64,000 nucleotides of DNA from an uncultured Pedosphaera sp. (GTDB lineage Bacteria > Verrucomicrobiota > Verrucomicrobiia > Limisphaerales > AAA164-E04): NCBI GenBank assembly GCA_965214825.1, contig OZ243981.1, forward strand, positions 658,567 to 722,566, given 5' to 3'. Position numbers and translations under genes: made by a program. The number at the start of each line of letters is the position of its first letter. The stretch's first letter is position 1. Below the pieces are notes generated by a model. The model saw nothing but the letters and a program-made list of their open reading frames with translations, was not told where the DNA came from and made no database searches. Below, one piece after another: positions 1 through 64,000 of this stretch.

Positions 1-1
1 G

Positions 2-1402
2 CACTTCATCACGGTGATGGAAAATGCCAAATCGGAGGTGACTCGCCGGCGCATGAAACAGGCCCGCTATTCATTGGCCGCCGATAAAAACGTTGAACTC
101 TTGCAAAAAATGCTCCGTTTGCGTGCCGCAATTGCCTGCAAACTAGGCTACGCATCTTGGGCCGATTACAAAACCGAAACCAAGATGGCCGGCAACGCCG
201 CCGCCGCTGTCCGATTCCTGAAGGAACTCAACGAAGGATTGAAAAGCAAATTCGCCGCCGAACTAGAGTCCTACCGCTCGCTCAAAGTTGCCGAGACCGG
301 CGACGCCAATGCCCGCATCCATATATGGGATTGGCGCTACTATGCCAACCAACTCAAAAAGCAACATTACGCCGTCAATGCCGAACAACTTCGCGTCTAC
401 TTCCCTTACGAGCGCGTCTTGAAAGGAATGTTCCAAACCTGCGGATGCCTCTTCGGATTATCCTTCGCCCGGCTCAAAGCCCCGTATCAATGGATTGACA
501 GCCTCGAACTCTACCTGGTCTCCGATACCAAAACCCGCGCTCCCCTGGGAACCCTCTACCTCGACATGTTTCCCCGCAAAGGCAAATTCCGCCACTTCGC
601 CCAATTCAGCCTCATCGACGGCAAACGCCTGCCTTCCGGCGAATACCAATGCCCCTGCGCTGCTCTGGTCTGCAACTTCCCGCCGCCCACCGATGGCAAA
701 CCATCCCTGCTCTCCCACAACGAAGCGGAAACCCTCTTTCACGAATTCGGCCATGCGCTGCATTCGCTGCTCACACAGGCGGAAACCTCGCGCTTCTCCG
801 GCACCAACGTCCCCCGCGACTTCGTCGAAGCGCCCTCCCAAATGCTCGAAAACTGGATTTGGGACCGGCAAGTCCTCGACACCTTCGCCGTCGATTACTG
901 CGACGAATCCAAAAAAATTCCCGCAAACATCATCGACCGGCTCAAGGCAGCCCGGCTGGCAACCATCGGCTCCTTCTACCGCCGCCAAATCAGTTTCGGC
1001 CTGCTCGACCTCGAACTCCATTCCGCCTCCAATCCCGAAACAGTTCCCGACGCCCGTGAAGTTTCCGAGCGCATCGCCGCCGACATTTTCCTGGCGCACC
1101 CCAAAAGCGCCGCCTTCGTTGCCAGTTTTGGCCATCTCACCGGCTACGACGCCGGCTACTACGGCTACGCCTGGGCGGATGCCATCGCTGCCGACATGGC
1201 CACCGTCTTTGAAAAATCGCCTCATCGCTACTTTGACGCTGCCATTGGCAAACGCCTGCGAGAGGAGATTTACGCGCCGGGAAACTCCCGCGATGTCAAC
1301 GAGTCCATCGAAAAATTCCTCGGCCGCTCCCACTCCATCCAACCCTTCCTCCAATCCATCGGCCTCGCCGCCAAAGAACCCGCCCGATCAGACTCCCCAT
1401 AA
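2..1402 (+). CDS. M3-family zinc metallopeptidase (oligopeptidase A / thimet-like), 5' end cut by window edge
   Basis: Reading frame is open to the window start. HEFGH zinc motif in TLFHEFGHALHSLL. About 460 aa of C-terminal region typical of M3 peptidases. TAA stop at 1400-1402. Confidence 0.85.
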   Translation, partial: HFITVMENAKSEVTRRRMKQARYSLAADKNVELLQKMLRLRAAIACKLGYASWADYKTETKMAGNAAAAVRFLKELNEGLKSKFAAELESYRSLKVAETGDANARIHIWDWRYYANQLKKQHYAVNAEQLRVYFPYERVLKGMFQTCGCLFGLSFARLKAPYQWIDSLELYLVSDTKTRAPLGTLYLDMFPRKGKFRHFAQFSLIDGKRLPSGEYQCPCAALVCNFPPPTDGKPSLLSHNEAETLFHEFGHALHSLLTQAETSRFSGTNVPRDFVEAPSQMLENWIWDRQVLDTFAVDYCDESKKIPANIIDRLKAARLATIGSFYRRQISFGLLDLELHSASNPETVPDAREVSERIAADIFLAHPKSAAFVASFGHLTGYDAGYYGYAWADAIAADMATVFEKSPHRYFDAAIGKRLREEIYAPGNSRDVNESIEKFLGRSHSIQPFLQSIGLAAKEPARSDSP

Positions 1403-2020
1403 GCCGCCGCCCAATAGAAAACCAGCAGATTGCAGCTTTTAGCTTCGGGAGCAAGCCCAAGTCGTCGAGAACGGCGGGCATAATCATTTTAGCCACCTGA
1501 TGTAACAGTGTAAATGGCGGCTTGCTTGCGCTTTTCGTTATTCGGCAGGATTATTTTTTCCGCCAGGATGGCCTGATCAGGGCGTTGATGCTCAGAATGG
1601 CTTTAATTTTTTTGCTTTCTTCTCTTGCGTTCGGTTTAGAATCGCTATTTTCGTGGGAATGAAAGCCCAATTTTTCGAACTTGTTCGGGACGGCTTTCAA
1701 TGCCATTAAGGTATCGCGGATCGGGAAAACGGCTGCCAGCGTTGCCGTTGGTTTCGGCTTGTTGGTTGGGTCAACAGTGGAGACACAAGCGCAAACGAGT
1801 CCGTTCTATTATTGAGCGGATGTTACTAAGGTTACAATACAACCGTTTTTGAAAAAGCTATCGAACGGAAAGCTTTACCGATTGCCGGATAGTTTGGTTG
1901 AAGTTTATTTTGATGTGACCATTGATATTGATCGGGAAAACGGCTCAGGTTGATCTTGGGATTGGAATTATGGATCTTTTGGTAATAGTGATGATGGTCC
2001 TCCATTGATGGGCGCTACTA

Positions 2021-2305
2021 TTGAGGTTGATTTTCCCCCTCTTCCCGTGTGATGAAATAAAGCCTGAATTTGAGGGAGATGATTTTGTTGATCATGGTTC
2101 TTATGTCGAAGAAGATTCCGCGGGGGACTACTTTATTGTGGAAGTGGAAGCAAGCAACGGAGGGTCAGATGATTGGATCAATCTCTGGATTTATTTCGAT
2201 TCCAAAGGCTCTCTTTGGGAAAGCGATCGTTATGACGTTGATGTTACAGTTGAGTATCTTGAATATCGGGATACGTTTGAGAATCCCGTATATCGGAAAC
2301 GATAG
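2021..2305 (+). CDS. hypothetical small acidic protein (weak call; may be part of a decayed gene)
   Basis: 94-aa ORF in an AT-rich stretch (1440-3090) that otherwise has only short broken frames. A signal-peptide-like fragment (KTAASVAVGFGLLVGSTVETQAQ) lies upstream in another frame around 1720-1815. Confidence 0.2.
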   Translation: MRLIFPLFPCDEIKPEFEGDDFVDHGSYVEEDSAGDYFIVEVEASNGGSDDWINLWIYFDSKGSLWESDRYDVDVTVEYLEYRDTFENPVYRKR

Positions 2306-2310
2306 TTTTA

Positions 2311-2939
2311 TTGCGGAATCGAGCGTTTACATTGATCGAATTACTGGTGGTCGTTGTGATCATCGGCATTCTGGCGGCTTTGTTGTTGCAGGCGTTGGGT
2401 CGGGCAAAAGCAACTGACAAGCGCATTCACTGTGTTAACAACGTTCGGCAATTGGCTCTTATGGTTCATTCGTATGCAGATGACAATGGGGATAAGGGTT
2501 CTTCCTACTAATAAGGAGCGGTACTTTTCTATGAATCTGCAGTGGTATCGGTTGCTTTTAGACAACGGGTATTTGAATAAGGAATGCTTTCAATGCGCTG
2601 GAATCAACAGGTTTCCTCCTGGTTTCGCCTTCGAATTGTATTGTTCTGGGCGATTCTCCAGGCTGGGCATTTTACACTGATGGCCTAAGCCGTCTTTCTA
2701 GTCATATTGAAAGTTATCCGGCAAGATTTTATCAGCCTCCTTATGGTTTTCAGCTGACACGGCGGTATTTCGGTAAAGGGAATATTGCGTTTTTGGATGG
2801 GCATGTTGAGGCGTTGACTCTTCGGGAATTAACCTTGCCGATGGAATCGGTTCAGCGCCGGTGGCTTCACAACAATAAACCGCGTTCGGGTACTTGGAAA
2901 GATAAAGCGGATAAACTGGGCGCCTCTTCGCGGCATTGA
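2311..2939 (+). pseudogene. DUF1559 / H-X9-DG prepilin-type N-terminal cleavage-methylation protein, fragmented over three frames
   Basis: Frame 1 has a TTG start plus [23 protein letters not shown] (prepilin methylation motif) and then TAATAA at 2509-2514. Frame 2 has WYRLLLDNGYLNKECFQC, matching [20 protein letters not shown] of the intact paralogue at 58411. Frame 3 has GNIAFLDGHVEALTLRELTLP..RRW, matching [24 protein letters not shown], with a stop at 2937-2939. Confidence 0.6.
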
Positions 2940-3010
2940 TGAAGAACCCTCGGATGATAATTGATTCTTCAGATTGTTCGTTCGGTCCGTTCTGTGTTCT
3001 TGGAAACACG

Positions 3011-3042
3011 GCCGAATTGGGCGGAATTGGGCGGAACTGGGC
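3011..3042. repeat. 10-bp tandem repeat x3 (GCSGAAYTGG)
   Basis: gccgaattgg gcggaattgg gcggaactgg gc read directly. Intergenic, between the DUF1559 remnant and the DUF1343 gene. Confidence 0.6.
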
Positions 3043-3092
3043 AGCTTTGTGGATGGAGATGATGTTGAAACGGAGCGGGATGCGGGCACCGT

Positions 3093-4340
3093 TCATTTTT
3101 TGTAAATGAGGTAGCGTTTCCGGCGTTCTTTGAATTGTTGGGTTTCGGCTTCCCAACTTTTGGCGATGCGGGATACGGCACAGCCAGCTTGCAAATCTCG
3201 CCGTGTGGCGTCGGTGCCGTTGACTTTGTCAAACATCCCCCAATTTTTGCCGCGATTGAGGGCGGCTTGAAACAAGTCCCGGTCGCTGGCGTGTTTTATG
3301 GCGTCGAGCAGGTAGAAATTGACCGCGCTCAGGGGGGCGTTGGACGGATCGCGAAAGATGATTTCCACTGCTGGCATGGGACGCCCTTTTGAGCGGCCGC
3401 GCCGGGAAAGGATGGTGCCAGGGCGGAACAGGATTCCGGGCAAGGCCTGGCGGTTTAGGTAGGCGGCTGTTTGTGGCGCTTTCAGCCAGTCTTCCGCTAT
3501 GTATTCAAAGGGGCGTTCGGAGCCGATGCCGATGTCTAGCCCGCCGATTTCGCCTAGCATTCCGGTGGCCACTTGATACATTGGGGAGCGGCCGTGGGGA
3601 ACATTGGGGGAGGTGGGCGTCCATTTGAGCCCTGTGTCTTTCCACACCATGGACCGCCGCCAGCCTTTCATGGTGACCACTATCAGGTAGCAGGTGTGGT
3701 CGTTCATACGCTCGCCTTGAATCATGCGGGCCAGCTCGCCGCAAGTCATGCCATAGACATAGGGTATCGGCCAGTAACCGACCAGGGAACGGAATTGCGA
3801 ACGGTAGTGCGGGCCTTCCACTCTCAATCCTCCCAGAGGGTTGGGCCGGTCCAGCACCATGAAATCGACTCCCGCCTTGCCGCATTCTGCCATCGCAATG
3901 CCCATTGTGGCAATGAAGGTGTAGGAACGGGCGCCGGTGTCCTGAAGATCGTAAACCAGCACGTCGATATGTTGGAGCATCTTCGGCGTTGGCTTTCGGA
4001 CGGGACCGGGGCCGTAGAGAGAGAAGACGGGCAAGCCTGTCTTCGGATCGACGGCATCGGGAAACTCCTTTCCGGCCGGAATGTCGCCATAGACGCCGTG
4101 CTCCGCTCCGAACAACGCTACCAGGTTCACATTCGGCGCCCGGTGCAGCAGCTCAACCGTGGAGATGCCTGCTCGATTTGCGCCGCTGGGATTCGTCAAC
4201 AACCCGACACGCTTCCCCGCCAAATCCCGAAATCCCCGGGCGGCCAGCACATCACTCCCCAGTTTGACTTGCGCAGAGACGGGCGGAACCGCAACGGCAA
4301 GGCTCGGAAGGAGCGTCAAAACAGCAAAGCACCTTTTCAT
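3093..4340 (-). CDS. DUF1343 family protein (NamZ/YbbC-like exo-beta-N-acetylmuramidase family), secreted
   Basis: LLTNPSGANRAGISTVELLH..NLVALFGAEHGVYGD is typical of DUF1343. Signal peptide MKRCFAVLTLLPSLAVAVPPVSAQ. ATG at 4340 preferred over the longer ORF to 4439, which runs into the transposon end. TGA stop. Confidence 0.8.
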   Translation of the reverse strand: MKRCFAVLTLLPSLAVAVPPVSAQVKLGSDVLAARGFRDLAGKRVGLLTNPSGANRAGISTVELLHRAPNVNLVALFGAEHGVYGDIPAGKEFPDAVDPKTGLPVFSLYGPGPVRKPTPKMLQHIDVLVYDLQDTGARSYTFIATMGIAMAECGKAGVDFMVLDRPNPLGGLRVEGPHYRSQFRSLVGYWPIPYVYGMTCGELARMIQGERMNDHTCYLIVVTMKGWRRSMVWKDTGLKWTPTSPNVPHGRSPMYQVATGMLGEIGGLDIGIGSERPFEYIAEDWLKAPQTAAYLNRQALPGILFRPGTILSRRGRSKGRPMPAVEIIFRDPSNAPLSAVNFYLLDAIKHASDRDLFQAALNRGKNWGMFDKVNGTDATRRDLQAGCAVSRIAKSWEAETQQFKERRKRYLIYKK

Positions 4341-4427
4341 TTTCAGTATCGGCAACATTTCCCTTTCGCCCACATTCAGCTTTTGGCCAGTATTAACAGG
4401 CACCGCTCCCAGTGCAAGCCGAAGTTC

Positions 4428-4678
4428 CGCAATAAGCATTTATGGGCTTTGATGGTTTTGGAGGGCAATTTCGTTCGGGACATATAGATGGACAGGAGGC
4501 ACAGGATTGGATTTTTTGTCAAGGCGGGTGCCGGTCAACCGGTCGAGTGCCTGCACAAAGGCAGACAGGAAGTTGGTTGTCGGTTCCCTTCCGCCCTAAC
4601 CGCTCTTCGAGTCCCTCTGCCCTACCCACTCTTCGAGTGTCTGCGCCAACCCTCTTAAGCCTGTAACTCCTTATTGCG
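4428..4678. mobile_element. MITE-like terminal sub-element of unit A (251 bp, IR-bounded, no own duplication)
   Basis: CGCAATAAGCATTTATGGGCTT at 4428 and AAGCCTGTAACTCCTTATTGCG at 4657-4678. Its left 120 bp is the reverse complement of 46100-46232. Confidence 0.55.
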
Positions 4679-4690
4679 AAATCAAGCCTT

Positions 4691-4712
4691 GCGCAGACAG
4701 AAATGTCTGCGC
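4691..4712 (-). terminator. stem-loop just downstream of LRR gene A (GCGCAGACA-GAAA-TGTCTGCGC)
   Basis: Perfect 9-bp stem with a 4-nt loop, 6 nt after the TGA at 4718-4720. No clear U tract, so terminator function is tentative. Confidence 0.35.
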
Positions 4713-4717
4713 CACCT

Positions 4718-7700
4718 TCACTTCGCCGGTTTCAGGCGGAAGAACTCTGCGCCTTTCCGCTCAGGCGGAATCGGCAACACCCCCTCCCGCGAAAAACGAG
4801 ACGGCGACACGGCTTCCCACTCGCCCCTCAAATCAGTCGTGCTTTGCAATGTCCCTTCACGCCAATGAATCTGCACCCCCCCGCCCGCAATCCGCACAAT
4901 CTCCAAATGGTTGTTGTTGTTGAGAGACAAGCGCCTGAAGTTCGTCGAGCTGGCATCCGGCAAGGTCAAGGTGCCTATCGTTGGCTCGCAAAAGGTCACC
5001 TCCGATTTCGGGAAACCTTGCAGGTTGAGATTCTCAATGTCCATGCCTTCGGGCACACACAAACTCTCCAAAGGATTGCCGTTGAGAATCAACGTTTTCA
5101 AGCTCGTCAGGCCAGCGGGCAAGACCAGGTTGGTCAGGGAATTGTTGCTGAGGTCTAGCGTTATCAAGCTCGTCAAGTCCTCGGGCAAGGTCAGATGAGT
5201 CAGTTGGTTGTCGTTGAGATACAGCACCCACAAGTTCGTTAAACCGTGAGGCAAGGTCAAAGAGGTCAGTTGATTGTCGTTGAAATACAGCCCTCTCGAC
5301 TTGGCCAAGCCCTCCGGCAATGTCAGAGAGGGCAAGCGATTGTGATTGAGAAACAGCCACACCAAATTCGTCAAGCCATCGGGCAAAGTCAGGTGGGTCA
5401 AGTCATTGTTTCGGAGGTCTACAGACTTCGCGTTTGCATTCACCACCCGGTTAAAAGCACTGCCGTCGCTTGTCGTTCCGGTGATGAGGAGTGCTCCCTC
5501 AGTTATGGGCGGCTCTTCAGTTGTGTGTGGCTTTTCGGTTGTCGGAGGTTCTTCGGTTGTGGGAGGCTCTTCAGTTGGCGGGGGTTCTTCAGTTGTGGGC
5601 GGCGCAATCGTCTCTTCGTTCGCGGGATCGTAAAAGGTCACTGCTGATTTGGAATAGCCACGAAGCTCAAGACTTTCAAGGTCCAGGCCTTCGGGCGCCC
5701 GCACACTCTCCAAAGGATTGCCGAAGAGATACAGCCGTTGCAAGTTCGCCAAACCCTCCGGCAAGGTCAGGTTCGTCAGTTGATTATTAAAAAGATACAA
5801 GTGTTGCAAGTTCGTCAGACCCTCGGGCAAAGTTATAGAAGAGAGTTGATTGTCGAAGAGATGCAGCCGCTGCAAGTTCTCCAGGCCAGCGGGCACGGTA
5901 AGGGAAGAGAGTTGATTGTCGGCGAGAGACAGAGACTCCGTGCCTGTATCGACCTCCAAACGAAAAGTGTCGCCAGTGCTTGTCGTTCCGGTGAGGGTAA
6001 TGAATGTCCCAGTCGTGGGCGGAAGATTGGTATTCGTTGTCGGGGGCTCTTCGGTTGTGGGCGGTTCTTCGGTTGTTGGGGGTTCTTCGGTTGTGGGGGG
6101 TTCTTCGGTTGTCGGGGGGATATTGGTATTGGTTGTCGGCGGGATGTTGGTATTGGTCGTCGGTGGGATGTTGGTATTGGTCGTCGGTGGGATATTGGTA
6201 TTGGTTGTCGGGGATTCCCCGGTTGTGGGATCGTAAAAGGTCACTGCTGATGTCGAAAAACCTTGAAGATCGAGATTTTCAAGGTTCATGCCCAAAGGCA
6301 CACGCACACTTTCCAAAGGATTGCCGGAAAGATTCAGCGTTCTCAAGCTCGTCAGGCCAGTGGGCAAGGTCAGGTTGGTCAGGGAATTGTTGCTGAGGTC
6401 TAGCGTTCTCAAGCTCGTCAAGCCAGCGGGCAAGGTCAGGTGGGTCAGGGAATTGTTGCTGAGGTCTAGGGTTCTCAAGCTCGTCAAGTCGCCGGGCAAG
6501 GTCAGGTCAGTCAGTTGGTTGTTGTGGAGTTCCAGATATTGCAAGCTGGTCAAACCATCGGGCACGGTGAAGGCGGTCAGGTGGTTGTGGTCGAGATACA
6601 GCGTCTCCAAGTTGGTCAAGCCGGCAGGCAAGGTTACGGAAGCCAGATCAAAAAAGGAGTGGAGAGCCAGATGTGTCTCGTTGGCGGCGACTTCTTGGCT
6701 GAAGGCACTGCCGTTGCTTGTGGTTCCGGTGATGAGGAGAGTTGGGATCTCTGGTTCTGTCGGCTCTGTGGGCGGCGGCGTAATTGGCTCTTCGGGCGCG
6801 GGATCGTAGAAGGTAACCTCTAATTTCGGGAAGCCTTGCAGGTTGAGACTCTCAATGTCCATGCCCATCAGGCACACGCACACTCTCCAAAGGATTGCCG
6901 AAGAGATACAGCGTCTCCAATTTGGTCAAACCATCGGGCAGGGTCAAGGTAGTTAGTTGGTTGGAGTAGAGTTTCAGCTCCTGCAAGTTGGTCAAGGTAT
7001 CGGGCAGGGTCAAGGCGGTCAGGCGGTTGTAGCTGAGATTCAGCCTCGTCAAGTTGGTCAAGCCATCAGGCAGGGTCAGGTTGGTTAGTTGGTTGTCAGA
7101 GAGATACAGATTCGTCAAGTTGGTCAAGCCGGCAGGCAAGGTTAGGGAAGCCAGATTAAAGGAGTTGAGAGGCAGATATGTCGTGCTGGCATCGACTCGC
7201 CGGCTGTAGGCGCTGCCGTCGCTCTTGGTTCCGGTGATGGTGAGGGTTCCCTCAGTCGGGCGGGGGCTCTGTTTCGATTGTCTCTCCGGTCGTTGGATCG
7301 TAGAAGGTAACCTCTAATTTCGGGAAGCCTCCCAGGGCGAGACTCTCAATGTCCATGCCCAGAGGCACACGCAAACTCTCCAAAGGATTGTTGTCGACAT
7401 ACAGCCTCTCCAAGTTTGTCAAGGTATCGGGCACGGTGAAGGTGGTCAGTTGGTTGTTTTGGAGCCACAGCGTCGTCAAGCTGGTCAAGCCATCGGGCAG
7501 GGTCACGGAAGCCAGGTCAAGGGAGCTGAGAACCAGAGACGTCGTGCTGGCATTGACTTGTCGGCTGAAGGCGCTGCCGTCGGTTTTGGTTCCAGTGATG
7601 GTGAGGGTTCCCTCAGTTGGCGGGGGCTCTGTTTCGATTGTCTCTCCGGTCGTTGGATCGTAGAATGTGACCTCTAATTTCGGGAAGCCTGACAGGGAGA

Positions 7701-9171
7701 GACTCTCAATGTCCATGCCCAGAGGCACACGCAAACTCTCCAAAGGATTGTTGTTGAGCCGCAGATTCTCCAAGCTGGTCATGCCGACGGGCACGGTGAA
7801 GGAGGTCAGTTGGTTGTCGCCGAGCCTCAGATCCTCTAAGCTCGTCAAGTCATCGGGCAAGGTCAGGTTGGTTAGTTGGTTGCCGTAGAGATTCAGCGTC
7901 TTCAAGCTGGTCAAGCCATCGGGCAGGGTCAAGGTGGTCAAGCGGTTGTAGGAGAGATACAGAGTCTCCAAGCTGGGCAAGCTGTTAGGCAGGGTCAAGG
8001 TGGTCAGTTGGTTTTGGGAGAGATTCAGCGTCTTCAAGCTGGTCAAGCCATCGGGCAGGGTCAAGGGGGTCAGGCGGTTGTAGGAGAGATACAGAGTCTC
8101 CAAGCTGGTCAAGTCATCGGGCAAGGTCAGGTTGGTTAGTTGATTGTCGTGGAGATTCAGATTCGTCAAGCTGGTCAAGCCGGCAGGCAAGGTTAGGGAA
8201 GCCAGATTAAAGGAGTTGAGAGCCAGAGATGTCGTGTTGGCAGCATTGACTCGCCGGCTATAGGCGCTGCCGTCGGTTTTGGTTCCAGTGATGGTGAGGG
8301 TTCCCTCAGTTGGCGGGGGCTCTGTTTCGATTGTCTCTCCGGTCGTTGGATCGTAGAAGGTCACTTCTGATTTCGGGAAGCCTGTCAGGTTGAGACTCTC
8401 AATGTCCATGCCCAGAGGCACACGCAAACTCTCCAAAGGATTGTTGTTGAGCCGCAGATTCTCCAAGCTGGTCATGCCGACGGGCACGGTGAAGGAGGTC
8501 AGTTGGTTGTCGCCGAGCCTCAGATCCTCTAAGCTCGTCAAGTCATCGGGCAAGGTCAGGTTGGTTAGTTGGTTGCCGTAGAGATTCAGCGTCTTCAAGC
8601 TGGTCAAGCCATCGGGCAGGGTCAAGGTGGTCAAGCGGTTGTAGGAGAGATACAGAGTCTCCAAGCTGGGCAAGCTGTTAGGCAGGGTCAAGGCGGTCAG
8701 TTGGTTTTGGGAGAGATTCAGCGTCTTCAAGCTGGTCAAGCCATCGGGCAGGGTCAAGGGGGTCAGGCGGTTGTAGGAGAGATACAGAGTCTCCAAGCTG
8801 GGCAAGTCATCGGGCAAGGTCAGGTTGGTTAGTTGATTGTCGTGGAGATTCAGATTCGTCAAGCTGGTCAAGCCGGCAGGCAAGGTTAGGGAAGCTAGAT
8901 TAAAGGAGTTGAGAGCCAGAGATGTTGTGCTAGCATTGACTTGTCGGCTGAAGACGCTGCCGTCGGTTTTAGTTCCGGTGATGGTGAGGGTTTGAGCGGC
9001 GGCTGGGAGGGCAAGGGCAAGAGCGAGGGCTAGCGCCAAGCCGATTCGATGCGGCGATGTTGGCCTATTTTTGATGGGTTGCGGTTTGGCGGTTTTGTTG
9101 GCGGCGGTTGCCGCCAATTTCAAGAAGATAACGGATAATAGTTTCATAACTGCAGTGTTTTTCAGTTTCAT
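4718..9171 (-). pseudogene. giant modular leucine-rich-repeat secreted protein, paralogue A (about 1483 aa if repaired), split into three ORFs by two +1 frameshifts
   Basis: The ORFs are 7252..9333 (start taken as ATG 9171, matching MKLKDTAAMK of paralogue B), 6852..7139 and 4718..6883. N-terminal 60 aa and C-terminal about 120 aa are near-identical to the 46298..51790 protein. Breaks are at about 7255 (PPPD* where sister modules read PPPTEGTLTITG) and about 6868 (VPDGHGH* where sister modules read VPLGMDIESL). Confidence 0.75.
7611..8996. repeat. two near-identical 693-bp tandem copies (231-aa LRR super-module) inside LRR gene A
   Basis: cctcagttgg occurs at 7611 and 8304 (offset 693). Shadow ORFs 7876..8139 and 8569..8832 translate identically. 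Confidence 0.85.
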
Positions 9172-9621
9172 TATGGCGGTGCTTTGCTTAGCACAATTTT
9201 CCCCATTATCAAGCATTTTGCCCGCAATAAACGTTTGTAGGCTTGATGAGTTTTTCGGAGTGGTGGCGGAACTCGCCTTGCGCATCAACTTGCCCTGATG
9301 GACGAGTCGCCGGATTGCCCATCTTCCATCCAAGATTCTTCAACGATTCTTCAATGTAAGGATAGAAGCGATATTCACTATCCCGCGCCCGGCTCTTCCG
9401 TTTAGGCGATATGAAGGCAGGAGTACTGGCTGGTAGGCTGGTGGGCTGGCCTTTTTTTCATGATGACAGGTTGTTTCGCTTTTTCAAAGGTTATTTTTAA
9501 TTTTCGGTTCAGCTCGGGACACAGGCTTGCCGCCTGCAGGCAGACAGGATGTCTGCCTCACATTTTTCTCCCGACAAGGGAGATTTAGCACAGGATTGGA
9601 TTTTTTGTCAAGGGGAGATGG

Positions 9622-9772
9622 CGAAATAAGTATTTACAGGCTTTGGAGGTTTTGGAGAGAGGATTGATGGCGATTCAGCTGGGGCTGCCGAAAGCCAAGG
9701 GATGCGGCGGGCGGCGGTCAACGGGTCGAGTGCCTGCGCGTCACCCTGTTAAGCCCGTAAATGCTTATCGCG
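9622..9772. mobile_element. MITE-like terminal sub-element of unit A (151 bp)
   Basis: CGAAATAAGTATTTACAGGCTT at 9622-9643 and AAGCCCGTAAATGCTTATCGCG at 9751-9772. Internal sequence is related to 46056-46232 but rearranged. Confidence 0.5.
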
Positions 9773-9805
9773 CGAAGTTCGCTCAAACGCCGGCGCCAAA
9801 TCCGC

Positions 9806-10837
9806 TCATAATCGGCCGGACGCTCTTTTCAACCGATCCCAAATGCCCTCCCACGCCGCGCCTTCGGGGGGAGACTCGACGAGAATTAGTTCACAGCCGG
9901 CAGCGTCGCAAGCATGAAGCTCGGCAAACAAAGCGCGCGCATATCCTTCGGCATCGCGAGGCGCCGTCGAAACACGCGCAAACCCAGCCGCTGCCGGAAT
10001 CACATTGCGGGCGACGATGCTGATGGCGCTCCGAGCTTGCCCTGTTCGCCGCACAATCTGTTCAAACGCGGCCCGGTCTGCCCATCGTTTGACAATCAGT
10101 TGCGCTTTCGGCGCATAGTGCCGCGCTGCCATTCCCGGACTTCGGGCAATTGCCGCGCCACCCGATTTTCCCGCCGTGCTTTTCTTTTCGACTAGGACGC
10201 CGGCGGCTTGAAGCGCAGCCATATGCACCATTCCCGGACGCAGAACTCTCGCTGGTCGGTTCACCAAATCAACCACTGTGGACTCGATGCCGACCGCCGC
10301 GTCGCCGCCGTCCACCACCAATGGGATGGCCCCGTTCAGTTGCACCAAAACATGCTCAGCCCGGGTCGGAGACAACTCGTTCGAGCGGTTGGCGCTCGGC
10401 GCCGCCAACGGAAACCCGCACTTTTGAATCACAGCCTGCATGAATGGATGACGGGGCCAACGCACAGCCACCGTATCGCCACCCGCTGTAATCTCGTCGG
10501 GAATCAACGCCGCCCGCCGCACCACCAACGTCAACGGCCCCGGCCAAAAAGATTGAGCCAGCCGCGCCGCCGCCTCATCCCATTCCCGAACACACCGTTG
10601 AAGCATCGCCCAACCGACAACATGTACAATCAAAGGATTGCTTTGCGGCCGCCCCTTGACCGCATAAATGCGGCGGACGGATTCCGGCGCCAAGGCATTC
10701 CCCGCCAAACCATAAACGGTCTCCGTCGGCAGCGCCGCCACTTCGCCCGCCAGCAGGATTTCAGAGGCCTTTCTAGTGGCTTGTTCAAAATCCGCTTTCG
10801 ATTGCGCCGAAAGAACCTGGGTGGCGAATCTGTTCAT
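9806..10837 (-). CDS. L-threonylcarbamoyladenylate synthase (Sua5/YwlC/TsaC family, long form)
   Basis: ALPTETVYGLAGNALAPESVRRIYAVKGRPQSNPLIVHV matches the YrdC domain, followed by a Sua5-type C-terminal domain. TGA stop. Confidence 0.88.
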   Translation of the reverse strand: MNRFATQVLSAQSKADFEQATRKASEILLAGEVAALPTETVYGLAGNALAPESVRRIYAVKGRPQSNPLIVHVVGWAMLQRCVREWDEAAARLAQSFWPGPLTLVVRRAALIPDEITAGGDTVAVRWPRHPFMQAVIQKCGFPLAAPSANRSNELSPTRAEHVLVQLNGAIPLVVDGGDAAVGIESTVVDLVNRPARVLRPGMVHMAALQAAGVLVEKKSTAGKSGGAAIARSPGMAARHYAPKAQLIVKRWADRAAFEQIVRRTGQARSAISIVARNVIPAAAGFARVSTAPRDAEGYARALFAELHACDAAGCELILVESPPEGAAWEGIWDRLKRASGRL

Positions 10838-10886
10838 TGACGGTTTAAACTTTCCGCATCAGACTAGGTGCTGCTACGCTTCCGCC

Positions 10887-11921
10887 ATGCTCACTTCTCT
10901 GACGGCGCAACTCAAACAATCCCGCAACCTTTCCCCGGAACAAGTCGCTGAGGCCACCGAGCTTCTCTTCTCCGGCGACATCGCCCCGCCACTCAAAGCG
11001 GAGTTCATGACCGCCTTGGCTCAAAAAGGGGAAACCATCGACGAAATTGCCGCGTTTGCCAAGATTCTGCGCAGCCAAGCCGTTCGCATCCCCCTCTCAG
11101 CCGAATGCCACCGCCGGGAAATTCTGGACGTTTGCGGCACTGGCGGCGACCACCAGAACACCTTCAACATCTCGACCACAGCGGCCATCATCGCCGCCGC
11201 TGCCGGCGCAACAGTGGCTAAACACGGCAACCGAGCGGTTACTTCCCAATCCGGCAGCGCCGATGTTTTGGAAGCTCTGGGCATCCCTATCGACCTCGAC
11301 CCGGAAGTAAGTGCCGCCGCTCTCGAAGAACACGGTTTCGCCTTCTTCTTCGCCCCCAAATGCCACCCCGCATTCAAAAACATTGCCCCGGCCAGAAAAC
11401 TCTGCGCCGAACAAGGGCAACGCACCATTTTCAACTTCCTCGGCCCCCTACTCAACCCAGCCGGCCCCACCGCCCAACTCATCGGCGTGCCCACCCCTAA
11501 CCTCTGCAAACCCATCGCCAAAGCGCTCCAATCCATCGGCATCAGACGGGGCATGGTTGTCTCCGGCAGCGCCGGCGTCAGTTACTTGGATGAATTATCG
11601 ACTCTCGGCACTAACACAATCGCTGAATTTTACCAAGACCGGGGTTTCAGCATCGGCGAACTCGACACCCAAAACCTGCCTGTTCAAGCCGCCCGGCTCA
11701 ATGACCTCAGAGGAGGCAGCAGCAAAACCAACGCCCGGATCATCCGGGACATCCTCGACGGCAAAGACCGAGGCCCCAAACGAGACATTGTCTTGCTCAA
11801 CGCCGGCGCCGCCCTCTTCGTCGCCGGAAAGAGCCGAGCACTCAACGAAGGCTGGGACTTGGCCGCCCGTCTGCTCGACGAGGGAACCGCCGCCGACAAA
11901 CTTGCCAGCCTCAGCAGATGA
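10887..11921 (+). CDS. trpD: anthranilate phosphoribosyltransferase
   Basis: ILDVCGTGGDHQNTFNISTTAAIIAAAAGATVAKHGNRAVTSQSGSADVLEALGI. ATG at 10887 chosen, since the longer ORF from 10776 overlaps the divergent gene. Confidence 0.9.
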   Translation: MLTSLTAQLKQSRNLSPEQVAEATELLFSGDIAPPLKAEFMTALAQKGETIDEIAAFAKILRSQAVRIPLSAECHRREILDVCGTGGDHQNTFNISTTAAIIAAAAGATVAKHGNRAVTSQSGSADVLEALGIPIDLDPEVSAAALEEHGFAFFFAPKCHPAFKNIAPARKLCAEQGQRTIFNFLGPLLNPAGPTAQLIGVPTPNLCKPIAKALQSIGIRRGMVVSGSAGVSYLDELSTLGTNTIAEFYQDRGFSIGELDTQNLPVQAARLNDLRGGSSKTNARIIRDILDGKDRGPKRDIVLLNAGAALFVAGKSRALNEGWDLAARLLDEGTAADKLASLSR

Positions 11922-12046
11922 ATCCGCTCCCTCAAATTATTGACAAAGTCATGTTTGGTATTGACACCAACGGCGGCAACGGGTAATTTCCGCGAAATGC
12001 CTTTGAAATTTTCAGTGTGAAACAAATAAAAAATGTAATCTCGACC

Positions 12047-13429
12047 ATGAAAAAGCAATCCCACAACCCGGCGAACAGCGGTGAAACTCGTCGGAAATTT
12101 ATCAAGAGAGCGGGCGCCGCTGCCGCTGTCGTCGCCTCCTCAAACATCATCAAAACCCCGGTCTACGGCCAAAGCCAAGCGCCGGCCTCGGGACGCGTGA
12201 TCGGCGCCAACGACCGCATCCGCATCGGCTACATCGGCGTCGGCGGACAAGGCCAAGCCCACGTCCGCAACATGAAAAAATACGCGGGCGAAAACAACAT
12301 CGAACAAGTCGCCGTCTGCGACGTTTCCAACACCCGAATGGAGCAAGCTCGAAAGGGAATCGGCCGCAACGTCCCCGGCTACAAAGACCACCGCCAATTG
12401 CTGGAACGCAAAGACATCGACGCCGTCTGCATCGCCACAGTGGACCACTGGCACACCCAAACCGCCATCGACTCCATGGACTCTGGCCGCGATGTTTACG
12501 TTGAGAAGCCGTTAACTCGCTACCTCAACGAAGCCTTCGCCATTTACGACACCGTCAAGCGAACTGGTCGCGTGCTTCAAGTCGGCTCTCAAGGTTGCAG
12601 CGCGAAAAAATACCACAAAGCCGCCGAACTTATCCAAAACAACGCCATCGGCCCCCTGGTCTTGGGGCAAACATCCTACATGCGCAACAATCCCAAAGGC
12701 GAATGGAACTACGCCATCAAAGAATGGGCGACGTCGGCCGACATCAACTGGGACCGCTGGATGGGGCGTGTGAACAAGAAAATCCCCTTCAACCCCGACC
12801 ACTACTTCCGCTGGCGCAAATACTTCCCTTATTGCGCCGGGCTCTTGGGCGACCTCCTGCCCCACTTGGCCCATCCCTTCATCCTGGCCACCGGCAATCC
12901 TGAATTCCCAAGCCGCGTCGTCAGCTTAGGCTCCAAAGCCTGGAAAACCGACCGCAAAACCCCCGGCACTTACGAGCGCGATGTGGATGAAAGCGTTCAA
13001 GTTATTGCCGAGTTTCCCAGCGGCTTTAACCTCATGCTCGCTAGCGCAACCGTCAATGAAAACGGCATGGTGGAAATCATCCGCGGCCATCACGGATCGC
13101 TGGAAATGGGCGGATTAAGCAGCACACGCATCAAACTTGTCCCCGAACGAAAGTTTGCCGATGAAATCGACGTGGAAATCTTCGACAGCCTCCTCCCCGC
13201 AGAAGGCATCCACCACCACGAAAAAAACTGGTTCGACTGCATCCGCACTCGCAAAGAGCCGAACGCCGGCATTGACCTCGCCGTGAAAGTCCAAACCGTC
13301 ATCTCCTTGGCGGAAATGTCAGATCGGCTCAACATCATGTGCCTCTTCGACGAAAAAACCCGCACCGTCACCACTGGCGACGGACAGAAAGTTGAAGAGC
13401 TGGATTACGGCGTCGCTGAGCTGTCCTAA
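12047..13429 (+). CDS. Gfo/Idh/MocA family oxidoreductase with twin-arginine signal
   Basis: TRRKFIKRAGAAAAVVAS is a Tat motif. IRIGYIGVGGQGQAHV is a Rossmann motif. ATG at 12047, with a GTG alternative at 12017. Confidence 0.85.
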   Translation: MKKQSHNPANSGETRRKFIKRAGAAAAVVASSNIIKTPVYGQSQAPASGRVIGANDRIRIGYIGVGGQGQAHVRNMKKYAGENNIEQVAVCDVSNTRMEQARKGIGRNVPGYKDHRQLLERKDIDAVCIATVDHWHTQTAIDSMDSGRDVYVEKPLTRYLNEAFAIYDTVKRTGRVLQVGSQGCSAKKYHKAAELIQNNAIGPLVLGQTSYMRNNPKGEWNYAIKEWATSADINWDRWMGRVNKKIPFNPDHYFRWRKYFPYCAGLLGDLLPHLAHPFILATGNPEFPSRVVSLGSKAWKTDRKTPGTYERDVDESVQVIAEFPSGFNLMLASATVNENGMVEIIRGHHGSLEMGGLSSTRIKLVPERKFADEIDVEIFDSLLPAEGIHHHEKNWFDCIRTRKEPNAGIDLAVKVQTVISLAEMSDRLNIMCLFDEKTRTVTTGDGQKVEELDYGVAELS

Positions 13430-13448
13430 AAACTCGCCCGAACAGCGC

Positions 13449-13484
13449 GGTTCCGCCAGCCCTGCCGCTGGCGGAACCTTTTTT
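13449..13484 (+). terminator. rho-independent terminator after the oxidoreductase gene
   Basis: Perfect 12-bp stem ggttccgccagc / gctggcggaacc with a 6-nt loop, followed by TTTTTT (13479-13484). Confidence 0.8.
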
Positions 13485-13533
13485 GTGCCGTCAAGAGCGG
13501 CTGCCGCGCTTCCCTGCCGAACCTCTTCAGGCA

Positions 13534-14475
13534 ATGCACACTGTAAAACTTGCCCGAGAGGCAATGGCCGCTCGCTTCGAAATCGTTCTCTACGGAGAGA
13601 ACCCCGTCTCGATCCGCGCCGCCGGAGAAGAAGCCTTGGAGGAAATTGACCGAGTGGAAGCACAACTCAGCATCTACCGCCCCGACAGCCAAATCAATCG
13701 CGCTAACCACCGCGCTGCCATCGAACCCGTGCGGCTGGAGCCAACCGTCTTCGAACTTTTACAACGGTGCGAAATCCTGTCCCAGTGGACCGAGGGCGCC
13801 TTCGACATCACACTTGGTCCACTGATGCGTTGCTGGGGATTCATGGGAGACACCGGAGACATCCCGGCGGACGAATCCATCCAAAAAGCCCGCGAATTGG
13901 TTGGAATGCGCCGCATCCAATTGGATCCCGACCGCGCTACAATCCAATTCGACCGAGAAGGCGCGATGCTCGACCTCGGCTCCATCGGCAAGGGATACGC
14001 ACTCGACCGCGCCAAGGAGATTTTGGAAGCCAACGGCGTCCAAAGCGCCCTGCTTCACGGAGGCACCAGCACCGTGGCCACCATCAGCGCCCCGCCAGAT
14101 CAAGATGCCTGGAAAATAGCCCTCGCCCCACCCCGCAAAGAAACCCCGGCATCGCCCCTCGGCGTCGCCAACCTGCGAGGAGAAAGCCTCTCCGTCTCCG
14201 CTGTGTGGGGGAAATCCTTTCGAAGCGTCGGGAAAGAATACGGCCATGTCATTGACGGACGCACCGGCGCTCCCTCAACCGGGGCCACGCTTGCCGCAGT
14301 GCAAATGGACTCCGCCACAGACGCAGACGCCATCTCAACCGCCTTGCTGGTTGACGGGAAAGCAGGGAAAACCTGGCTGAAAAAACATTTCCCCAACCAT
14401 CGTTCTTTCCTGCTGACGCCGGAAGCCCACCAAGGCTTCCGAGTGGAAAACGACGGCTTCGAGCATTTGCCATAA
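13534..14475 (+). CDS. apbE: FAD:protein FMN transferase (ApbE family)
   Basis: AMAARFEIVLYG..LSIYRPDSQINRAN..GAFDITLGPLMRCWGF..LDLGSIGKGYALDRA. ATG at 13534 lies downstream of the terminator. Confidence 0.85.
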   Translation: MHTVKLAREAMAARFEIVLYGENPVSIRAAGEEALEEIDRVEAQLSIYRPDSQINRANHRAAIEPVRLEPTVFELLQRCEILSQWTEGAFDITLGPLMRCWGFMGDTGDIPADESIQKARELVGMRRIQLDPDRATIQFDREGAMLDLGSIGKGYALDRAKEILEANGVQSALLHGGTSTVATISAPPDQDAWKIALAPPRKETPASPLGVANLRGESLSVSAVWGKSFRSVGKEYGHVIDGRTGAPSTGATLAAVQMDSATDADAISTALLVDGKAGKTWLKKHFPNHRSFLLTPEAHQGFRVENDGFEHLP

Positions 14476-14499
14476 CGGAACTCCTCCGCCGGCGGTATC

Positions 14500-15936
14500 T
14501 TACGCAATCAACTCGTGCGCTACTTTGCCGTGCACATCCGTCAGCCGAAAATCGCGGCCGGAGTAATGATAGGTCAAAGCCGTGTGATCCAAGCCCATCA
14601 GATGGAGCAAGGTGGCGTGAAAATCATGTATATGCATCGGTTGCTCGACGACGTTCATCCCAAACTCATCCGACTGCCCATATGAGAAGCCCCGCTTGAC
14701 ACCGCCACCTGCCAAGAGCATGGAAAACGCCGTGTGATGGTGATCGCGCCCCGGCGCTTTCTTGCTCCGAATCTCCGAATACGGCGTCCGGCCAAACTCC
14801 CCGCCCCAAATGACCAAGGTGTCGTCCAACATGCCTCGCGATTTCAAATCGCGAATCAAGGCAGCGGCAGCCTTGTCGCTGTCCGTGCAAAGCGTCTTGT
14901 GGCCTGCATTGTGATTCGTGTGGGTATCCCAAGGTTGATTGCTCTTCATGGTGTAATAAACCGTCACACAGCGAACTCCCGCCTCCGCCAAACGGCGGGC
15001 TACAAGACAGGATTGCGCAAAGGGCGTCGAACCGTAACTTTCCCGGATGTGCTGCGGCTCTCTTTGGACATCGAGTGCGTCCGTCGCGGCGATTTGCATC
15101 CGGTAAGCGGTCTCCATCGCCTCAATCTCGGCTTCCAACGCGGCGTCTTCCGCCCGCTCTTTTCGATGCAACTGGTTCAACCGCCGCGACAAATCCACCT
15201 GTTCGCGCTGTTGCCCTAGGCTAAACCGCGGATTCTTGAGGTAGGTCAACATGGCATCAATCCGCAAATTCGAGGTGTCAATGCTCGTTGCTTGATACTT
15301 TGCCGGGAGAAAGCCATTGCTCCAAAGCGCCGGCCCGACAACGATCTTCGGCGACGGACGCAGAACCACATAGCCCGGAAGATTCTTGTTGGCCGTCCCC
15401 AAGCCATACATCAGCCAGGAGCCGAAGGACGGGCGAATGGGCTGGATGTTGCCGGTGTGCATTTGCAACAACGCCGGCTCGTGGTTCGGAATATCCGTTT
15501 TCATCGACTTGACGATGCAGCAATCGTCGATCACACCAGCCAGTTCAGGGAGTGTCTCGCTCACCTCCAGACCGCTTTGGCCATGCCGTCTGAAGGCAAA
15601 CGGCGAGGGCATGAACCCCGTCGCTTTGGATGCCTTGTAGAGCTTGCCCTCCGGATGTCGGCCTTCGACCCGCTGCAAAGCCGGCTTCGGATCAAATGTG
15701 TCCAACTGCGAAGGCCCGCCGTTCATAAAAAGAAAAATCACCCGCTGGGCTCTCGGCGGCAGGCGGTTCGCCGAGCCGACGGAAAACGGTCTCCCCAAAA
15801 GTTTGGCATTCCCCAACGCGCTCATCAACCCCAATAGGCCAAAGCCGGCAGCAGACCGACCCAACATCTGCCGGCGGCTCATATGGGGAAAATTGCGGAA
15901 GTCTTCTCTAAACTGCATTTGCGTTTTCATCGCCAA
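14500..15936 (-). CDS. DUF1501 domain protein (sulfatase-like, Tat-exported)
   Basis: MSRRQMLGRSAAGFGLLG is a Tat signal. NGGPSQLDTFDPKP and GRDHHHTAFSMLLAGGGVKRG are typical DUF1501 motifs. Translationally adjacent to the DUF1553 gene. Confidence 0.85.
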   Translation of the reverse strand: MAMKTQMQFREDFRNFPHMSRRQMLGRSAAGFGLLGLMSALGNAKLLGRPFSVGSANRLPPRAQRVIFLFMNGGPSQLDTFDPKPALQRVEGRHPEGKLYKASKATGFMPSPFAFRRHGQSGLEVSETLPELAGVIDDCCIVKSMKTDIPNHEPALLQMHTGNIQPIRPSFGSWLMYGLGTANKNLPGYVVLRPSPKIVVGPALWSNGFLPAKYQATSIDTSNLRIDAMLTYLKNPRFSLGQQREQVDLSRRLNQLHRKERAEDAALEAEIEAMETAYRMQIAATDALDVQREPQHIRESYGSTPFAQSCLVARRLAEAGVRCVTVYYTMKSNQPWDTHTNHNAGHKTLCTDSDKAAAALIRDLKSRGMLDDTLVIWGGEFGRTPYSEIRSKKAPGRDHHHTAFSMLLAGGGVKRGFSYGQSDEFGMNVVEQPMHIHDFHATLLHLMGLDHTALTYHYSGRDFRLTDVHGKVAHELIA

Positions 15937-15939
15937 AGT

Positions 15940-17694
15940 TTAATCCAAATACAACGCCTCATTGGCAGTCATCAACGCCTGGGCATACAAATCCCATCGC
16001 GTCTGCGGCTCGCTCCCTCCCTTCAAAAAATCAAGGCCGAGCTTCAACTCCTCCTCGCCGGGCTCCCGGAAATACAAGCATTGGTAAGCTCTCTGGATGC
16101 GTTCCCGGTCGTCCGCCACTTCGCGCTGCAACCGCCGGGCAAAGCTCCGGGCTTGCTCAATCACAAAGCGGCTGTTCAGTGAAAAAAGTTTTTGCAGCGG
16201 CGTCGTGGTTACAGACCGCTTGGCACTGTGGACATTCGGGTCCGGATAATCATAATGCTGCAACAGAGGATTCAACTTCAGCCGGCTCACCCGCCCGTAA
16301 AGCGTTCGGCGATGATTTTCGGGAGCGTCCAGTTCTATAGAGCGCCCGCCCGCATAATCCAAATTCCCCGCAACAAAGAGCAAACTGTCCCGCCACATTT
16401 CCACCGTCAACCGCCGGCGATTCATCCGCCACAGATAGCGGTTTTCCGAATCGACTTTGGCAAAAGCCGCGTTGTGTCGCGAACTCTGCCGGTAAGCTGC
16501 CGAAAGCACTATCTCCCGAACCAACCACTTTGTTGACCAACCCCGCTCCACAAAACGCGCGGCCAAATGCTCCAGCAATTCGGGATGAGACGGCGCCTCG
16601 CCCAACGCACCGAAATTGCTCGCCGTCCGAACCAACCCGCTGCCGAAAAACATTTGCCAAATCCGGTTGACAAACACCTTCGCCGTCAGCGGATTTTCCG
16701 GCGAAGCGATCGCCTCCGCCAACTCCCGCCGCCCGCTGCCCTCGGTAAACCTCGGCGGTTTTCCATCGTAGAACAGACTCAAAAATCGACGCGGCACCGC
16801 CGGCCCCTTCCGCTCGACATCACCACGCACAAAAACATTCAAATCCCTCGGCTCCGCTTCCCGAACGATGTGAACCGTATAAAGTGCTCGCCGCTTGTCC
16901 TCCGCCGTCAACCCCTCCGGCACCTCGCCGTAAGGCGCATTGACCAATTCCGTGCTCGCAAACACGCCGGCCAAAGCATGATAATCCTCAGTCGAAATCG
17001 GATCGAATTTGTGATCATGGCAACGCGCGCAAGCCACCGTCAACCCCAAAAAACCCCGCGTTACCGTGTCCACCCGATCCTCCCACTCATCGGCCATCAC
17101 CTCCAACCGGTTGCGCTGGTAATACTTCGGCCCCAAACCCATAAACCCCAAAGCCGGCAAATCTTCTTTGCGGGCAAAATCATAAAGATCGGCCGCCAAC
17201 TGCAACTTGACAAACCGATCAAACGGCATGTCGGCATTGAACGCATCCACCACCCACTGCCGATACAAATAAGCGTTAGGATAAAACGTCTCCACCTTGG
17301 CATCCACCAAATGCGCCTGATCCTCGGCATACCGCGCCACATTCATCCACATACTCGCCATCCGCACCCCAAAATGAGGCGACCCCAACAGCGCATCCAC
17401 AACCCTTTCGACAGACCTGTCCTCCCCGCGCCAGCATTCCCCCGGCGGCAGTCCCGTCAAATCAAACGACAAACGCCGAAGCAACACCCGCCGCTTTGCC
17501 TCAGGCGCCAGTGCCACCCCACGCTCCTCGGCGGCAGCCTCCACAAACTGGTCAATAACATTCCCCCGCAGCACAGCCGCTTCGCCCCAACCGCCAACCG
17601 CAAAGCCAACCAAAACCAACCACCGCCCGGCGAAACATTCGCCTCCCCAGCATCGCCGAAACCACTTCAGCAAAAACACAAGCAACGCAGCCAT
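15940..17694 (-). CDS. DUF1549/DUF1553 (PSD1-type) domain protein
   Basis: CARCHDHKFDPISTEDYHALAGVF is the hallmark motif, and the gene is classically paired with DUF1501. ATG at 17694 chosen, because the longer ORF to 17865 runs into the IS end. Confidence 0.8.
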   Translation of the reverse strand: MAALLVFLLKWFRRCWGGECFAGRWLVLVGFAVGGWGEAAVLRGNVIDQFVEAAAEERGVALAPEAKRRVLLRRLSFDLTGLPPGECWRGEDRSVERVVDALLGSPHFGVRMASMWMNVARYAEDQAHLVDAKVETFYPNAYLYRQWVVDAFNADMPFDRFVKLQLAADLYDFARKEDLPALGFMGLGPKYYQRNRLEVMADEWEDRVDTVTRGFLGLTVACARCHDHKFDPISTEDYHALAGVFASTELVNAPYGEVPEGLTAEDKRRALYTVHIVREAEPRDLNVFVRGDVERKGPAVPRRFLSLFYDGKPPRFTEGSGRRELAEAIASPENPLTAKVFVNRIWQMFFGSGLVRTASNFGALGEAPSHPELLEHLAARFVERGWSTKWLVREIVLSAAYRQSSRHNAAFAKVDSENRYLWRMNRRRLTVEMWRDSLLFVAGNLDYAGGRSIELDAPENHRRTLYGRVSRLKLNPLLQHYDYPDPNVHSAKRSVTTTPLQKLFSLNSRFVIEQARSFARRLQREVADDRERIQRAYQCLYFREPGEEELKLGLDFLKGGSEPQTRWDLYAQALMTANEALYLD

Positions 17695-17815
17695 AACGCG
17701 TAATTTTACCAAGCAAACCGCAACTTTGACAAGCAGCAACTCCGCAATAACCTTCTTAGGGCTTGATACGGTGCGCGCAGGCTGTCCCTGTGCATTCGTT
17801 GGCGATGTCTCCGTC

Positions 17816-18794
17816 CGCAATAACCTTCTTAGGGCTTGATACGGTGCGCAGATGAACTTAATCAAAGTCTTTGAACGCTTTCCCGACCAGCAATCCTGCT
17901 TTGACTATTTGGAGACCGTCCGCTGGCACGGCAAACCCCAATGCCCCCTCTGCAACAGCCATGATGTCGCCAAAAAGAAGGATAAAAACCGCATTGGCCG
18001 GTGGAATTGCCATGCTTGTAAGAGCAGTTTCAATGTCCTTTCCGGCACCATTTTTCAGGGCACACGCATCCCTCTGCAAAAATGGTTTCTGGCCATTGCT
18101 CTCATCCTCAATGCCAAGAAAAGCCTTTCCAGCTGGCAACTCTCCCGCGATTTGGAGATGAACCAGCCCTCGGCGTGGTATCTGCAAGTGCGGGTGCGCC
18201 TGGCAATGGGGCAGATGCGCAGCAAGAAACTCTTGCGGGGGATTGTCGAGGCCGACGAAACCTTTATCGGAGGGCGCCCCCGCAAACCGAACAAACATTT
18301 CGAAAATCGTCCGCCCAGAGACAAATATACCGACAAAACACCGGTGATTGGAGCAGTCGAACGGGGTGGCCAAGTCAGAGCCCAAGTCAAACACCCGCCC
18401 GGGACGCCTTTGCGCACCAACATTCGGCACCTGATGGCCACTTGGCTGCACAAAAAACGGACTCGCCTGATGACGGATGAAGCCAGGGAGTTCCACAACA
18501 TTGACGCCATTGGCGTGGAACACAAAGTCGTGCGCCATGCCGTTCGCTACGCGCTGGGGGATGTCCCCACCAACACGATTGAAGGGTTTTGGTCTCTGCT
18601 CAAACGCGCTTGGTATGGCAGCCACCATCATTAATTCCAAGGAAGACATGCAGCTCGACCTCTCCGAAGCCACTTGGAAATACAATTACCGCCACAATCC
18701 CAACGCCTTCAGCGCCTTCATCACCGGCTGCTTTAACGATTGACCGACCACCAAAAAAACTCAAAACCCCAAAAGCCTGTAAATAGTTATTGCG
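17816..18794 (+). mobile_element. IS1595-family element, copy 1 (degenerate; extra left IR at 17743-17778)
   Basis: Left end is CGCAATAACCTTCTTAGGGCTT (17816). Right end is AAGCCTGTAAATAGTTATTGCG (ends at 18794). The 36-bp block tccgcaataaccttcttagggcttgatacggtgcgc is present twice (17741 and 17814). No flanking 8-bp duplication. Confidence 0.8.
17852..18743 (+). pseudogene. IS1595-family (ISXO2-like DDE) transposase with a 1-nt insertion frameshift
   Basis: About 93% identical to the intact 296-aa copy at 55943..56833. It reads HHH* (taa at 18632-18634) where copy 2 reads HHHYSKEDMQ. The tail SKEDMQLDLSEATWKYNYRHNPNAFSAFITGCFND continues in the +1 frame. Confidence 0.8.
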
Positions 18795-18847
18795 AACTCG
18801 AGACTTGCCAGACGCCCTTCTTGCCAGCAACCTCCTGTCCATTGAGC

Positions 18848-18934
18848 GCCGATGTGGCGGAATTGGCAGACGCGCCAGACTCAAAATCTGGTGGCCGCAA
18901 GGCCGTGTGGGTTCGACCCCCTCCATCGGTACCA
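18848..18934 (+). tRNA. tRNA-Leu (anticodon CAA), type II with long variable arm, CCA encoded
   Basis: Hand-folded. Acceptor stem is GCCGATG/CATCGGT (one G-U). Anticodon arm is CCAGA-CTCAAAA-TCTGG. Variable arm is tggccgcaaggccgt. T arm is GTGGG-TTCGACC-CCCTC (one mismatch). Ends in ACCA. Confidence 0.85.
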
Positions 18935-18971
18935 CTCAACACCCCATCCCACAGCTCAAGCAACTTAAACC

Positions 18972-19915
18972 TTGAGCGGCTTTCGCAAACCCGATTCAAT
19001 CTGGCAAAAAGTGAACCTGCACTTAAAAAGCTCCCCTAAACCGCAACCTCCGCAAACATACACCTGGCTCAACTGCTTCAACTCGCTGACAGGATACTTG
19101 ATATACCTCTCCATCATTTTCGGTCCCTGGGCTTTTGGAACAGTTCACACACTTGCCGTCTGGATGATGAAAAGAAACCAATCCATCAGCAAAACTATAC
19201 TGGACAGCTTCAAAAACCAACTGCCAACAATCCGCATCCTCATGCTCGCCACAGTGGGCGCGCTTTCCTACATTTTCATTCCCGCCCTTAATGCACGGGC
19301 TATTTTCGACCCACAGGCACTCAGATTTATCTACTCCGATTCCTATATCCCTTGGCTGCCCCACAGCTATAACACCCCGAAGTCTTGGTAAACTTTTTGG
19401 CAATGCCTGGCCCTCTCGTGCAGCTTCTGAGCGGTCCGCTCATGGTTGCTCACGGCGCGAAAACCTGAACAACAAAAAAGGTTCCCACTGATATCATTAC
19501 AAAAAGCCGGTTTTCCCAAAAACTCCAAACCATTCTTTATTTACTATCGATAAAAGCTGTCTTGATCGGTTTTATAGGACTGCTCCAAAGACTTGACGAA
19601 TTGCAGCAATTGCTTTGGATATACGAACCCGTCTTTTACAAAACATTTACCCAACATTACGGACCGTTTAATTATAGAGGCAATGCCGCTGCCTACTTTA
19701 ATTTAATCTGGCCCGCTTGCCTCTTCCTACTCGCCAACCTCAGGGAAACCCGTAACACCAGCAAATCATCGGTGCGCATCGGCTCAGGACACCATCTCCT
19801 GCTCTACCCCGCTCTGACATATCGCAAACCCTCCCTGAACGCTTTCCCTCAGCAGCAAACCGATCAAATTACAGCATGGGCGGCTTGGGATCATTGCGAC
19901 CCTGCCGAATTTTGA
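18972..19915 (+). pseudogene. O-antigen ligase / Wzy-like membrane protein, N-terminal fragments only
   Basis: ORF 18972..19391 has IFGPWAFGTVHTLAVWMM. ORF 19562..19915 has YGPFNYRGNAAAYFNLIWPACLFLL, resembling the GPFVNRNHFAGYL motif of O-antigen-ligase-like proteins. The Wzy_C core is absent, and the region ends against a convergent gene. Confidence 0.45.
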
Positions 19916-20059
19916 TCACTTATGGGCTAGTAGGAACCCATTTGGCTGTTCTATTTTTCACCAGGGTTGTTTACCGTCTACAGCCTTTTTGTTATCGTTT
20001 GCGCTGTTCTGACATCTACAAGACACCGCTTTTCAAATTGAACGTCTTGTTCTACTCTC

Positions 20060-21253
20060 TCAACGAACAGCCAAAGAAAAAACTTTATGAATCGTCTCAC
20101 ATGTCAAATCCATTTCCTCGTTGGTCAGAGAAGGGTGCACTAGAAAGAGAAGGCTTGTTTCTCCGAGTTCCTTGGCGATAGGCAATCGTTTTTGGGGCTT
20201 GAACCGGCTGCCATCGAATGCCTTCTCCAAGTAAACCTCGGAGCATGTCCCCGTGAAACAGGGGACACCCCGGGCAGTAACTTCATTCATAATGCGATCC
20301 CGGCTCCAACCCGAACGCAAACTCTCTGGCCGCACGAAAACATAACACTTATACCATGCGTGTTCCACATAGCGAGGCGGGCGGGGAGGACGAACCACTG
20401 AAGGAAAGCCAGCACAGATATCCAATATCCGGTTTGCATTGCGGGTTCGGGCTTCGTGCCATGCCGGCATAAACTTGATTTGCTGATGCCCGATAGCGGC
20501 TTGCAATTCCGTCATTCGCCGATTGGTTCCGAAGGACTCATGCAGCCATTGAAATCCCGGAGGACGCTCTCTTTTATACACAGCCTTCCAAGATTTTCCA
20601 TGATCTTTGTAAGACCAAGCTTTCTCCCATATATCGCAATCGTTGGTAGTGAGCATCCCTCCTTCTCCACCCGTGGTCATAATTTTGTCATGGCAAAACG
20701 ACCAAGCCGCAGCATGGCCGAAGGAACCCACGGACTGACCGCGATATTTCGCTCCATGTGCTTGAGCGCAATCTTCGATCACTTTCAACCCGCGCCGTTT
20801 GGCAAACGCCAAAAGCTCGTTCATCTCGCAAGGCCATCCTGCTAGATGAACTGCTATTACAGCCCGTGTTCGCTCCGTCGTTGCCGCTGCTATTGCATCC
20901 ATTCGAATATTCTGGGAATCGCGGTCAACATCCACAAACACTGGATCCGCGCCCACAAGGACAATCGCCGATGCAGATGCTATATAAGTTTTCGACGCAA
21001 CCAACACTTTATCGCCGGCGCCGATGCCTGTCGCGATCAGAGCTAATTCAAGCGCCGCAGTTCCGCTGCTGAGGCCGACCGCATAATCAACTCCAGCAAA
21101 CGCGGCAAACTCTCTTTCGAACTTCCGCCCTACATCTCCCGTCCAGTAATTGACTTTATTGGTTGCCATTACGGAACAGACAGCTTCCATCTCTTCGGTG
21201 CTATAACAAGGCCAGGGAGACTTTACCTTTCTCATTGCCAAACCGGGATTCAC
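20060..21253 (-). CDS. DegT/DnrJ/EryC1/StrS family sugar aminotransferase
   Basis: Full-length match in layout to PLP sugar aminotransferases (FEREFAAFAGVDYAVGLSSGTAALELAL ... HDKIMTTGGEGGML). GTG start at 21253, with an ATG alternative at 21235. Confidence 0.85.
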   Translation of the reverse strand: MNPGLAMRKVKSPWPCYSTEEMEAVCSVMATNKVNYWTGDVGRKFEREFAAFAGVDYAVGLSSGTAALELALIATGIGAGDKVLVASKTYIASASAIVLVGADPVFVDVDRDSQNIRMDAIAAATTERTRAVIAVHLAGWPCEMNELLAFAKRRGLKVIEDCAQAHGAKYRGQSVGSFGHAAAWSFCHDKIMTTGGEGGMLTTNDCDIWEKAWSYKDHGKSWKAVYKRERPPGFQWLHESFGTNRRMTELQAAIGHQQIKFMPAWHEARTRNANRILDICAGFPSVVRPPRPPRYVEHAWYKCYVFVRPESLRSGWSRDRIMNEVTARGVPCFTGTCSEVYLEKAFDGSRFKPQKRLPIAKELGETSLLFLVHPSLTNEEMDLTCETIHKVFSLAVR

Positions 21254-21256
21254 TTT

Positions 21257-22049
21257 TTAATTGGAGTATCTATGAGTTGTGTTCACAGCCTTAAGTCCAT
21301 GGTTCGAAGCGGTATAACTCAAGTAAAATACTCTGACAAGATTTCCTAAAACGGCCAGTGCCGTCCCGGTCAGAAGCAGCGCGCACCGAGAAACCCATCG
21401 TTTTAATGTCAAAAAAACCGATAAACAAGATCGCCATTACAGCAGATTGCAAACTCCGGATGCCGCTACATGCCTCATCGATGCCCACAGTGCCTGTCGG
21501 CAAATGAACAAGACTCCCCTGCACCACAGCCGGAATCCCAGCCAACATAAGAACTTCCACTGATACCTTTGCCACAAAACTTTGCAATCCGGCAATGATA
21601 CCGGATTGCATGACTGAAGGTAGAGGAAGAACAATTAACAGGAAAGCAAAACCGAAGCCGAAAACTTTCAACCCCGAAACGCCGTATAAATATATCAAGT
21701 AACTATAAACAACTAAGATATATCCGACTCCTAAACCGCTCATGCTCGACACCGTGAGGCCGTAGGCAGCTTGATAAATTTGTGTGATAAAAAGGCAAGC
21801 TATTCCAAAAGCCAATCCTGCCGCATTCCAGAAATGCCATTGGGTATAAAGCTTTGTTCGATTTTCCCAGCCTTCAAATAACAAATAACCCGTCAGGACA
21901 GGCGCAGACCAACCAGAAGACTGCTGCATGTCGGGATTATTGGCCCAAAACCAACTGGCCTTCTCTATCAGCCAAACAACCACGACGATGATTAGCACCC
22001 AGACAAGCAATTCACTCGATAGCTTCGTCTGTTCGTTACTTTTGCTCAT
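21257..22049 (-). pseudogene. exosortase (EpsH/Xrt family) with +1 frameshift in a T7 run
   Basis: GIDEACSGIRSLQS is the catalytic Cys motif. After ILFIGFF the frame breaks at the A7 run 21411-21417 (plus strand). Removing one base gives LTLKRWVSRCALLLTGTALAVLGNLVRVFYLSYTASNHG (conserved N..R and H region) and a TAA at 21257-21259. Confidence 0.75.
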
Positions 22050-22800
22050 CACTCCTCGTTTGAAATTGAACCCACTCTTCTCGATAAGATATGGGAACCA
22101 ACCACTTCTCAAGTATTTCTTTCAACCGCACTTCAGCGGAGTCTAGCTCCTTGCTCACTGGCGTCGACACCCGGATCATATGCTGCGGACCAGCTAAGCG
22201 TGTCCGATTCGAAAAGGATTCGAACGCCCAACTCCATATGCGGGCATTCGCCAGCCTTCCGACAGTTCCCGCTACATCGCCAGAATCCTTCCGACCCAGC
22301 CCGGAGTCCAGAAACTGATCCAACCGATACGGAAGAGGCTTCCCCCCGACTATAGCGCCGAAATACATCAACTCGCGCTTCGGCCCGAAGGCAAAAAAAG
22401 CGTCGCTCAAAAATGAAGTGAACTCCATGCAGCTCCATCTCGATAGAAAACGGCCTCTTCGGGAGAATCTTCATTCCGACATCAGTCCAGCATCGATCCG
22501 GGAGGATGAGAAAATAAACCAATCTGGTTCCGTTTCTCAACAAATCGTTTGGCAGAAAAAACGTGAACAACCGCTCCTTCAACATCGTGAAACTCATCGT
22601 TTACCATTTTATCTGCAACCAAAACTGCTTCGGCAGCGTCACCCACCGACAAACTTTTATACTCTCATCCAGTCACTTTTTCCTGTTCACCAAACCACAA
22701 ATAATGATCGTCCAATTCTCCCAAAGCATACCTGTTAATCGGAAAAACGCCACAATACCACCAAAATCAACGCCAACACAATCGCCGGCAGTGTTTTAAC
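22036..22800 (-). pseudogene. EpsI-family (exosortase-associated) protein remnants, several frame breaks
   Basis: Fragments lie in three frames. KTLPAIVLALILVVLWRFSD is an N-terminal TM segment. RLVYFLILPDRCWTDVGM resembles the HSPxxCLPGxGW region. ELMYFGAIVGGK...HMIRVSTPV resembles the EpsI C-terminus. Position immediately upstream of the exosortase fits. Confidence 0.4.
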
Positions 22801-22829
22801 TCAAACCCGCAGCATATCATATAAATCAA

Positions 22830-23507
22830 TTATTTCGCGTCTGCATCTGTTACACGTTGACGGCCGCTCCCTAAAAACTTCTGTGTTGTAGCATGTTCAG
22901 ACTGATTGACACCCCTGCGTGACAACGATTCCCAAACCGTCGCCCACAGAATTTTGATATCCAGCCAAAAGCTGGCATGATCCACATACCACACATCAAG
23001 CTTAAAACGTTTCTCTCAAGCTATGTGATTGCGTCCGTTAACCTGTGCCCACCCGGTAATCCCCGGCCGAACTTCATGCCTTCTCGCCTGTTCTTTCGAG
23101 TAATCATTCAAGTATTCCGTCAGCAACGGACGCGGTCTCACCAGACTCATTTCTCCCTTCAAGACATTCCATAACTGGGGCAATTCATCTAAACATAGTA
23201 GCGCCCGCAAAATTTTCCCAAACCCCGTCAACCGTAACTTATCAGCCAGCAACATTCCGCTTTCATCCCGCCGATTGTTCATTGTCCTGAATTTAACCAA
23301 CTTGAAGAGCCTGCCGCTTTGCCCCGGCCGGTCTTGAAAAAAAGCACTGGCGAACCGAGCTTGATGCGGACCAAGAAAAAAAGCTAGTAACATAGGTGTC
23401 AACAACACAAGTAAACAGCAACTGGCTGCAACGGCCATAAACCGTTTTCCAAATTTTGAATACCAATCGTTTCGATTCACGCCGGATGTTCTTCTTGTGT
23501 CGGACAA
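22830..23507 (-). pseudogene. polyprenyl-phosphate sugar phosphotransferase (bacterial sugar transferase, EpsL/WbaP C-terminal type) with an in-frame TGA
   Basis: [49 protein letters not shown] then TGA (23013-23015), then in the same frame [27 protein letters not shown] and a TAA at 22830-22832. Confidence 0.75.
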
Positions 23508-24403
23508 TTGTTCGCTGATTCAGGCAGGGGCGCGCCCACTTTTCGGAAATAAATCTGCTCTCCAATCGGATCCGAAAACCTTTTGATAATCGAACAACAC
23601 TCTAAATATGAAGCCTTCAATAAATCGCAATTACTATCGCTCAATAACGGAATTTTTTCTTCCCGATTCAATTCCACAAAAAACACTCTATTCACAAAAC
23701 GACTGCCCTTGAGCCTTTGTACAAGGCATGCACTTCCTAAATGGCGCAAAGTTACAGCAACCGTCTTTCCTAAAGTGGACAGTAGCAGATTTCTTGCCTG
23801 GACAGATTCGTTGAGTCTTTCTTTCTTGACTCTGTCAAAGTCAAACCTGGAGGTTTGGCAGAGTGAGGACAAGCATTCCAGAAACACTTCCGGTTTTTGA
23901 GTAAGCACAGGGAAACAGACAATCAAAACATCCACCTCTAGTTGAAATAGACTCAACAAATGCGCCGGCATCAACCGATCTCGCACAACGGCCTCTTCCA
24001 AATGCTTCCTACCCAAAAGCGTGGAAAACTCTCCTCGGCTTTTCCTAAACCGAATCGCAGAAATAGCCCTGTCATAATGATCCCTAAGAGACAAGATTAT
24101 CAGAACTTTGTATCCGTTATCCTTTATCGCTTTGACGTTTTGAATCAATAAAGGATCGCAGTAAGCGCGGTTTGATATATCCGCTAAAATAACCCCTTTG
24201 CTCACCCGTTTCCAAATTCTTCCAAAATGCTCTAAGGATCGGTAATAGTATCCTTCCTTGATTCCCAGAAATTCAACCGCAGGGTGCTGCTTCAAGTTTT
24301 CATATAAAAAACTAGTTCCGGACCGACCCGGTCCTACAGCAAGTAAATAATCATATCTCATCGGCTGTTTCAAGTTTGAAAGCTGCAGCGACATAAAATA
24401 CAC
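23477..24403 (-). CDS. sulfotransferase family protein
   Basis: LLAVGPGRSGTSFLYENL is a PAPS-binding P-loop-like motif near the N-terminus. Sits in the polysaccharide locus. The start is uncertain (an ATG at 24361 is also possible). Confidence 0.5.
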   Translation of the reverse strand: MYFMSLQLSNLKQPMRYDYLLAVGPGRSGTSFLYENLKQHPAVEFLGIKEGYYYRSLEHFGRIWKRVSKGVILADISNRAYCDPLLIQNVKAIKDNGYKVLIILSLRDHYDRAISAIRFRKSRGEFSTLLGRKHLEEAVVRDRLMPAHLLSLFQLEVDVLIVCFPVLTQKPEVFLECLSSLCQTSRFDFDRVKKERLNESVQARNLLLSTLGKTVAVTLRHLGSACLVQRLKGSRFVNRVFFVELNREEKIPLLSDSNCDLLKASYLECCSIIKRFSDPIGEQIYFRKVGAPLPESANNCPTQEEHPA

Positions 24404-24631
24404 AAATGCACAATAAGAGCGCCAAATGTAGTACGAAACACAAAATGAACGAAAGACCTGTCAAATCAACTCTCGATTGAACTGCACCAAGCATCGACAA
24501 GTTCTTGAAATTTCCTGACAGGATGAAAAGCGTATACACTAAATCGTATCCTCACAAACACGCCAAAACACGTCCAAACTTTTGCATGTTACCTCTTTGA
24601 GTTTCCACATTTTCCCAATAGTCAGGAATTG

Positions 24632-25735
24632 TTATTCGTGTTTGCATTTCAAAGCATTTCTCACTGCCTCAATTACACGGCACTGGTCGGACTCTTTCAA
24701 AAAGGGATGTATTGGTAGACTGAGGACTTCTTTGCTTGCTTTCTCCGCTTCAGGAAAATCGCCAGATTGATAACCCAATTTTTGAAATATAGGTTGTTCA
24801 TGTAAGCATTTGGGATAGTACACTACGGAGGGAATTCCTTCACCTTGTAACTTCTTTCGTAAAGCATCCCGATGAGGGACACGTACGGTATATTGCCCGT
24901 ACACATGCGTGTTTCCCTTTTCTATTTCAGGAACTTTGCAGATGTCTTTCAATGCTTCATTATATCGATTGCCAACATCCGCACGCCTTTGAATCTCTTT
25001 ATGGAAGTGCGGCAATTTGGCCAATAAGATCGCCGCCTGAACTGTGTCCAACCGGCCGTTCATTCCCACTAAAGTATGGCGTTGGTGCTGTTCCTTTCCG
25101 TGAACACGGATCCTTCTCATTTTTTCTCCCAGTATTATATTGTTTGTAAATAGCGCGCCTCCGTCGCCGTAGCATCCCAACGGCTTTGCCGGAAAGAAAC
25201 TTGTGCTTCCCACAGCGGAGACACCGCAGCTTCGCTGGCCGTTGCGAGCGGCCCCAAAACTTTGTGCCCCGTCTTCTATCACAGCTAATTCGTGTTCGGT
25301 AGCCAATCGGTTTGCCGCTTCAAGGTCAGGCATCTGACCAAACAAACTCACGGGAATTATAGCTTTAGTTGCCGGTGTAATCGCTTCCTCAATCCGATTC
25401 ATATCCATATTGAAAGAGCGCGGCTCAATATCTACAAAAACCGGTTTTGCTCCGACTAGTTCAACCGCTTCCGCTGGGCTGATCCACGTAAATGGAACGG
25501 TGATTACTTCATCACCGGGACCGACGTCTAGCGCCCGTAAGGCAATTTCCAAGCTATCTGTTCCGCTCGCTGTAGTGATGCAGCAGGAAACTCCCACATA
25601 TTTCGCCAACGTTTTCTCAAGCTTGGCTATTTCGGGGCCCATGATAAACTGGCTATGCTTCAAAACTCCAGCAATAGCAGCATCTATATCACTTTGATAT
25701 GCTTGATACTGCGTTTTAAGATCTATGAATTGCAT
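24632..25735 (-). CDS. DegT-family aminotransferase, WbpE/WlbC-like (UDP-2-acetamido-2-deoxy-3-oxo-glucuronate aminotransferase type)
   Basis: MQFIDLKTQYQAYQSDIDAAIAGVLKHSQFIMGPEIAKLEKTLAKYVGV..SFFPAKPLGCYGDGGALFTN..GMNGRLDTVQAAILLAKL closely follows my recollection of WbpE-type sequences. Confidence 0.8.
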   Translation of the reverse strand: MQFIDLKTQYQAYQSDIDAAIAGVLKHSQFIMGPEIAKLEKTLAKYVGVSCCITTASGTDSLEIALRALDVGPGDEVITVPFTWISPAEAVELVGAKPVFVDIEPRSFNMDMNRIEEAITPATKAIIPVSLFGQMPDLEAANRLATEHELAVIEDGAQSFGAARNGQRSCGVSAVGSTSFFPAKPLGCYGDGGALFTNNIILGEKMRRIRVHGKEQHQRHTLVGMNGRLDTVQAAILLAKLPHFHKEIQRRADVGNRYNEALKDICKVPEIEKGNTHVYGQYTVRVPHRDALRKKLQGEGIPSVVYYPKCLHEQPIFQKLGYQSGDFPEAEKASKEVLSLPIHPFLKESDQCRVIEAVRNALKCKHE

Positions 25736-25744
25736 TCCCGCCTT

Positions 25745-26716
25745 TCATAACGTCATATCTGCCAACCATTCTCGATTTTCCATATGCCAATCCACCGTCT
25801 TGTAAAGACCATCCTTTACAGACACTTTAGGCTGCCAATCTAGCAGACTTGAAGCTTTTGATATATCCGCCCAAGTGTCTGTCAAATCCGCTTGGTGCGA
25901 AGGTTTTCGATGGATGATCGCCCGTTTTTTCAAACGATTTTCGATCCATTGAATTATTGTATTCAAACTGACAGGGTTTTTGCCTCCGCCGATGTTTACA
26001 ATCTCATATCCAACCTCTCTCAAGGCGGCGATTGTTCCCTGGGCAACATCGTCAACATATGTAAAATCCCGGCTTTGGGTCCCATCTCCAAACAACTCGA
26101 CCGGAGCCATTTTTTCAACCCATTCAATAAATCGAAATACAGACATATCCGGCCTGCCGCATGGCCCATACACAGTAAAATATCGCAACACCGAAATATC
26201 CAATCCATAAAGAGAATGGTACGAGTAAGCCATTGCTTCTGCGCCTTTTTTCGAGGCGGCATATGGCGAAATCGGTTCGTTCACAGGAGCGCTTTCTACA
26301 AACGGCATTTCTTGCCCTGCGTATAATGAAGAAGTTGATGCCAGAACCATCTTGTTTACATCGTTTTGCACCATGCATTCGAGAAGATTCAACGTCCCGA
26401 GAATATTGGCATTCACATAGGCAGCAGGCATCTTCAAGCTGCGGCGAACTCCCACTTGAGCAGCCAAATTTAAAACGGCACGGATATCTGCAAGCTTAAA
26501 AACCTCTTCCAAGTCTTTTATGCTCTCCACGTTAATCTTTCGAAACATGAAGGAAGGGCTCTTGCACAAACTCTCCAGACGAAATCTCTTGAGTCTCACA
26601 TCATAGTATTCGCTCAGATTATCCACTCCAACCACTCGATGCCCCTGTTGTATCAGCAGATCGGATACTCGGGAACCGATGAACCCTGCCGCGCCTGTAA
26701 CCAAATAGTTTGCCAT
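25745..26716 (-). CDS. NAD-dependent epimerase, UDP-glucuronate 4-epimerase-like
   Basis: LVTGAAGFIGSRV..VGVDNLSEYYDVRLKRFRL..SPYAASKKGAE..RYFTVYGPCGRPDMS. ATG at 26716 sits just after the stop of the upstream gene. Confidence 0.8.
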   Translation of the reverse strand: MANYLVTGAAGFIGSRVSDLLIQQGHRVVGVDNLSEYYDVRLKRFRLESLCKSPSFMFRKINVESIKDLEEVFKLADIRAVLNLAAQVGVRRSLKMPAAYVNANILGTLNLLECMVQNDVNKMVLASTSSLYAGQEMPFVESAPVNEPISPYAASKKGAEAMAYSYHSLYGLDISVLRYFTVYGPCGRPDMSVFRFIEWVEKMAPVELFGDGTQSRDFTYVDDVAQGTIAALREVGYEIVNIGGGKNPVSLNTIIQWIENRLKKRAIIHRKPSHQADLTDTWADISKASSLLDWQPKVSVKDGLYKTVDWHMENREWLADMTL

Positions 26717-26733
26717 CCCTTCGCGTTCTCCCT

Positions 26734-28020
26734 TTATGCCTTGGTCAACTGGCCTTCTCTCATCTTTTGCGCATCCATCACATTTCTTGTATCCACAATA
26801 CAGTCGGCCCATGCGCTTAGTTCGCCATAATTAACCTTTCGGTGAGCAGTGGATATAATGACGGCATCATATTGCACTATTGTTTCTCGATTCCAACAAA
26901 TCGATTCCTTGCCCGACAAGCGATTGCTCTCGCGGCGAGGCTGAATTACTGGAATATAAGGGTCGTAATAGTCCACAACCGCCGACATTTCAGAAAACAT
27001 CTCCATCAATTTGTAAGAGGGAGACTCTCGATCGTCATTCACATCTTCTTTATAGGCAAGCCCTATAATCAATATCTTCGTCCCTTTCAGCGCTTTTCCT
27101 CTCCGGTTGAGAGCGCTCGCTGTTCTCTGAAACACATAGTTAGGCATGGAGATATTCACTTCGCCGGCCAACTCAACGAAACGAGTTGAAATGCCGTATT
27201 GACGAGCTTTCCACGTCAAATAAAAAGGGTCGATAGGGATGCAATGCCCCCCATAACCGGGACCGGGATAGAATGCCTTATATCCAAAGGGCTTGGTTTT
27301 TGCTGCTGCGATAACCTCCCAAATATCGATCCCCATTTGATTATAGATAATTTTCAGCTCGTTTACCAATGCTATATTGACACTGCGGAATATGTTTTCC
27401 AGCAATTTGGTCGCCTCAGCGGCGCGGCAGCTGGAGACAGGGACAATGGTTTCCACAACAGATTTGTAGACCTCTGCGGCTTTCTCTCGACAGAGGGGAG
27501 TATACCCGCCGACCACTTTTGGAATTTCGGCCAGTCGCCTGTTCGAATTGCCCGGATTCTCGCGTTCCGGCGAATAGGCAAGATAGAAATCCTTTCCCGC
27601 TGTCTTGCCTGAACCTTTCTCCAAAACCCTGCGCAAATCATCTTCAGTCGCCCCGGGGTAAATAGTCGATTCCAGAACGATCGTCATGCCGTCGGCAATA
27701 AACGGCGCCAGGGACTTGCCCGTCGAGAATATATATTTCAGATCCGGCTCTCGATGTTTGTTAAGGGGTGTTGGAACACAAATTAAAACCGCTTCACAAC
27801 CAGCTGTTTCCGCCATGTTGTTCGTTGCCCGGAAATCTTTGTTGTTTACCAGCGCGGAAATGTCCGATGACTTGATATGCCGGATAAAGCTCTTCCCTCG
27901 GTTGATAGAATCGACCTTTTTTTTATCAACATCGATGCCGAGCACGTCCGCCCCAGATTTGCCAAACCGCAAGCATAGTGGCAAACCGACATAACCCAAA
28001 CCAATAATTCCTACTTTCAC
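26734..28020 (-). CDS. nucleotide-sugar dehydrogenase (UDP-GlcNAc/ManNAc 6-dehydrogenase family)
   Basis: MKVGIIGLGYVGLPLCLRFGKSGADVLGIDVD..VPTPL..GGHCIPIDP. Catalytic Cys context is typical of the UDP-glucose/GDP-mannose dehydrogenase superfamily. Confidence 0.85.
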   Translation of the reverse strand: MKVGIIGLGYVGLPLCLRFGKSGADVLGIDVDKKKVDSINRGKSFIRHIKSSDISALVNNKDFRATNNMAETAGCEAVLICVPTPLNKHREPDLKYIFSTGKSLAPFIADGMTIVLESTIYPGATEDDLRRVLEKGSGKTAGKDFYLAYSPERENPGNSNRRLAEIPKVVGGYTPLCREKAAEVYKSVVETIVPVSSCRAAEATKLLENIFRSVNIALVNELKIIYNQMGIDIWEVIAAAKTKPFGYKAFYPGPGYGGHCIPIDPFYLTWKARQYGISTRFVELAGEVNISMPNYVFQRTASALNRRGKALKGTKILIIGLAYKEDVNDDRESPSYKLMEMFSEMSAVVDYYDPYIPVIQPRRESNRLSGKESICWNRETIVQYDAVIISTAHRKVNYGELSAWADCIVDTRNVMDAQKMREGQLTKA

Positions 28021-28046
28021 TTCTTATTTGATCGCCCGTGTGTTTT

Positions 28047-29129
28047 TCACCCTTCGGCTCGTTGCACAATGCCTTGGTAGACATCGTCGTAAATTTGATC
28101 CATAGTGTACGTTAAGTTCCAATTCGGATAATCCTGCGTAAAGCTCTTTGTCTCTGAAATATACCACTGATGGTCACCCGATCTGTTTCCATCAACGTAA
28201 GCGACTCTTAGTTTCTTTCCGGCTCGCGACTCACTAGCCGTTATCGCTTCAAGCATTGAACAATTCGACTCCCTGCTTCCACCGATATTGTACACTCTCC
28301 CAGATTTGGGGTTTTTTATAAACTCATGGAATGCCCTCACGAGATCGTGGCTGTGGATATTGTCTCGCACTTGCTTCCCCTTATAGCCGAAAATGCGATA
28401 TTCCTTTTCGTTGATCAAGCAATGCATGAGATAGCTCAAAAACCCATGCAGCTCGGCGCCGCTGTGCTCTCCACCTGTTAAACAGCCGCCGCGAAAACAA
28501 ACCGTATTCAATTTGAAATATCGGCCATACTCCTGAACTAACAAATCCGCTGATAACTTACTGACGCCAAACAAGCTGTGTAGAGATTGATCGACAGGCA
28601 TGGATTCGTCTATACCGGGATGGGGACTTCCGTCATCTTGATAGACTTCATACCTTGTTCCTTCTTCGACAAACGGAAACATGTTGGGCCGGTCGCCATA
28701 GACTTTGTTCGTCGATGTGAAGATGAAAGCCGCTTGCGGAGCATAATTCCGAAAAGCCTCTAAAAGGTTCAAGGTGCCGTTTGCGTTGATTTCAAAATCA
28801 GTGAGAGGGGACTTTGCTGCCCAATCGTGCGAAGGCTGCGCAGCGGTATGTATAATGGCAGTGATGTCCTCTTTTCTCTCGCGGAACACCTGAGCAAGCG
28901 CTGTCTTGTCTCGGATATCGATTGTTTTGTGCGAGTAATTTTTCAACTCATCTTTAAGTTTTGCTGCAGACCATTTTGTGGAGGCTTCTTTGCCAAAGAA
29001 AGACGCGCGCATGTCGTTGTCGATCCCGACGACCTCATAACTTTTAGCAGAGAAATAGCGAGACGCTTCTGATCCGATCAACCCTGCCGAGCCTGTTATA
29101 ATAATCGTCTTCGGCATTCTCTTATCCAA
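28047..29129 (-). CDS. NAD-dependent epimerase/dehydratase, CDP-paratose 2-epimerase-like SDR
   Basis: IIITGSAGLIGSE..STNKVYGD..FGVSKLSADLL..GKQVRDNIHSHDL..YNIGG. Confidence 0.75.
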   Translation of the reverse strand: MDKRMPKTIIITGSAGLIGSEASRYFSAKSYEVVGIDNDMRASFFGKEASTKWSAAKLKDELKNYSHKTIDIRDKTALAQVFRERKEDITAIIHTAAQPSHDWAAKSPLTDFEINANGTLNLLEAFRNYAPQAAFIFTSTNKVYGDRPNMFPFVEEGTRYEVYQDDGSPHPGIDESMPVDQSLHSLFGVSKLSADLLVQEYGRYFKLNTVCFRGGCLTGGEHSGAELHGFLSYLMHCLINEKEYRIFGYKGKQVRDNIHSHDLVRAFHEFIKNPKSGRVYNIGGSRESNCSMLEAITASESRAGKKLRVAYVDGNRSGDHQWYISETKSFTQDYPNWNLTYTMDQIYDDVYQGIVQRAEG

Positions 29130-29181
29130 TGATAAATACCCGAAACTCGTTCCACTCTGTTGCTGGCACCTATGCCGGCAA

Positions 29182-30198
29182 CTAGCAGTCCAGCATCGCC
29201 AAATCCGATTCCACCATAAGTATCACAAGCTCTTCAAAGCCGGTTTTAGACTCCCAACCCAGTTGTTGCTTTGCTTTGGTGGGGTTGCCCACTAAGACAT
29301 CCACCTCGGCAGGTCTTTTATAACGCGGATCTGTGCGAACAAAGTCTTGCCAACGAAGCCCGGCATGGCTGAAAGCAATCTCGAGAAACTCTCTTACAGA
29401 ATGCGTTTTTCCGGTAGCAATGACAAAATCCCCGCTTTGTTCCGCTTGCGTCATAAGCCACATGGCTTCGACATATTCTTTGGCGTATCCCCAATCTCTC
29501 CGCGCGTCCAGATTGCCGAGAACCAGTTCTTTTTCCAAGCCTTTTTTTATTTTTGCTACAGTTCGTGTAATTTTTCGTGTAACAAAATTCTCTCCCCGGC
29601 GCGGGGATTCATGGTTGAAGAGAATGCCATTGCTTGCATGAAGGCCATATGCTTCTCGGTAATTCACTGTCATCCAGTAACCCAACGCTTTAGCCACTCC
29701 GTAAGGACTACGCGGATAGAAGGGTGTGTGTTCATCTTGAGGAACAGCCTGAACCTTCCCGTACATTTCACTGGATGAGGCCTGATAAAAGCGGGCATCC
29801 GGCTTGATTTGCCGAATCGCCTCCAACAAACGCAAAGCTCCCATCCCAACAACATCCGCTGTGTATTCCGGGTTCTCAAAACTTACTTGAACATGGCTCT
29901 GCGCGGCTAAATTATATATTTCATCGGGCTGAATTTCCCTTAGAAGACTGCGAAGAGCCGAGCCGTCCAACAAGTCTCCATATCGGAGAAAAAGGCGTTT
30001 TCTTTCCCGATTACACATTTCTCCGATAGGATCAATGCGGCCTCGATTGAAAGTGCTGGTCCTTCTAACAATTCCATGAACTTGATACCCCTTATCAAGA
30101 AGAAATTCCGCCAGATAGGATCCATCCTGCCCCGTAATTCCTGTTATGAGTGCTTTTTTCAAAATGATGGCGTCTTCTAGCTTTAGTTTAGCAGACAA
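29182..30198 (-). CDS. gmd: GDP-mannose 4,6-dehydratase
   Basis: [72 protein letters not shown]. Confidence 0.92.
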
Positions 30199-30202
30199 TC
30201 CG

Positions 30203-31588
30203 TCAGGTTTTCCCTATTCCCTTAATCTGAAAGCCTATCTTTTGCATGTCTCCGGTATCGAGAATGTTCCGGCCGTCAAAGAGAAACGCTGGCTTCTTCA
30301 TAGAATCAAAAATTCGTCGGTAGTTTAATTCCCGGAATTCGTCCCATTCTGTTAAGATGGCTACAGCATGGCTGCCGGAACAGGCATCATAGGGGTCGCT
30401 ATAAATTTTCAATTGCCGATCCCGCTCATCCTCCCGATTTAATTCTTTTCGGATTTGTGCTTCTTTCACCTCTGGATCGTAAACTCCGATATTCGCTTGT
30501 TCTTCCAATAAATCTAAACAGACTTTAATTGCCGGGGATTCCCTTGTGTCATTTGTATCTTTTTTGAAAGCAAAACCGAAGACGGCGATTTTCTTTCCGG
30601 ACACTGTGTTGAATAGCGCTTTGACAATGTTTCTCGCAAACCGTCGCTTTTGAAACTCGTTCATTGTCACAACTTTTTCCCAATAGTCCGCGATTTCATG
30701 CAGACCGAAATGTTCGCAGAGATAAACCAGGTTCAGCACATCTTTTTGAAAGCAGGAGCCTCCAAAACCCACAGACGCTTTTAGGAATTCAGGGCCTATT
30801 CGGCGGTCGAGGCCTAGCGATTGGGCAACTTCTTCCACATTCGCTTGGGTGGCTTCGCAAAGAGCGGAGATGGCGTTGATTGATGAAATTCTTTGTGCTA
30901 AGAATGCGTTAGCTGTCAGTTTTGAAAGTTCTGACGACCAAAGGTTTGTCTTGATAATTTTATTTGGTGGCACCCAGTTTTCGTATATCATTGACAATGT
31001 TTCCATGGCACCGCCTCCAGCTTCTGTTTCTTCCCCTCCGATAAGAATTCGGTCGGGGTAGCAAAGATTTTGGATTGCAGTTCCTTCAGCGAGAAATTCA
31101 GGATTAGAAAGGACTTGCACATCGTTTTCCGAATGGTTCTCTCGCAGGATGCGTTTGATAATGTCCGCTGTGCGCACTGGCACTGTAGATTTTTCGACGA
31201 CGATTTTTTTTCCTTTGGAGACTGCGGCAATTCTTCGGGCGCATCGTTCGACGAATTTCAGGTCGGCAGCTTTTCCTGCGCCTTCTCCATATGTTTTTGT
31301 GGGCGTGTTAACGCTAATAAAAATGATTTCTGATTTTTCGATTGCCGCGTCGATGTCCGCGCTAAAGAAAAGGTTTCTTCCTCTGATTTCTCTGATAATT
31401 TCATTCAGGCCGCGCTCGTAAACGGGAAGTTTACCTGAATTCCAGTCGGCGATTCGTTGAGCGTCGATGTCCACAACGGTCACTTCGGTTTGCGGGCATT
31501 TTTGTGCAATGACCGCCATTGTCGGCCCGCCTACGTAGCCTGCCCCGATGCAACAGATTTTCTCCGGCAATTTTCTTTTTTCTGCCAT
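30203..31588 (-). CDS. ugd: UDP-glucose 6-dehydrogenase (eukaryote-like type)
   Basis: [55 protein letters not shown] at 31588 preferred, with a longer alternative to 31669. Confidence 0.9.
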
Positions 31589-31783
31589 TTGGGTTGTCTT
31601 TTCGGGAACTCCCGTTTTAATTGACACTTCGTGCCCGTCGGTTCGTCCGGCTTTTTTCGTTTCGGCCAAATCTGCTTCTATTTCGTTTCGGACTTTTCAA
31701 CCTTTTCCCGGCTTCGTTGTCAAGGAAAGACTCGTTGTCTCCGGCGTTTTTCTCTATTCTTGTTTCGGGAATGTTTTGCCACC

Positions 31784-32599
31784 ATGAAGCCGTTTTGTTC
31801 GGAGCTTTCGCTTCCTCATCGCCCGCCGAAGTGCCTGACGATCGCCGGGTTTGACCCTTTTTCCTTTGCTGGGGTGACTGCGGATCTTCGGACTTTTTCG
31901 TCTTTGGGTGTGTTTGGAGTGTCTGTGATTACGGCGCTCACAGTGCAGTCTCCCCTTCGGTTCGACCGCTGTTCCTTCGTGGATGCGGAACTTTTCTCTC
32001 AACAGATTGAGTCGATTTTGGAGCAATTCGGGCCTTTGCCAACCAAAATTGGCATTGTGGCTTCTCCGGAGCTTGCCGGAGTTCTCGTAGAGCGGCTTTG
32101 TTCTTCGCCGTCGGCTTTCATCGTTTTAGACCCGGTTCTTTCGCCTTCTGCCGGGGCTGGTTTTTCTTTCTCTTCGTTCTACTCGGTGACAATGGAGCGC
32201 CTGTTTCCTTTGATTTCTGTGGTCACGCCGAACATTCCCGAAGCAGAGGCCATTCTCGGCCGTTCGATACGGGATTCCGATTCCATGTCCGCTGCTGCCA
32301 CTGAGATACATGGTCGTTTCGGCTGTTCTGTTCTTATTAAAGGCGGCCATCTCCCTGTTGAAAGCGATCCTTGCGATCTTCTTTGTCATGACCGCCGGAT
32401 TTACCGATTTGATTCTCCGCGGGCGGCAGTGGGTTCCGTGCACGGTTCTGGCTGTTTTCTTTCGGCTTCCATCGTGGCTTTTTCGGCACTTGGCCAAGAT
32501 ATTCCCCAAGCCATCGGAAGTGCCAAGAAGCACATTTCCAAGGCATTTTCGGCTCCGGTTGACATTGGAGGCTTTCCGCTGCTGCATTCTTCTCCCTGA
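31784..32599 (+). CDS. thiD: hydroxymethylpyrimidine/phosphomethylpyrimidine kinase
   Basis: CLTIAGFDPFSFAGVTADLRTFSSLGVFGVSVITALTVQ..IVLDPVL..VTPNIPEAEAILG..VLIKGGHL. ATG at 31784. Confidence 0.8.
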   Translation: MKPFCSELSLPHRPPKCLTIAGFDPFSFAGVTADLRTFSSLGVFGVSVITALTVQSPLRFDRCSFVDAELFSQQIESILEQFGPLPTKIGIVASPELAGVLVERLCSSPSAFIVLDPVLSPSAGAGFSFSSFYSVTMERLFPLISVVTPNIPEAEAILGRSIRDSDSMSAAATEIHGRFGCSVLIKGGHLPVESDPCDLLCHDRRIYRFDSPRAAVGSVHGSGCFLSASIVAFSALGQDIPQAIGSAKKHISKAFSAPVDIGGFPLLHSSP

Positions 32600-32604
32600 G
32601 CATT

Positions 32605-33747
32605 ATGCGAAATATCTATCTTGATTACAATGCCACAACGCCGCTGGATTCGGTTGTCCTTGAAGCGATGACTTCAGCTTTGGCCGAATACGGCAATCCT
32701 TCCAGCGTTCACCGTGTTGGGCGGGCGGCTCGCGCTGTTTTGGATGACTGCCGCTACCGAGTTGCCGCTCTCTGGCAGTGCAAGCCTTCCGAGGTCATCT
32801 TCACTTCCGGCGGCACGGAAAGCAACAACCTTGCAGTTTTCGGTGCCGCCCGGGCCTTGGCCTCTCAGAGGAAGCACTTAATCACTTCGGCTGTTGAGCA
32901 CCCCGCTGTCCTCCATGCCTTCCGGCATTTGGCGGCTTCTGACGACTTTGAACTCAGCATTCTTCCGGTTGATTCCGAAGGACTGGTTCAACCTGAAGAC
33001 CTTTCAGCGGCAATTCGGCCTGACACCATTTTGGTCTCTGTGATGGCAGCCAATAATGAGACGGGTGCGATCCAGCCTTACTCAGAGCTTTCGCTCATTT
33101 GCAGGGAGCGGGAGGTTCTTTTTCATTGCGACGCTGTTCAAGCTATCGGCAAGCTTGAATTTCAGTCGATTCATCAATTTGGCGCGGATCTTGTGTCGGT
33201 TTGCTCGCACAAGCTGCACGGACCCAAAGGCATTGGCGCTCTTTTTTCCCGGTCTCCTCTCCGCCTCGTTCCACTCCTTCACGGCGGCGCCCATGAGAGT
33301 GAGACCCGCGCTGGAACGGAAAATCTTGCCGCCATTGTCGGGTTCACCCTTGCTCTGGAGCGGTTTTCCCGGAATCCAGTCTTCGATCCTTTCCTTCTCC
33401 GCCCGCTTTCAGAATCTCTGATTGCTTCTCTTTCCTCGCTGCCGGGCATTTCCTTTCAAGGCGCGAGAAATCGCCGCCTGGCCAACACGGCTGCATTCAC
33501 GGTTGACGGCTGGGACAGCATCTCCTTGCTGGCCGCTTTGGACCTCGAAGGCATTTGCGCTTCCAGCGGTTCAGCTTGCTCGGCGGGTTCGCTTGAGCCA
33601 TCCCACGTGCTCTCAGCAATGGGGCTTCCGCGGAGCCGGGCGAATTCGCTGATTCGCTTGTCTCTTGGCCAAGAAACCACTGAAGAGGAGATTCATCGCA
33701 CCGTTGAGGTTTTCCAGTCCATTTTGACAGCCACACCGGCTTCCTGA
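32605..33747 (+). CDS. cysteine desulfurase (class V aminotransferase, NifS/IscS family)
   Basis: IYLDYNATTPLD..FTSGGTESNNLA..SVCSHKLHGPKGIGALF (PLP lysine context)..SSGSACSAGS. Confidence 0.88.
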   Translation: MRNIYLDYNATTPLDSVVLEAMTSALAEYGNPSSVHRVGRAARAVLDDCRYRVAALWQCKPSEVIFTSGGTESNNLAVFGAARALASQRKHLITSAVEHPAVLHAFRHLAASDDFELSILPVDSEGLVQPEDLSAAIRPDTILVSVMAANNETGAIQPYSELSLICREREVLFHCDAVQAIGKLEFQSIHQFGADLVSVCSHKLHGPKGIGALFSRSPLRLVPLLHGGAHESETRAGTENLAAIVGFTLALERFSRNPVFDPFLLRPLSESLIASLSSLPGISFQGARNRRLANTAAFTVDGWDSISLLAALDLEGICASSGSACSAGSLEPSHVLSAMGLPRSRANSLIRLSLGQETTEEEIHRTVEVFQSILTATPAS

Positions 33748-33953
33748 CACTGTCAACAACTCACCGCTGGCCGCAGGATTCAATTGCCAATAACCTGTCC
33801 AAAGATTTGCTGACGTCTTTTTGACATACTTTTCAACGGTCTTGATGCTGCGTTTTTCTCTGCGATAATCTTGACATTGGGACTTGGATGCCTTATTCAC
33901 AGGATTTATTATTAAGCTCTTTTTATTCAAAAACGCTTTATTAAGCCCATCAA

Positions 33954-35063
33954 ATGAAAATACAGATTGACAAAGAACAGCTGGTTGCCGGTTTGCAATC
34001 GGTGCAGAATGTTATTTCCAGCCGAACAACCCTTCCAATTCTGTCCAACGTTTTACTGCAGGCAGCCGACGGCAAGTTGGTTCTGACGGCGACTGATTTA
34101 GACATGACGATATCCCGAAGCGTCGATGTGATCGTCAAAAAGGGCGGCTCCACAACCTTCCCAGCAAAGAAACTGTTCGGCATTGTCCGGGAACTGACGA
34201 CTCCGGTAATCGATTTGGAGATCGACGCTAGGAATGTCTGCACCATTGAAGCGGGCGCGTCGTTTTTCAAGATTCATGGATTGTCGGCGGATGAGTTCCC
34301 CCAGTTGCCCAAGATTGATGATGAGAAAGAAATCACTCTCGAACAGGGCAAGCTATTGTCGATACTGCGGCGGACATCTTACGCGGCGTCCACGGAGGAG
34401 ACCCGCTATGTTCTAAACGGCGTCTTCTTCTGCTTAGAAGGCGGGAAAGTCACGACAGTGGCTACAGATGGGCGGCGATTGGCGATGGTGGAGGAGGAGT
34501 CCGAAGTGGACGAAAAGAACCAGGGGAAGTTCATCGTGCCGACCAAAGCCATCCACGAGCTAAGCCGTTTGTTGGGAACGAAGGCTAAGGTGAAACTGCG
34601 GCATTCCGAAAATCAGGCCTTGTTCACCTTGATTCAGGAGGACGGGGAGGAAGTCTTTCTCATAACAAAGTTGATTGAGGGCAAATACCCCAACTACCAG
34701 CAAGTTGTCCCGAAGCAGAGCAAGGAGAGAATCACGCTCGAGAGGGAGGAATTCCTGCAAGCGTTGAGGCGGGCGGCAATCATGACGAGTGAGAAAGCGA
34801 ATTCAGTGAAGCTGGAGATTGGCAAAAACAGTCTCCTGATTAAGGCCAATACGCCGGAAGTCGGCGAGGCTAGGGAAAGTCTTACCATTAACCACGAAGG
34901 CGGCGAGCTGGCGATTGCGTTTAATCCGCAGTATTTGATGGACGCCTTGAAGGCGTTGGAAGAGGACAAGGTTTATTTTGAGCTTTCAGACGAGCTCAGC
35001 CCCGGTGTTTTGAAGGTGGACAGTCCTTTTCTCTATGTGATTATGCCAATGCGGATGAGTTGA
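33954..35063 (+). CDS. dnaN: DNA polymerase III beta sliding clamp
   Basis: MKIQIDKEQLVAGLQSVQNVISSRTTLPILSNVLLQAADGKLVLTATDLDM. Three-domain length of 369 aa. Confidence 0.92.
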   Translation: MKIQIDKEQLVAGLQSVQNVISSRTTLPILSNVLLQAADGKLVLTATDLDMTISRSVDVIVKKGGSTTFPAKKLFGIVRELTTPVIDLEIDARNVCTIEAGASFFKIHGLSADEFPQLPKIDDEKEITLEQGKLLSILRRTSYAASTEETRYVLNGVFFCLEGGKVTTVATDGRRLAMVEEESEVDEKNQGKFIVPTKAIHELSRLLGTKAKVKLRHSENQALFTLIQEDGEEVFLITKLIEGKYPNYQQVVPKQSKERITLEREEFLQALRRAAIMTSEKANSVKLEIGKNSLLIKANTPEVGEARESLTINHEGGELAIAFNPQYLMDALKALEEDKVYFELSDELSPGVLKVDSPFLYVIMPMRMS

Positions 35064-35251
35064 GGTGCTTACCAGGATTGAATGGATTCTGATTTGAAGA
35101 GGGCTTCAACAGTTGCATGGAAGTGGGGATCCTCATCTGAATCCATTTCGACAACTGAGGCCGAGTGTTCAAGCCGGGCAGCGAGGAATGAGGCCAGCGA
35201 GTCGAATCGGGAGGCTTGAAAAAAGCAGATTTTGGGGGAGGTGTCCAAGGG

Positions 35252-35665
35252 TCAAAAGAGTTCGCTGGCCTTGAAAAAACGGCGGAGTTCAGCGGCGGCA
35301 GCTTCGGGGGAATCAGAGGCATGAGCGATGTTTTTCATTTTGTCTGTCCCATAATCGCCGCGGATGGAGCCTTTGGGCGCCGCGGTGGAGTCTGTGGGGC
35401 CAAGGTGGGCGCGGACAGTTTCGATGCAGTTGGCGCCTTCCAGTGCAAGGGCGATTATGGGTGTTGATTGCATAAAGGCGAGTATCTCGGAGAAAAAGGG
35501 TTTGTCCGCTAAGTGGGCGTAATGCTCCTTGAGAAGAGCGTCGGAAGGCGCCAGCATTTTGCACCCCCTGATGCGCAGTCCGAGAGCTTCGAACCGCCGA
35601 ATCCCTTCGCCGACGAGTTTTTTTTCGACGCAGTCGGGTTTCAATAGGACAACCGTCGTCTCCAT
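35252..35665 (-). CDS. ndk: nucleoside diphosphate kinase
   Basis: METTVVLLKPDCV..HYAHLADKPFF..GPTDS..GSIRGDYG..NIAHASDS. ATG at 35665. Confidence 0.92.
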   Translation of the reverse strand: METTVVLLKPDCVEKKLVGEGIRRFEALGLRIRGCKMLAPSDALLKEHYAHLADKPFFSEILAFMQSTPIIALALEGANCIETVRAHLGPTDSTAAPKGSIRGDYGTDKMKNIAHASDSPEAAAAELRRFFKASELF

Positions 35666-35681
35666 ATAGTGAAAAGGGAAC

Positions 35682-36479
35682 CTAACGTTTTGGCGAAGCA
35701 GGGCAAGGATTTTTGCTTGTTTGGAGGGAGCGGTTGAAGGCGACTGCGTCAGCGTAACGGATGCCGGAACCACCGAAGATGTCGAGGGCGGAGCCGATGG
35801 TGAGATCAACGCGGCCGTTGCTTCGTTGGTGGACGAGGCAAAGGTCGTCGAGTGATTTAGCGCCGCCGGCGTAGGTGACAGGCAAAGGGCTGGCCTGCGT
35901 CAGAATATCCACCAGCTCCCAGTCAATCCCTTGGCAAAGCCCTTCGACATCGACAGCGTGGACGAGAAACTCCGAGCAGTAATCCCCGATGTTTTTTAGG
36001 GATTCAGCGGTGATTTCCAAGGAAGTGACGGTTTGCCAACGATTAGCTGTGACGAAATAGCGGCTGCCCTGTGGGCGGCAACTGAGATCCATAACCAAGC
36101 GGTTTTGGCCAATTAGAGTCGAGAGGACTGTGAGTTTTTCGAAGTTGAATTGCCCCTCATCGAACAGCCAGGAGGTGGCGATGATTTGGGAAGCGCCGGC
36201 ATCGAGGAAGGCAAAGGCGTTGTCGGGAGTGATGCCGCCTCCAATCTGAAGACCGCCGGGAAAGGCTCGGAGAGCGGAACAAGCTGCGACTTCGTTTCCG
36301 GGTCCGAGCATGATGACATGGCCGCCGAACAGTGAATCTTGCCGGTAAAGGCCAGCGAACCAGGAACTCGGACGCTCGGAGACGAAATTGGTTTGCAAGC
36401 CAGCTTCATCGGCGGAGAAGGTGCTGCCGACAATCTGTTTCACTTTGCCTCGGTGCAAGTCAATGCAAGGTCGGAACAT
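35682..36479 (-). CDS. hisA: ProFAR isomerase, eukaryote (HIS6)-type HisA
   Basis: MFRPCIDLHRGKVKQIVG..TNFVSERPSSWFAGLY..IGGGI..TSWLF..VMDLSCR..ANRWQT..FLVHAVDVEGLCQGID..YAGGAKSLDDL aligns along its length with my recollection of yeast His6. Confidence 0.85.
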   Translation of the reverse strand: MFRPCIDLHRGKVKQIVGSTFSADEAGLQTNFVSERPSSWFAGLYRQDSLFGGHVIMLGPGNEVAACSALRAFPGGLQIGGGITPDNAFAFLDAGASQIIATSWLFDEGQFNFEKLTVLSTLIGQNRLVMDLSCRPQGSRYFVTANRWQTVTSLEITAESLKNIGDYCSEFLVHAVDVEGLCQGIDWELVDILTQASPLPVTYAGGAKSLDDLCLVHQRSNGRVDLTIGSALDIFGGSGIRYADAVAFNRSLQTSKNPCPASPKR

Positions 36480-36642
36480 GGCAATCGGCCGGGCGGGCCG
36501 TTGGCGACAAATTACCGCCAAAAACCGTTGGGTCAAAAGAAAAGATTGCCTGGAAGAGAGCGGCACCAATCACCTGGAGAAAATCCGGCGTTAAAGGATT
36601 TGACAGCTCGACTTAAAGCGTTACTCTCCTCCCGGTTCAGCT

Positions 36643-37488
36643 ATGAGACTTGGAATTAATACCTTTTTGTTCACCTCGCCCTTCACTACCCGGAGCGTCA
36701 GGCTGTTTCCCACCTTTAAGAGTTGGGGCTTTGAAACAGTCGAAATTCCGGTGGAAGTTCCGGCGCATATCCAGCCCGGAAAAGTCAAGGCTGCCTTAGA
36801 CGCAAATGGATTGGTTTGCGGTTCGGTTTGCGCCTGCATGGGACCGGACCGAGACCTGCGAGGGACGGTGGAGCAGCAGAAGACCGGGCTGGATTACATG
36901 ACGGCTTTGATGGATCAAATGGTGATGCTGGATTGCCCGTCGCTGATCGGCCCGGTTTATTCCGCCGTTGGAAGAGCCGACGCCGTCCCAGCGAGAGAAG
37001 CTCGGACGCAATGGAAAACCGTTGTGAAAAATCTTAAACAACTGGCGGCATATGCGGAAGGAAAGGGCCGGACCATCTGCCTGGAGCCGTTGAATCGCTT
37101 TGAGACGGACTTCATCAACACCTGCGAGCAGGGACTGAAAATGATTGAGGAGGTTGGCAGCCCGGCGCTTAAACTCCACTTGGACACCTTCCATATGAAC
37201 ATTGAAGAAAAGAACCAGGCGAAGGCCATCAAAAAAGCCGGGAGGGCGCTGGGGCATTTTCATGCCTGCGGCAGCGATCGCGGCACACCCGGCGGCGATC
37301 ATATCGATTGGAAATCTATTGCCGCGGCGCTGAAATCCATTCGATACAAAGGTGACGTTGTGATCGAATCCTTCACGACCGATGTGAAAGTCATCGCCCG
37401 CGCGGCGGCCATCTGGCGGCGGATTGAACCCACTCGGGACGAAATCGCCGTGAAAGGCTTGAAGTTTCTCAAGAAGACATTGAAGTAA
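36643..37488 (+). CDS. sugar phosphate isomerase/epimerase (xylose isomerase-like TIM barrel)
   Basis: MRLGINTFLF..GFETVEIPV..ICLEPLNRFETDFINT..LHLDTFHMNIEE..GHFHACGSDRGTPG. Confidence 0.8.
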   Translation: MRLGINTFLFTSPFTTRSVRLFPTFKSWGFETVEIPVEVPAHIQPGKVKAALDANGLVCGSVCACMGPDRDLRGTVEQQKTGLDYMTALMDQMVMLDCPSLIGPVYSAVGRADAVPAREARTQWKTVVKNLKQLAAYAEGKGRTICLEPLNRFETDFINTCEQGLKMIEEVGSPALKLHLDTFHMNIEEKNQAKAIKKAGRALGHFHACGSDRGTPGGDHIDWKSIAAALKSIRYKGDVVIESFTTDVKVIARAAAIWRRIEPTRDEIAVKGLKFLKKTLK

Positions 37489-37512
37489 CAAACGCAACCA
37501 GAAAAAAACACT

Positions 37513-38526
37513 ATGAACCTGTTGATAAAAAAAACTCTTGGCACGCTGCTTCTGTTGCCGTTGGCCGTCACTCTGGTGGATGAAGCAGCCTCACAAGAAA
37601 AAGGCTTTTTCCCTCTGTTTGACGGCAAGACTTTGGACAACTGGGATGGAAACCCGGAATTCTGGTCGGTGGAGGACGGCGCATTGACCGGAACCACCAC
37701 TAGGGAAAATCCCGTCAAAGGGAATACCTTTCTTATATGGCGCGGCGGCGAAGTGGACGACTTCGAGTTGCGCTTGAAGGTCAAAATTATTGGGGGCAAT
37801 ACAGGAATCCAATACCGGAGCGAAGACCGAGGCCAGTGGGTTGTGGCTGGTTATCAAGCGGATTTCGAGGCTGGCATCACATTTTCGGGGATTCTCTACC
37901 ACGAGAGAGGCCGGGGGATTTTGGCTCGAAGAGGGCAAAAAACCATGGTGACGAATGAAAACGGCAAACACAAAGTAACTGTCGTCAAATCCTTAGGCGA
38001 ATCCGCCGACATCCAGGCAGTCATCAAGCCAGAGCAATGGAATGACTACACCATCATCGCCAAAGGCTACGAGTTTACCCATCTCATCAACGGAAGAATC
38101 ACTGTGGAAGTTACCGATTTGGATGAGAAAAGCCGGAAATCCAGTGGGATTTTGGCCCTGCAATTGCACGCCGGCCCCCCGATGCGCGTTCAATACAAAG
38201 ACATCCGCATCAACCCCTTCAAAGGCATCAATGTGAGCGGCAAGTGGCAATTTCGAGTGGCTTCCGATTGGGGGACAGGCGAGCCGGCTTTTGATCTGAA
38301 GCAGGAAGGGGAACAGGTGACGGGGACATACACGGGCTTGTTTGGCACGCTGCCCGTGACGGGGTCGGTGAAAGGCAATCGCCTGTCGATACAAATCAAA
38401 GGCGACTACAACGGACAAACTGTCGTCTCAAAATACGAAGGCAGCATCACCGGGTTCCATTCCATGGAGGGAACTGTGAATTTCAACGAACAATTTGAAG
38501 CGACATGGACAGCAAAGAAGCATTAG
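37513..38526 (+). CDS. DUF1080 (3-keto-disaccharide hydrolase-like) domain protein, secreted
   Basis: Signal peptide, then GFFPLFDGKTLDNWDGNPEFWSVEDGALTG..NTFLIW..DFELRLKVKI..GNTGIQYRS..LALQLH. Confidence 0.8.
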   Translation: MNLLIKKTLGTLLLLPLAVTLVDEAASQEKGFFPLFDGKTLDNWDGNPEFWSVEDGALTGTTTRENPVKGNTFLIWRGGEVDDFELRLKVKIIGGNTGIQYRSEDRGQWVVAGYQADFEAGITFSGILYHERGRGILARRGQKTMVTNENGKHKVTVVKSLGESADIQAVIKPEQWNDYTIIAKGYEFTHLINGRITVEVTDLDEKSRKSSGILALQLHAGPPMRVQYKDIRINPFKGINVSGKWQFRVASDWGTGEPAFDLKQEGEQVTGTYTGLFGTLPVTGSVKGNRLSIQIKGDYNGQTVVSKYEGSITGFHSMEGTVNFNEQFEATWTAKKH

Positions 38527-38588
38527 AGCAAAGGAAAGGTCTCCGACTGGGAGATTGGAGAGGCATTGAGGGCGCAGAAGTGGTGGCG

Positions 38589-39506
38589 ATGTTTACCGCA
38601 AAATGGGGCTTGTTTCTGCTGTTTTTGGCGGCACTGGCGGCCGGAGATTCTTTGGAGGCGGCGTCCAAACGAATCGTCATCGTTGCCGGGAAGCCCAGCC
38701 ACGGCATTTTGCAGCACGAACACAACGCCGGTAGCCTCTTGTTGAAGCGCTGCTTAGCTTCTATCCCCGATTTGGAGGTCAAGGTTTATCAAAATGGCTG
38801 GCCGCAAATTGATAATCCCTTTGCCGGCGCCAATGCCATTGTCTTTTTTGTTACCGGCGGCAGAGCGCATCCGGCGATTCAAGGCGACCGCCTTGGCCAG
38901 TTGAAGCCTTTGATGGACGAAGGAGTTGGGTTTGGCTGCATTCACTACGGTGTGGAAGTCCCGGCCAAGAAGGGAGGCGCGGAGTTTCTGGACTGGATGG
39001 GCGGCTATTTCGAGGTCAACTGGTCAGTCAATCCCCATTGGGACGCCGATTTCAAGCAGATTCCAAAGCATCCGATTACGCGCGGCGTTCAACCCTTCAA
39101 AATACGCGATGAATGGTATTTTCATATGCGCTTTTCGCCAGGGATGAAAGGCGTTGTTCCGATTCTGTCGGCTATCCCGCCGGCAGAAACCATGAACCGG
39201 CCCGACGGGCATCACAGTGGCAATCCCGCCGTCAGAAAAGCAGTCGCCGCCGGCCGCCGGCAACACGTCGCCTGGGCCTACACCCGGCCGAACGGCGGAC
39301 GGGGTTTCGGCTTCACCGGAGCGCACAATCACTTGAACTGGGGCGATTCCAACTTCCGAAAAGTCGTGTTAAACGCGCTGTTATGGCTGACGAAATGCGA
39401 AGTGCCCCCAAACGGCGTCGAATGCGAAGTGACAGAGGAGGATTTAATGGAGAATCTGGACCCGAAAAGGGGCCGAAAGCCGCCAATACGAGTACAGCAA
39501 CGGTAA
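38589..39506 (+). CDS. ThuA domain protein, secreted
   Basis: Signal peptide MFTAKWGLFLLFLAALAAG. KRIVIVAGKPSHG..HEHNAG..IHYGVEV..HPITRGVQPFKIRDEWYFHMRF. Confidence 0.8.
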   Translation: MFTAKWGLFLLFLAALAAGDSLEAASKRIVIVAGKPSHGILQHEHNAGSLLLKRCLASIPDLEVKVYQNGWPQIDNPFAGANAIVFFVTGGRAHPAIQGDRLGQLKPLMDEGVGFGCIHYGVEVPAKKGGAEFLDWMGGYFEVNWSVNPHWDADFKQIPKHPITRGVQPFKIRDEWYFHMRFSPGMKGVVPILSAIPPAETMNRPDGHHSGNPAVRKAVAAGRRQHVAWAYTRPNGGRGFGFTGAHNHLNWGDSNFRKVVLNALLWLTKCEVPPNGVECEVTEEDLMENLDPKRGRKPPIRVQQR

Positions 39507-39508
39507 AA

Positions 39509-41545
39509 ATGAAAAGAGAGTGTCTGTATATGCAGAAAATTTTCAATAATGTGATGCTGCCGGCGGCGCTTGTTTTGGCAGCGGGAGAGGTTTTGGCGAT
39601 GAACCCCCGAGGCATCGGCCGGGAGGCAGCGCTGAAGCAGCTCAAAGACCTCAAAGCGGCCGAAGGCTTGGAAGTCACGCTGTTCGCCTCAGAGCCTTTG
39701 GTGGTCAACCCGACCAATATCGACATCGACGCCCGCGGGAGAGTTTGGGTTGCGGAAGGCGCCAACTATCGGTTGTGGCAAAAATGGGGCAAGCTACGGC
39801 CGGGCGGCGATCGGATTGTGATTCTGGAGGACACGGACTTGGACGGAGCCGCTGACAAACAAACGGTTTACTACCAGGGCGACGACGTCAACGCCGCGCT
39901 GGGGATTTGCGTTTTGGGAAACCGGGTCATTGTCTCCTGCTCGCCGCAGGTGCTCCTGTTCACAGACACGGACGGCGATGACCAGCCGGACAAGAAAGAG
40001 ACACTCTTCTCAAAAATCAAAGGCGTCGATCACGACCATGGTGTTCACGCCTTCGTTTTCGGTCCCGACGGCCGCCTCTACTTCAACTTCGGGAATGACG
40101 GCAAACAAATCGCCGACAAAAACGGCGTCCTTCTCGCTGATCCTCAAGGCAACATTATCGCCGACAACCGAAAACCTTACCAACAAGGCATGGTGTTCCG
40201 ATGCTATCCCGATTTAAGCGGCTTCGAAGTCCTGGGACACAACTTCCGTAACAATTACGAAGTCTGCATCGATTCCTTTGGAACCCTTTGGCAGTCAGAC
40301 AATGACGACGACGGCAACCGAAGCGTGCGCATCAATTATGTCATGGAATACGGCAACTACGGTTACCGGGATGAAAAAACGGGCGCCGGTTGGCGGAAAG
40401 AACGGACGGGCTGGGCGGAGACTGTCCCCGAAAGACACTGGCATCTCAACGATCCCGGTGTGGTGCCCAACTTGCTGCAGACCGGCATGGGATCTCCCAC
40501 AGGCATCCTGTTCTACGAAGGCAAGCTGTTGCCGAAGAAATACCGCAACCAGATCATCCATTGCGATGCCGGCCCCCGTGTCGTCCGCGCCTATCTCGTG
40601 GAGCGATCGGGCGCAGGCTACCGCGCAACCTCGGCCAATATCCTGACCAGCGAGGACACCTGGTTTCGCCCCTCGGACGTGTGCACAGCCCCGGACGGCG
40701 CCCTGTTTGTTGCGGATTGGAACGATGCCGGTGTTGGCGGGCACAACATGGCCGACCACACGCTGGAAGGAATGAGCGGCAGAATCTACCGAGTGGCGCC
40801 CAAGGGCAACAAGCCTCAAACCCCCGCATACCGCCTGCAGCATCCCCGGGGAGCCGTCCGCGCACTCAAATCTCCGAACCTGGCTGCCCGCTATCTCGGC
40901 TGGACGGCATTGCGCGAAATGCAGGGCGAAGCGGAGGCTGCGCTGTTGGAAATGTGGCGGGGAAAAAGCCCAAAGTTTCGGGCCAGAGCGCTGCCCCTTC
41001 TCGCTCGAATCCGGGGCAAAACCGGCCACTATGTCCAACTCGGTGTCGAGGACAAGAACCCGAATATCCGAATCGCCGCCCTGCGAATTGCCAGAGAACG
41101 CAAGTTGGATTTAATCGAGTGGGTTGCCAAACTCGTTCGCGATCCCTCCCCTCAAGTGCGGCGGGAATGTGCCATTGCGCTGCGTTATGAGCCATCGAAA
41201 CAGGCGGCGGTTTTGTGGGCAGAGCTCGCGCGGCAACACAACGGCCGCGACCGCTGGTATTTGGAAGCGTTGGGGATTGGCGCGCACGGCCAGGAAGACC
41301 GCTATTTTTCGGCGTGGATGAAGAAGGCCGGCAGCGATTGGAACACCAAGGCCGGCCGGGACATTATCTGGCGGTCGCGGGCCAAGGAGACGCCGGCACT
41401 GTTAGTGCAGTTGATCCGGGATGCCTCTCTGCCGCAGGCGGAAAAGCTGCGTTACTTCCGGGCGATGGATTTCCTCGAAGGCCCGGAGAAGGATGCCGCT
41501 CTGGTTGAACTGTTGGCGGAAGAGAATGCTGGCGGCGCCGAATAA
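39509..41545 (+). CDS. PVC-type putative membrane-bound dehydrogenase domain protein with C-terminal HEAT repeats
   Basis: LEVTLFASEPLVVNPTNIDIDARGRVWVAEGANY is TIGR02604-like. HEAT-like repeats include NPNIRIAALRIARE and DPSPQVRRECAIALRY. ATG at 39509 or 39530. The 810-aa ORF from 39113 is an artefactual upstream extension. Confidence 0.75.
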   Translation: MKRECLYMQKIFNNVMLPAALVLAAGEVLAMNPRGIGREAALKQLKDLKAAEGLEVTLFASEPLVVNPTNIDIDARGRVWVAEGANYRLWQKWGKLRPGGDRIVILEDTDLDGAADKQTVYYQGDDVNAALGICVLGNRVIVSCSPQVLLFTDTDGDDQPDKKETLFSKIKGVDHDHGVHAFVFGPDGRLYFNFGNDGKQIADKNGVLLADPQGNIIADNRKPYQQGMVFRCYPDLSGFEVLGHNFRNNYEVCIDSFGTLWQSDNDDDGNRSVRINYVMEYGNYGYRDEKTGAGWRKERTGWAETVPERHWHLNDPGVVPNLLQTGMGSPTGILFYEGKLLPKKYRNQIIHCDAGPRVVRAYLVERSGAGYRATSANILTSEDTWFRPSDVCTAPDGALFVADWNDAGVGGHNMADHTLEGMSGRIYRVAPKGNKPQTPAYRLQHPRGAVRALKSPNLAARYLGWTALREMQGEAEAALLEMWRGKSPKFRARALPLLARIRGKTGHYVQLGVEDKNPNIRIAALRIARERKLDLIEWVAKLVRDPSPQVRRECAIALRYEPSKQAAVLWAELARQHNGRDRWYLEALGIGAHGQEDRYFSAWMKKAGSDWNTKAGRDIIWRSRAKETPALLVQLIRDASLPQAEKLRYFRAMDFLEGPEKDAALVELLAEENAGGAE

Positions 41546-41565
41546 CCGTCTCCGATTGTGCCGGC

Positions 41566-42849
41566 TTGCTTCCAAGGGCCGGTCGCCTGATGTTCGCGCT
41601 GTTCTTCGCCGTTTGCGCGTTATCAACATTCAGTCCGCCGGAAAGAGTTGCCCCCATGAGCGGCGAGTTGGAACAAGTTGAAAAAGGCGGTTGGTGGCGG
41701 TCGGCACTTGTGATCCTGGCGGCGTTTGGGGCAGGCTATTGGCTCTTCAAAACAGGCCCTGAAACGGCGACTGAGGAAGAGACACGGCCGCCGAAAATTG
41801 TCAAGACGGTGTCTCCCGTGCCGGCTGCGCAGCGCATTTCGGTGGTGGCTTACGGTTCGGTAGTGCCGGCGCGGCGGGTGGTGGTGAAGCCGTTGGTGAG
41901 TGGGCAGATTTTGGAGCAGCATCCGGAGCTAATTCCCGGGGGATTTGTGCCGGAAGGGGCGGAGCTGTTCAAGTTGGATGCGCGTTTGCTGCGCTTGGAC
42001 GTTCAAGAAGCATCTGCGGCAGTGGATCGGGCCGAGGCTTTGTTGAAAGAGGCGCAACGCAAGCGGGAGGAAGCCTTGCTGCTGGCTCAGGTGCAAGTCA
42101 TTGCCAGCACGGAATTGGCCGCTCTCGAATCGCAGGTGGAGATGCAATCGGCCGAGCTGCGGCGCTTGCAGGCCGTTCGGGAGCGGAATGAGGAGTTGCT
42201 GCGCCGGCATGTTCTGCGGGCACCATTCAATGCGGTGGTGCTGGAAGAGGCGGTCGAGGTGGGGCAGCATGTCGAGCCCGGATTTGCCGCCGCCACCTTG
42301 GCGGGCGCGGATGCGTTTTGGGCGCGGGTTTCCTTATCGGCGGAGAAGTTACGTTGGATTCAACTGCCAAAGGAGGGACAAGAAGGCGCACGGGTAACGG
42401 TTTATCTGGATACGGGCGGCGGGCGAACAGTTCGCCGCGCCGGGCGGGTGGTGCGGCTCTTGAGCGATCTTGAACAGGAAGGGCGCATGGCGCGGATATT
42501 GGTGCGCATCCCGGACCCGATGAGGTTGAACGGGCGGAGGGACGATCCCCCTTTGCTGCTCGGCAGTTATGTCCGGGCGGAGATTGACGCCGGCGTGTTA
42601 GAGGGCGTGCTGGAGGTGCGGCGGGAAGCGCTGCGGGAAGGCGGCCAAATCTGGATCAGCGACTCGAACGGCGAGTTGCAGATTCGCCGTGTGCAGGTGT
42701 TGTGGCGCCGCGATGAAAAGGTTTATTTGAACAATGTTCTCGAACCGGGCGAATCCATCATCATCAGTCCACTGCGGGCGGCTTTGCCGGGGATGAAGCT
42801 CAATCCGCAGCCGGCGGACGGCGAGCCGCCGGGCGAATTCCAAGAGTGA
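41566..42849 (+). CDS. efflux RND transporter periplasmic adaptor subunit
   Basis: N-terminal TM segment, coiled-coil hairpin (AEALLKEAQRKREEALLLAQ..ELRRLQAVRERNEELL) and beta-barrel C-terminus. Immediately upstream of the RND pump. ATG alternative at 41656. Confidence 0.8.
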   Translation: MLPRAGRLMFALFFAVCALSTFSPPERVAPMSGELEQVEKGGWWRSALVILAAFGAGYWLFKTGPETATEEETRPPKIVKTVSPVPAAQRISVVAYGSVVPARRVVVKPLVSGQILEQHPELIPGGFVPEGAELFKLDARLLRLDVQEASAAVDRAEALLKEAQRKREEALLLAQVQVIASTELAALESQVEMQSAELRRLQAVRERNEELLRRHVLRAPFNAVVLEEAVEVGQHVEPGFAAATLAGADAFWARVSLSAEKLRWIQLPKEGQEGARVTVYLDTGGGRTVRRAGRVVRLLSDLEQEGRMARILVRIPDPMRLNGRRDDPPLLLGSYVRAEIDAGVLEGVLEVRREALREGGQIWISDSNGELQIRRVQVLWRRDEKVYLNNVLEPGESIIISPLRAALPGMKLNPQPADGEPPGEFQE

Positions 42850-42856
42850 GGTTCAG

Positions 42857-45800
42857 ATGGCGCGTTCCTGGCAACAATTTGAAAAGGCAGGACTCTTAGG
42901 CTGGTTTGCCCGCAACCCTGTAGCGGCAAATTTGTTGATGATCGCCGTGGTTGCCGCCGGGCTTTTGGCTGCCCACCACATCCGCCAGGAGATTTACCCG
43001 ACTTACACCTTGGATATTGTGCAAATTGAGGTGCGGTATCGGGGGGCAAGTCCGGCGGAGGTGGAGCAAGCGATCCTCCTGCCGATTGAATCGGAGCTGC
43101 GGGGGATGGAAATCCTCCGCGAGATTCGCTCGCGTGCGAGCGAAGGGCGGGCATCGGTCTCGGCTGAGTTGATTCCGGGCACGGACCGGAATCGCGGGCT
43201 GCAGGAAGTAACGGCGGCGGTGCAGCGCATTGATCTTTTTCCTGAAGGAGCGGAGCCGCCAGTTGTTTCTTTGGACGGGGCGCGACGGCGGGGCGTGTTG
43301 TATCTCTCGATTTACGGCGACTTGGACGAGCACGGATTGTTGGCGTTTGCCCGGCAAATCGAGGAGGGGCTGCTTTCGAGGCCGGAAGTCTCTCTGGTCG
43401 AGTTACGCGGTGTGCGAAGCCCGGAGATTCGCATTGAGATTCCGCCAGAGAAGCTGCGGTCGCTGCGGCTGCGGCTGGAGGATATTTCGCGGGCAGTGGA
43501 TGCTTCGGCTCTCGATGTGCCTGCCGGCTCGATCAAGACTCCGAGCGGCGATTTTCTTTTGAAGACGAGCGAGCGGCGAGATTTTGCCAAGGAGTTTGGA
43601 GAGATTGCGATTCTCAGCAAAGCTGATGGAACCAAGGTGCTTTTGCGGGACATTGCTGAAATTACTGACGATTTTGAAGAGTCGGACGCTGAAAGCTACT
43701 TCAACGGGCGGCCGTCTATCTGGCTGGCGGTTTACAGTTCTGAGACGCAGTCGCCGCTTGCCGTGGCCCGCGCCGTGCGGGAGCACATCGAACGCGAGAA
43801 GCCGCATCTGCCGCCGAGTGTGGGCATGGCAGTAACCTATGATCGGTCGCACAGTTACGCCGAGCGCATGGACATGCTGCTGAAGAATGGTGCTTTGGGT
43901 CTGCTGTTGGTTCTTCTTGCCTTGGGGTTGTTTTTGGAATTGCGGGTGGCTTTTTGGACGGCGGCGGGAATCCCGGTGTCGATTTTGGGTTCTCTTTTTT
44001 TGCTGCCGGCGATGGATGCCAGCATCAACATGCTTTCGCTGTTTGGGTTCATCGTCACTTTGGGGATTGTGGTGGATGATGCGGTGGTGGTCGGCGAGGA
44101 TATCTTTCACAAGATGTGTTTGGGGATGAGCCGGTTGGAGGCGGCGATTGAGGGCGTGAAAGAGATGGCAGTGCCGGTGGTGTTTGCGGTCTCCACCAAC
44201 ATCATTGCTTTCTTGCCTTTGTTGTTTGTTCCGGGGGCGACGGGGCGGTTCTTTTTTGTGTTGCCGGCTGTGGTGATTGCTGTGTTTTCGGTGTCGTTGA
44301 TCGAATGTCTGCTGATTTTGCCGGCGCATTTGGCGCATCGAAGCGGGCGTCAGGGGACGAAGTGGTTTCAACTTTTCCATGTTTGGCAAACGGCGCTGCG
44401 GTTGCGCATCGACAGGGCCATTGACCAATGGTATGGCCCTGTGGTTCGATTAGTGGCGCGGCATCGGCTGTTCACCTGCGCGGTATTTCTAGCGGGGCTT
44501 TGCGTGTCGGCGGGATACACCTTCAGCGGCCGGGTGAACTTTGCCTTTCGGCCTTCGATCGAAACGCCGTTTATTCAAGCCGAAGTCGAAACGCCAGCGG
44601 GCACTCCGGTGTCCCGCATCCGGGAGATTTGCTTTCAAGTCGAAGCGGCGGCGCGGGAGGCACTCCGGCAAAACGGCGAGCCAGGCATCCTGGTTGGAAT
44701 CACCGTCGGGTTGAAATACCGCGGGTTCAACGGCGGCGAAGTCTCCGTCCGCTTGGTTCCCCAAAGCGGTCGGCGCATCACAGCCGAGCAATTCGCCAAC
44801 CTCTGGCGGAAAACCATTCCAGACATCCCCGACGTCGAATCCATCTTTTTCGACTATCTAATCGGCCCAGGCGGTTCCGCGGAAATTGACATTCAAATCG
44901 CGCATCCGGAAGTGGCCGTGCTACGGCAAGCGGCAGCAGAAGTGGCGGCGGCCATCGGCAAGTATCCCGGAGTTGAAGACGTCAAAAAAGGATTTGGGCG
45001 CGAAATGCCGCAATTTAACTTCGAGATCAAGCCGGAGGGACGCAGCCTGGGCCTCACCACGCGAGAACTCGGCCAGCAGATTCGCCATGCGTTCTACGGC
45101 GCTGAAGCCTTGCGCCAACCGCGCGACCGGGAAGAACTTCGCGTCATGATTAAATACCCTCAAACGGAGCGAAAGTCCTTGAGCGGCCTGGAGAATCTGC
45201 TGATTCGAACGCCCGGCGGCGGCGAAATCCCCCTGCGCCAAGCAGCGAAAGTCATCCCCGCCTCGGCGCCCACTCGAATCGAACGAGTCAACGGTTCGCG
45301 CGTGCACAACATCACCGCCAACGTAACGCCCGGCATCACGACCGGAAACAAGGCGCTTGCCGCTTTTGCCCGAACCGAACTCCCGGCCATCCTGGCCAAA
45401 TATCCCGGACTGCAATACAGCTTCGAAGGCGAACAACGTGAACAGCGCGATTCCATGGCCAATTTATACTGGGGCTTGCTGTTCTCCTTATTCGCCATTT
45501 ATGCATTGATGGCGGCGCTCCTGCGAAGCTACATCCAAGCGATCATCGTCCTTCTGATGATCCCCTGGAGCCTATCGGGAGCCGTGCTCGGGCATGTCAT
45601 CATGGGGTTTGACCTGAGTGTGTTCAGCATCTTCGGAATGCTTGCCTTGTGCGGGATGGTGGTCAACGGCGCCTTTGTCCTGGCTGTGACGCGGAACCAG
45701 TATCTGCGCGAAGGAAAGAGCCCGGCCGAGTCCGTCCTCTTGGCGGCACAGCGGCGCTTTCGCCCGATTCTCTTGACGGCGCTGACAACATTCCTAGGCT

Positions 45801-46006
45801 TGCTGCCGATGATTTTCGAAACCAGCATACAAGCGCTCTTTCTCGTGCCGATGGCCATTGCTTTGGGCGCCGGCACGCTGGTTTCCGCCGCAGTGGTCCT
45901 AACTCTCATCCCCGCCTTGATGCTGATAGCCGAAGACCTCGGCTTGGAAACCTTGTCCGAGCGATTGCAACAAGAAGGCAGGATGTTTCCCCCAACCTAT
46001 CCCTGA
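42857..46006 (+). CDS. efflux RND transporter permease (AcrB/AcrD/AcrF family)
   Basis: 1049 aa with the 12-TM layout. FGFIVTLGIVVDDAVVVGEDI and ALCGMVVNGAFVLAV are typical of TM4/TM10 regions. Confidence 0.9.
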   Translation: MARSWQQFEKAGLLGWFARNPVAANLLMIAVVAAGLLAAHHIRQEIYPTYTLDIVQIEVRYRGASPAEVEQAILLPIESELRGMEILREIRSRASEGRASVSAELIPGTDRNRGLQEVTAAVQRIDLFPEGAEPPVVSLDGARRRGVLYLSIYGDLDEHGLLAFARQIEEGLLSRPEVSLVELRGVRSPEIRIEIPPEKLRSLRLRLEDISRAVDASALDVPAGSIKTPSGDFLLKTSERRDFAKEFGEIAILSKADGTKVLLRDIAEITDDFEESDAESYFNGRPSIWLAVYSSETQSPLAVARAVREHIEREKPHLPPSVGMAVTYDRSHSYAERMDMLLKNGALGLLLVLLALGLFLELRVAFWTAAGIPVSILGSLFLLPAMDASINMLSLFGFIVTLGIVVDDAVVVGEDIFHKMCLGMSRLEAAIEGVKEMAVPVVFAVSTNIIAFLPLLFVPGATGRFFFVLPAVVIAVFSVSLIECLLILPAHLAHRSGRQGTKWFQLFHVWQTALRLRIDRAIDQWYGPVVRLVARHRLFTCAVFLAGLCVSAGYTFSGRVNFAFRPSIETPFIQAEVETPAGTPVSRIREICFQVEAAAREALRQNGEPGILVGITVGLKYRGFNGGEVSVRLVPQSGRRITAEQFANLWRKTIPDIPDVESIFFDYLIGPGGSAEIDIQIAHPEVAVLRQAAAEVAAAIGKYPGVEDVKKGFGREMPQFNFEIKPEGRSLGLTTRELGQQIRHAFYGAEALRQPRDREELRVMIKYPQTERKSLSGLENLLIRTPGGGEIPLRQAAKVIPASAPTRIERVNGSRVHNITANVTPGITTGNKALAAFARTELPAILAKYPGLQYSFEGEQREQRDSMANLYWGLLFSLFAIYALMAALLRSYIQAIIVLLMIPWSLSGAVLGHVIMGFDLSVFSIFGMLALCGMVVNGAFVLAVTRNQYLREGKSPAESVLLAAQRRFRPILLTALTTFLGLLPMIFETSIQALFLVPMAIALGAGTLVSAAVVLTLIPALMLIAEDLGLETLSERLQQEGRMFPPTYP

Positions 46007-46055
46007 CCCGGCAGCGACGCCCTTTCCCGCTGCGGGAAAAGTGGAGAAATTCTTT

Positions 46056-46232
46056 CGCAAAAAGCATTTACGGGCTTAACAGGGTGACGCGCAGGCACAT
46101 GTGGCGCAGGCACTTGACCGGTTGACCGGCACCTGCCTTGACAAAAAATCCAATCCTGTGCCTCCTGCAAATCTATATGTCCCGAACTAAATCGCCCTCC
46201 ATAACCATTAAAGCCCATAAATGCTTATTGCG
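46056..46232. mobile_element. MITE-like terminal sub-element of unit B (177 bp)
   Basis: CGCAAAAAGCATTTACGGGCTT at 46056 and AAGCCCATAAATGCTTATTGCG at 46211-46232. Its right 120 bp is the reverse complement of 4428-4550. Confidence 0.55.
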
Positions 46233-46297
46233 AAAAAAACTGTGGACAAAACACCGCCGAACCGTTAAGACAAACCCGCAACAGAAAACCGCCAATA

Positions 46298-49200
46298 ATG
46301 AAACTGAAAGACACTGCAGCTATGAAACCATTATCCGTTATCCTCTCGAAACTGGTGGCAACCGCCGCCAACAAAACCGCCAAACCGCAACCCATCAAAA
46401 ACAGGCCAACATCGCCGCATCGAATCGGCTTGGCTTTGGCCCTCGCCCTCACCCTCCCAGCCGCCGCCCAAACCCTCACCATCACCGGAACCAAAACCGA
46501 CGGCAGCGCCTTCAGCCGGCAAGTCAATCCCAACACGACATCTCTGGATCTCAGATATCTTAACCTGGTTTCCCTAACCCTGCCCGATGGCTTGACCAGC
46601 TTGCAGAGGCTGGATCTCTACAAAAACCTCCTGACCACCTTGACCCTGCCCGATGGCTTGACCAGCTTGACGAGGCTGGATATCCGCCACAACCGCCTAA
46701 CCACCTTGACCCTGCCCGATGGCTTGGCAAACTTGCAGGGTCTGGGTCTCAGCCACAACCGACTGAGCACCTTGACCCTGCCCGATGGCTTGGCAAACTT
46801 GCAGGACCTGTCTCTCCACAACAACCGCCTAACCACCTTGACCCTGCCCGATGGCTTGGCAAACTTGCAGAGTCTGAGTCTCGGCGACAACCGACTGAGC
46901 ACCTTGACCCTGCCCGATGACTTGACCAACTTGGAGGACCTGAGTCTCCCCCGCAACCGCCTAACCGCCTTGACCCTGCCCGACAGCTTGACCAACTTGC
47001 AGGGTCTGTATCTCCGCGACAACCAACTGACCTCCCTGACCTTGCCCGTCGGCCTGGATAGCTTGAAGGATCTTGAACTCTGGGGCAATCCTTTGGAGAG
47101 TTTGCGTATGCCTCTGGGCATGGACATTGAATTTCTCGATCTTCAAGGCTTCCCGAAATCCGAGGTTACATTCTATGACCCGGCAACCGAGAAACCTCCT
47201 GCCCTCACGGGAACCCACAGTGACGGCAGCGATTTCCGCCGGGAAGTCGCCACCAGCGCCGCCTCTCTAAATCTTGCCGACAATGGCTTGACCAGCTTAA
47301 CTTTGCCGGACGGTTTGGCAAATTTGCAGGAGCTGAATCTCGCCGACAATGGCCTGACGAGTCTGGCCTTGCCGGAGGACTTAACGAGCTTGCAGGAGCT
47401 GGTTCTTTTCAACAACCAACTGACCAACCTGACTTTGCCGGAGAATTCGGCGAACCTGCGGGAGTTGTATCTCGCCGACAATGGCTTGACCGCTCTGAAC
47501 CTGCCAGAGGGTTTGGCAAACTTGCGGACGCTGGTTCTCAAAGACAACCAACTGACCAATCTGACCTTGCCCGAAGGGTTGACAAACTTGCGAGTGCTGG
47601 TTCTCAACGACAATCCTTTGGAGAGTGTGCGGGTGCCTCAAGGATTGGACATTGAAAATATCCTTCTCGTTGGTTTCCCAAAATCAGAAGTGACCTTCTA
47701 CGATCCCGCGACCGGAGAAATGATTGCGCCGCCGCCAACCGGAGAACCGCCCACGACTGGGACATTCATTACCCTCACCGGAACGACAAGCGCTGGCAGC
47801 GATTTTCGTTTGGAGGTCGATGCCGACACGGAGTTTTTGTCTCTCTCCGACAATCTACTGATTTCCCTCACCGTGCCCAATGGCCTAGAGAACTTGCAGC
47901 AGCTGCACCTCTTCGACAATCAACTCTCTTTCATAACTTTGCCCGATGGTTTGACGAACTTGCAGCACCTGTATCTCTTTGGCAATCAACTAACTAACTT
48001 GGCCTTGCCGGAGGGCTTGGAAAATTTGCAGCGGCTGTATCTCTTCGACAATCAGTTGACCAATCTGACCTTGCCCGAGGGTTTAATGAACTTGCGAGTG
48101 CTGGTTCTCAACGACAATCCTTTGGAGAGTGTGCGGGCGCCTCAAGGATTGGACATTGAAAATATCCTTCTCGTTGGTTTCTCCAAATCAGAAGTGACCT
48201 TCTACGATCCCGCGACCGGAGAGACGATTGCGCCGCCGCCAACCGGCCAAACTCTGACGGTCACCGGTGCCATAAGCGGCGGCAAGCCTTTCAGCCGGCA
48301 GGTTCCTGCCGACGCAGAGTCTCTCTCTCTCGACAACAATCAACTGACCTCCTTGATCTTGCCTAGCGGCTTGGAGAACTTGAAGTCTCTCTACCTCTCC
48401 AAAAATCGCTTCACTTCCTTGACCTTACCCGCCGACTTAAAGAACCTGCAGACTTTGTTTCTCTACGACAATCCTTTGGAGAGTTTGCATATACCGCTAG
48501 ACATGGATATTGAAAATCTTGTGCTTGGAGGTTTCCCAAAATCAGAAGTGACCTTCTACGATCCCGCGACCGGAGAGACGATTGCGCCGCCGCCAACCGG
48601 AGAACCGCCCACGACTGGGACATTCATTACCCTCACCGGGACGACAAGCGCTGGCAGCGATTTTCGTTTGGAGGTCGATGCCGACACGGAGTTTTTGTCT
48701 CTCTCCGACAATCTACTGACTTCCCTCACCGTGCCCGCTGGCCTGGAGAACTTGCAGCGGTTGCACCTCTTCGACAATCAACTCTCTTTCATAACTTTGC
48801 CCGATGGTTTGACGAACTTGCAGCATCTGTATCTCTTTGGCAATCAACTGACTAACTTGGCCTTGCCGGAGGGCCTGGAAGATTTGCAGCGGCTGTATCT
48901 CTTCGACAATCAGTTGACCAATCTGACTTTGCCCGAGGGTTTAATGAACTTGCGAGTGCTGGTTCTCTACGACAATCCTTTGGAGAGTTTGCATATACCG
49001 CTAGACATGGACATTGAAAATATTCTTCTCGTTGGTTTCCCAAAATCAGAAGTGACCTTCTACGATCCCGCGACTGGAGAGACGATTGCGCCGCCGCCAA
49101 CCGGCCAAACTCTGACGGTCACTGGTGCCATAAGCGGCGGCAAGCCTTTCAGCCGGCGGGTTCCTGCCGACGCAGAGTCTCTCTCTCTCGACAACAATCA

Positions 49201-51790
49201 ACTGACCTCCTTGACCTTGCCTAGCGGCTTGGAGAACTTGAAGTCTCTCTACCTCTCCAAAAATCGCTTCACTTCCTTGACCTTACCCGCCGACTTAAAG
49301 AACCTGCAGACTTTGTTTCTCTACGACAATCCTTTGGAGAGTTTGCATATACCGCTAGACATGGATATTGCAAATCTTGTGCTTGGAGGTTTCCCAAAAT
49401 CAGAAGTGACCTTCTATGATCCCGCGACCGGAGAGACGATTGCACCGCCGCCAACCGGAGAACCGCCCACGACTGGGACATTCATTACCCTCACCGGAAC
49501 GACAAGCGCTGGCAGCGATTTTCGTTTGGAGATCGATGCCGACACGGAGTTTTTGTCTCTCTCTGACAATCTACTGACTTCCCTCACCGTGCCCGCTGGC
49601 CTGGAGAACTTGCAGCGGCTGCACCTCTTCGACAATCAACTCTCTTTCATAACTTTGCCCGATGGTTTGACGAACTTGCAGCATCTGTATCTCTTTGGCA
49701 ATCAACTGACTAACTTGGCCTTGCCGGAGGGCCTGGAAGATTTGCAGCGGCTGTATCTTTTCGACAATCAGTTGACCAATCTGACCTTGCCCGAGGGTTT
49801 AATGAACTTGCGAGTGCTGGTTCTCAACGACAATCCTTTGGAGAGTGTGCGGGCGCCTCAAGGATTGGACATTGAAAATATCCTTCTCGTTGGTTTCCCA
49901 AAATCAGAAGTGACCTTCTACGACCCGGCGACTGGAGAGACGATTGCGCCGCCACCCACAGAACCCACAGAGCCAGCAGAGCCCATGGAACCATCAGAGC
50001 CCACGGAGCCAACAGAACCAGAACCGCCAATTGAGGAAACTGTCCTCATCACCGGAACGACAAGCGCCGGCAGCGCTTTTAGACGGGAGGTTACTGCAAA
50101 GGTGACGTCTTTGGGTCTCTCCGGCAATGACCTGACTTCTGTAATCTTGCCCGAAGGCTTGGAGAAATTACAGCGGTTGGGTCTCTACCACAACCGCCTG
50201 ACAGCCTTTACCTTGCCTAACAGCTTGATTAGCTTGCAGTCTCTGGGTCTCTGGAACAATCGCCTGACTACCTTCACCCTACCCAATACCTTAACCAACT
50301 TGCAGGAGCTACATCTCGGCAACAATCAGCTGACCGCCTTTGCCCTGCCCCATACCTTGACCAACTTGACGAGTCTGAATCTCTTCGGCAATCAGCTGAC
50401 CGCTTTCACCTTGCCTGACAGCTTAACCAACTTGACGAATCTGAGTCTCTGGAACAATCAGCTGACCGCCTTCGCCCTGTCCCATACCTTGACCAACTTG
50501 ACGAGTCTGGATCTCTTCGGCAATCAGCTGACCGCCTTCACCTTGCCTGACAGCTTGACTAACTTGACGAATCTGAGTCTCTGGAACAATCGCCTAACCA
50601 CCTTCACTCTGCCCCATACCTTGACCAACTTGACGAGTCTGGATCTCTACAATAATCAACTAACTAATATGACCTTGCCCGTCGGCTTGGAGAATTTGGA
50701 GACGCTGCGGCTCGACGGCAATCAACTGACCTCCCTGATTTTACCCACCAGCCTGGAGAACTTAGAGAGGCTGGATCTCCGCAGCAATCAACTGACTAAT
50801 TTGACCTTGCCCGCCGGCTTGGAGAATTTGGAGACGCTGGATCTCCGCGGTAATCCTTTGGAGAGTGTGCGTGTGCCTCTGGGCATGAACCTTGAATTTC
50901 TCCCTCTTCAAGGTTTCCCAAAATCAGAAGTGACCTTCTACGATCCCGCGACCGGAGAGACGATTGCACCGCCGTCCACAGAGCCGATAGAACCAGAACC
51001 GCCAACTGAGGAAACTCTCCTCATCACCGGGACGACAAGCGACGGCAGCGCTTTTAGACGGGAGGTCGACGCCGACACAGAGTCTCTGCCCCTCTCCAGA
51101 AATCAGTTGACCAATCTGACTTTGCCCGCCGGCTTGACCAGCTTGAGGTCATTGTATCTTGCCAACAATCAACTCACATCCCTGATTTTGCCAAACGACT
51201 TGACCAGCTTGGAGACGCTGTATCTCAGCTACAACCGCCTGAATGCCTTCTCCGTGCCCAATACCTTAACCAACTTGAGGACGTTGAATATCGGCGGCAA
51301 TCGTCTGGCTTCGCTGACTTTGCCCACAGGCTTGACCAACTTGAGAACACTGACTCTCAACAACAATTCCCTGACCCACCTGGCCTTGCCCGCTGGCCTG
51401 ACGAGCTTGCGCTCGCTGGTTCTCAACGGCAATCCTTTGGAGAGTTTGTGTGTGCCCGAAGGCATGGACATTGAGAGTCTCAACCTGCAAGGTTTCCCGA
51501 AATCGGCGGTGACCTTTTGTGAGCCAACGATGGGCACCTTGACCTTGCCGGAAGCCAGCTCGGCGAACTTCAGGCGCTTGTCACTCGACAACAACAACCC
51601 TTTGGAGATTGTGCGGATTGCGGGGGGCGGGGTGCAGATTCTTTGGCAGGGAGGGACATTGCAAAGCACGACTGATTTGAGGGGCGAGTGGGAAGCCGTG
51701 GCGCCGTCTCGTTTTTCTCGGGAGGGGGTGTTGTCGATTCCGCCTAAGCGGAAAGGCGCAGAGTTCTTCCGCCTGAAACCGGCGAAGTAA
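46298..51790 (+). CDS. giant modular leucine-rich-repeat secreted protein, paralogue B (1830 aa, intact)
   Basis: Long leader ending ALALALTLPAAAQ. There are nine modules. Each has a TITGT.SDGS beta-rich head, 4-10 LRRs of 22-24 aa (L..L.L..N.LT.LTLP.GL.NL), a cap NPLESLRVPLGMDIE.L.L.GFPKSEVTFYDP and a Pro/Thr/Glu linker. A unique C-terminal domain ends in AEFFRLKPAK. TAA stop. Confidence 0.85.
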   Translation: MKLKDTAAMKPLSVILSKLVATAANKTAKPQPIKNRPTSPHRIGLALALALTLPAAAQTLTITGTKTDGSAFSRQVNPNTTSLDLRYLNLVSLTLPDGLTSLQRLDLYKNLLTTLTLPDGLTSLTRLDIRHNRLTTLTLPDGLANLQGLGLSHNRLSTLTLPDGLANLQDLSLHNNRLTTLTLPDGLANLQSLSLGDNRLSTLTLPDDLTNLEDLSLPRNRLTALTLPDSLTNLQGLYLRDNQLTSLTLPVGLDSLKDLELWGNPLESLRMPLGMDIEFLDLQGFPKSEVTFYDPATEKPPALTGTHSDGSDFRREVATSAASLNLADNGLTSLTLPDGLANLQELNLADNGLTSLALPEDLTSLQELVLFNNQLTNLTLPENSANLRELYLADNGLTALNLPEGLANLRTLVLKDNQLTNLTLPEGLTNLRVLVLNDNPLESVRVPQGLDIENILLVGFPKSEVTFYDPATGEMIAPPPTGEPPTTGTFITLTGTTSAGSDFRLEVDADTEFLSLSDNLLISLTVPNGLENLQQLHLFDNQLSFITLPDGLTNLQHLYLFGNQLTNLALPEGLENLQRLYLFDNQLTNLTLPEGLMNLRVLVLNDNPLESVRAPQGLDIENILLVGFSKSEVTFYDPATGETIAPPPTGQTLTVTGAISGGKPFSRQVPADAESLSLDNNQLTSLILPSGLENLKSLYLSKNRFTSLTLPADLKNLQTLFLYDNPLESLHIPLDMDIENLVLGGFPKSEVTFYDPATGETIAPPPTGEPPTTGTFITLTGTTSAGSDFRLEVDADTEFLSLSDNLLTSLTVPAGLENLQRLHLFDNQLSFITLPDGLTNLQHLYLFGNQLTNLALPEGLEDLQRLYLFDNQLTNLTLPEGLMNLRVLVLYDNPLESLHIPLDMDIENILLVGFPKSEVTFYDPATGETIAPPPTGQTLTVTGAISGGKPFSRRVPADAESLSLDNNQLTSLTLPSGLENLKSLYLSKNRFTSLTLPADLKNLQTLFLYDNPLESLHIPLDMDIANLVLGGFPKSEVTFYDPATGETIAPPPTGEPPTTGTFITLTGTTSAGSDFRLEIDADTEFLSLSDNLLTSLTVPAGLENLQRLHLFDNQLSFITLPDGLTNLQHLYLFGNQLTNLALPEGLEDLQRLYLFDNQLTNLTLPEGLMNLRVLVLNDNPLESVRAPQGLDIENILLVGFPKSEVTFYDPATGETIAPPPTEPTEPAEPMEPSEPTEPTEPEPPIEETVLITGTTSAGSAFRREVTAKVTSLGLSGNDLTSVILPEGLEKLQRLGLYHNRLTAFTLPNSLISLQSLGLWNNRLTTFTLPNTLTNLQELHLGNNQLTAFALPHTLTNLTSLNLFGNQLTAFTLPDSLTNLTNLSLWNNQLTAFALSHTLTNLTSLDLFGNQLTAFTLPDSLTNLTNLSLWNNRLTTFTLPHTLTNLTSLDLYNNQLTNMTLPVGLENLETLRLDGNQLTSLILPTSLENLERLDLRSNQLTNLTLPAGLENLETLDLRGNPLESVRVPLGMNLEFLPLQGFPKSEVTFYDPATGETIAPPSTEPIEPEPPTEETLLITGTTSDGSAFRREVDADTESLPLSRNQLTNLTLPAGLTSLRSLYLANNQLTSLILPNDLTSLETLYLSYNRLNAFSVPNTLTNLRTLNIGGNRLASLTLPTGLTNLRTLTLNNNSLTHLALPAGLTSLRSLVLNGNPLESLCVPEGMDIESLNLQGFPKSAVTFCEPTMGTLTLPEASSANFRRLSLDNNNPLEIVRIAGGGVQILWQGGTLQSTTDLRGEWEAVAPSRFSREGVLSIPPKRKGAEFFRLKPAK
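47690..49960. repeat. about 2.6 near-identical 858-bp tandem copies (286-aa double module) inside LRR gene B
   Basis: ggagaaccgcccacgactggg occurs at 47741, 48599 and 49457 (offset 858 each). Shadow ORFs 47698, 48556 and 49414 translate almost identically. Confidence 0.85.
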
Positions 51791-51987
51791 AAGTGAGGCA
51801 GACACTCGAAGAGCAGTTAGGGCGGAGGGGAACCGACATCCAACTTCCTGTCTGCCCGACCTTTATGCTGGACAAGGTGAAAAAGCCAGTAACTGCTTGT
51901 TGCGAATTCTTTTGTTGACATTCTTGAAAAAGGAGAGTACACTTTTCCTAAATTGTTTTTAGACCCAATTAAACAGTGGAGTAGATT

Positions 51988-52687
51988 ATGTTCTCAAGAT
52001 GGTTGATTGTTGTTGGGATTGCGGTGGGGATGGCGGGCTTCCATTGGGAAGCGACAGCGCAGTTGGTAGTGTTCAGCTTTAATGATGCGGCCAGGGATGA
52101 GACTTCGTTCAGTCCGGATTCTCAGACAGCGAACGGCTTGGCCGGCAACATGACGCGCGGTTCCGGGCTAATCGCAACCAAGGCAGGCGGCACCTTCAGC
52201 GCAAAAGGATGGTCAACCGAGGGCATCGACCTGAATAACTATTACAGTTTTTCCTTCGGCGCCAGCTCTGGCTTTCAAGCAGCCTTATCCTCATTGGAGT
52301 TGAGCGGACGGCGTTCGGGAACCGGCATCCGCAATTGGTCGGTCCGCAGCAGCCTAGACAATTTCTCCTCCGATCTGTCCCCCTCGCCCTTCTCAGTGTG
52401 CTCAACAACACAGACACTCACTCGGGGCAGGTTCCCTTCAGCAGCGAGAGTTTTTCCGGCCTAACAAGAGATCAGTGGAATTTCGGATTTACGACTACAA
52501 TGCGGAAGCGAGTTCCGGAACATGGCGCATCGACAATGTGAAACTCGCCGGCCAAATTACTGTGGTTCCCGAACCTGCCGGGTGTTTGGTTGGGGGGAAC
52601 ATGGTGCTGCTTGCATTGGGATTTTGTTGGTATCGCCGCCGGCATCGTCAAGGTCGCCCGAACACTGTCGGGGAAGCTGCCCTCTGA
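51988..52687 (+). pseudogene. PEP-CTERM sorting-domain protein, split over three frames
   Basis: Frame 1 has a signal peptide, then SFNDAA..LTRGSGL..GWSTEG..NWSVRSSLDNFSSDL. Frame 3 has LSVLNNTDTHSGQVPFSSESFSGLT. Frame 2 has VEFRIYDYNAEASSGTWRIDNVKLAGQITVVPEPAGCLVGGNMVLLALGFCWYRRRHR, which is VPEP, a TM segment and a basic tail. Confidence 0.65.
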
Positions 52688-52735
52688 ATCCGGCAGCCGG
52701 GCAAAGTTGCTTCAAGCCGGGTTCAAAATTAGCCA

Positions 52736-53020
52736 ATGGCAAAACGTTGCCATCACTGCGGGTGGGAATGGATGCTCAGCGAGCAACCTGGACGAAGCGA
52801 GACTTGCTTTCAATGCCGGATGGACCTGCGGGTTTGTTTGAATTGCGAACACTTTGATCAACGAGCAGCCTATCAATGCCGTGAACGGAGAGCCGAGCCG
52901 GTGATGGAAAAAGAGCGAGCCAACTTCTGCGAGTATTTCGAAATGACCGAACGTCCCTTCAACAACCAGCCGAAACAATCAAATGCGGCCGAAAAACTGA
53001 AAAAACTTCTCGGCGGCTGA
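52736..53020 (+). CDS. small Cys-rich (zinc-ribbon-like) hypothetical protein
   Basis: 94 aa with CHHC, CFQC, CLNC and further Cys residues. No family recognised with confidence. Confidence 0.45.
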   Translation: MAKRCHHCGWEWMLSEQPGRSETCFQCRMDLRVCLNCEHFDQRAAYQCRERRAEPVMEKERANFCEYFEMTERPFNNQPKQSNAAEKLKKLLGG

Positions 53021-53134
53021 ACCTCTTGTGCGGGCATCCTTGCGCCGGAGACGGACGCAATTAGGATGCCGGCCGTTTGTTTAGCGCCCAAAGAAACCCA
53101 TTCTGAAATTTGAAACACTGAATATCGACGCTAT

Positions 53135-54217
53135 ATGCCCCAGAAAACTACTGAGAAAGGACGAAAACCGGTCTCGACTTCAACCGCCAACGCCTCCGAA
53201 AAAAGCCGCAATTTGCAAACCGCCATCCACACCATCACCAAAACATTCGGGGAAGGCAGCATCATGCGTCTCGGAGACGCCAGACTGAAATCCCAAATAG
53301 AAGCCATTCCCACGGGCGCCATGTCGCTCGACATAGCCTTGGGCGTAGGCGGTTTGCCGAAGGGGAGAATCATCGAGATCTACGGGCCGGAATCTTCCGG
53401 CAAGACCACAGTCATGCTGCATGTCATCGCCAACGCCCAAAAGGTCGGTGGCACCGCGGCATTCATCGACGCCGAACATGCCTTGGACCCGGTGTATGCC
53501 AAGAGACTGGGGGTCAATTTGGACAACCTGTTGGTATCCCAGCCCGACAGCGGCGAGGAAGCGCTGACCATTTGCGAAACCCTTGCCCGGTCGGGAGCCG
53601 TTGATGCCATCGTGGTTGATTCCGTGGCGGCCTTGGTGCCGAAGGCTGAGTTGGACGGGGAGATGGGCATGGCAACAATGGGCATGCAAGCCCGGTTGAT
53701 GAGCCAAGCTTTGCGCAAACTCACCTCCATCCTGAGCAAAGGGAAAACCACCTGTCTGTTCACCAACCAATTGAGAGAAAAAGTGGGCGTCATATTCGGC
53801 AGCCCCGAAACGACACCGGGCGGGAAAGCCTTGAAGTTCTACGCCAGTGTGAGAATGGATATCCGCCGGAGAGAAACCCTGAAAAATGCTGCCGGCGCCG
53901 CGATTGGCAACCATGTCAAAGTGAAAATCGTGAAGAACAAAGTCGCGCCCCCGTTTGCGGAAGCTGAGTTCGACATCATATATAACCAAGGTATCAACAA
54001 AGAAGGCAGCATTCTCGAACTCGGCGTCAAGGACGGCGTTGTCGAGAAAAAGGGAGCCTGGTTTCAATTTGACGGAGAATTGATCGGCCAGGGCAAGGAA
54101 GCAGCGCGGTTAGCGTTGCGGGACAACCCGGCCTTGGCCGAACGCATCCAGGCCGCGATTCTGGACAAACGGAATCCCTCCAAAACCGAACCGGAATCCA
54201 AGCAGACGAAGGCTTGA
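53135..54217 (+). CDS. recA: recombinase RecA
   Basis: [20 protein letters not shown] (Walker A)..[55 protein letters not shown]. Confidence 0.95.
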
Positions 54218-54244
54218 ACCGCCTTGGCGAATTGCAGCCGGGAT

Positions 54245-54808
54245 TCACTCGCGTCTTGCATCCGGATCGGCTGGCCGGCAAGGAGAAAGCGGTGGTTGGG
54301 CGTTTTCTGAGAGAGTATCCGCTGCTGCTTCAACTTCAGCAGGAGGGGCATCCCACGCCTGTCTTTGCGGCCGGCTGCTTTCGGTGGTTCCCAAAGATTC
54401 CCGTTCGTGTCTGCCATTTCCTCGCATGGGCCTGAGGCCATGCCCGGAGCGCATCCCGCGCCGGCGAAAGACTTCGTTGAACTGGGCCATCTGTTCTTCG
54501 GATAGGAGCGCTTGAATTTGCTCTCGCATGGCTTTTCCTTCAGCTTCGATCTGCGGGCGCACTTTGTCCATGAGCGAGCGCATCCGCTCTTGTCTGGCTT
54601 TGAGAATGGCGCTCACTTTTTCCCGCTGCTCGGCGCTGAGTTTGAGGCGCGATTCCATTCGCCGCATGATGTCGCGCATGGGCGGACGCTGCTTTTCATG
54701 GACGTCGTGACTTTTTTTTGTCTGGGAATCCGCGGCAAAAAAGCCGGTAACGATGCCGGCAAGGTAGAGGACAAAAGCGGCGAGTATGACCTTCCAGAGA
54801 TTCACCAA
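54245..54808 (-). CDS. periplasmic Spy/CpxP-like (LTXXQ-type, heavy-metal-sensor family) protein with N-terminal anchor
   Basis: N-terminal TM segment. LKLSAEQREKVSAIL and LLSEEQMAQFNEVF are repeats typical of the family. Third gene of the ECF sigma operon. Confidence 0.55.
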   Translation of the reverse strand: MVNLWKVILAAFVLYLAGIVTGFFAADSQTKKSHDVHEKQRPPMRDIMRRMESRLKLSAEQREKVSAILKARQERMRSLMDKVRPQIEAEGKAMREQIQALLSEEQMAQFNEVFRRRGMRSGHGLRPMRGNGRHERESLGTTESSRPQRQAWDAPPAEVEAAADTLSENAQPPLSPCRPADPDARRE

Positions 54809-55122
54809 AGCTCCTCGATGTCCAATTCGTCAAACGGCTGCATCATGGTCAACTCGATGTCGGTGGCAAGCGGGTCCATCGTTGGCGGGTGTTCGTTGAC
54901 GAGAAGGCTCCACGCGCCGATGGCAAATATCATCAAGGCGAGGCACGGCACGGTTGCCTGCCACAAGCCTCGGGACCACAAGGCCAAGGAGTCAGGCGGG
55001 CTGGCGGCGGAGGCAGCGAGGTGGGCCGTGATTCGCTTTTCAAACAAGTAAGGGACGCAGGCATCTTCCGGCAATTTCCGGGCGGCCCGCAGGATGGTTT
55101 CATGCAGACGGCGGTTCTTCAT
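54802..55122 (-). CDS. putative anti-sigma factor (single-pass membrane protein)
   Basis: 106 aa with one TM segment (ATVPCLALMIFAIGAWSLLV). Lies directly downstream of and overlapping the ECF sigma operon partners. Called from position only. Confidence 0.45.
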   Translation of the reverse strand: MKNRRLHETILRAARKLPEDACVPYLFEKRITAHLAASAASPPDSLALWSRGLWQATVPCLALMIFAIGAWSLLVNEHPPTMDPLATDIELTMMQPFDELDIEELW

Positions 55123-55160
55123 AAAACTTTAAAAATTAGACGCAGCGGTTTCATCATAGG

Positions 55161-55763
55161 TTACAAATACTGGCTTTTGTCAATTTTTTCAAGCAGTTTC
55201 CGCATCTCTTTGCGGGCGCGAAACGCGCGGACTTTCACTAGCGAAACAGACCACCCGGTCAGCGCGGCTATTTCCTTGATGGATTTCCCTTCGATTTCTT
55301 GCAGTGTGATCACCATCCGCGCCGGGGCGGAGAGTTGTCTGAGGATTTGATGGACGAGCGTTTTGGCGGCGTCCGCGCAATCTGCGGTTGGATAGGGGTC
55401 GCTGATGTATCGATCCAGAAAGGAAACGTCATCGTCGGTAATTTCCGAGAAATTGGATTCCCGATTTTTTTGGTGCGCTCTCAGGAAGTCGTAACAAGTG
55501 CGGACAGCCAGCCGCATCAGCCAGTGCTCAAAGGGCGCTTCAGCGCGGTAAGTGTGGAGTTTCTGAAATGCCTTGATGAAGATTTCTTGAACGATGTCTT
55601 CGATTTCGCTTTCCCGGCGGGCGTATTTTCGCGCGGTGGCGAAAACTTTCGGCTGGTATTTCTCGATCAGGATTTCAAAGCGGTCGGTTTGCCCGTCTTT
55701 GACTTGCTGGATGATTTGGCTTTCCTCGGGGTCGATTCGAGGCGTCTGCTTGCTTTTGCTCAT
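55161..55763 (-). CDS. RNA polymerase ECF-type sigma-70 factor
   Basis: Region 2 is FEILIEKYQPKVFATARKY..EDIVQEIFIKAFQKL. Region 4 is ITLQEIEGKSIKEIAALTGWSVSLVKVRAFRARKEMRKLL. ATG at 55763. Confidence 0.88.
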   Translation of the reverse strand: MSKSKQTPRIDPEESQIIQQVKDGQTDRFEILIEKYQPKVFATARKYARRESEIEDIVQEIFIKAFQKLHTYRAEAPFEHWLMRLAVRTCYDFLRAHQKNRESNFSEITDDDVSFLDRYISDPYPTADCADAAKTLVHQILRQLSAPARMVITLQEIEGKSIKEIAALTGWSVSLVKVRAFRARKEMRKLLEKIDKSQYL

Positions 55764-55891
55764 CGCAATGGATCGGAAGGCGGGGCGGAAGCCGCCGGGT
55801 ATCACGGCATTGGCCATTGGACATTGAAGGGCTGCCCTCCGTTCATCCGGCCATAGAACAATTTCCAGTTGGGTTCAGCAACACATATCTT

Positions 55892-56888
55892 CGCAATAAC
55901 AATTTAAGGGCTTTTGGGGTTTTGAGTTTTTATGGTGGTCGGTCAATCGTTAAAGCAGCCGGTGATGAAGGCGCTGAATGGATTGGGATTGTTGCGGTAA
56001 TTGTATTTCCAAGTGGCTTCGGAGAGATAAAGCTGCATGTCTTCTTTGGAATAATGGTGATGACTGCCATACCAAGCGCGTTTGAGCAGAGACCAAAACC
56101 CTTCAATCGTGTTGGTGTGGACATCCCCCAGCGCGTAGCGAACGGCATGGCGCACGACTTCGTGTTCCACGCCAATGGCGTCAATGTTGTGGAACTCCCT
56201 GGCTTCATCCGTCATCAGGCGAGTCCGTTTTTTGTGCAGCCAAGTGGCCATCAGGTGCCTAATGTTGGTGCGCAAAGGCGTCCCGGGCGGGTGTTTGACT
56301 TGGGCTCTGACTTGGCCACCCCGTTCCACCGCGCCAATCACCGGTGTTTTGTCGGAATATTTGTCTCTGGGCGGACGATTTTCGAAATGTTTGTTCGGTT
56401 TGCGTGGTCGCCCTCCGATAAAGGTTTCGTCGGCCTCGACAATCCCCCGCAAGAGTTTCTTGCTGCGCATCTGCCCCATCGCCAGGCGCACCCGCACTTG
56501 CAGATACCACGCCGATGGCTGGGTCATCTCCAAATCGCGGGAGAGTTGCCAGCTGGAAAGGCTTTTCTTGGCGTTGAGGATGAGGGCAATGGCCAAGAAC
56601 CATTTTTGGAGGGGGATTTTGGTTTTCTGGAAGATGGTGCCGGAAAGGACGTTGAAACTGCTCTTGCAAGCATGGCAATTCCACCGGCCAATGCGGTTTT
56701 TGTCCTTCTTTTTGGCGACATCATGGCTGTTGCAGAGGGGGCACTGGGGTTTGCCGTGCCAGCGGACGGCTTCCAAGTAGTCGAAGCAGGCTTGCTGGTC
56801 AGGAAAGCGTTCAAAGACTTTGATTAAGTTCATCCGCGCACCTTACCAAGCCCTCGAAATCTTGTCAAGCCCTTAAATTGTTATTGCG
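55892..56888 (-). mobile_element. IS1595-family insertion sequence, copy 2 (997 bp, intact)
   Basis: Perfect 22-bp IRs CGCAATAACAATTTAAGGGCTT at 55892-55913 and 56867-56888. The 8-bp duplication CATATCTT is at 55884-55891 and 56889-56896. Contains a single 296-aa transposase ORF. Confidence 0.9.
55943..56833 (-). CDS. IS1595-family transposase (N-terminal zinc ribbon plus ISXO2-like DDE domain)
   Basis: CPLCNSH..WNCHACKSSF is the zinc ribbon. GIVEADETFIGGRPRK, RLMTDEAREF and TNTIEGFWSLLKRAWYGSHHHYS are typical of IS1595/ISXO2-like transposases. Confidence 0.9.
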   Translation of the reverse strand: MNLIKVFERFPDQQACFDYLEAVRWHGKPQCPLCNSHDVAKKKDKNRIGRWNCHACKSSFNVLSGTIFQKTKIPLQKWFLAIALILNAKKSLSSWQLSRDLEMTQPSAWYLQVRVRLAMGQMRSKKLLRGIVEADETFIGGRPRKPNKHFENRPPRDKYSDKTPVIGAVERGGQVRAQVKHPPGTPLRTNIRHLMATWLHKKRTRLMTDEAREFHNIDAIGVEHEVVRHAVRYALGDVHTNTIEGFWSLLKRAWYGSHHHYSKEDMQLYLSEATWKYNYRNNPNPFSAFITGCFND

Positions 56889-57022
56889 CATATCTTCCGA
56901 TTGGTCTTTCCGGTGGACAACTCATGCAGGCGATTCGAGGAATGCGCTTTCAAAAAGAATCTCTGTTCTTTGCCGGCGCCTTGTTTTCCGTTACATCTCC
57001 GGTTGCCGGGCGGTCTTTTGAC

Positions 57023-57895
57023 ATGACACAGTTCGAACAATTACTGGAAGCGGCCATCGGCCAGGTCGAAAGGCTGCGTCGGCGGCAAGTGCGGTATCTT
57101 CCCCTTGACCGGGAGTTGATCAAAAGCCTCGGCCGGCCGTCACCCCGCCGCCGCTCGCCGGGAGAAATGTTCCCGAGTGCTTCGCGGAAAACCGAGACTA
57201 GTCCCGCACCGCCGGCGCCATTAGTTGCCGCGGAGCAATTCGCTGCAAAACCTTTGGCGCCTACAGAAAAAGCCACCTCAATGGCCCGCTTGCGCCAACG
57301 GGCTTTAGCCTGCGTCCAATGCGTTCACTTGGCAGAAAGCCGCCGGACCGTCGTTTTTGGAGTTGGCAATGCCAACGCGGAACTGATGTTTGTGGGCGAA
57401 GCCCCCGGAATAGATGAAGACGCCCAGGGCGAGCCTTTCGTCGGCAAAGCCGGACAACTGCTGACCCGCATCATCCAGACAATGGGGTTGAGCCGCGACA
57501 CCGTTTACATCGCCAACGTGCTCAAATGCCGCCCAAACACGCCGGGACGAAAATTCGGCAACCGCAAACCGACACCGCAAGAAATGGCCGATTGCCGTCC
57601 CTACTTGATTGAGCAAATCCGCGCCATCCAACCTAAAGTCATCGTCGCCTTAGGCGCCACGGCAGTCGAAGGGCTGATGGAACTCTCCTCCATAGCAATC
57701 ACCAAATACCGAGGCCAATTTCGAAACTTCGGCGGCATTCCCCTCATGCCCACCTACCACCCCGCCTACGTCTTGCGGAACCAAAGTCACCCCATCAAAC
57801 GGCAAATCTGGGAAGACATGCTCCAAGTAATGGCAAGCCTCAACCTACCCATCTCCGACAAACAGCGGGCCTACTTTGCCAAAGCCACAAATTAG
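57023..57895 (+). CDS. uracil-DNA glycosylase, family 4
   Basis: [73 protein letters not shown] at 57023, with a longer ORF from 56924. Confidence 0.85.
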
Positions 57896-58089
57896 ATTCC
57901 CGCAACCCCACCGCTTCAACAGCCCCCATCCCCATCCAAAAAACCTCTGGCAATAAATCGCCGCAGACCAGCGCACCGGCAAAAAAAATTGCCAACCCTC
58001 TTGACACAGGTGGCAGCTTGTGGTCTGCCCGCCCTTAAAACAGTCCATTAGGGGATCTCCATTGGGTCGCCTATCGGAATAGAAAAGTC

Positions 58090-58210
58090 CGCAATAAGCA
58101 GTTACTGGCTTTTTTCGCCTTGTCCAGCATAAAGGTCGGGCAGACATTCTTGTCTGCCCGCAGGCTGAAAGCCTGCGCTACTCCCGCTAAGCCTATAAAT
58201 GCTTATTGCG
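58090..58210. mobile_element. 121-bp MITE with IS1595-type IRs and an 8-bp target-site duplication
   Basis: CGCAATAAGCAGTTACTGGCTT is at 58090-58111 and AAGCCTATAAATGCTTATTGCG at 58189-58210. GAAAAGTC is at 58082-58089 and 58211-58218. The left 56 bp is the reverse complement of 51849-51904. Confidence 0.8.
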
Positions 58211-58410
58211 GAAAAGTCTGTCAGAACAGCACCGGGGAGAGATGGCAAGGAACATTACGCCGACGTCTATTCCTCTGACGGAGACTCCTACAAGGTGGCT
58301 GTAACTCTCGTTTTTCATCCTTAATCGGAGAAAAAGGCGTGGAGAATGGTTTAACTGAGGCGGCTTGGCACGGGTACTGCTCTTGCTAAGTCGCCGTTTT
58401 TGATTTATTT

Positions 58411-59352
58411 ATGGAGCGAGTCGTGAAAAAGCGAACTGGATTTACGTTAATCGAATTGTTGGTGGTGATTGCGATTATCGCTATTTTGGCCGGCCTGTTG
58501 TTGCCGGCCTTGAGCCAAGCGAAGCAATCGGCCCATCGCATTGTTTGCGTCAACCATCTCAAACAAATCGGGCTGGCCGTCCATTTCTACGGCGCGGACA
58601 ACAAAGGCTATCTGCCGTCTGTCGCGAAAGCAGATCACCGTCCAGAATGGCTGGCGATCACCCACCAGAACCGGCGGGGTTTCTTAAACACGCACTGGGA
58701 CATGCTATTGTGGGACAAGTATCTCAGCCGGGAAACGAACATCTTCAAATGTCCTTCCCAAACCAAACTGCGGTGGGCAATAGAGGAATTTCGGAAAACC
58801 GCGATGCCCTCGATCATTTACGTTCAAAATGAGTGGAGTCACAGTTACGGCCTGAATGCCGGAGGTACCAGAGTGCCGTATGGCAGTGGCCCTTTACACG
58901 CGAGTGAGATTGGCCAAAATTGGACTGGTTTGAACACGGGAAAGTTTTATCAACGTCAATCCATGCTAAACGACCGCAACTTTGTGATTCCATATAAGGA
59001 CAGCGATATTCGGGCGCCTTCAGACATGGTGGTGGTAGGAGACCGATCGGCCTATGAGGTGGATTATTTATCTAAAGGAAGAGTCGTCTTTGTCGAGAGA
59101 GGGCATAATCCGTCCGTTCGGGTTCGTCCAAATGTCTCCCAACGTTCGATTATCAGTCGGCGGCACAACGGGAAGTCGAACATGGTGTTGTTGGACGGCC
59201 ACGTGGAAGCGAAAACTTTGCGGGATTGGACGTTGCCGACGGCCGAGAAGAGGCGGCGGTGGAATTATGACAACCAGCCGCATGCAGAGCATTGGCAGCA
59301 TCGGGAGAGTCCGGACAATTGGAATCCGACCAGCATTGACGAGGGTTTTTGA
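58411..59352 (+). CDS. DUF1559 / H-X9-DG prepilin-type N-terminal cleavage-methylation protein
   Basis: [29 protein letters not shown] is the N-terminal motif. C-terminal [17 protein letters not shown] is the H-X9-DG motif. Confidence 0.85.
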
Positions 59353-59775
59353 AGCGGGAATCCGTTGACCTTGCCGCAGCGGGAGAACATGTGGCGGTGG
59401 AATTACGATCACCAGCCGCATGAGGAAGATTGGGACCCTGTGCCTCCGAGCGAATGGGAGCCCTATAGTTGGGAAGAAGTGGAAGCGAAGTGATTTTTGA
59501 GATCGGCTCAATCTGCGGTCTCTTGCAGCCTTTACCCGCCTTGCAGCAGATAGAGCAGACAGGATGTCTGCTCCACTGACAGAAAACACCTACCGAAGTC
59601 CTTAAAGATCTTGTGAATCTGTCACTTGTGGCCCAATTTTCCGAACGGGTTTGGCAAGAGAAAAGTTGTTAGATATGGAAGGCTCTGAAAAAGAAAAATC
59701 ATTGTAAGAAGAATTGTTTTCATTGCTTGAATTTTTTGAGGAATTGAGGTAGGTAACGTTATCGTAGATGATCGA

Positions 59776-60249
59776 ATGAAACGCAAGTGTCTCTACTTGG
59801 CCAGTCCGTACGGCTTTTCCGATCAGCAGCGGGTTGGGCCGCTTGCCGAGCTAGTCGAGGCACTCTCGAAGGTGGGGGCCGAGGTGTGGGAGCCCTTCGC
59901 TCGCAATAGCCAAATCGATCGTGCGCAGCCAGGATGGGCATACCAAATCGGGCAGGCGGATTTGCGCGACGTGCGCGATGCGGACGGGCTGTTCGCGGTG
60001 GTCAACGGCTGTCCACCAGATGAAGGTGTGATGGTCGAGCTGGGGCTGGCGATCGCCTGGGAGAAGCCGGTGTTTCTATTCCGCGACGACTTCCGCCGCT
60101 GCACCGACAGCGAAGCCTATCCACTCAACTTAATGCTGTTCACCAGCCTGCCGGAAGTGGGCTGGGAAGCGCACTGGTATCGTTCGGTGGTGGAGATCGC
60201 CGATCCGAACAAGGCGCTGGCTCGTTGGCTGTGCTCGCACCACGAGTGA
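59776..60249 (+). CDS. nucleoside 2-deoxyribosyltransferase family protein
   Basis: CLYLASPYGFS..ADLRDVRDADGLFAVVNG..DEGVMVELGLAIAWEKPVFLF is the conserved Glu context of PF05014-type proteins. Confidence 0.8.
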   Translation: MKRKCLYLASPYGFSDQQRVGPLAELVEALSKVGAEVWEPFARNSQIDRAQPGWAYQIGQADLRDVRDADGLFAVVNGCPPDEGVMVELGLAIAWEKPVFLFRDDFRRCTDSEAYPLNLMLFTSLPEVGWEAHWYRSVVEIADPNKALARWLCSHHE

Positions 60250-60472
60250 AACACCTCGTGCGGGGTGAGGTTCTCCGGCTCGGTCTATACGGAGCCTATT
60301 GCTCCATGCCTGAAGGACAGCCTGGCTTGCTGCCGTCCCTTTTCTGTTGAAGGCGCGGGAAGCAGTGGGTTGGGGCGTTTTCCGTCTTTGAGAGGGTATG
60401 CTTGGGTTGCAATTATGCGCTCGGCAAGGTAAGTTGCGTCCGAAGTTTTTGTTGGCCAAACGATTTCCTTTC

Positions 60473-61675
60473 ATGGCATCTATTGAGTTTCCTCCGTTCA
60501 GTTTGACTCGGTTGTTGCGGACGGTTTTCGGTTCGGGTTCGGGCGAGAGGGCGGTTCTTTTGATTGATTTGGAGAATCCCGGCTGCATGGCGGGTTTTGA
60601 GTTTTTGAAAGATGGACGCCTTTCGATTCAGCGGCTGGCGCACGATGTTTTTTACCGGGGGCTGCGGGAGGGGGGGCTGGAGGCGTTGGGCTGGGTTGGA
60701 GGCGATCTTTACGCTTACGGGCTGACTGGTGGGAGCAATCTGGATTTGCCAGATTGGGCGGTTGATGCCAGGGGAAAGCGCCGGAGTTTTGCTGCGGATA
60801 TTTATCCTTACTGCGACATCGTGCTTTGCATTTCGACTTATTCGGCAACGGCGCCTTTGACGGCAGCGGCCAAGCGGTACGGTTTTCGCGGGGCAACGCT
60901 TCACGGCGTGAACGAGATCATCCTCTCTTCCGGCTTGGCGGTGGATTATGATGTGGTGAGCCGGCAAACGGAGAAGCTGCGGCGGGCGTTGACGACTCCG
61001 GATTTTTTTGAGGTGGATTTTGTGGTTGGCGGGAAAGGCACCCCCGCATTCCGGCCGCTCTCCAAGCCGAAGAGCTCTGCAATCGGAGAGGCGGCGACTG
61101 ATACTTTGAAGATTGACTGTAGCCGGCAGGAAGCGCAGAAGAGCCACGGCTTATGCCGCGGCCCCGAACCAGACGTGGCAAATTTACCGGCGGGGGAAGT
61201 TTATTTTGTGCCGACCAGCGCCGAGGGAACATTCCCAATGAAATATGCCGATGGAACGATCGGAAGGATGGTGGTATCTGCCGGAAGAATCACGGAAGCA
61301 CGTTTGATTCGCGGCGATCCAAGCACGGTGGATGCGCACAATCGGAAGCTGGCGGCCGATCCTGCAACGGGAGAGTTGGGGGAGCTGGGTTTTGGAACGC
61401 AGGCGCTGCCCGTTTCCGGCCAAGACATTCAGGACGAAAAAATCCTAGGCACGATGCACGTTGCCACAGGCCGAAGCGATCATTTGGGAGGGAGCCTGAC
61501 GCCGGAACGGTTTGCCGAAGCGCAGAACGCGACTCACGATGACCTTCTCTTCTCGCCCAGCAAGACGCCGGAAATTCGCGTGGCGCAAGTCCGCATGATG
61601 CGCGATGGCCGACAAATTTCCGTGATCGAAGATTTTGAGCCGACGGAATATCTGCTGGCGGCGTTGCGGGATTGA
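60473..61675 (+). CDS. M29 (aminopeptidase T/PepS)-like protein
   Basis: LPAGEVYFVPTSAEG..GELGELGFGTQ..IQDEKILGTMHVATG..NATHDDLLF resembles the M29 C-terminal metal-site region. The N-terminal half is not recognised. Confidence 0.5.
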   Translation: MASIEFPPFSLTRLLRTVFGSGSGERAVLLIDLENPGCMAGFEFLKDGRLSIQRLAHDVFYRGLREGGLEALGWVGGDLYAYGLTGGSNLDLPDWAVDARGKRRSFAADIYPYCDIVLCISTYSATAPLTAAAKRYGFRGATLHGVNEIILSSGLAVDYDVVSRQTEKLRRALTTPDFFEVDFVVGGKGTPAFRPLSKPKSSAIGEAATDTLKIDCSRQEAQKSHGLCRGPEPDVANLPAGEVYFVPTSAEGTFPMKYADGTIGRMVVSAGRITEARLIRGDPSTVDAHNRKLAADPATGELGELGFGTQALPVSGQDIQDEKILGTMHVATGRSDHLGGSLTPERFAEAQNATHDDLLFSPSKTPEIRVAQVRMMRDGRQISVIEDFEPTEYLLAALRD

Positions 61676-61717
61676 CAACCTGCGCGGCTTGCCAAAACGC
61701 CGCAAGAGTCCGAAACC

Positions 61718-62479
61718 ATGTCCACTTTTTACGAAACCGACCGCGCCGTCAGCGAGTATCTGCTGTTCCACTACGGGACGCCGGAGGAGACTTTGCCTTA
61801 CGGCGGCGGACCGGCGGCGGCCTTGAATTATCCGGCGCGTTGCGTCTCTTGCTTTTCGGAAACCATCGCTTATTCTGCAGGGATGCGGGCGTTGGATTTG
61901 GGGTGCGCAGTGGGGCGGGCGACCTTCGAGCTGGCTCGTTACTGCGGGGAAGCCGTCGGCGTGGATTGTTCGGAGCGGTTCATTGATTGCGCTAGCTGGC
62001 TTCGCGCCGAAGGAAAAGTTGTTTATCGCCGTTTAGAGCAAGGGGAGTTGACTCAAGCGGCTGTGGCCAGAGTCCCTGCGGAAATCGACCGCTGCCGCGT
62101 CCGCTTTGAACAGGGCAACGCGATGTTTCCCCGCGAAGGCCTGGGGACTTTCGATGTGGTTTTGCTGGCAAACTTGCTGGATCGATTAGTGGAGCCTGCC
62201 CGTTGTCTGGAGGCGTTGGCCGGGCTAGTGAAACCGGGCGGATTTGCCGTCATCACCTCGCCCTACACCTGGCTGGAAGAATTCACGCCGCGGGAACATT
62301 GGTTGGGCGCCAAGATGACCTCGGCCGGCGAGACGACGACTTTTGACGCCTTGCGCCAACGGTTGCGCCCGAACTTTGAACTGCGGCAAACCGCCGACCT
62401 CCCCTTCCTGCTTCGGGAACACGCGCGAAAGTACCAATGGAGCGTGGCGCAAGGCACCCTTTGGTTGCGGCGGGAATGA
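61718..62479 (+). CDS. SAM-dependent methyltransferase, OvoA C-terminal-like (putative 4-mercaptohistidine N1-methyltransferase family)
   Basis: YETDRAVSEYLLFHYG..ALDLGCAVGRATFELAR..VLLANLLDRL..VITSPYTWLEEFTPREHWLG matches my recollection of the TIGR04345-type domain. Confidence 0.65.
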   Translation: MSTFYETDRAVSEYLLFHYGTPEETLPYGGGPAAALNYPARCVSCFSETIAYSAGMRALDLGCAVGRATFELARYCGEAVGVDCSERFIDCASWLRAEGKVVYRRLEQGELTQAAVARVPAEIDRCRVRFEQGNAMFPREGLGTFDVVLLANLLDRLVEPARCLEALAGLVKPGGFAVITSPYTWLEEFTPREHWLGAKMTSAGETTTFDALRQRLRPNFELRQTADLPFLLREHARKYQWSVAQGTLWLRRE

Positions 62480-62530
62480 ACCCCTCAGCCAAACAACCGT
62501 TCGCCGCCGCATCAAAAGCAGCAAAACCCG

Positions 62531-62681
62531 CGGAATAAGTAGCTATGGGCTACATTGACGCTCCAGCAGGCAATCCTGCTTTTTCCACGTCCAGTAACCC
62601 CATTCCCCTAGCCAAAATATTTAACACAGTCTGTTCCGTTGCCAAGCATTTTGCAATCAAAGCCCGTAAATACTTATTGCG
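62531..62681. mobile_element. 151-bp MITE with IS1595-type IRs (left one degenerate) and an 8-bp target-site duplication
   Basis: CGGAATAAGTAGCTATGGGCTA is at 62531-62552 and AAGCCCGTAAATACTTATTGCG at 62660-62681. AAAACCCG is at 62523-62530 and 62682-62689. Confidence 0.75.
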
Positions 62682-62729
62682 AAAACCCGGCTTGCCAAAA
62701 CGCCCCTCGGAAAGCTAATCTCGGCAGCT

Positions 62730-64000
62730 ATGAAAATGCTCCGAACATTGCCAGAACATATCGACTCCGGCCGCCGCTTTCCCCGGCTTCTGACCTTTTC
62801 CTTGTCCGGCCTTCTCCTCCTGGCGCCGAAAGGCTCCCTGTCAGGAGAAGCGCTCCCCAATGTGCGCTTGGAAAATTTCGCCGAAGGATTCACCTCCCCC
62901 GTTGCGATGGTTCCGTTTCCCGACGGCAAGGGAAGCTTTTTGGTGGCGGACCAAGTGGGGATTATCTCGGTCGTCTCCAAATCCGGCCTCTTGAAAGGAC
63001 AGCCCTTTCTGACGCTTTCTGATCGGATGGCCAAGTTGAACCAAGGCTTCGACGAGCGAGGGCTGTTGGGACTGGCATTGCATCCGAACTTTGAAAAGAA
63101 CGGCAAAGTGTTCGTTTATTACAGCGTCCCCTTGAGTTCGCAAGCCGCCGCCGATTGGGACCACACCTCGAGAATTTCCGAATTCACGGTAAGAGCCGAC
63201 GATCCCCAACGGGCAGACCCGGCATCGGAGCGCGTGCTTCTTGAATTCGATCAACCCTACTTCAACCACAACGGCGGCTGCATCGTCTTCGGCCCAGATC
63301 GCTACCTTTATATCGCCACGGGTGACGGCGGAAACGCCAACGGAGTCGGACGCGGCCATTCCGCAATCGGAAACAGCCAAGACCTCGCCAACCTGTTGGG
63401 CAAGATCCTCCGCATCGACATCAACAGCGGCGCCCCCTACGCCATCCCCAAAGACAACCCCTTCTCCGGCGAAGGAGTCCGTCCGGAAATCTACGCATTG
63501 GGACTGAGAAACCCTTGGCGAATTGCCTTCGACCGCAGCGGGAACCAAAACCTCATCGCCGCCGACATCGGCCAAACACTCTATGAAGAAATCAACATCA
63601 TCAAAAAAGGAGGCAACTACGGATGGAACCTTCGAGAAGGCCACCATTGTTTCGACCCCGAAAAACCGAACGTGTCGCCGGAAAACTGCGCGGAACAAGA
63701 CCTCCGAGGGAATCCTCTAATCGGCCCCGTCCTCGAATATAAGAATGCCAACGGCTTCCGCAGAGACCCGGACGCCAAAGGCATTAGCATCACCGGCGGC
63801 TACATCTATCGAGGCAAAGCCATTCCCTCTCTGCAAGGCTTGTATATTTTTGCCGACTGGACAGTGAATTGGGCCACCCCAACGGGAGCGCTATACTATG
63901 CAAAACCGGCTGCCGACGGCGCCTCCTGGAGCATGGGGTCGCTTCCTTTGCAAAACAGTGCCGCCGGAAAAATTCGATCTTATATCACAGCCTTCGGTGA
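62730..64000 (+). CDS. PQQ-dependent sugar (glucose/sorbosone) dehydrogenase family protein, 3' end cut by window edge
   Basis: Translated by hand, since it is not in the ORF track (no stop in the window). MKMLRTLPE..signal..GFTSPVAMVPFPDG..FDERGLLGLALHPNF..YFNHNGGCIVFGPDRYLYIATGDGG..ALGLRNPWRIAFD..GGNYGW. The 285-aa minus-strand ORF 62841..63698 is its shadow. Confidence 0.8.
   Translation, partial: MKMLRTLPEHIDSGRRFPRLLTFSLSGLLLLAPKGSLSGEALPNVRLENFAEGFTSPVAMVPFPDGKGSFLVADQVGIISVVSKSGLLKGQPFLTLSDRMAKLNQGFDERGLLGLALHPNFEKNGKVFVYYSVPLSSQAAADWDHTSRISEFTVRADDPQRADPASERVLLEFDQPYFNHNGGCIVFGPDRYLYIATGDGGNANGVGRGHSAIGNSQDLANLLGKILRIDINSGAPYAIPKDNPFSGEGVRPEIYALGLRNPWRIAFDRSGNQNLIAADIGQTLYEEINIIKKGGNYGWNLREGHHCFDPEKPNVSPENCAEQDLRGNPLIGPVLEYKNANGFRRDPDAKGISITGGYIYRGKAIPSLQGLYIFADWTVNWATPTGALYYAKPAADGASWSMGSLPLQNSAAGKIRSYITAFG

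Follow-up and report, generated by a model that had tools for sequence, protein, structure and literature searches.

In the window, the whole 64-kb stretch of DNA that we analysed, the spacer between a Sua5 gene and a NamZ gene (formerly DUF1343), roughly 110 bp in itself, harbours a 5,345-bp unit at positions 4428-9772 that is bounded by IS1595-type ends. We refer to it as unit A. Its left end, CGCAATAAGCATTTATGGGCTT (4428-4449), and its right partner, CGCGATAAGCATTTACGGGCTT (9751-9772, minus strand), are terminal inverted repeats that match at 20/22 positions. They are enclosed by two copies of an 8-bp target-site duplication, CGAAGTTC, at 4420-4427 and 9773-9780, the second with the Sua5 stop codon 25 bp upstream; this octamer occurs just three times in the 64-kb window. 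Direct reading bore out the 20/22 ends and the identical 8-nt flanks that a preceding sequence-only reading had reported at 4420-9780. A possible longer duplicated flank around the octamer was checked as well, and identity was found to end at 8 bp, with nothing shared further out. Conceptual excision of unit A, and of the unit B described below, left the flanking genes intact and their spacers ordinary, at 112 bp and 124 bp. With the units removed, the reconstructed empty site of A reads AGTGCAAGCCGAAGTTCGCTCAAACGCCGG and that of B GTGGAGAAATTCTTTTGTTGACATTC.

The cargo of unit A is a 4.45-kb gene, LRR gene A, on the minus strand (ATG at 9171, stop at 4718). Its product starts with a signal-peptide-like N-terminus and is otherwise made up of Pro/Thr linkers and modules of LRRs, each repeat being 22 aa long (66-bp period). 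An LRR cargo gene of this length had been recognised before, but it is not one intact open reading frame. When compared with sister repeats, the gene contains two +1 insertions, near 7258 and 6868, so that the frame changes twice and, followed from the ATG, ends at the stop 7252-7254 after 639 codons. One shift is the lengthening of a short C run and could be a sequencing error; the other combines an indel with a substitution (CT to GAT) and looks like a real mutation. Being frameshifted twice, LRR gene A is probably a pseudogene, and its broken state suggests that the cargo is not currently maintained in unit A. Just past its stop codon lies the palindrome GCAGACA-N4-TGTCTGC (4693-4710), one of four such hairpins in the 64-kb window.

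Unit A has a complete MITE at both ends, the two lying in direct (the same) orientation. The tail MITE (4428-4678, minus strand, 251 bp) has its outer repeat at 4428-4449 and a degenerate inner repeat at 4657-4678, which are of the types found, respectively, at the transposase-stop side and the transposase-start side of an IS1595-family IS resident in the window. A 26-bp stretch is tandemly duplicated within it, and a long-loop hairpin spans 4562-4640. The head MITE (9223-9772, minus strand) is 550 bp long and carries two internal insertions. From its outer tip inward it consists of an outer arm (9709-9772) that includes the outer repeat 9751-9772, a first insertion (9614-9708) that brings in a repeat-like end at 9622-9643, a conserved core (9588-9613), a second, unique insertion (about 9245-9587), and a degenerate inner repeat (9223-9244). 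Together, the outer head arm and the outer tail body (4428-4558) make up one canonical MITE of roughly 150 bp. The sequence-only reading described MITE-like termini at 4428-4678 and 9622-9772, and both are indeed bounded by inverted repeats, but the right one had been delimited too narrowly: comparison with unit B reveals the 151-bp right MITE to be merely the outer part of the 550-bp head MITE.

None of the inner ends of unit A (4657-4678, 9223-9244, and 9622-9643) has a duplication of its own, and the flanks of inner pairs agree at 1-3/8 positions. Since the inner MITE ends in both units lack duplications of their own, the MITEs were not separate arrivals at either site.

Unit B and its comparison with unit A

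Unit B (46056-51904), absent from the earlier reading, lies about 40 kb from unit A, where it is flanked by an AcrB-type gene and a 158-aa ORF; the two sites are unrelated. Its target-site duplication, AATTCTTT, is a perfect 8/8 and occupies positions 46048-46055, 41 bp past the stop of the AcrB-type gene, and 51905-51912. A scan for a terminator at this insertion site gave no support for one. The head MITE (46056-46232, plus strand, 177 bp) has both terminal repeats. It is homologous to the 550-bp head MITE of unit A, with 26/26 identity over the conserved core, and is 92% identical to the body (4428-4558) of the unit A tail MITE. Within it, at 46122-46149, a sigma-70-like TTGACC-16-AAAAAT is directed into the cargo; this motif recurs in the tail MITE of unit A (4538-4511), from where it might be directed towards NamZ. 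That cargo, LRR gene B (46298-51790, plus strand), is intact and encodes 1830 aa with the Pfam families LRR_4, LRR_5 (BspA type), and LRR_8. LRR genes A and B are paralogues whose DNA sequences agree at 81% of positions in the 5' part and at 82% in the 3' part. When we searched for homologues of LRR protein B, we obtained solely generic LRR proteins, 20-50% identical over parts of the protein, and the search recruited no further copies of the unit from beyond the window.

While the head MITE of unit B is complete, the tail (51791-51904, plus strand) has kept a single hairpin segment (51804-51854) and one terminal repeat (51883-51904), the inner repeat being absent. The hairpin segment is 94% identical to positions 4612-4562 of unit A. 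The 56-bp outer end, which includes the terminal repeat, is 96-97% identical to the end of a separate MITE at 58090-58210.

Units A and B are colinear and about 81% identical (~19% diverged), including their MITE-derived flanks, and the homology stops exactly at the outer tips of the terminal repeats. At the head, 31/33 positions are identical inward from the repeat tip versus 9/28 just outside; at the tail, the alignment falls to background level beyond TTGCG. The outer head arms (the 31/33 stretch plus a subterminal block) are closer to each other than to any other MITE end in the window. The tails differ over their outer 60-130 bp, where unit B matches another MITE subfamily; thus, at least one end has been exchanged since A and B split. 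Colinearity up to the repeat tips, together with a separate duplication around each unit, shows that A and B descend, with divergence, from a single ancestral MITE-gene-MITE unit. As far as a comparison of the two loci can tell, this second, diverged copy shows that the unit moves as a whole.

Related elements and searches for a transposase or an empty site

The IS1595-family IS (55892-56888, minus strand) is 997 bp long and intact, with a 296-aa transposase encoded at 55943-56833. It has perfect 22/22 terminal repeats (CGCAATAACAATTTAAGGGCTT) and the 8-bp duplication CATATCTT on both sides; 8-bp direct repeats have been reported for elements of this family (PMC12561309). The transposase matched PF12762 DDE_Tnp_IS1595 (1.6e-30) and, as an N-terminal zinc ribbon, PF12760 (1.3e-08), and it scored 155.7 bits against NCBIfam NF033547, for which the cut-off is 75. 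The most similar proteins of the public collection share 55-59% identity with it and are unnamed. The ends of unit A match the IS ends at 19/22 positions and differ at 3/22, and the subterminal sequences of the outer ends resemble those found at the two ends of the IS copies. Unit A also has the polarity of the complete IS: its end at 9772 is of the transposase-start-side type and its end at 4428 of the transposase-stop-side type. The end architecture of unit A is therefore, as had been claimed, that of the IS with its 8-bp duplication. The terminal repeat can be written as CGCAATAAGCATTTAYGGGCTT.

Two further MITEs of the family lie at 58090-58210 (121 bp) and 62531-62681 (151 bp), with the perfect duplications GAAAAGTC and AAAACCCG, respectively. 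An independent ENA contig carries both an IS copy 99.9% identical to the resident one, with a different duplication, and a canonical 152-bp MITE (L013, 754-905) like the one that the outer parts of unit A make up together. On these grounds the IS/MITE family looks recently active. Viral contigs yielded zero matches for the MITE core or the terminal-repeat pattern.

We then considered all opposed end pairs less than 12 kb apart within the 64-kb window (n=17). In five of the 17, namely unit A, unit B, the IS, MITE 58090-58210, and MITE 62531-62681, the outside flanks were identical at 8/8 positions, whereas chance would give 0.00026 such pairs. With a G+C content of 0.53-0.54 the units do not differ from the window, and composition is thus uninformative on foreign origin. 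The two units are ~19% diverged and yet their duplications are perfect, which needs moves later than the split, or luck.

When the IS transposase was used as a tblastn query, nothing inside unit A or B was found and only the two IS copies matched. Nine internal ORFs, antisense ones included, gave zero Pfam matches at E<=0.1, and Rfam had no matches for the unit. The previous statement that no transposase lies between the ends agrees with these tblastn and Pfam results. The strand opposite the LRR gene has several ORFs of 100-170 aa; these fall within repeat DNA and are likely to be artefacts.

No empty site for unit A was retrieved from the collections, in which no Sua5 relative exceeds 69% identity. 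Looking up the exact Sua5 and NamZ proteins returned no record outside the source genome. Scans of genome and metagenome contigs with Sua5 gave relatives 51-55% identical, with NamZ absent downstream, and in a larger protein search the best matches after the window's own Sua5 were <=69% identical. Two complete relatives have kept the TrpD / GFO_IDH / ApbE synteny upstream of Sua5, while the region downstream is variable and without NamZ; because they differ there, these two genomes are unable to show an empty site.

Origin of the units

Judged from its ends, cargo, and duplications, unit A is probably a non-autonomous transposable unit that derives from an IS1595-family element and has an LRR surface-protein gene enclosed by two MITEs. 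"MITE-bounded composite transposon" and "mobile insertion cassette" are equivalent names for it. The sequence-only reading had already proposed a non-autonomous, MITE-bounded unit with IS1595-type ends that was inserted whole, and unit B, the homology of the flanks, and the lack of a transposase all support it. We infer that unit A was mobilised in trans by an IS1595 transposase. In the ancestor, two MITEs would have come to flank a resident LRR gene, and the two outermost ends would have been recognised by a DDE transposase acting in trans. Candidate sources of that enzyme are the IS at 55892-56888 and any closer relative that the genome may contain elsewhere. The whole 5,345 bp would then have entered its new site in the Sua5/NamZ spacer through the family's characteristic 8-bp staggered cut. 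Expression of the cargo may depend on a promoter carried by a MITE.

An alternative that we regard as unlikely, albeit worth weighing, is that the LRR gene arrived by homologous recombination of a circle into a MITE resident at CGAAGTTC. The circle, comprising the gene and one MITE, would have looped out between direct MITEs of a donor, and the 8-bp repeats would date from the earlier insertion of the resident MITE. The head and tail MITEs are in fact directly oriented, the outer ends of unit A jointly rebuild one canonical MITE, as recombination of a circle would also give, and the IS1595 family is reported to include circular forms as well as pseudo-compound transposons (PMC12561309). Unit B, however, does not fit. 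Its complete head MITE belongs to one subtype and its tail, which has no inner repeat, is the end of another, a structure that simple crossing over with a resident MITE would not produce. Among the MITE ends in the window, the two outer head arms resemble each other most, as expected if the arm travels with the gene. Moreover, with a length of just 120-250 bp and a divergence of 8-25%, the MITEs make poor substrates for recombination.

It is very improbable that A and B reflect a segmental duplication or a misassembly across repeats, even though LRR genes are highly repetitive and the contig seemingly comes from a metagenome assembly. Their homology ends at the terminal-repeat tips, with unrelated flanks beyond, and the flanking genes are intact, with ordinary spacers, once the units are excised. 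The perfect 8-bp duplications of the two copies differ in sequence, and neither segmental duplication nor misassembly makes such duplications.

That two MITEs inserted independently beside a resident LRR gene, the octamers being coincidental or part of a longer duplicated flank, might be entertained given how frequent MITEs of this family are in the window, but each MITE should then have its own duplication and none has, an 8/8 match (1.5e-5 per pair by chance) is seen at both A and B with identity ending at 8 bp, and the same gene-plus-flank layout recurs at a second locus; the flank statistics and the A/B comparison effectively refute this scenario. There is likewise hardly any prospect that the unit is autonomous, with a hidden transposase or other recombinase among its antisense ORFs, as tblastn, Pfam, and Rfam were all negative.

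Relation to known mobile elements

The novelty claimed for a MITE-bounded unit with a giant repeat-protein gene was overstated, as mobile insertion cassettes (MICs) with TALE genes (PMC4337579) and MITE-flanked composites (PMC6382973) have already been described. This kind of element is known, and the locus establishes no new kind. MICs, a definition of which is also found in PMC3129680, include MIC231 of Bacillus cereus and the TALE-gene MICs of Xanthomonas, which are bounded by inverted repeats of TnXax1, a Tn3-family element (PMC4337579). Like units A and B, MICs lack a transposase and carry one or more passenger genes unrelated to transposition between inverted repeats that come from an IS or a transposon; their target duplication has the length usual for the family, and mobilisation in trans is presumed. 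Our units indeed have IS-related repeats, an LRR passenger, no transposase, and the 8/8 duplications CGAAGTTC and AATTCTTT. The Xanthomonas MICs resemble them further in carrying a large tandem-repeat protein gene and in occurring as several diverged copies. In contrast to MICs with IS231/IS4 or Tn3 ends (5 bp), units A and B have IS1595-family ends with an 8-bp duplication, and each of their ends started out as a full MITE, not as a bare repeat. They also differ in their host, an uncultured member of the Verrucomicrobiota, in their LRR surface-protein cargo, and in being known here from sequence alone.

In Acinetobacter, 439-bp MITEs flank class 1 integrons and a MITE-297 pair flanks a 76-kb mer region, as summarised in PMC6382973. 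There, as in unit A, two miniature non-autonomous elements bracket unrelated DNA in the manner of a compound transposon; in units A and B, as in a composite transposon, the duplication lies at the outermost ends only. Whereas the Acinetobacter structures carry plasmid resistance integrons or operons, units A and B each carry a single chromosomal repeat-protein gene of 4.5-5.5 kb and are two diverged copies in one genome, each with a perfect duplication. The IS1595-family transporter ISs (Siguier et al. 2009, as cited in PMC3129680 and PMC12888890) and Tn7560, a compound/pseudo-compound transposon of this family formed by ISApl4 (PMC12561309), share with our units the transposase family, the 8-bp duplications, and the passenger genes. 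These elements contain at least one transposase gene, whereas units A and B contain none: neither 4428-9772 nor 46056-51904 combines a transposase with the passenger within one end pair, as a transporter IS does.

Units A and B suggest that, in the genome of an uncultured Verrucomicrobiota bacterium, MITE-type ends of the IS1595 family can capture and re-insert a surface-protein gene of 4.5-5.5 kb, and that some paralogous giant repeat-protein genes may thus come from transposition rather than from segmental duplication. A bolder and rather doubtful idea is that an IS1595-derived cassette family is specialised for spreading copies of giant LRR genes within, and perhaps also among, the genomes of this lineage, the head MITE serving as promoter. 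If so, transposition and not tandem duplication would drive the expansion and turnover of the surface-protein repertoire, and the cassettes would be a counterpart, in a free-living bacterium, of the TALE-gene cassettes of Xanthomonas. The units supply defined ends on which an IS1595-family transposase might act in trans, in a family whose mechanism is little studied. Standard annotation would list two "hypothetical LRR proteins" only and overlook the mobile unit. With one copy intact and the other decaying, the pair offers a natural, if small, experiment on what becomes of the cargo.

Terminal repeats and target-site duplications

The ends of unit A (4428-9772), which lies between the Sua5 and NamZ (former DUF1343) genes, were as the sequence-only reading had described them. 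The left end, CGCAATAAGCATTTATGGGCTT (4428-4449), and the minus strand of the right end, CGCGATAAGCATTTACGGGCTT (9751-9772), are identical at 20 of 22 positions, and the octamer CGAAGTTC, which occurs only three times in the window, stands directly outside both (4420-4427 and 9773-9780). The same holds for the IS, the intact IS1595-family insertion sequence at 55892-56888 (997 bp): its 22-bp ends, CGCAATAACAATTTAAGGGCTT, are perfect inverted repeats (22/22) bounded by the 8-bp duplication CATATCTT, and its 296-aa product combines an IS1595-type DDE domain with a zinc ribbon.

We listed all end-like sequences in the window, with up to five mismatches tolerated, and then formed pairs from opposed ends no more than 12 kb apart. 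Outside flanks were identical at 8/8 positions in 5 of the 17 opposed pairs, against 0.00026 expected by chance. These five are unit A, the IS, two small MITEs at 58090-58210 (duplication GAAAAGTC) and 62531-62681 (AAAACCCG), and a 5,849-bp sister, unit B, at 46056-51904 (AATTCTTT).

A second IS1595-family copy in the window (17816-18794) encodes a frameshifted transposase, 97% identical to the intact one and broken at 18631-18636. The left end of this copy, 73 bp long, occurs twice in tandem (17743-17815, then 17816 onward), and no 8-bp duplication was found around 17743-18794 (AGCAACTC or TCTCCGTC versus AACTCGAG). This copy has probably decayed or been rearranged.

A sister unit and the probable composite structure

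Unit B is flanked by an AcrB-type transporter gene and a 158-aa ORF and carries LRR gene B (46298-51790), which is intact and encodes 1830 aa. Read in gene orientation, units A and B are colinear, with 81% identity between A 9180-8455 and B 46288-47008 and 82% between A 5516-4704 and B 50995-51804, and their homology continues past the gene into both flanks. On the 5' side of the cargo, 31 of the first 33 bases of A from 9772 inward match the head MITE of B; there follow a common block, GCGCAGGCAC..GACC.GTTGACC, a core, CCTTGACAAAAAATCCAATCCTGTGC, identical at 26/26 positions, an inner terminal repeat (A 9244-9223, B 46211-46232; 18/22), and a leader of 50-65 bp before the ATG. On the 3' side, both genes are followed by a common segment, ACTCGAAGAGC.GTTAGGGCGGA.GGGAACCGACA.CCAACTTCCTGTCTGCC, which is 94% identical, and a terminal repeat closes both units. 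Just outside the outer repeats the match is no better than background, with 9/28 positions identical beyond the head and about 7/28 beyond the tail. A and B are therefore diverged copies that go back to a single ancestral unit bounded by repeats. They occupy unrelated sites, each with its own perfect duplication, and the second copy is thus independent evidence for movement of the unit as a whole.

On the minus strand, unit A consists of a head MITE (9772-9223, 550 bp), a leader (9222-9172), LRR gene A (ATG 9171 to stop 4718), a short palindrome (4710-4693), and a tail MITE (4678-4428, 251 bp), the outer 131 bp of which show 92% identity to unit B's head MITE. Both termini had initially been taken for short MITE-like pieces bounded by inverted repeats. 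This stands for the tail (4428-4678), but the right-hand MITE really spans 9223-9772 and is the homologue of the 177-bp head MITE of unit B plus two insertions. The first insertion (9708-9614, 95 bp) adds an extra repeat-like end at 9643-9622, which is why 9622-9772 resembled a self-contained 151-bp MITE. The second (9587-9245, about 340 bp) is unique: it recurs neither elsewhere in the window nor on the independent metagenome contig L013 (31 kb; ENA ERZ25070786, ctg142491l). Within it are two plus-strand hairpins that look like terminators (9435-9452 and 9538-9558) and an open minus-strand frame (..YPYIEESLKNLGWKMGNPATRPSGQV..) that reads into the start of LRR gene A; the downstream 56 codons of this frame (9339-9172, excluding the N-terminal part of YPYIEESLKNLGWKMGNPATRPSGQV) had no Pfam match.

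The head and tail MITEs of unit A have the same orientation, and its outermost ends differ in type in the way the left and right ends of the IS copies do: GGGCTTAACAGGGTGACGCGCAGG is like the transposase-start side and GGGCTTTGATGGTTTTGGAGGG like the transposase-stop side. They therefore form a normal left-end/right-end pair for a transposase. The inner MITE ends have no duplications, and the ancestral form was therefore probably MITE-gene-MITE, a composite, as the sequence-only reading had proposed. The tail of unit B has lost its inner repeat, and its outer 56 bp share 96-97% identity with an end of the MITE at 58090-58210; thus, an end exchange occurred.

The palindrome GCAGACA-N3-4-TGTCTGC is present in four copies in the window (4693-4710, 9540-9556, 58140-58157, and 59555-59571; 0.01 expected), three within MITE-derived DNA and the one at 59555 outside it, with long-loop versions in the tails of unit A (4562-4640) and unit B (51797-51856). 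This may be a module, REP-like or terminator, that the MITEs have acquired. The MITE body also contains a putative sigma-70-like element, a consensus match only, TTGACC-16-AAAAAT (46122-46149, plus strand; 4538-4511, minus strand), pointing into the LRR gene in unit B and outward to NamZ from the tail MITE of unit A; in the head MITE of unit A it is interrupted by the 95-bp insertion.

The LRR cargo

Proteins A and B are secreted-looking and modular, built from a short beta-rich cap (TLTITGTK.DGS), runs of 22-aa LRRs (a 66-bp DNA period), a second cap (NPLESL.VP.GMDIESL.L.GFPK), and Pro/Thr/Glu linkers. They match Pfam LRR_4, LRR_5 (BspA type), and LRR_8. Since their NCBIfam internalin and LRR adhesin matches all fall far under the respective cut-offs, it is from architecture only that we infer an adhesin-like surface protein. 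The linkers of gene A contain 18-bp and 24-bp tandem repeats (5484-5620 and 6011-6226) encoding Pro/Thr/Glu-rich spacers between LRR modules; these mucin-like spacers probably differ in length among copies.

Unit A had been read as carrying a 4.45-kb LRR gene as its sole cargo, with no transposase between the ends. Neither tblastn with the IS transposase nor Pfam searches of internal ORFs detected a transposase, hidden or otherwise, inside unit A or unit B, and Rfam found no known RNA family in the units. The LRR gene is indeed there, but it is frameshifted twice. The frame from ATG 9171 ends at 7254, and LRR coding goes on in a second frame as far as 6854 and then in a third, which runs to 4720. 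Alignment with the sister repeats places two +1 insertions, one near 7258 (GCC-AAC to GCCCGAC) and one near 6868 (CCT-CTGGGC to CCTGATGGGC); homopolymer slippage does not account for the latter. Gene A is probably a genuine pseudogene.

Proposed mobilisation, known cassettes, and genomic neighbourhood

We consider it quite probable that an IS1595-family transposase supplied from elsewhere would have acted on the outermost ends and inserted the entire unit with an 8-bp staggered cut. The earlier proposal of a non-autonomous composite inserted as a whole is supported, and strengthened by unit B. The resident IS (55892-56888), whose ends match those of the units at 19/22 positions, is a candidate source of the transposase. 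Both units sit in short intergenic spacers, 112 bp and 124 bp after conceptual excision, and disrupt no gene. Alternatively, a circle with the gene and one MITE could have integrated by recombination into a MITE that stood at CGAAGTTC beforehand, the duplication thus being inherited. The outer parts of unit A do together rebuild one canonical MITE, in keeping with this route; however, the asymmetric ends of unit B do not fit a simple crossover, and of all MITE ends in the window the outer arms of the A and B heads are the most alike, so that we regard this course of events as improbable. Four other explanations are effectively excluded: coincidence, segmental duplication, misassembly, and a hidden transposase.

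L013, which stems from the organism of the window or one very close to it, carries three related elements: an IS copy (1046-2042) 99.9% identical to that of the window, with a different duplication, TCTTAAAC; a canonical, uninterrupted 152-bp head-type MITE (754-905) without duplication; and another MITE (about 6111-6262) with a 7/8 duplication (CCGAAGTT/CCCAAGTT), adjoining a gene for an RCC1-repeat protein of >2000 aa. The first two suggest that the IS/MITE family was recently active.

Mobile insertion cassettes are defined by passenger genes between IS-derived repeats, no transposase, a duplication of the family's length, and presumed trans-mobilisation (PMC3129680, PMC4337579). Unit A displays every one of these features that sequence can test, with a passenger gene between IS-derived repeats, no transposase, and a duplication of the length typical of the family; its trans-mobilisation is presumed. 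Its closest cargo analogy is with the Xanthomonas cassettes, in which TALE genes lie between TnXax1 repeats with 5-bp duplications (PMC4337579), and it forms a composite-like structure comparable to the Acinetobacter MITE pairs that flank integrons or a 76-kb mer region (PMC6382973). The IS1595 family makes 8-bp duplications and compound structures (PMC12561309), and some of its members carry passenger genes (Siguier et al. 2009, cited in PMC3129680 and PMC12888890); unlike such transporter IS, units A and B have no transposase within and hence do not belong with them. A limited literature search found no description of an IS1595-derived cassette with an LRR gene, or of any in Verrucomicrobiota. 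Unit A introduces no new principle; with its sister copy in the same window, it provides a clean and well-delimited case, of use in annotation and in work on trans-mobilisation within the IS1595 family.

The longest NamZ ORF (3093-4439, minus strand) takes its start codon, the ATG at 4439, from within unit A's terminal repeat, and automatic callers could therefore yield a chimeric N-terminus reading out of the transposon end; the native start is likely ATG 4340 (MKRCFAVLTLLPSLAVA.., signal-peptide-like). Three bp past the right duplication of unit B begins a good sigma-70-like promoter match, TTGACA-17-TACACT (51915-51943; 10/12); unit B would therefore have landed just before the promoter presumed to serve the next gene (51988-52464), leaving that promoter undisrupted. 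The Sua5 proteins closest to that of the window (65-69% identity) belong to metagenome genomes of Verrucomicrobia subdivision 3 and of Pedosphaera type. In two complete relatives whose Sua5 is 68% identical (region 9030-11900 in each), gene order upstream of Sua5 (TrpD-like, GFO_IDH_MocA, ApbE) is the same as in the window. Directly downstream, all three differ, the relatives having small unannotated ORFs only, and this region looks like a local hotspot of variability.

Follow-up and report, generated by a model that had tools for sequence, protein, structure and literature searches.

The window analysed here is a stretch of 64,000 nucleotides in which two large units, A and B, each hold a leucine-rich-repeat (LRR) gene or pseudogene between MITE-type ends (Table 1). 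The intact gene of unit B codes for a protein with an N-terminal leader carrying a signal peptide, modular LRR arrays and a conserved C-terminal domain, and contains a super-repeat of 858 bp that is present 2.8 times (47562-49959). Strong Pfam matches were found to LRR_4, LRR_5 and LRR_8, and scores against NCBIfam internalin and adhesin models were all far under their cutoffs (247 against 1050, for example), so the cargo is an LRR protein and not a member of the internalin family. A full-length search of the protein database gave no close LRR homologue, only distant LRR proteins with 50% local identity or less. The promoter scan of the upstream MITE produced only a weak 9/12 match, and we therefore make no claim that this MITE drives the LRR gene. 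Neither unit has a transposase inside: tblastn with the transposase of the IS in the same window against 4428-9772 and 46056-51904 returned nothing but noise at E>1.

Table 1. Features of units A and B and of the related elements in the window
Feature	Position	Strand	Remarks
Unit A with duplication	4420-9780	-	CGAAGTTC at 4420-4427 and 9773-9780; unit 4428-9772
MITE in unit A	4428-4678		251 bp
LRR pseudogene in unit A	4718-9171	-	two frameshifts
Degenerate IR in unit A	9223-9244
Repeat debris in unit A	9357-9613
MITE in unit A	9622-9772		151 bp
Second IS copy	17831-18794	+	94% identical; transposase frameshifted; left IR duplicated (17743, 17816); no clean duplication
Left target duplication of unit B	46048-46055		AATTCTTT, 8 bp
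Unit B	46056-51904		LRR gene between MITE-type ends, flanked by AATTCTTT
MITE B1	46056-46232		177 bp; gene-upstream end of unit B; outer IR 46056-46077, inner IR 46211-46232
LRR gene B	46298-51790	+	intact, 1830 aa; only long ORF of unit B
MITE-derived gene-downstream end of unit B	51791-51904		114-bp remnant; outer IR 51883-51904
Right target duplication of unit B	51905-51912		AATTCTTT, 8 bp
Promoter-like site TTGACA-17-TACACT	51915-51943	+	host DNA, 2 bp past right duplication of unit B
Autonomous IS1595-family IS with duplication	55884-56896	-	997 bp (55892-56888); duplication CATATCTT
DDE transposase	55943-56833	-	296 aa; inside the IS
MITE with duplication	58082-58218		121 bp (58090-58210); duplication GAAAAGTC; left end of same type as right end of unit B
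MITE with duplication	62523-62689		151 bp (62531-62681); duplication AAAACCCG, 8/8, spotted by eye
Predicted insert-free junctions of the two loci			gtggagaAATTCTTTtgttgac, gcaagcCGAAGTTCgctcaa

Ends and internal structure of the units

Direct reading of the sequence bears out the original prediction of paired ends around unit B: the left outer IR is CGCAAAAAGCATTTACGGGCTT, the reverse complement of the right outer IR is CGCAACAAGCAGTTACTGGCTT, the two agree at 19/22 positions, and the predicted identical octamers abut both IR tips. Homology between the flanks ends after these 8 bp (gtggaga followed by AATTCTTT on the left, AATTCTTT followed by tgttgac on the right), so the AATTCTTT pair is not part of a larger segmental duplication, the finding that had been named beforehand as one that would speak against transposition. 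The second predicted duplication, at the different target CGAAGTTC around unit A, is likewise perfect.

At the gene-upstream end of unit B, MITE B1 has no duplication of its own, its flanks being AATTCTTT and AAAAAAAC. Bases 1-43 of B1 are 95% identical to 9772-9730 and bases 51-177 are 93% identical to 4554-4428, both within unit A. The homology of the upstream ends, which had been taken as a sign of common ancestry, is real (41/43 positions between 46056-46098 and the reverse complement of 9730-9772). However, this 43-bp end belongs to a whole MITE subfamily as its generic left end and is also found where there is no LRR gene (L050, 754-819; L056, 15396-15461), and alone it does not prove the ancestry of the cassettes. 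The right end of unit B is a chimera of an A-type module, with a long hairpin at 51797-51856 that is 94% identical to 4612-4560, and a MITE58-type terminus (51849-51904, 95% identical to 58146-58090). Inner IRs lie at 4657-4678 and 9622-9643 in unit A; the downstream one is absent from unit B, where a 92-bp gap is found at GCAGAC direct repeats. Both units are thus composites of MITE, gene and MITE or MITE remnant with extra inner IRs, and not simple IR-gene-IR arrangements.

The two units also have the predicted common polarity and are homologous. They are co-linear and co-oriented, with an IR 52-65 bp upstream of the ATG in both, and are about 93-95% identical in the leader (46288-46505), the C-terminal domain (51351-51803) and the end modules, including the downstream module, while the LRR arrays are only 65-80% identical. 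Independent capture of two LRR genes, considered on the basis of 81% identity for the genes against 93-95% for the ends, was rejected after a sliding-window comparison, because the leader and C-terminal domain are also about 93-95% identical and the divergence is confined to the LRR arrays. The downstream termini differ, that of unit A being a B1-type end and that of unit B a MITE58-type end, and the upstream region of unit A is a mosaic of repeat fragments that are also present in L056, so the history of the units includes end replacement or recombination besides transposition.

The resident IS1595-family element and its target sites

The predicted transposon ends turn out to be IRs that belong to an IS1595-family IS in the same window. 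This IS has perfect 22-bp IRs (CGCAATAACAATTTAAGGGCTT), and its transposase matches DDE_Tnp_IS1595 (PF12762; 1.6e-30, covering 2-153 of 153), an N-terminal Zn_ribbon_IS1595 (PF12760; 1.3e-08) and NCBIfam NF033547 (155.7 bits, cutoff 75). All the IS1595 characters looked for are present, namely the zinc ribbon with an ISXO2-like DDE domain and the terminal IRs with an 8-bp duplication, the length reported for IS1595/IS1016 (PMC10045372). The duplications of units A and B are of the length made by this resident IS. Four full IS copies have 8/8 duplications, the one in the window (IS1) and those in L050, L051 and L055, and the 90% cluster of the transposase comprises 19 variants, of which the 3.83-Mb contig that contains the window carries at least 12. 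REP/RAYT-type repeats were considered and rejected, since the gene that goes with these elements encodes an IS1595 transposase of the DDE type and their insertion creates 8-bp duplications.

The 22-mer IR occurs in the window in 8 copies at up to 3 mismatches, against 0 in 100 shuffles, and in 13-16 copies at up to 5 mismatches. The ends of units A and B match the IS IRs at 17-19/22 positions, and positions 1, 2, 5, 7, 8, 14 and 18-21 are invariant across 21 ends. Positions 7-9 are AAC in every IS end but AAG in nearly all MITE and unit ends (C against G at position 9), and for this reason the cognate transposase may be that of a sister IS outside the sequences examined here. The resident IS1595-family IS has given rise to many MITEs of 120-250 bp with perfect 8-bp duplications.

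When every (+) end was paired with every (-) end in the window, 4 of 44 possible pairs had outer 8-mers matching at 6/8 or better, and all four were 8/8: the IS, the 121-bp MITE, unit A and unit B. Across 14 insertion sites, 5 in the window and 9 at four loci on three related contigs (L050, L051, L055 and L056), the duplication is 8/8 at 12 and 7/8 at 2. These sites cover ISs, MITEs of 120-161 bp, units A and B and an IR-bounded unit of 2.66 kb in L050, the last with a 7/8 duplication. The motif NN-TTG(A/C) lies directly past the duplication on one side at 12/14 sites, compared with 4.9% of random sites. Both units fit the motif when it is defined by the other elements (P ~0.002). The preferred target of this IS1595-type family is 8 bp followed by NN-TTGAC, and A and B both lie there. 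At unit B the motif coincides with the TTGACA-17-TACACT site at 51915-51943, which is probably the promoter of the ORF at 51988-52464.

These data leave hardly any room for chance resemblance or segmental duplication, with IRs and octamers unrelated to transposition. The AATTCTTT octamer is indeed no rarity here, with 4 copies in the window against 4.7 expected, but chance accounts neither for the excess of the IR motif over shuffled sequence nor for the same IR and 8-bp rule at five elements of the window and nine sites in related contigs, and the loss of homology past the 8-mers argues against a segmental duplication.

Matching 8-mers are found in units A and B only at the outermost ends (8/8 in each), while the complete MITEs within the units (4428-4678, 9622-9772 and 46056-46232) have unrelated flanks and no duplication. 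The MITEs cannot, then, have inserted independently at the sites where they now lie. It is very improbable, therefore, that resident LRR genes were merely flanked by separate MITE insertions and that the units never moved whole. The family is dense in the window, and the inner MITE flanks in unit A also fit the target motif, so that MITEs did insert independently next to an LRR gene somewhere; yet each MITE should then have its own duplication and none does, and a perfect 8-mer shared by the two outermost ends, as in each of the units, has a chance of about 1/65,536 per pair. The position of unit A between two otherwise neighbouring genes also speaks against it.

Related genomes and probable movement of the units

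In relatives, the two genes on either side of unit A (Sua5 and NamZ) are neighbours, with spacers of 131 bp and 76 bp (L053 and L054), and in the window they are separated by unit A; removal of the unit and one duplication copy would leave a spacer of about 113 bp. Gene order at the locus is comparable in these relatives, and the intergenic DNA is not alignable. For unit B, AcrB relatives from GTDB genomes (best 88% aa identity) showed the IR in 0/47 loci, and none had the downstream genes of the window or an empty site. The closest, L052, is syntenic over 13 kb upstream, but synteny ends at the AcrB stop codon and the unit B site is therefore not comparable there. An exact scan of metagenome contigs for GTGGAGAAATTCTTTTGTTGACAT, the empty site predicted for unit B, gave 0 matches, and exact-protein look-ups of the flanking genes gave no other contig. 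A degenerate IR pattern gave 2 matches in the metagenome contigs, each an isolated, unrelated site in DNA that is not homologous to the window, so the IS1595-type family is not represented in those contigs. A precise empty site was found for neither unit among the relatives, nor for unit B among the metagenome contigs.

The most likely reading of unit B, 5.8 kb with one giant LRR surface-protein gene, is a cassette that has no transposase and was moved by the enzyme of an IS1595-type element of the same genome. For the two units together, we consider it likely that they are non-autonomous transposons of an IS1595-family element, each a mobile insertion cassette (MIC) or MITE-bounded composite, with a giant secreted LRR gene as the sole cargo. 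Two MITEs would first have landed on the two sides of an LRR gene at a donor locus, each by an insertion of its own. An IS1595-type DDE transposase, supplied in trans from one of the many genomic IS copies, would then have paired the two outermost IRs, and the whole MITE-gene-MITE segment would have moved, by cut-and-paste or by copy-out, to new sites beside TTGAC, each insertion producing an 8-bp duplication. At least two such insertions would have taken place, at CGAAGTTC and AATTCTTT. The copies would later have diverged, the leader, C-terminal domain and ends being kept at about 94% while the LRR arrays diverged and changed in repeat number; copy A would have gained two frameshifts, and copy B would have lost the inner downstream IR through the gap of 92 bp that the comparison with A shows at the short GCAGAC direct repeats. 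The original claim that the whole LRR cassette transposed at least twice is supported, as a strong inference, with unit A splitting genes that are neighbours in relatives.

A different order of events would have MITEs first at AATTCTTT and CGAAGTTC and the LRR gene installed later by double crossover between MITE ends, the MITEs acting as portable homology and not as transposon ends. The MITE modules are 92-95% identical between the loci over 43-130 bp and could support RecA-dependent exchange, and the mosaic of MITE subfamilies at the ends of A and B, with the chimeric right end of B, shows that recombination among family members occurs. The target motif and duplication would be inherited from the resident MITE, so neither separates such exchange from transposition. 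Nevertheless, we regard this history as unlikely: a rare double crossover over very short homology must have happened twice, once at each locus; the upstream side of unit B is a complete MITE with both IRs followed by non-MITE DNA, which is the layout of a moved composite and not of a replaced interior; and the 2.66-kb unit in L050 shows long IR-bounded segments to be a regular product of the family.

Comparison with known systems

Giant repeat proteins form large paralogous families that are typical of Verrucomicrobiota and Planctomycetota genomes, and their expansion is usually ascribed to duplication and recombination. Two copies of a 5.5-kb LRR gene with the scars of transposition (IS1595-type ends, 8-bp duplications and target motif) indicate that transposase-less cassettes can disperse such genes, and from the sites comes a rule for the choice of target by an uncharacterised IS1595 member that can be tested, namely 8 bp and then NN-TTGAC. 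It is conceivable, although we doubt it at present, that in this Limisphaerales lineage MITE pairs routinely capture genes, that the transposase targets DNA directly upstream of -35-like TTGACA boxes, and that giant LRR surface-protein genes are copied to further chromosomal sites as cassettes in which conserved leader, anchor and ends frame a fast-diverging array. If true, this would be a transposon-driven engine for a variable surface-protein family, like the TALE cassettes of Xanthomonas but in a free-living environmental phylum.

The closest known elements are the MICs, which include the IS231-MIC231 system of Bacillus cereus and the TALE-carrying MICs of Xanthomonas bounded by TnXax1 (Tn3-family) IRs (PMC4337579; PMC3129680). 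As in MICs, a passenger gene lies between IS-type IRs with no internal transposase and a duplication of the cognate length, and mobilisation in trans is presumed; the TALE MICs resemble A and B further in carrying a long gene for a tandem-repeat protein, conserved at its ends and variable in its array, that exists as diverged paralogous copies. A and B differ in having ends of the IS1595 family (8-bp duplication) in place of IS4 or Tn3 ends (5 bp), in that these ends are whole MITEs or remnants with extra inner IRs, and in that the cargo is a secreted LRR gene of about 5.5 kb in an uncultured member of the Limisphaerales (Verrucomicrobiota).

MITE-flanked composites include class 1 integrons with 439-bp MITEs in Acinetobacter and mcr-5 mobilised by IR148 (reviewed in PMC10969869). 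Here too, two non-autonomous MITEs bracket a gene segment, the outermost IRs are paired and a duplication surrounds the whole. However, those composites have near-identical MITEs and resistance cargo on plasmids, whereas the end modules of A and B are different subfamily variants, with one inner IR lost in B, around a chromosomal surface-protein gene.

The IS1595 family also contains transporter ISs (tIS), which through their passenger genes make the boundary between IS and transposon less sharp (Siguier, Gagnevin and Chandler 2009, via PMC3129680). The ends of A and B come from the same IS family, but in the tIS the transposase sits beside the passenger genes within one IR pair, and A and B have no transposase. 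In classical IS-flanked compound transposons such as Tn5 and Tn10, as in A and B, the terminal modules have both IRs, the outside ends are used and the inner ends have no duplications. The terminal modules of A and B are, by contrast, MITEs of 151-251 bp or a 114-bp remnant and not complete ISs, and the units cannot supply their own transposase. Units A and B thus fit neither the tIS, having no transposase inside, nor the IS-flanked compound transposon, their modules not being complete ISs. The kind of element is already known, and it is the cargo and host that are new, not the mechanism. The MIC and MITE-composite concept, for which the documented cases are otherwise mostly resistance genes and effectors of plant pathogens, is extended here to a new combination of IS family, cargo and host.

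Ends and duplications of the two LRR units

The original prediction placed LRR gene B in a unit bounded by inverted repeats and an 8-bp duplication, and direct reading of the sequence confirmed these features. CGCAAAAAGCATTTACGGGCTT lies at 46056-46077 and the reverse complement of 51883-51904 agrees with it at 19/22 positions, with AATTCTTT touching each IR tip (46048-46055 and 51905-51912). The likeness to unit A was also recovered, 46056-46098 and the reverse complement of 9730-9772 agreeing in 41 of 43 positions. The octamer by itself is ordinary, with 4.7 copies expected in the window and 4 present. The IR 22-mer has 8 matches with three or fewer mismatches in the window and none in 100 shuffles; allowing five mismatches gives 13-16 matches. 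Positions 1, 2, 5, 7, 8, 14 and 18-21 are invariant over the 21 ends compared. Identity around the octamers stops at 8 bp on both sides, so they do not belong to a larger segmental duplication.

No transposase-like sequence was found within unit A or unit B. The flanks of the component MITEs differ, being CGAAGTTC and AAATCAAG for 4428-4678, GGAGATGG and CGAAGTTC for 9622-9772, and AATTCTTT and AAAAAAAC for 46056-46232, and none has a duplication of its own. Perfect 8-mers are shared by the outermost ends, CGAAGTTC in unit A and AATTCTTT in unit B. The window allows 44 (+,-) end pairings. Outer identity reaches 6/8 or more in just four of these, namely those of the IS, the 121-bp MITE, A and B, and in each of them it is 8/8. 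Matching confined to the outer ends is the signature of a compound element moved by its outside ends, and the lack of matching 8-mers at the complete MITEs inside rules out that a resident gene was flanked by two MITEs inserting independently.

The LRR units have most probably moved as MITE-gene-MITE segments, at least twice, through an IS1595-type DDE transposase supplied in trans. The enzyme would bind the two outermost IRs, the segment would be inserted beside a TTGAC motif, and repair of an 8-bp staggered cut would create the duplication. The predicted minimum of two transpositions is supported by the matching outer 8-mers of both units, since the outer flanks of a composite that had never left the place where it formed would be unrelated to each other.

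Features of the LRR units and of the associated IS1595-type family
Feature	Position	Size	Details
Unit A	4428-9772	5,345 bp	gene on minus strand
A, low-coordinate MITE	4428-4678	251 bp	
A, LRR gene			minus strand; broken by two frameshifts
A, degenerate IR	9223-9244		52 bp upstream of ATG
A, high-coordinate MITE	9622-9772	151 bp	complete; repeat debris between it and degenerate IR
Unit B	46056-51904	5,849 bp	
B, upstream MITE	46056-46232	177 bp	complete, both IRs
B, spacer	between MITE and gene	65 bp	
B, LRR gene	46298-51790	1830 aa	intact
B, leader	46288-46505		~93-94% identical to A
B, LRR arrays			65-80% identical to A
B, C-terminal domain	51351-51803		~93-95% identical to A
B, downstream hairpin module	51804-51856		94% identical to A
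B, tail		114 bp	MITE-derived; terminates in outer IR
Second IS copy	17831-18794		94% identical; transposase frameshifted
Autonomous IS	IRs 55892-55913 / 56867-56888	997 bp	perfect IRs; single ORF
IS transposase ORF	55943-56833	296 aa	minus strand
MITE	58090-58210	121 bp	duplication GAAAAGTC
MITE	62531-62681	151 bp	duplication AAAACCCG
Third long IR-bounded unit	L050 (related contig) 754-3412	2,659 bp	duplication CTGCTGGA/CTGCTGGC
Target-motif sites	51913-51920, 4414-4419, 62690-62696, 55878-55883		others in related loci L050, L051, L055, L056

Common ancestry of units A and B

Overall the gene ends of A and B looked just 81-82% identical, against 92-95% for the MITE modules, which might have pointed to independent capture of the two genes. 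A sliding comparison places the divergence in the LRR arrays, and that reading was dropped. The high identity of leader, C-terminal domain and hairpin module, together with an IR 52-65 bp before the ATG in both units, shows a single ancestry of the genes, leaders, anchors and adjoining transposon modules. The shared polarity and ancestry that had been proposed thus hold, but not on the basis offered: the 43-bp upstream end is just the left end typical of a MITE subfamily, also present without LRR genes (L050 754-819; L056 15396-15461), and the outer downstream termini differ. That of A resembles the end of the 177-bp MITE of unit B and that of B the end of the 121-bp MITE, so ends were replaced or recombined since the common ancestor.

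Such mosaic ends show that recombination among family members happens, as would be required if ordinary MITEs had inserted at these sites and the gene had been installed later by double crossover on MITE homology. We consider this improbable: two rare exchanges over homologous stretches of 43-130 bp would be needed, and a complete MITE upstream of the gene with non-MITE DNA after it is not what this model predicts. Transposition of the whole segment is preferred.

The genes differ in LRR repeat number. Gene B carries at 47562-49959 an 858-bp (286-aa) super-repeat in 2.8 copies, 92-94% identical, atop 66-bp LRR units, which looks like a recent internal amplification; gene A has one block of the 858-bp type, about 87% identical. 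Downstream of the stop codon B has a 92-bp gap relative to A at GCAGAC direct repeats, and the missing stretch includes the inner IR of A. GC-rich hairpins (GCAGACA...TGTCTGC) lie just past both LRR stops and inside MITEs (51797-51856; 4700-4722; 58118-58139), and the terminator-like hairpins of the LRR genes look MITE-derived. A stretch of about 250 bp that lies upstream of gene A within unit A (9357-9613) is itself repeated, with ~80% identical copies at L056 10905-11159 and 12127-12254 that adjoin an IS end and a MITE; it may be a further non-autonomous element subfamily. The IR variant CGCAATAAACGT... of 9223-9244 is seen again at L056 12083.

The IS1595 family and its insertion sites

The autonomous IS, whose IRs (CGCAATAACAATTTAAGGGCTT) are among the 22-mer matches, is flanked on either side by CATATCTT. 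Its ORF carries the IS1595 zinc ribbon, a full-length ISXO2-like DDE domain (Pfam, 1.6e-30) and a match to NCBIfam NF033547 'IS1595 family transposase' (155.7 bits, cutoff 75). The 90%-identity transposase cluster comprises 19 variants; the 3.83-Mb contig of the window itself carries at least 12 of them, and further ones are on three contigs of assembly ERZ25070786. Rearrangement of the second IS copy is suggested by its frameshift, by tandem duplication of the left IR and the next 51 bases (17743-17837, 73-bp period) and by the lack of a matching 8-bp duplication there. IR positions 7-9 are always AAC in IS copies and nearly always AAG in MITEs and LRR units, a systematic distinction of autonomous from non-autonomous members, so the cognate enzyme of the units may be a sister IS, a caveat for the transposition and recombination models alike.

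Other IR matches pair at short spacing as MITEs, and the related contigs hold MITEs of 120, 153, 160, 161 and 161 bp and three further full IS copies. Across window and related contigs, duplications are 8/8 at 12 of 14 insertion sites and 7/8 at the other two, 8 bp being the known length for the IS1595/IS1016 lineage (PMC10045372); their AT content is 62%, above the 46% of the window. At L055 8922-10099 an IS (8930-9922) adjoins a 161-bp MITE (9931-10091), with GGTTTTTG present three times, once between the two and once on each outer side; this one 8-bp target, beside GCTTGACA, was struck twice. The 2.66-kb L050 unit (746-3420 with its duplication) includes a MITE and a nested IS that has a duplication of its own, TCTTAAAC; within a further ~1.2 kb the only ORF, of low complexity and 190 aa, had no Pfam match. 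The family thus regularly produces long units bounded by IRs.

Directly past the duplication on one side, NN-TTG(A/C), often TTGACA, occurs at 12/14 sites, compared with 4.9% of random window positions. This motif was found post hoc and then defined on other elements to test the LRR units, both of which fit (A, GC TTGCAC; B, TG TTGACA; P about 0.002). The family's target preference is asymmetric, with TTGACA a -35-like box; at unit B it forms the -35 element of a TTGACA-17-TACACT promoter predicted to serve the ORF that follows. The inner flanks of both unit A MITEs likewise fit, as expected if these MITEs first inserted independently beside the LRR gene at a donor locus.

Host sites and comparison with known elements

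Sua5 and NamZ are adjacent and co-oriented in two relatives, with spacers of 131 bp (L053, a 10.5-Mb Limisphaerales chromosome) and 76 bp (L054). Unit A separates them in the window, where ~113 bp remain after removal of the unit and one duplication copy. Divergence of the intergenic DNA prevents its alignment, and the empty site is therefore one of gene order only; a precise one did not turn up for either unit. The database NamZ (448 aa, P0255) begins at an ATG within the transposon IR (4439; region 4340-4439), and its signal peptide (MKRCFAVLTLL...) and the 416-423-aa lengths of relatives indicate a true start ~30 codons downstream, outside unit A.

Upstream of unit B, 13 kb (33127-45991) are syntenic gene by gene with the closest AcrB relative (L052) up to the very stop codon of AcrB, the point at which unit B starts; the AcrB relatives place the host in Limisphaerales, Verrucomicrobiota. 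Past AcrB, L052 has a GT4 glycosyltransferase, and the window has unit B followed by two orphan ORFs and recA (53135-54217); the cassette sits at a rearrangement breakpoint. No close LRR homologues of the cargo gene were found in databases, and we infer a surface location and 'variability' only from the signal-peptide-like leader, the LRR content and the A/B divergence pattern.

In mobile insertion cassettes, IS-type IRs enclose passenger genes but no transposase, and a cognate transposase is able to move such elements (PMC4337579, PMC3129680); mobilisation of integrons and resistance genes by pairs of MITEs has been reviewed (PMC10969869). Units A and B have the structure of such a cassette or MITE composite, and so belong to a known kind of element. 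They are not 'transporter ISs', the transposase-plus-passenger elements known in the IS1595 family (Siguier et al. 2009, as cited in PMC3129680), as they have no transposase, nor IS-flanked compound transposons, as their ends are MITEs. What is new is that IS1595-family ends are combined with a giant LRR cargo in a host from the Verrucomicrobiota. The nearest counterparts are the TALE cassettes of Xanthomonas, with TnXax1 IRs and 5-bp duplications (PMC4337579), in which the cargo is likewise a gene for a tandem-repeat protein.
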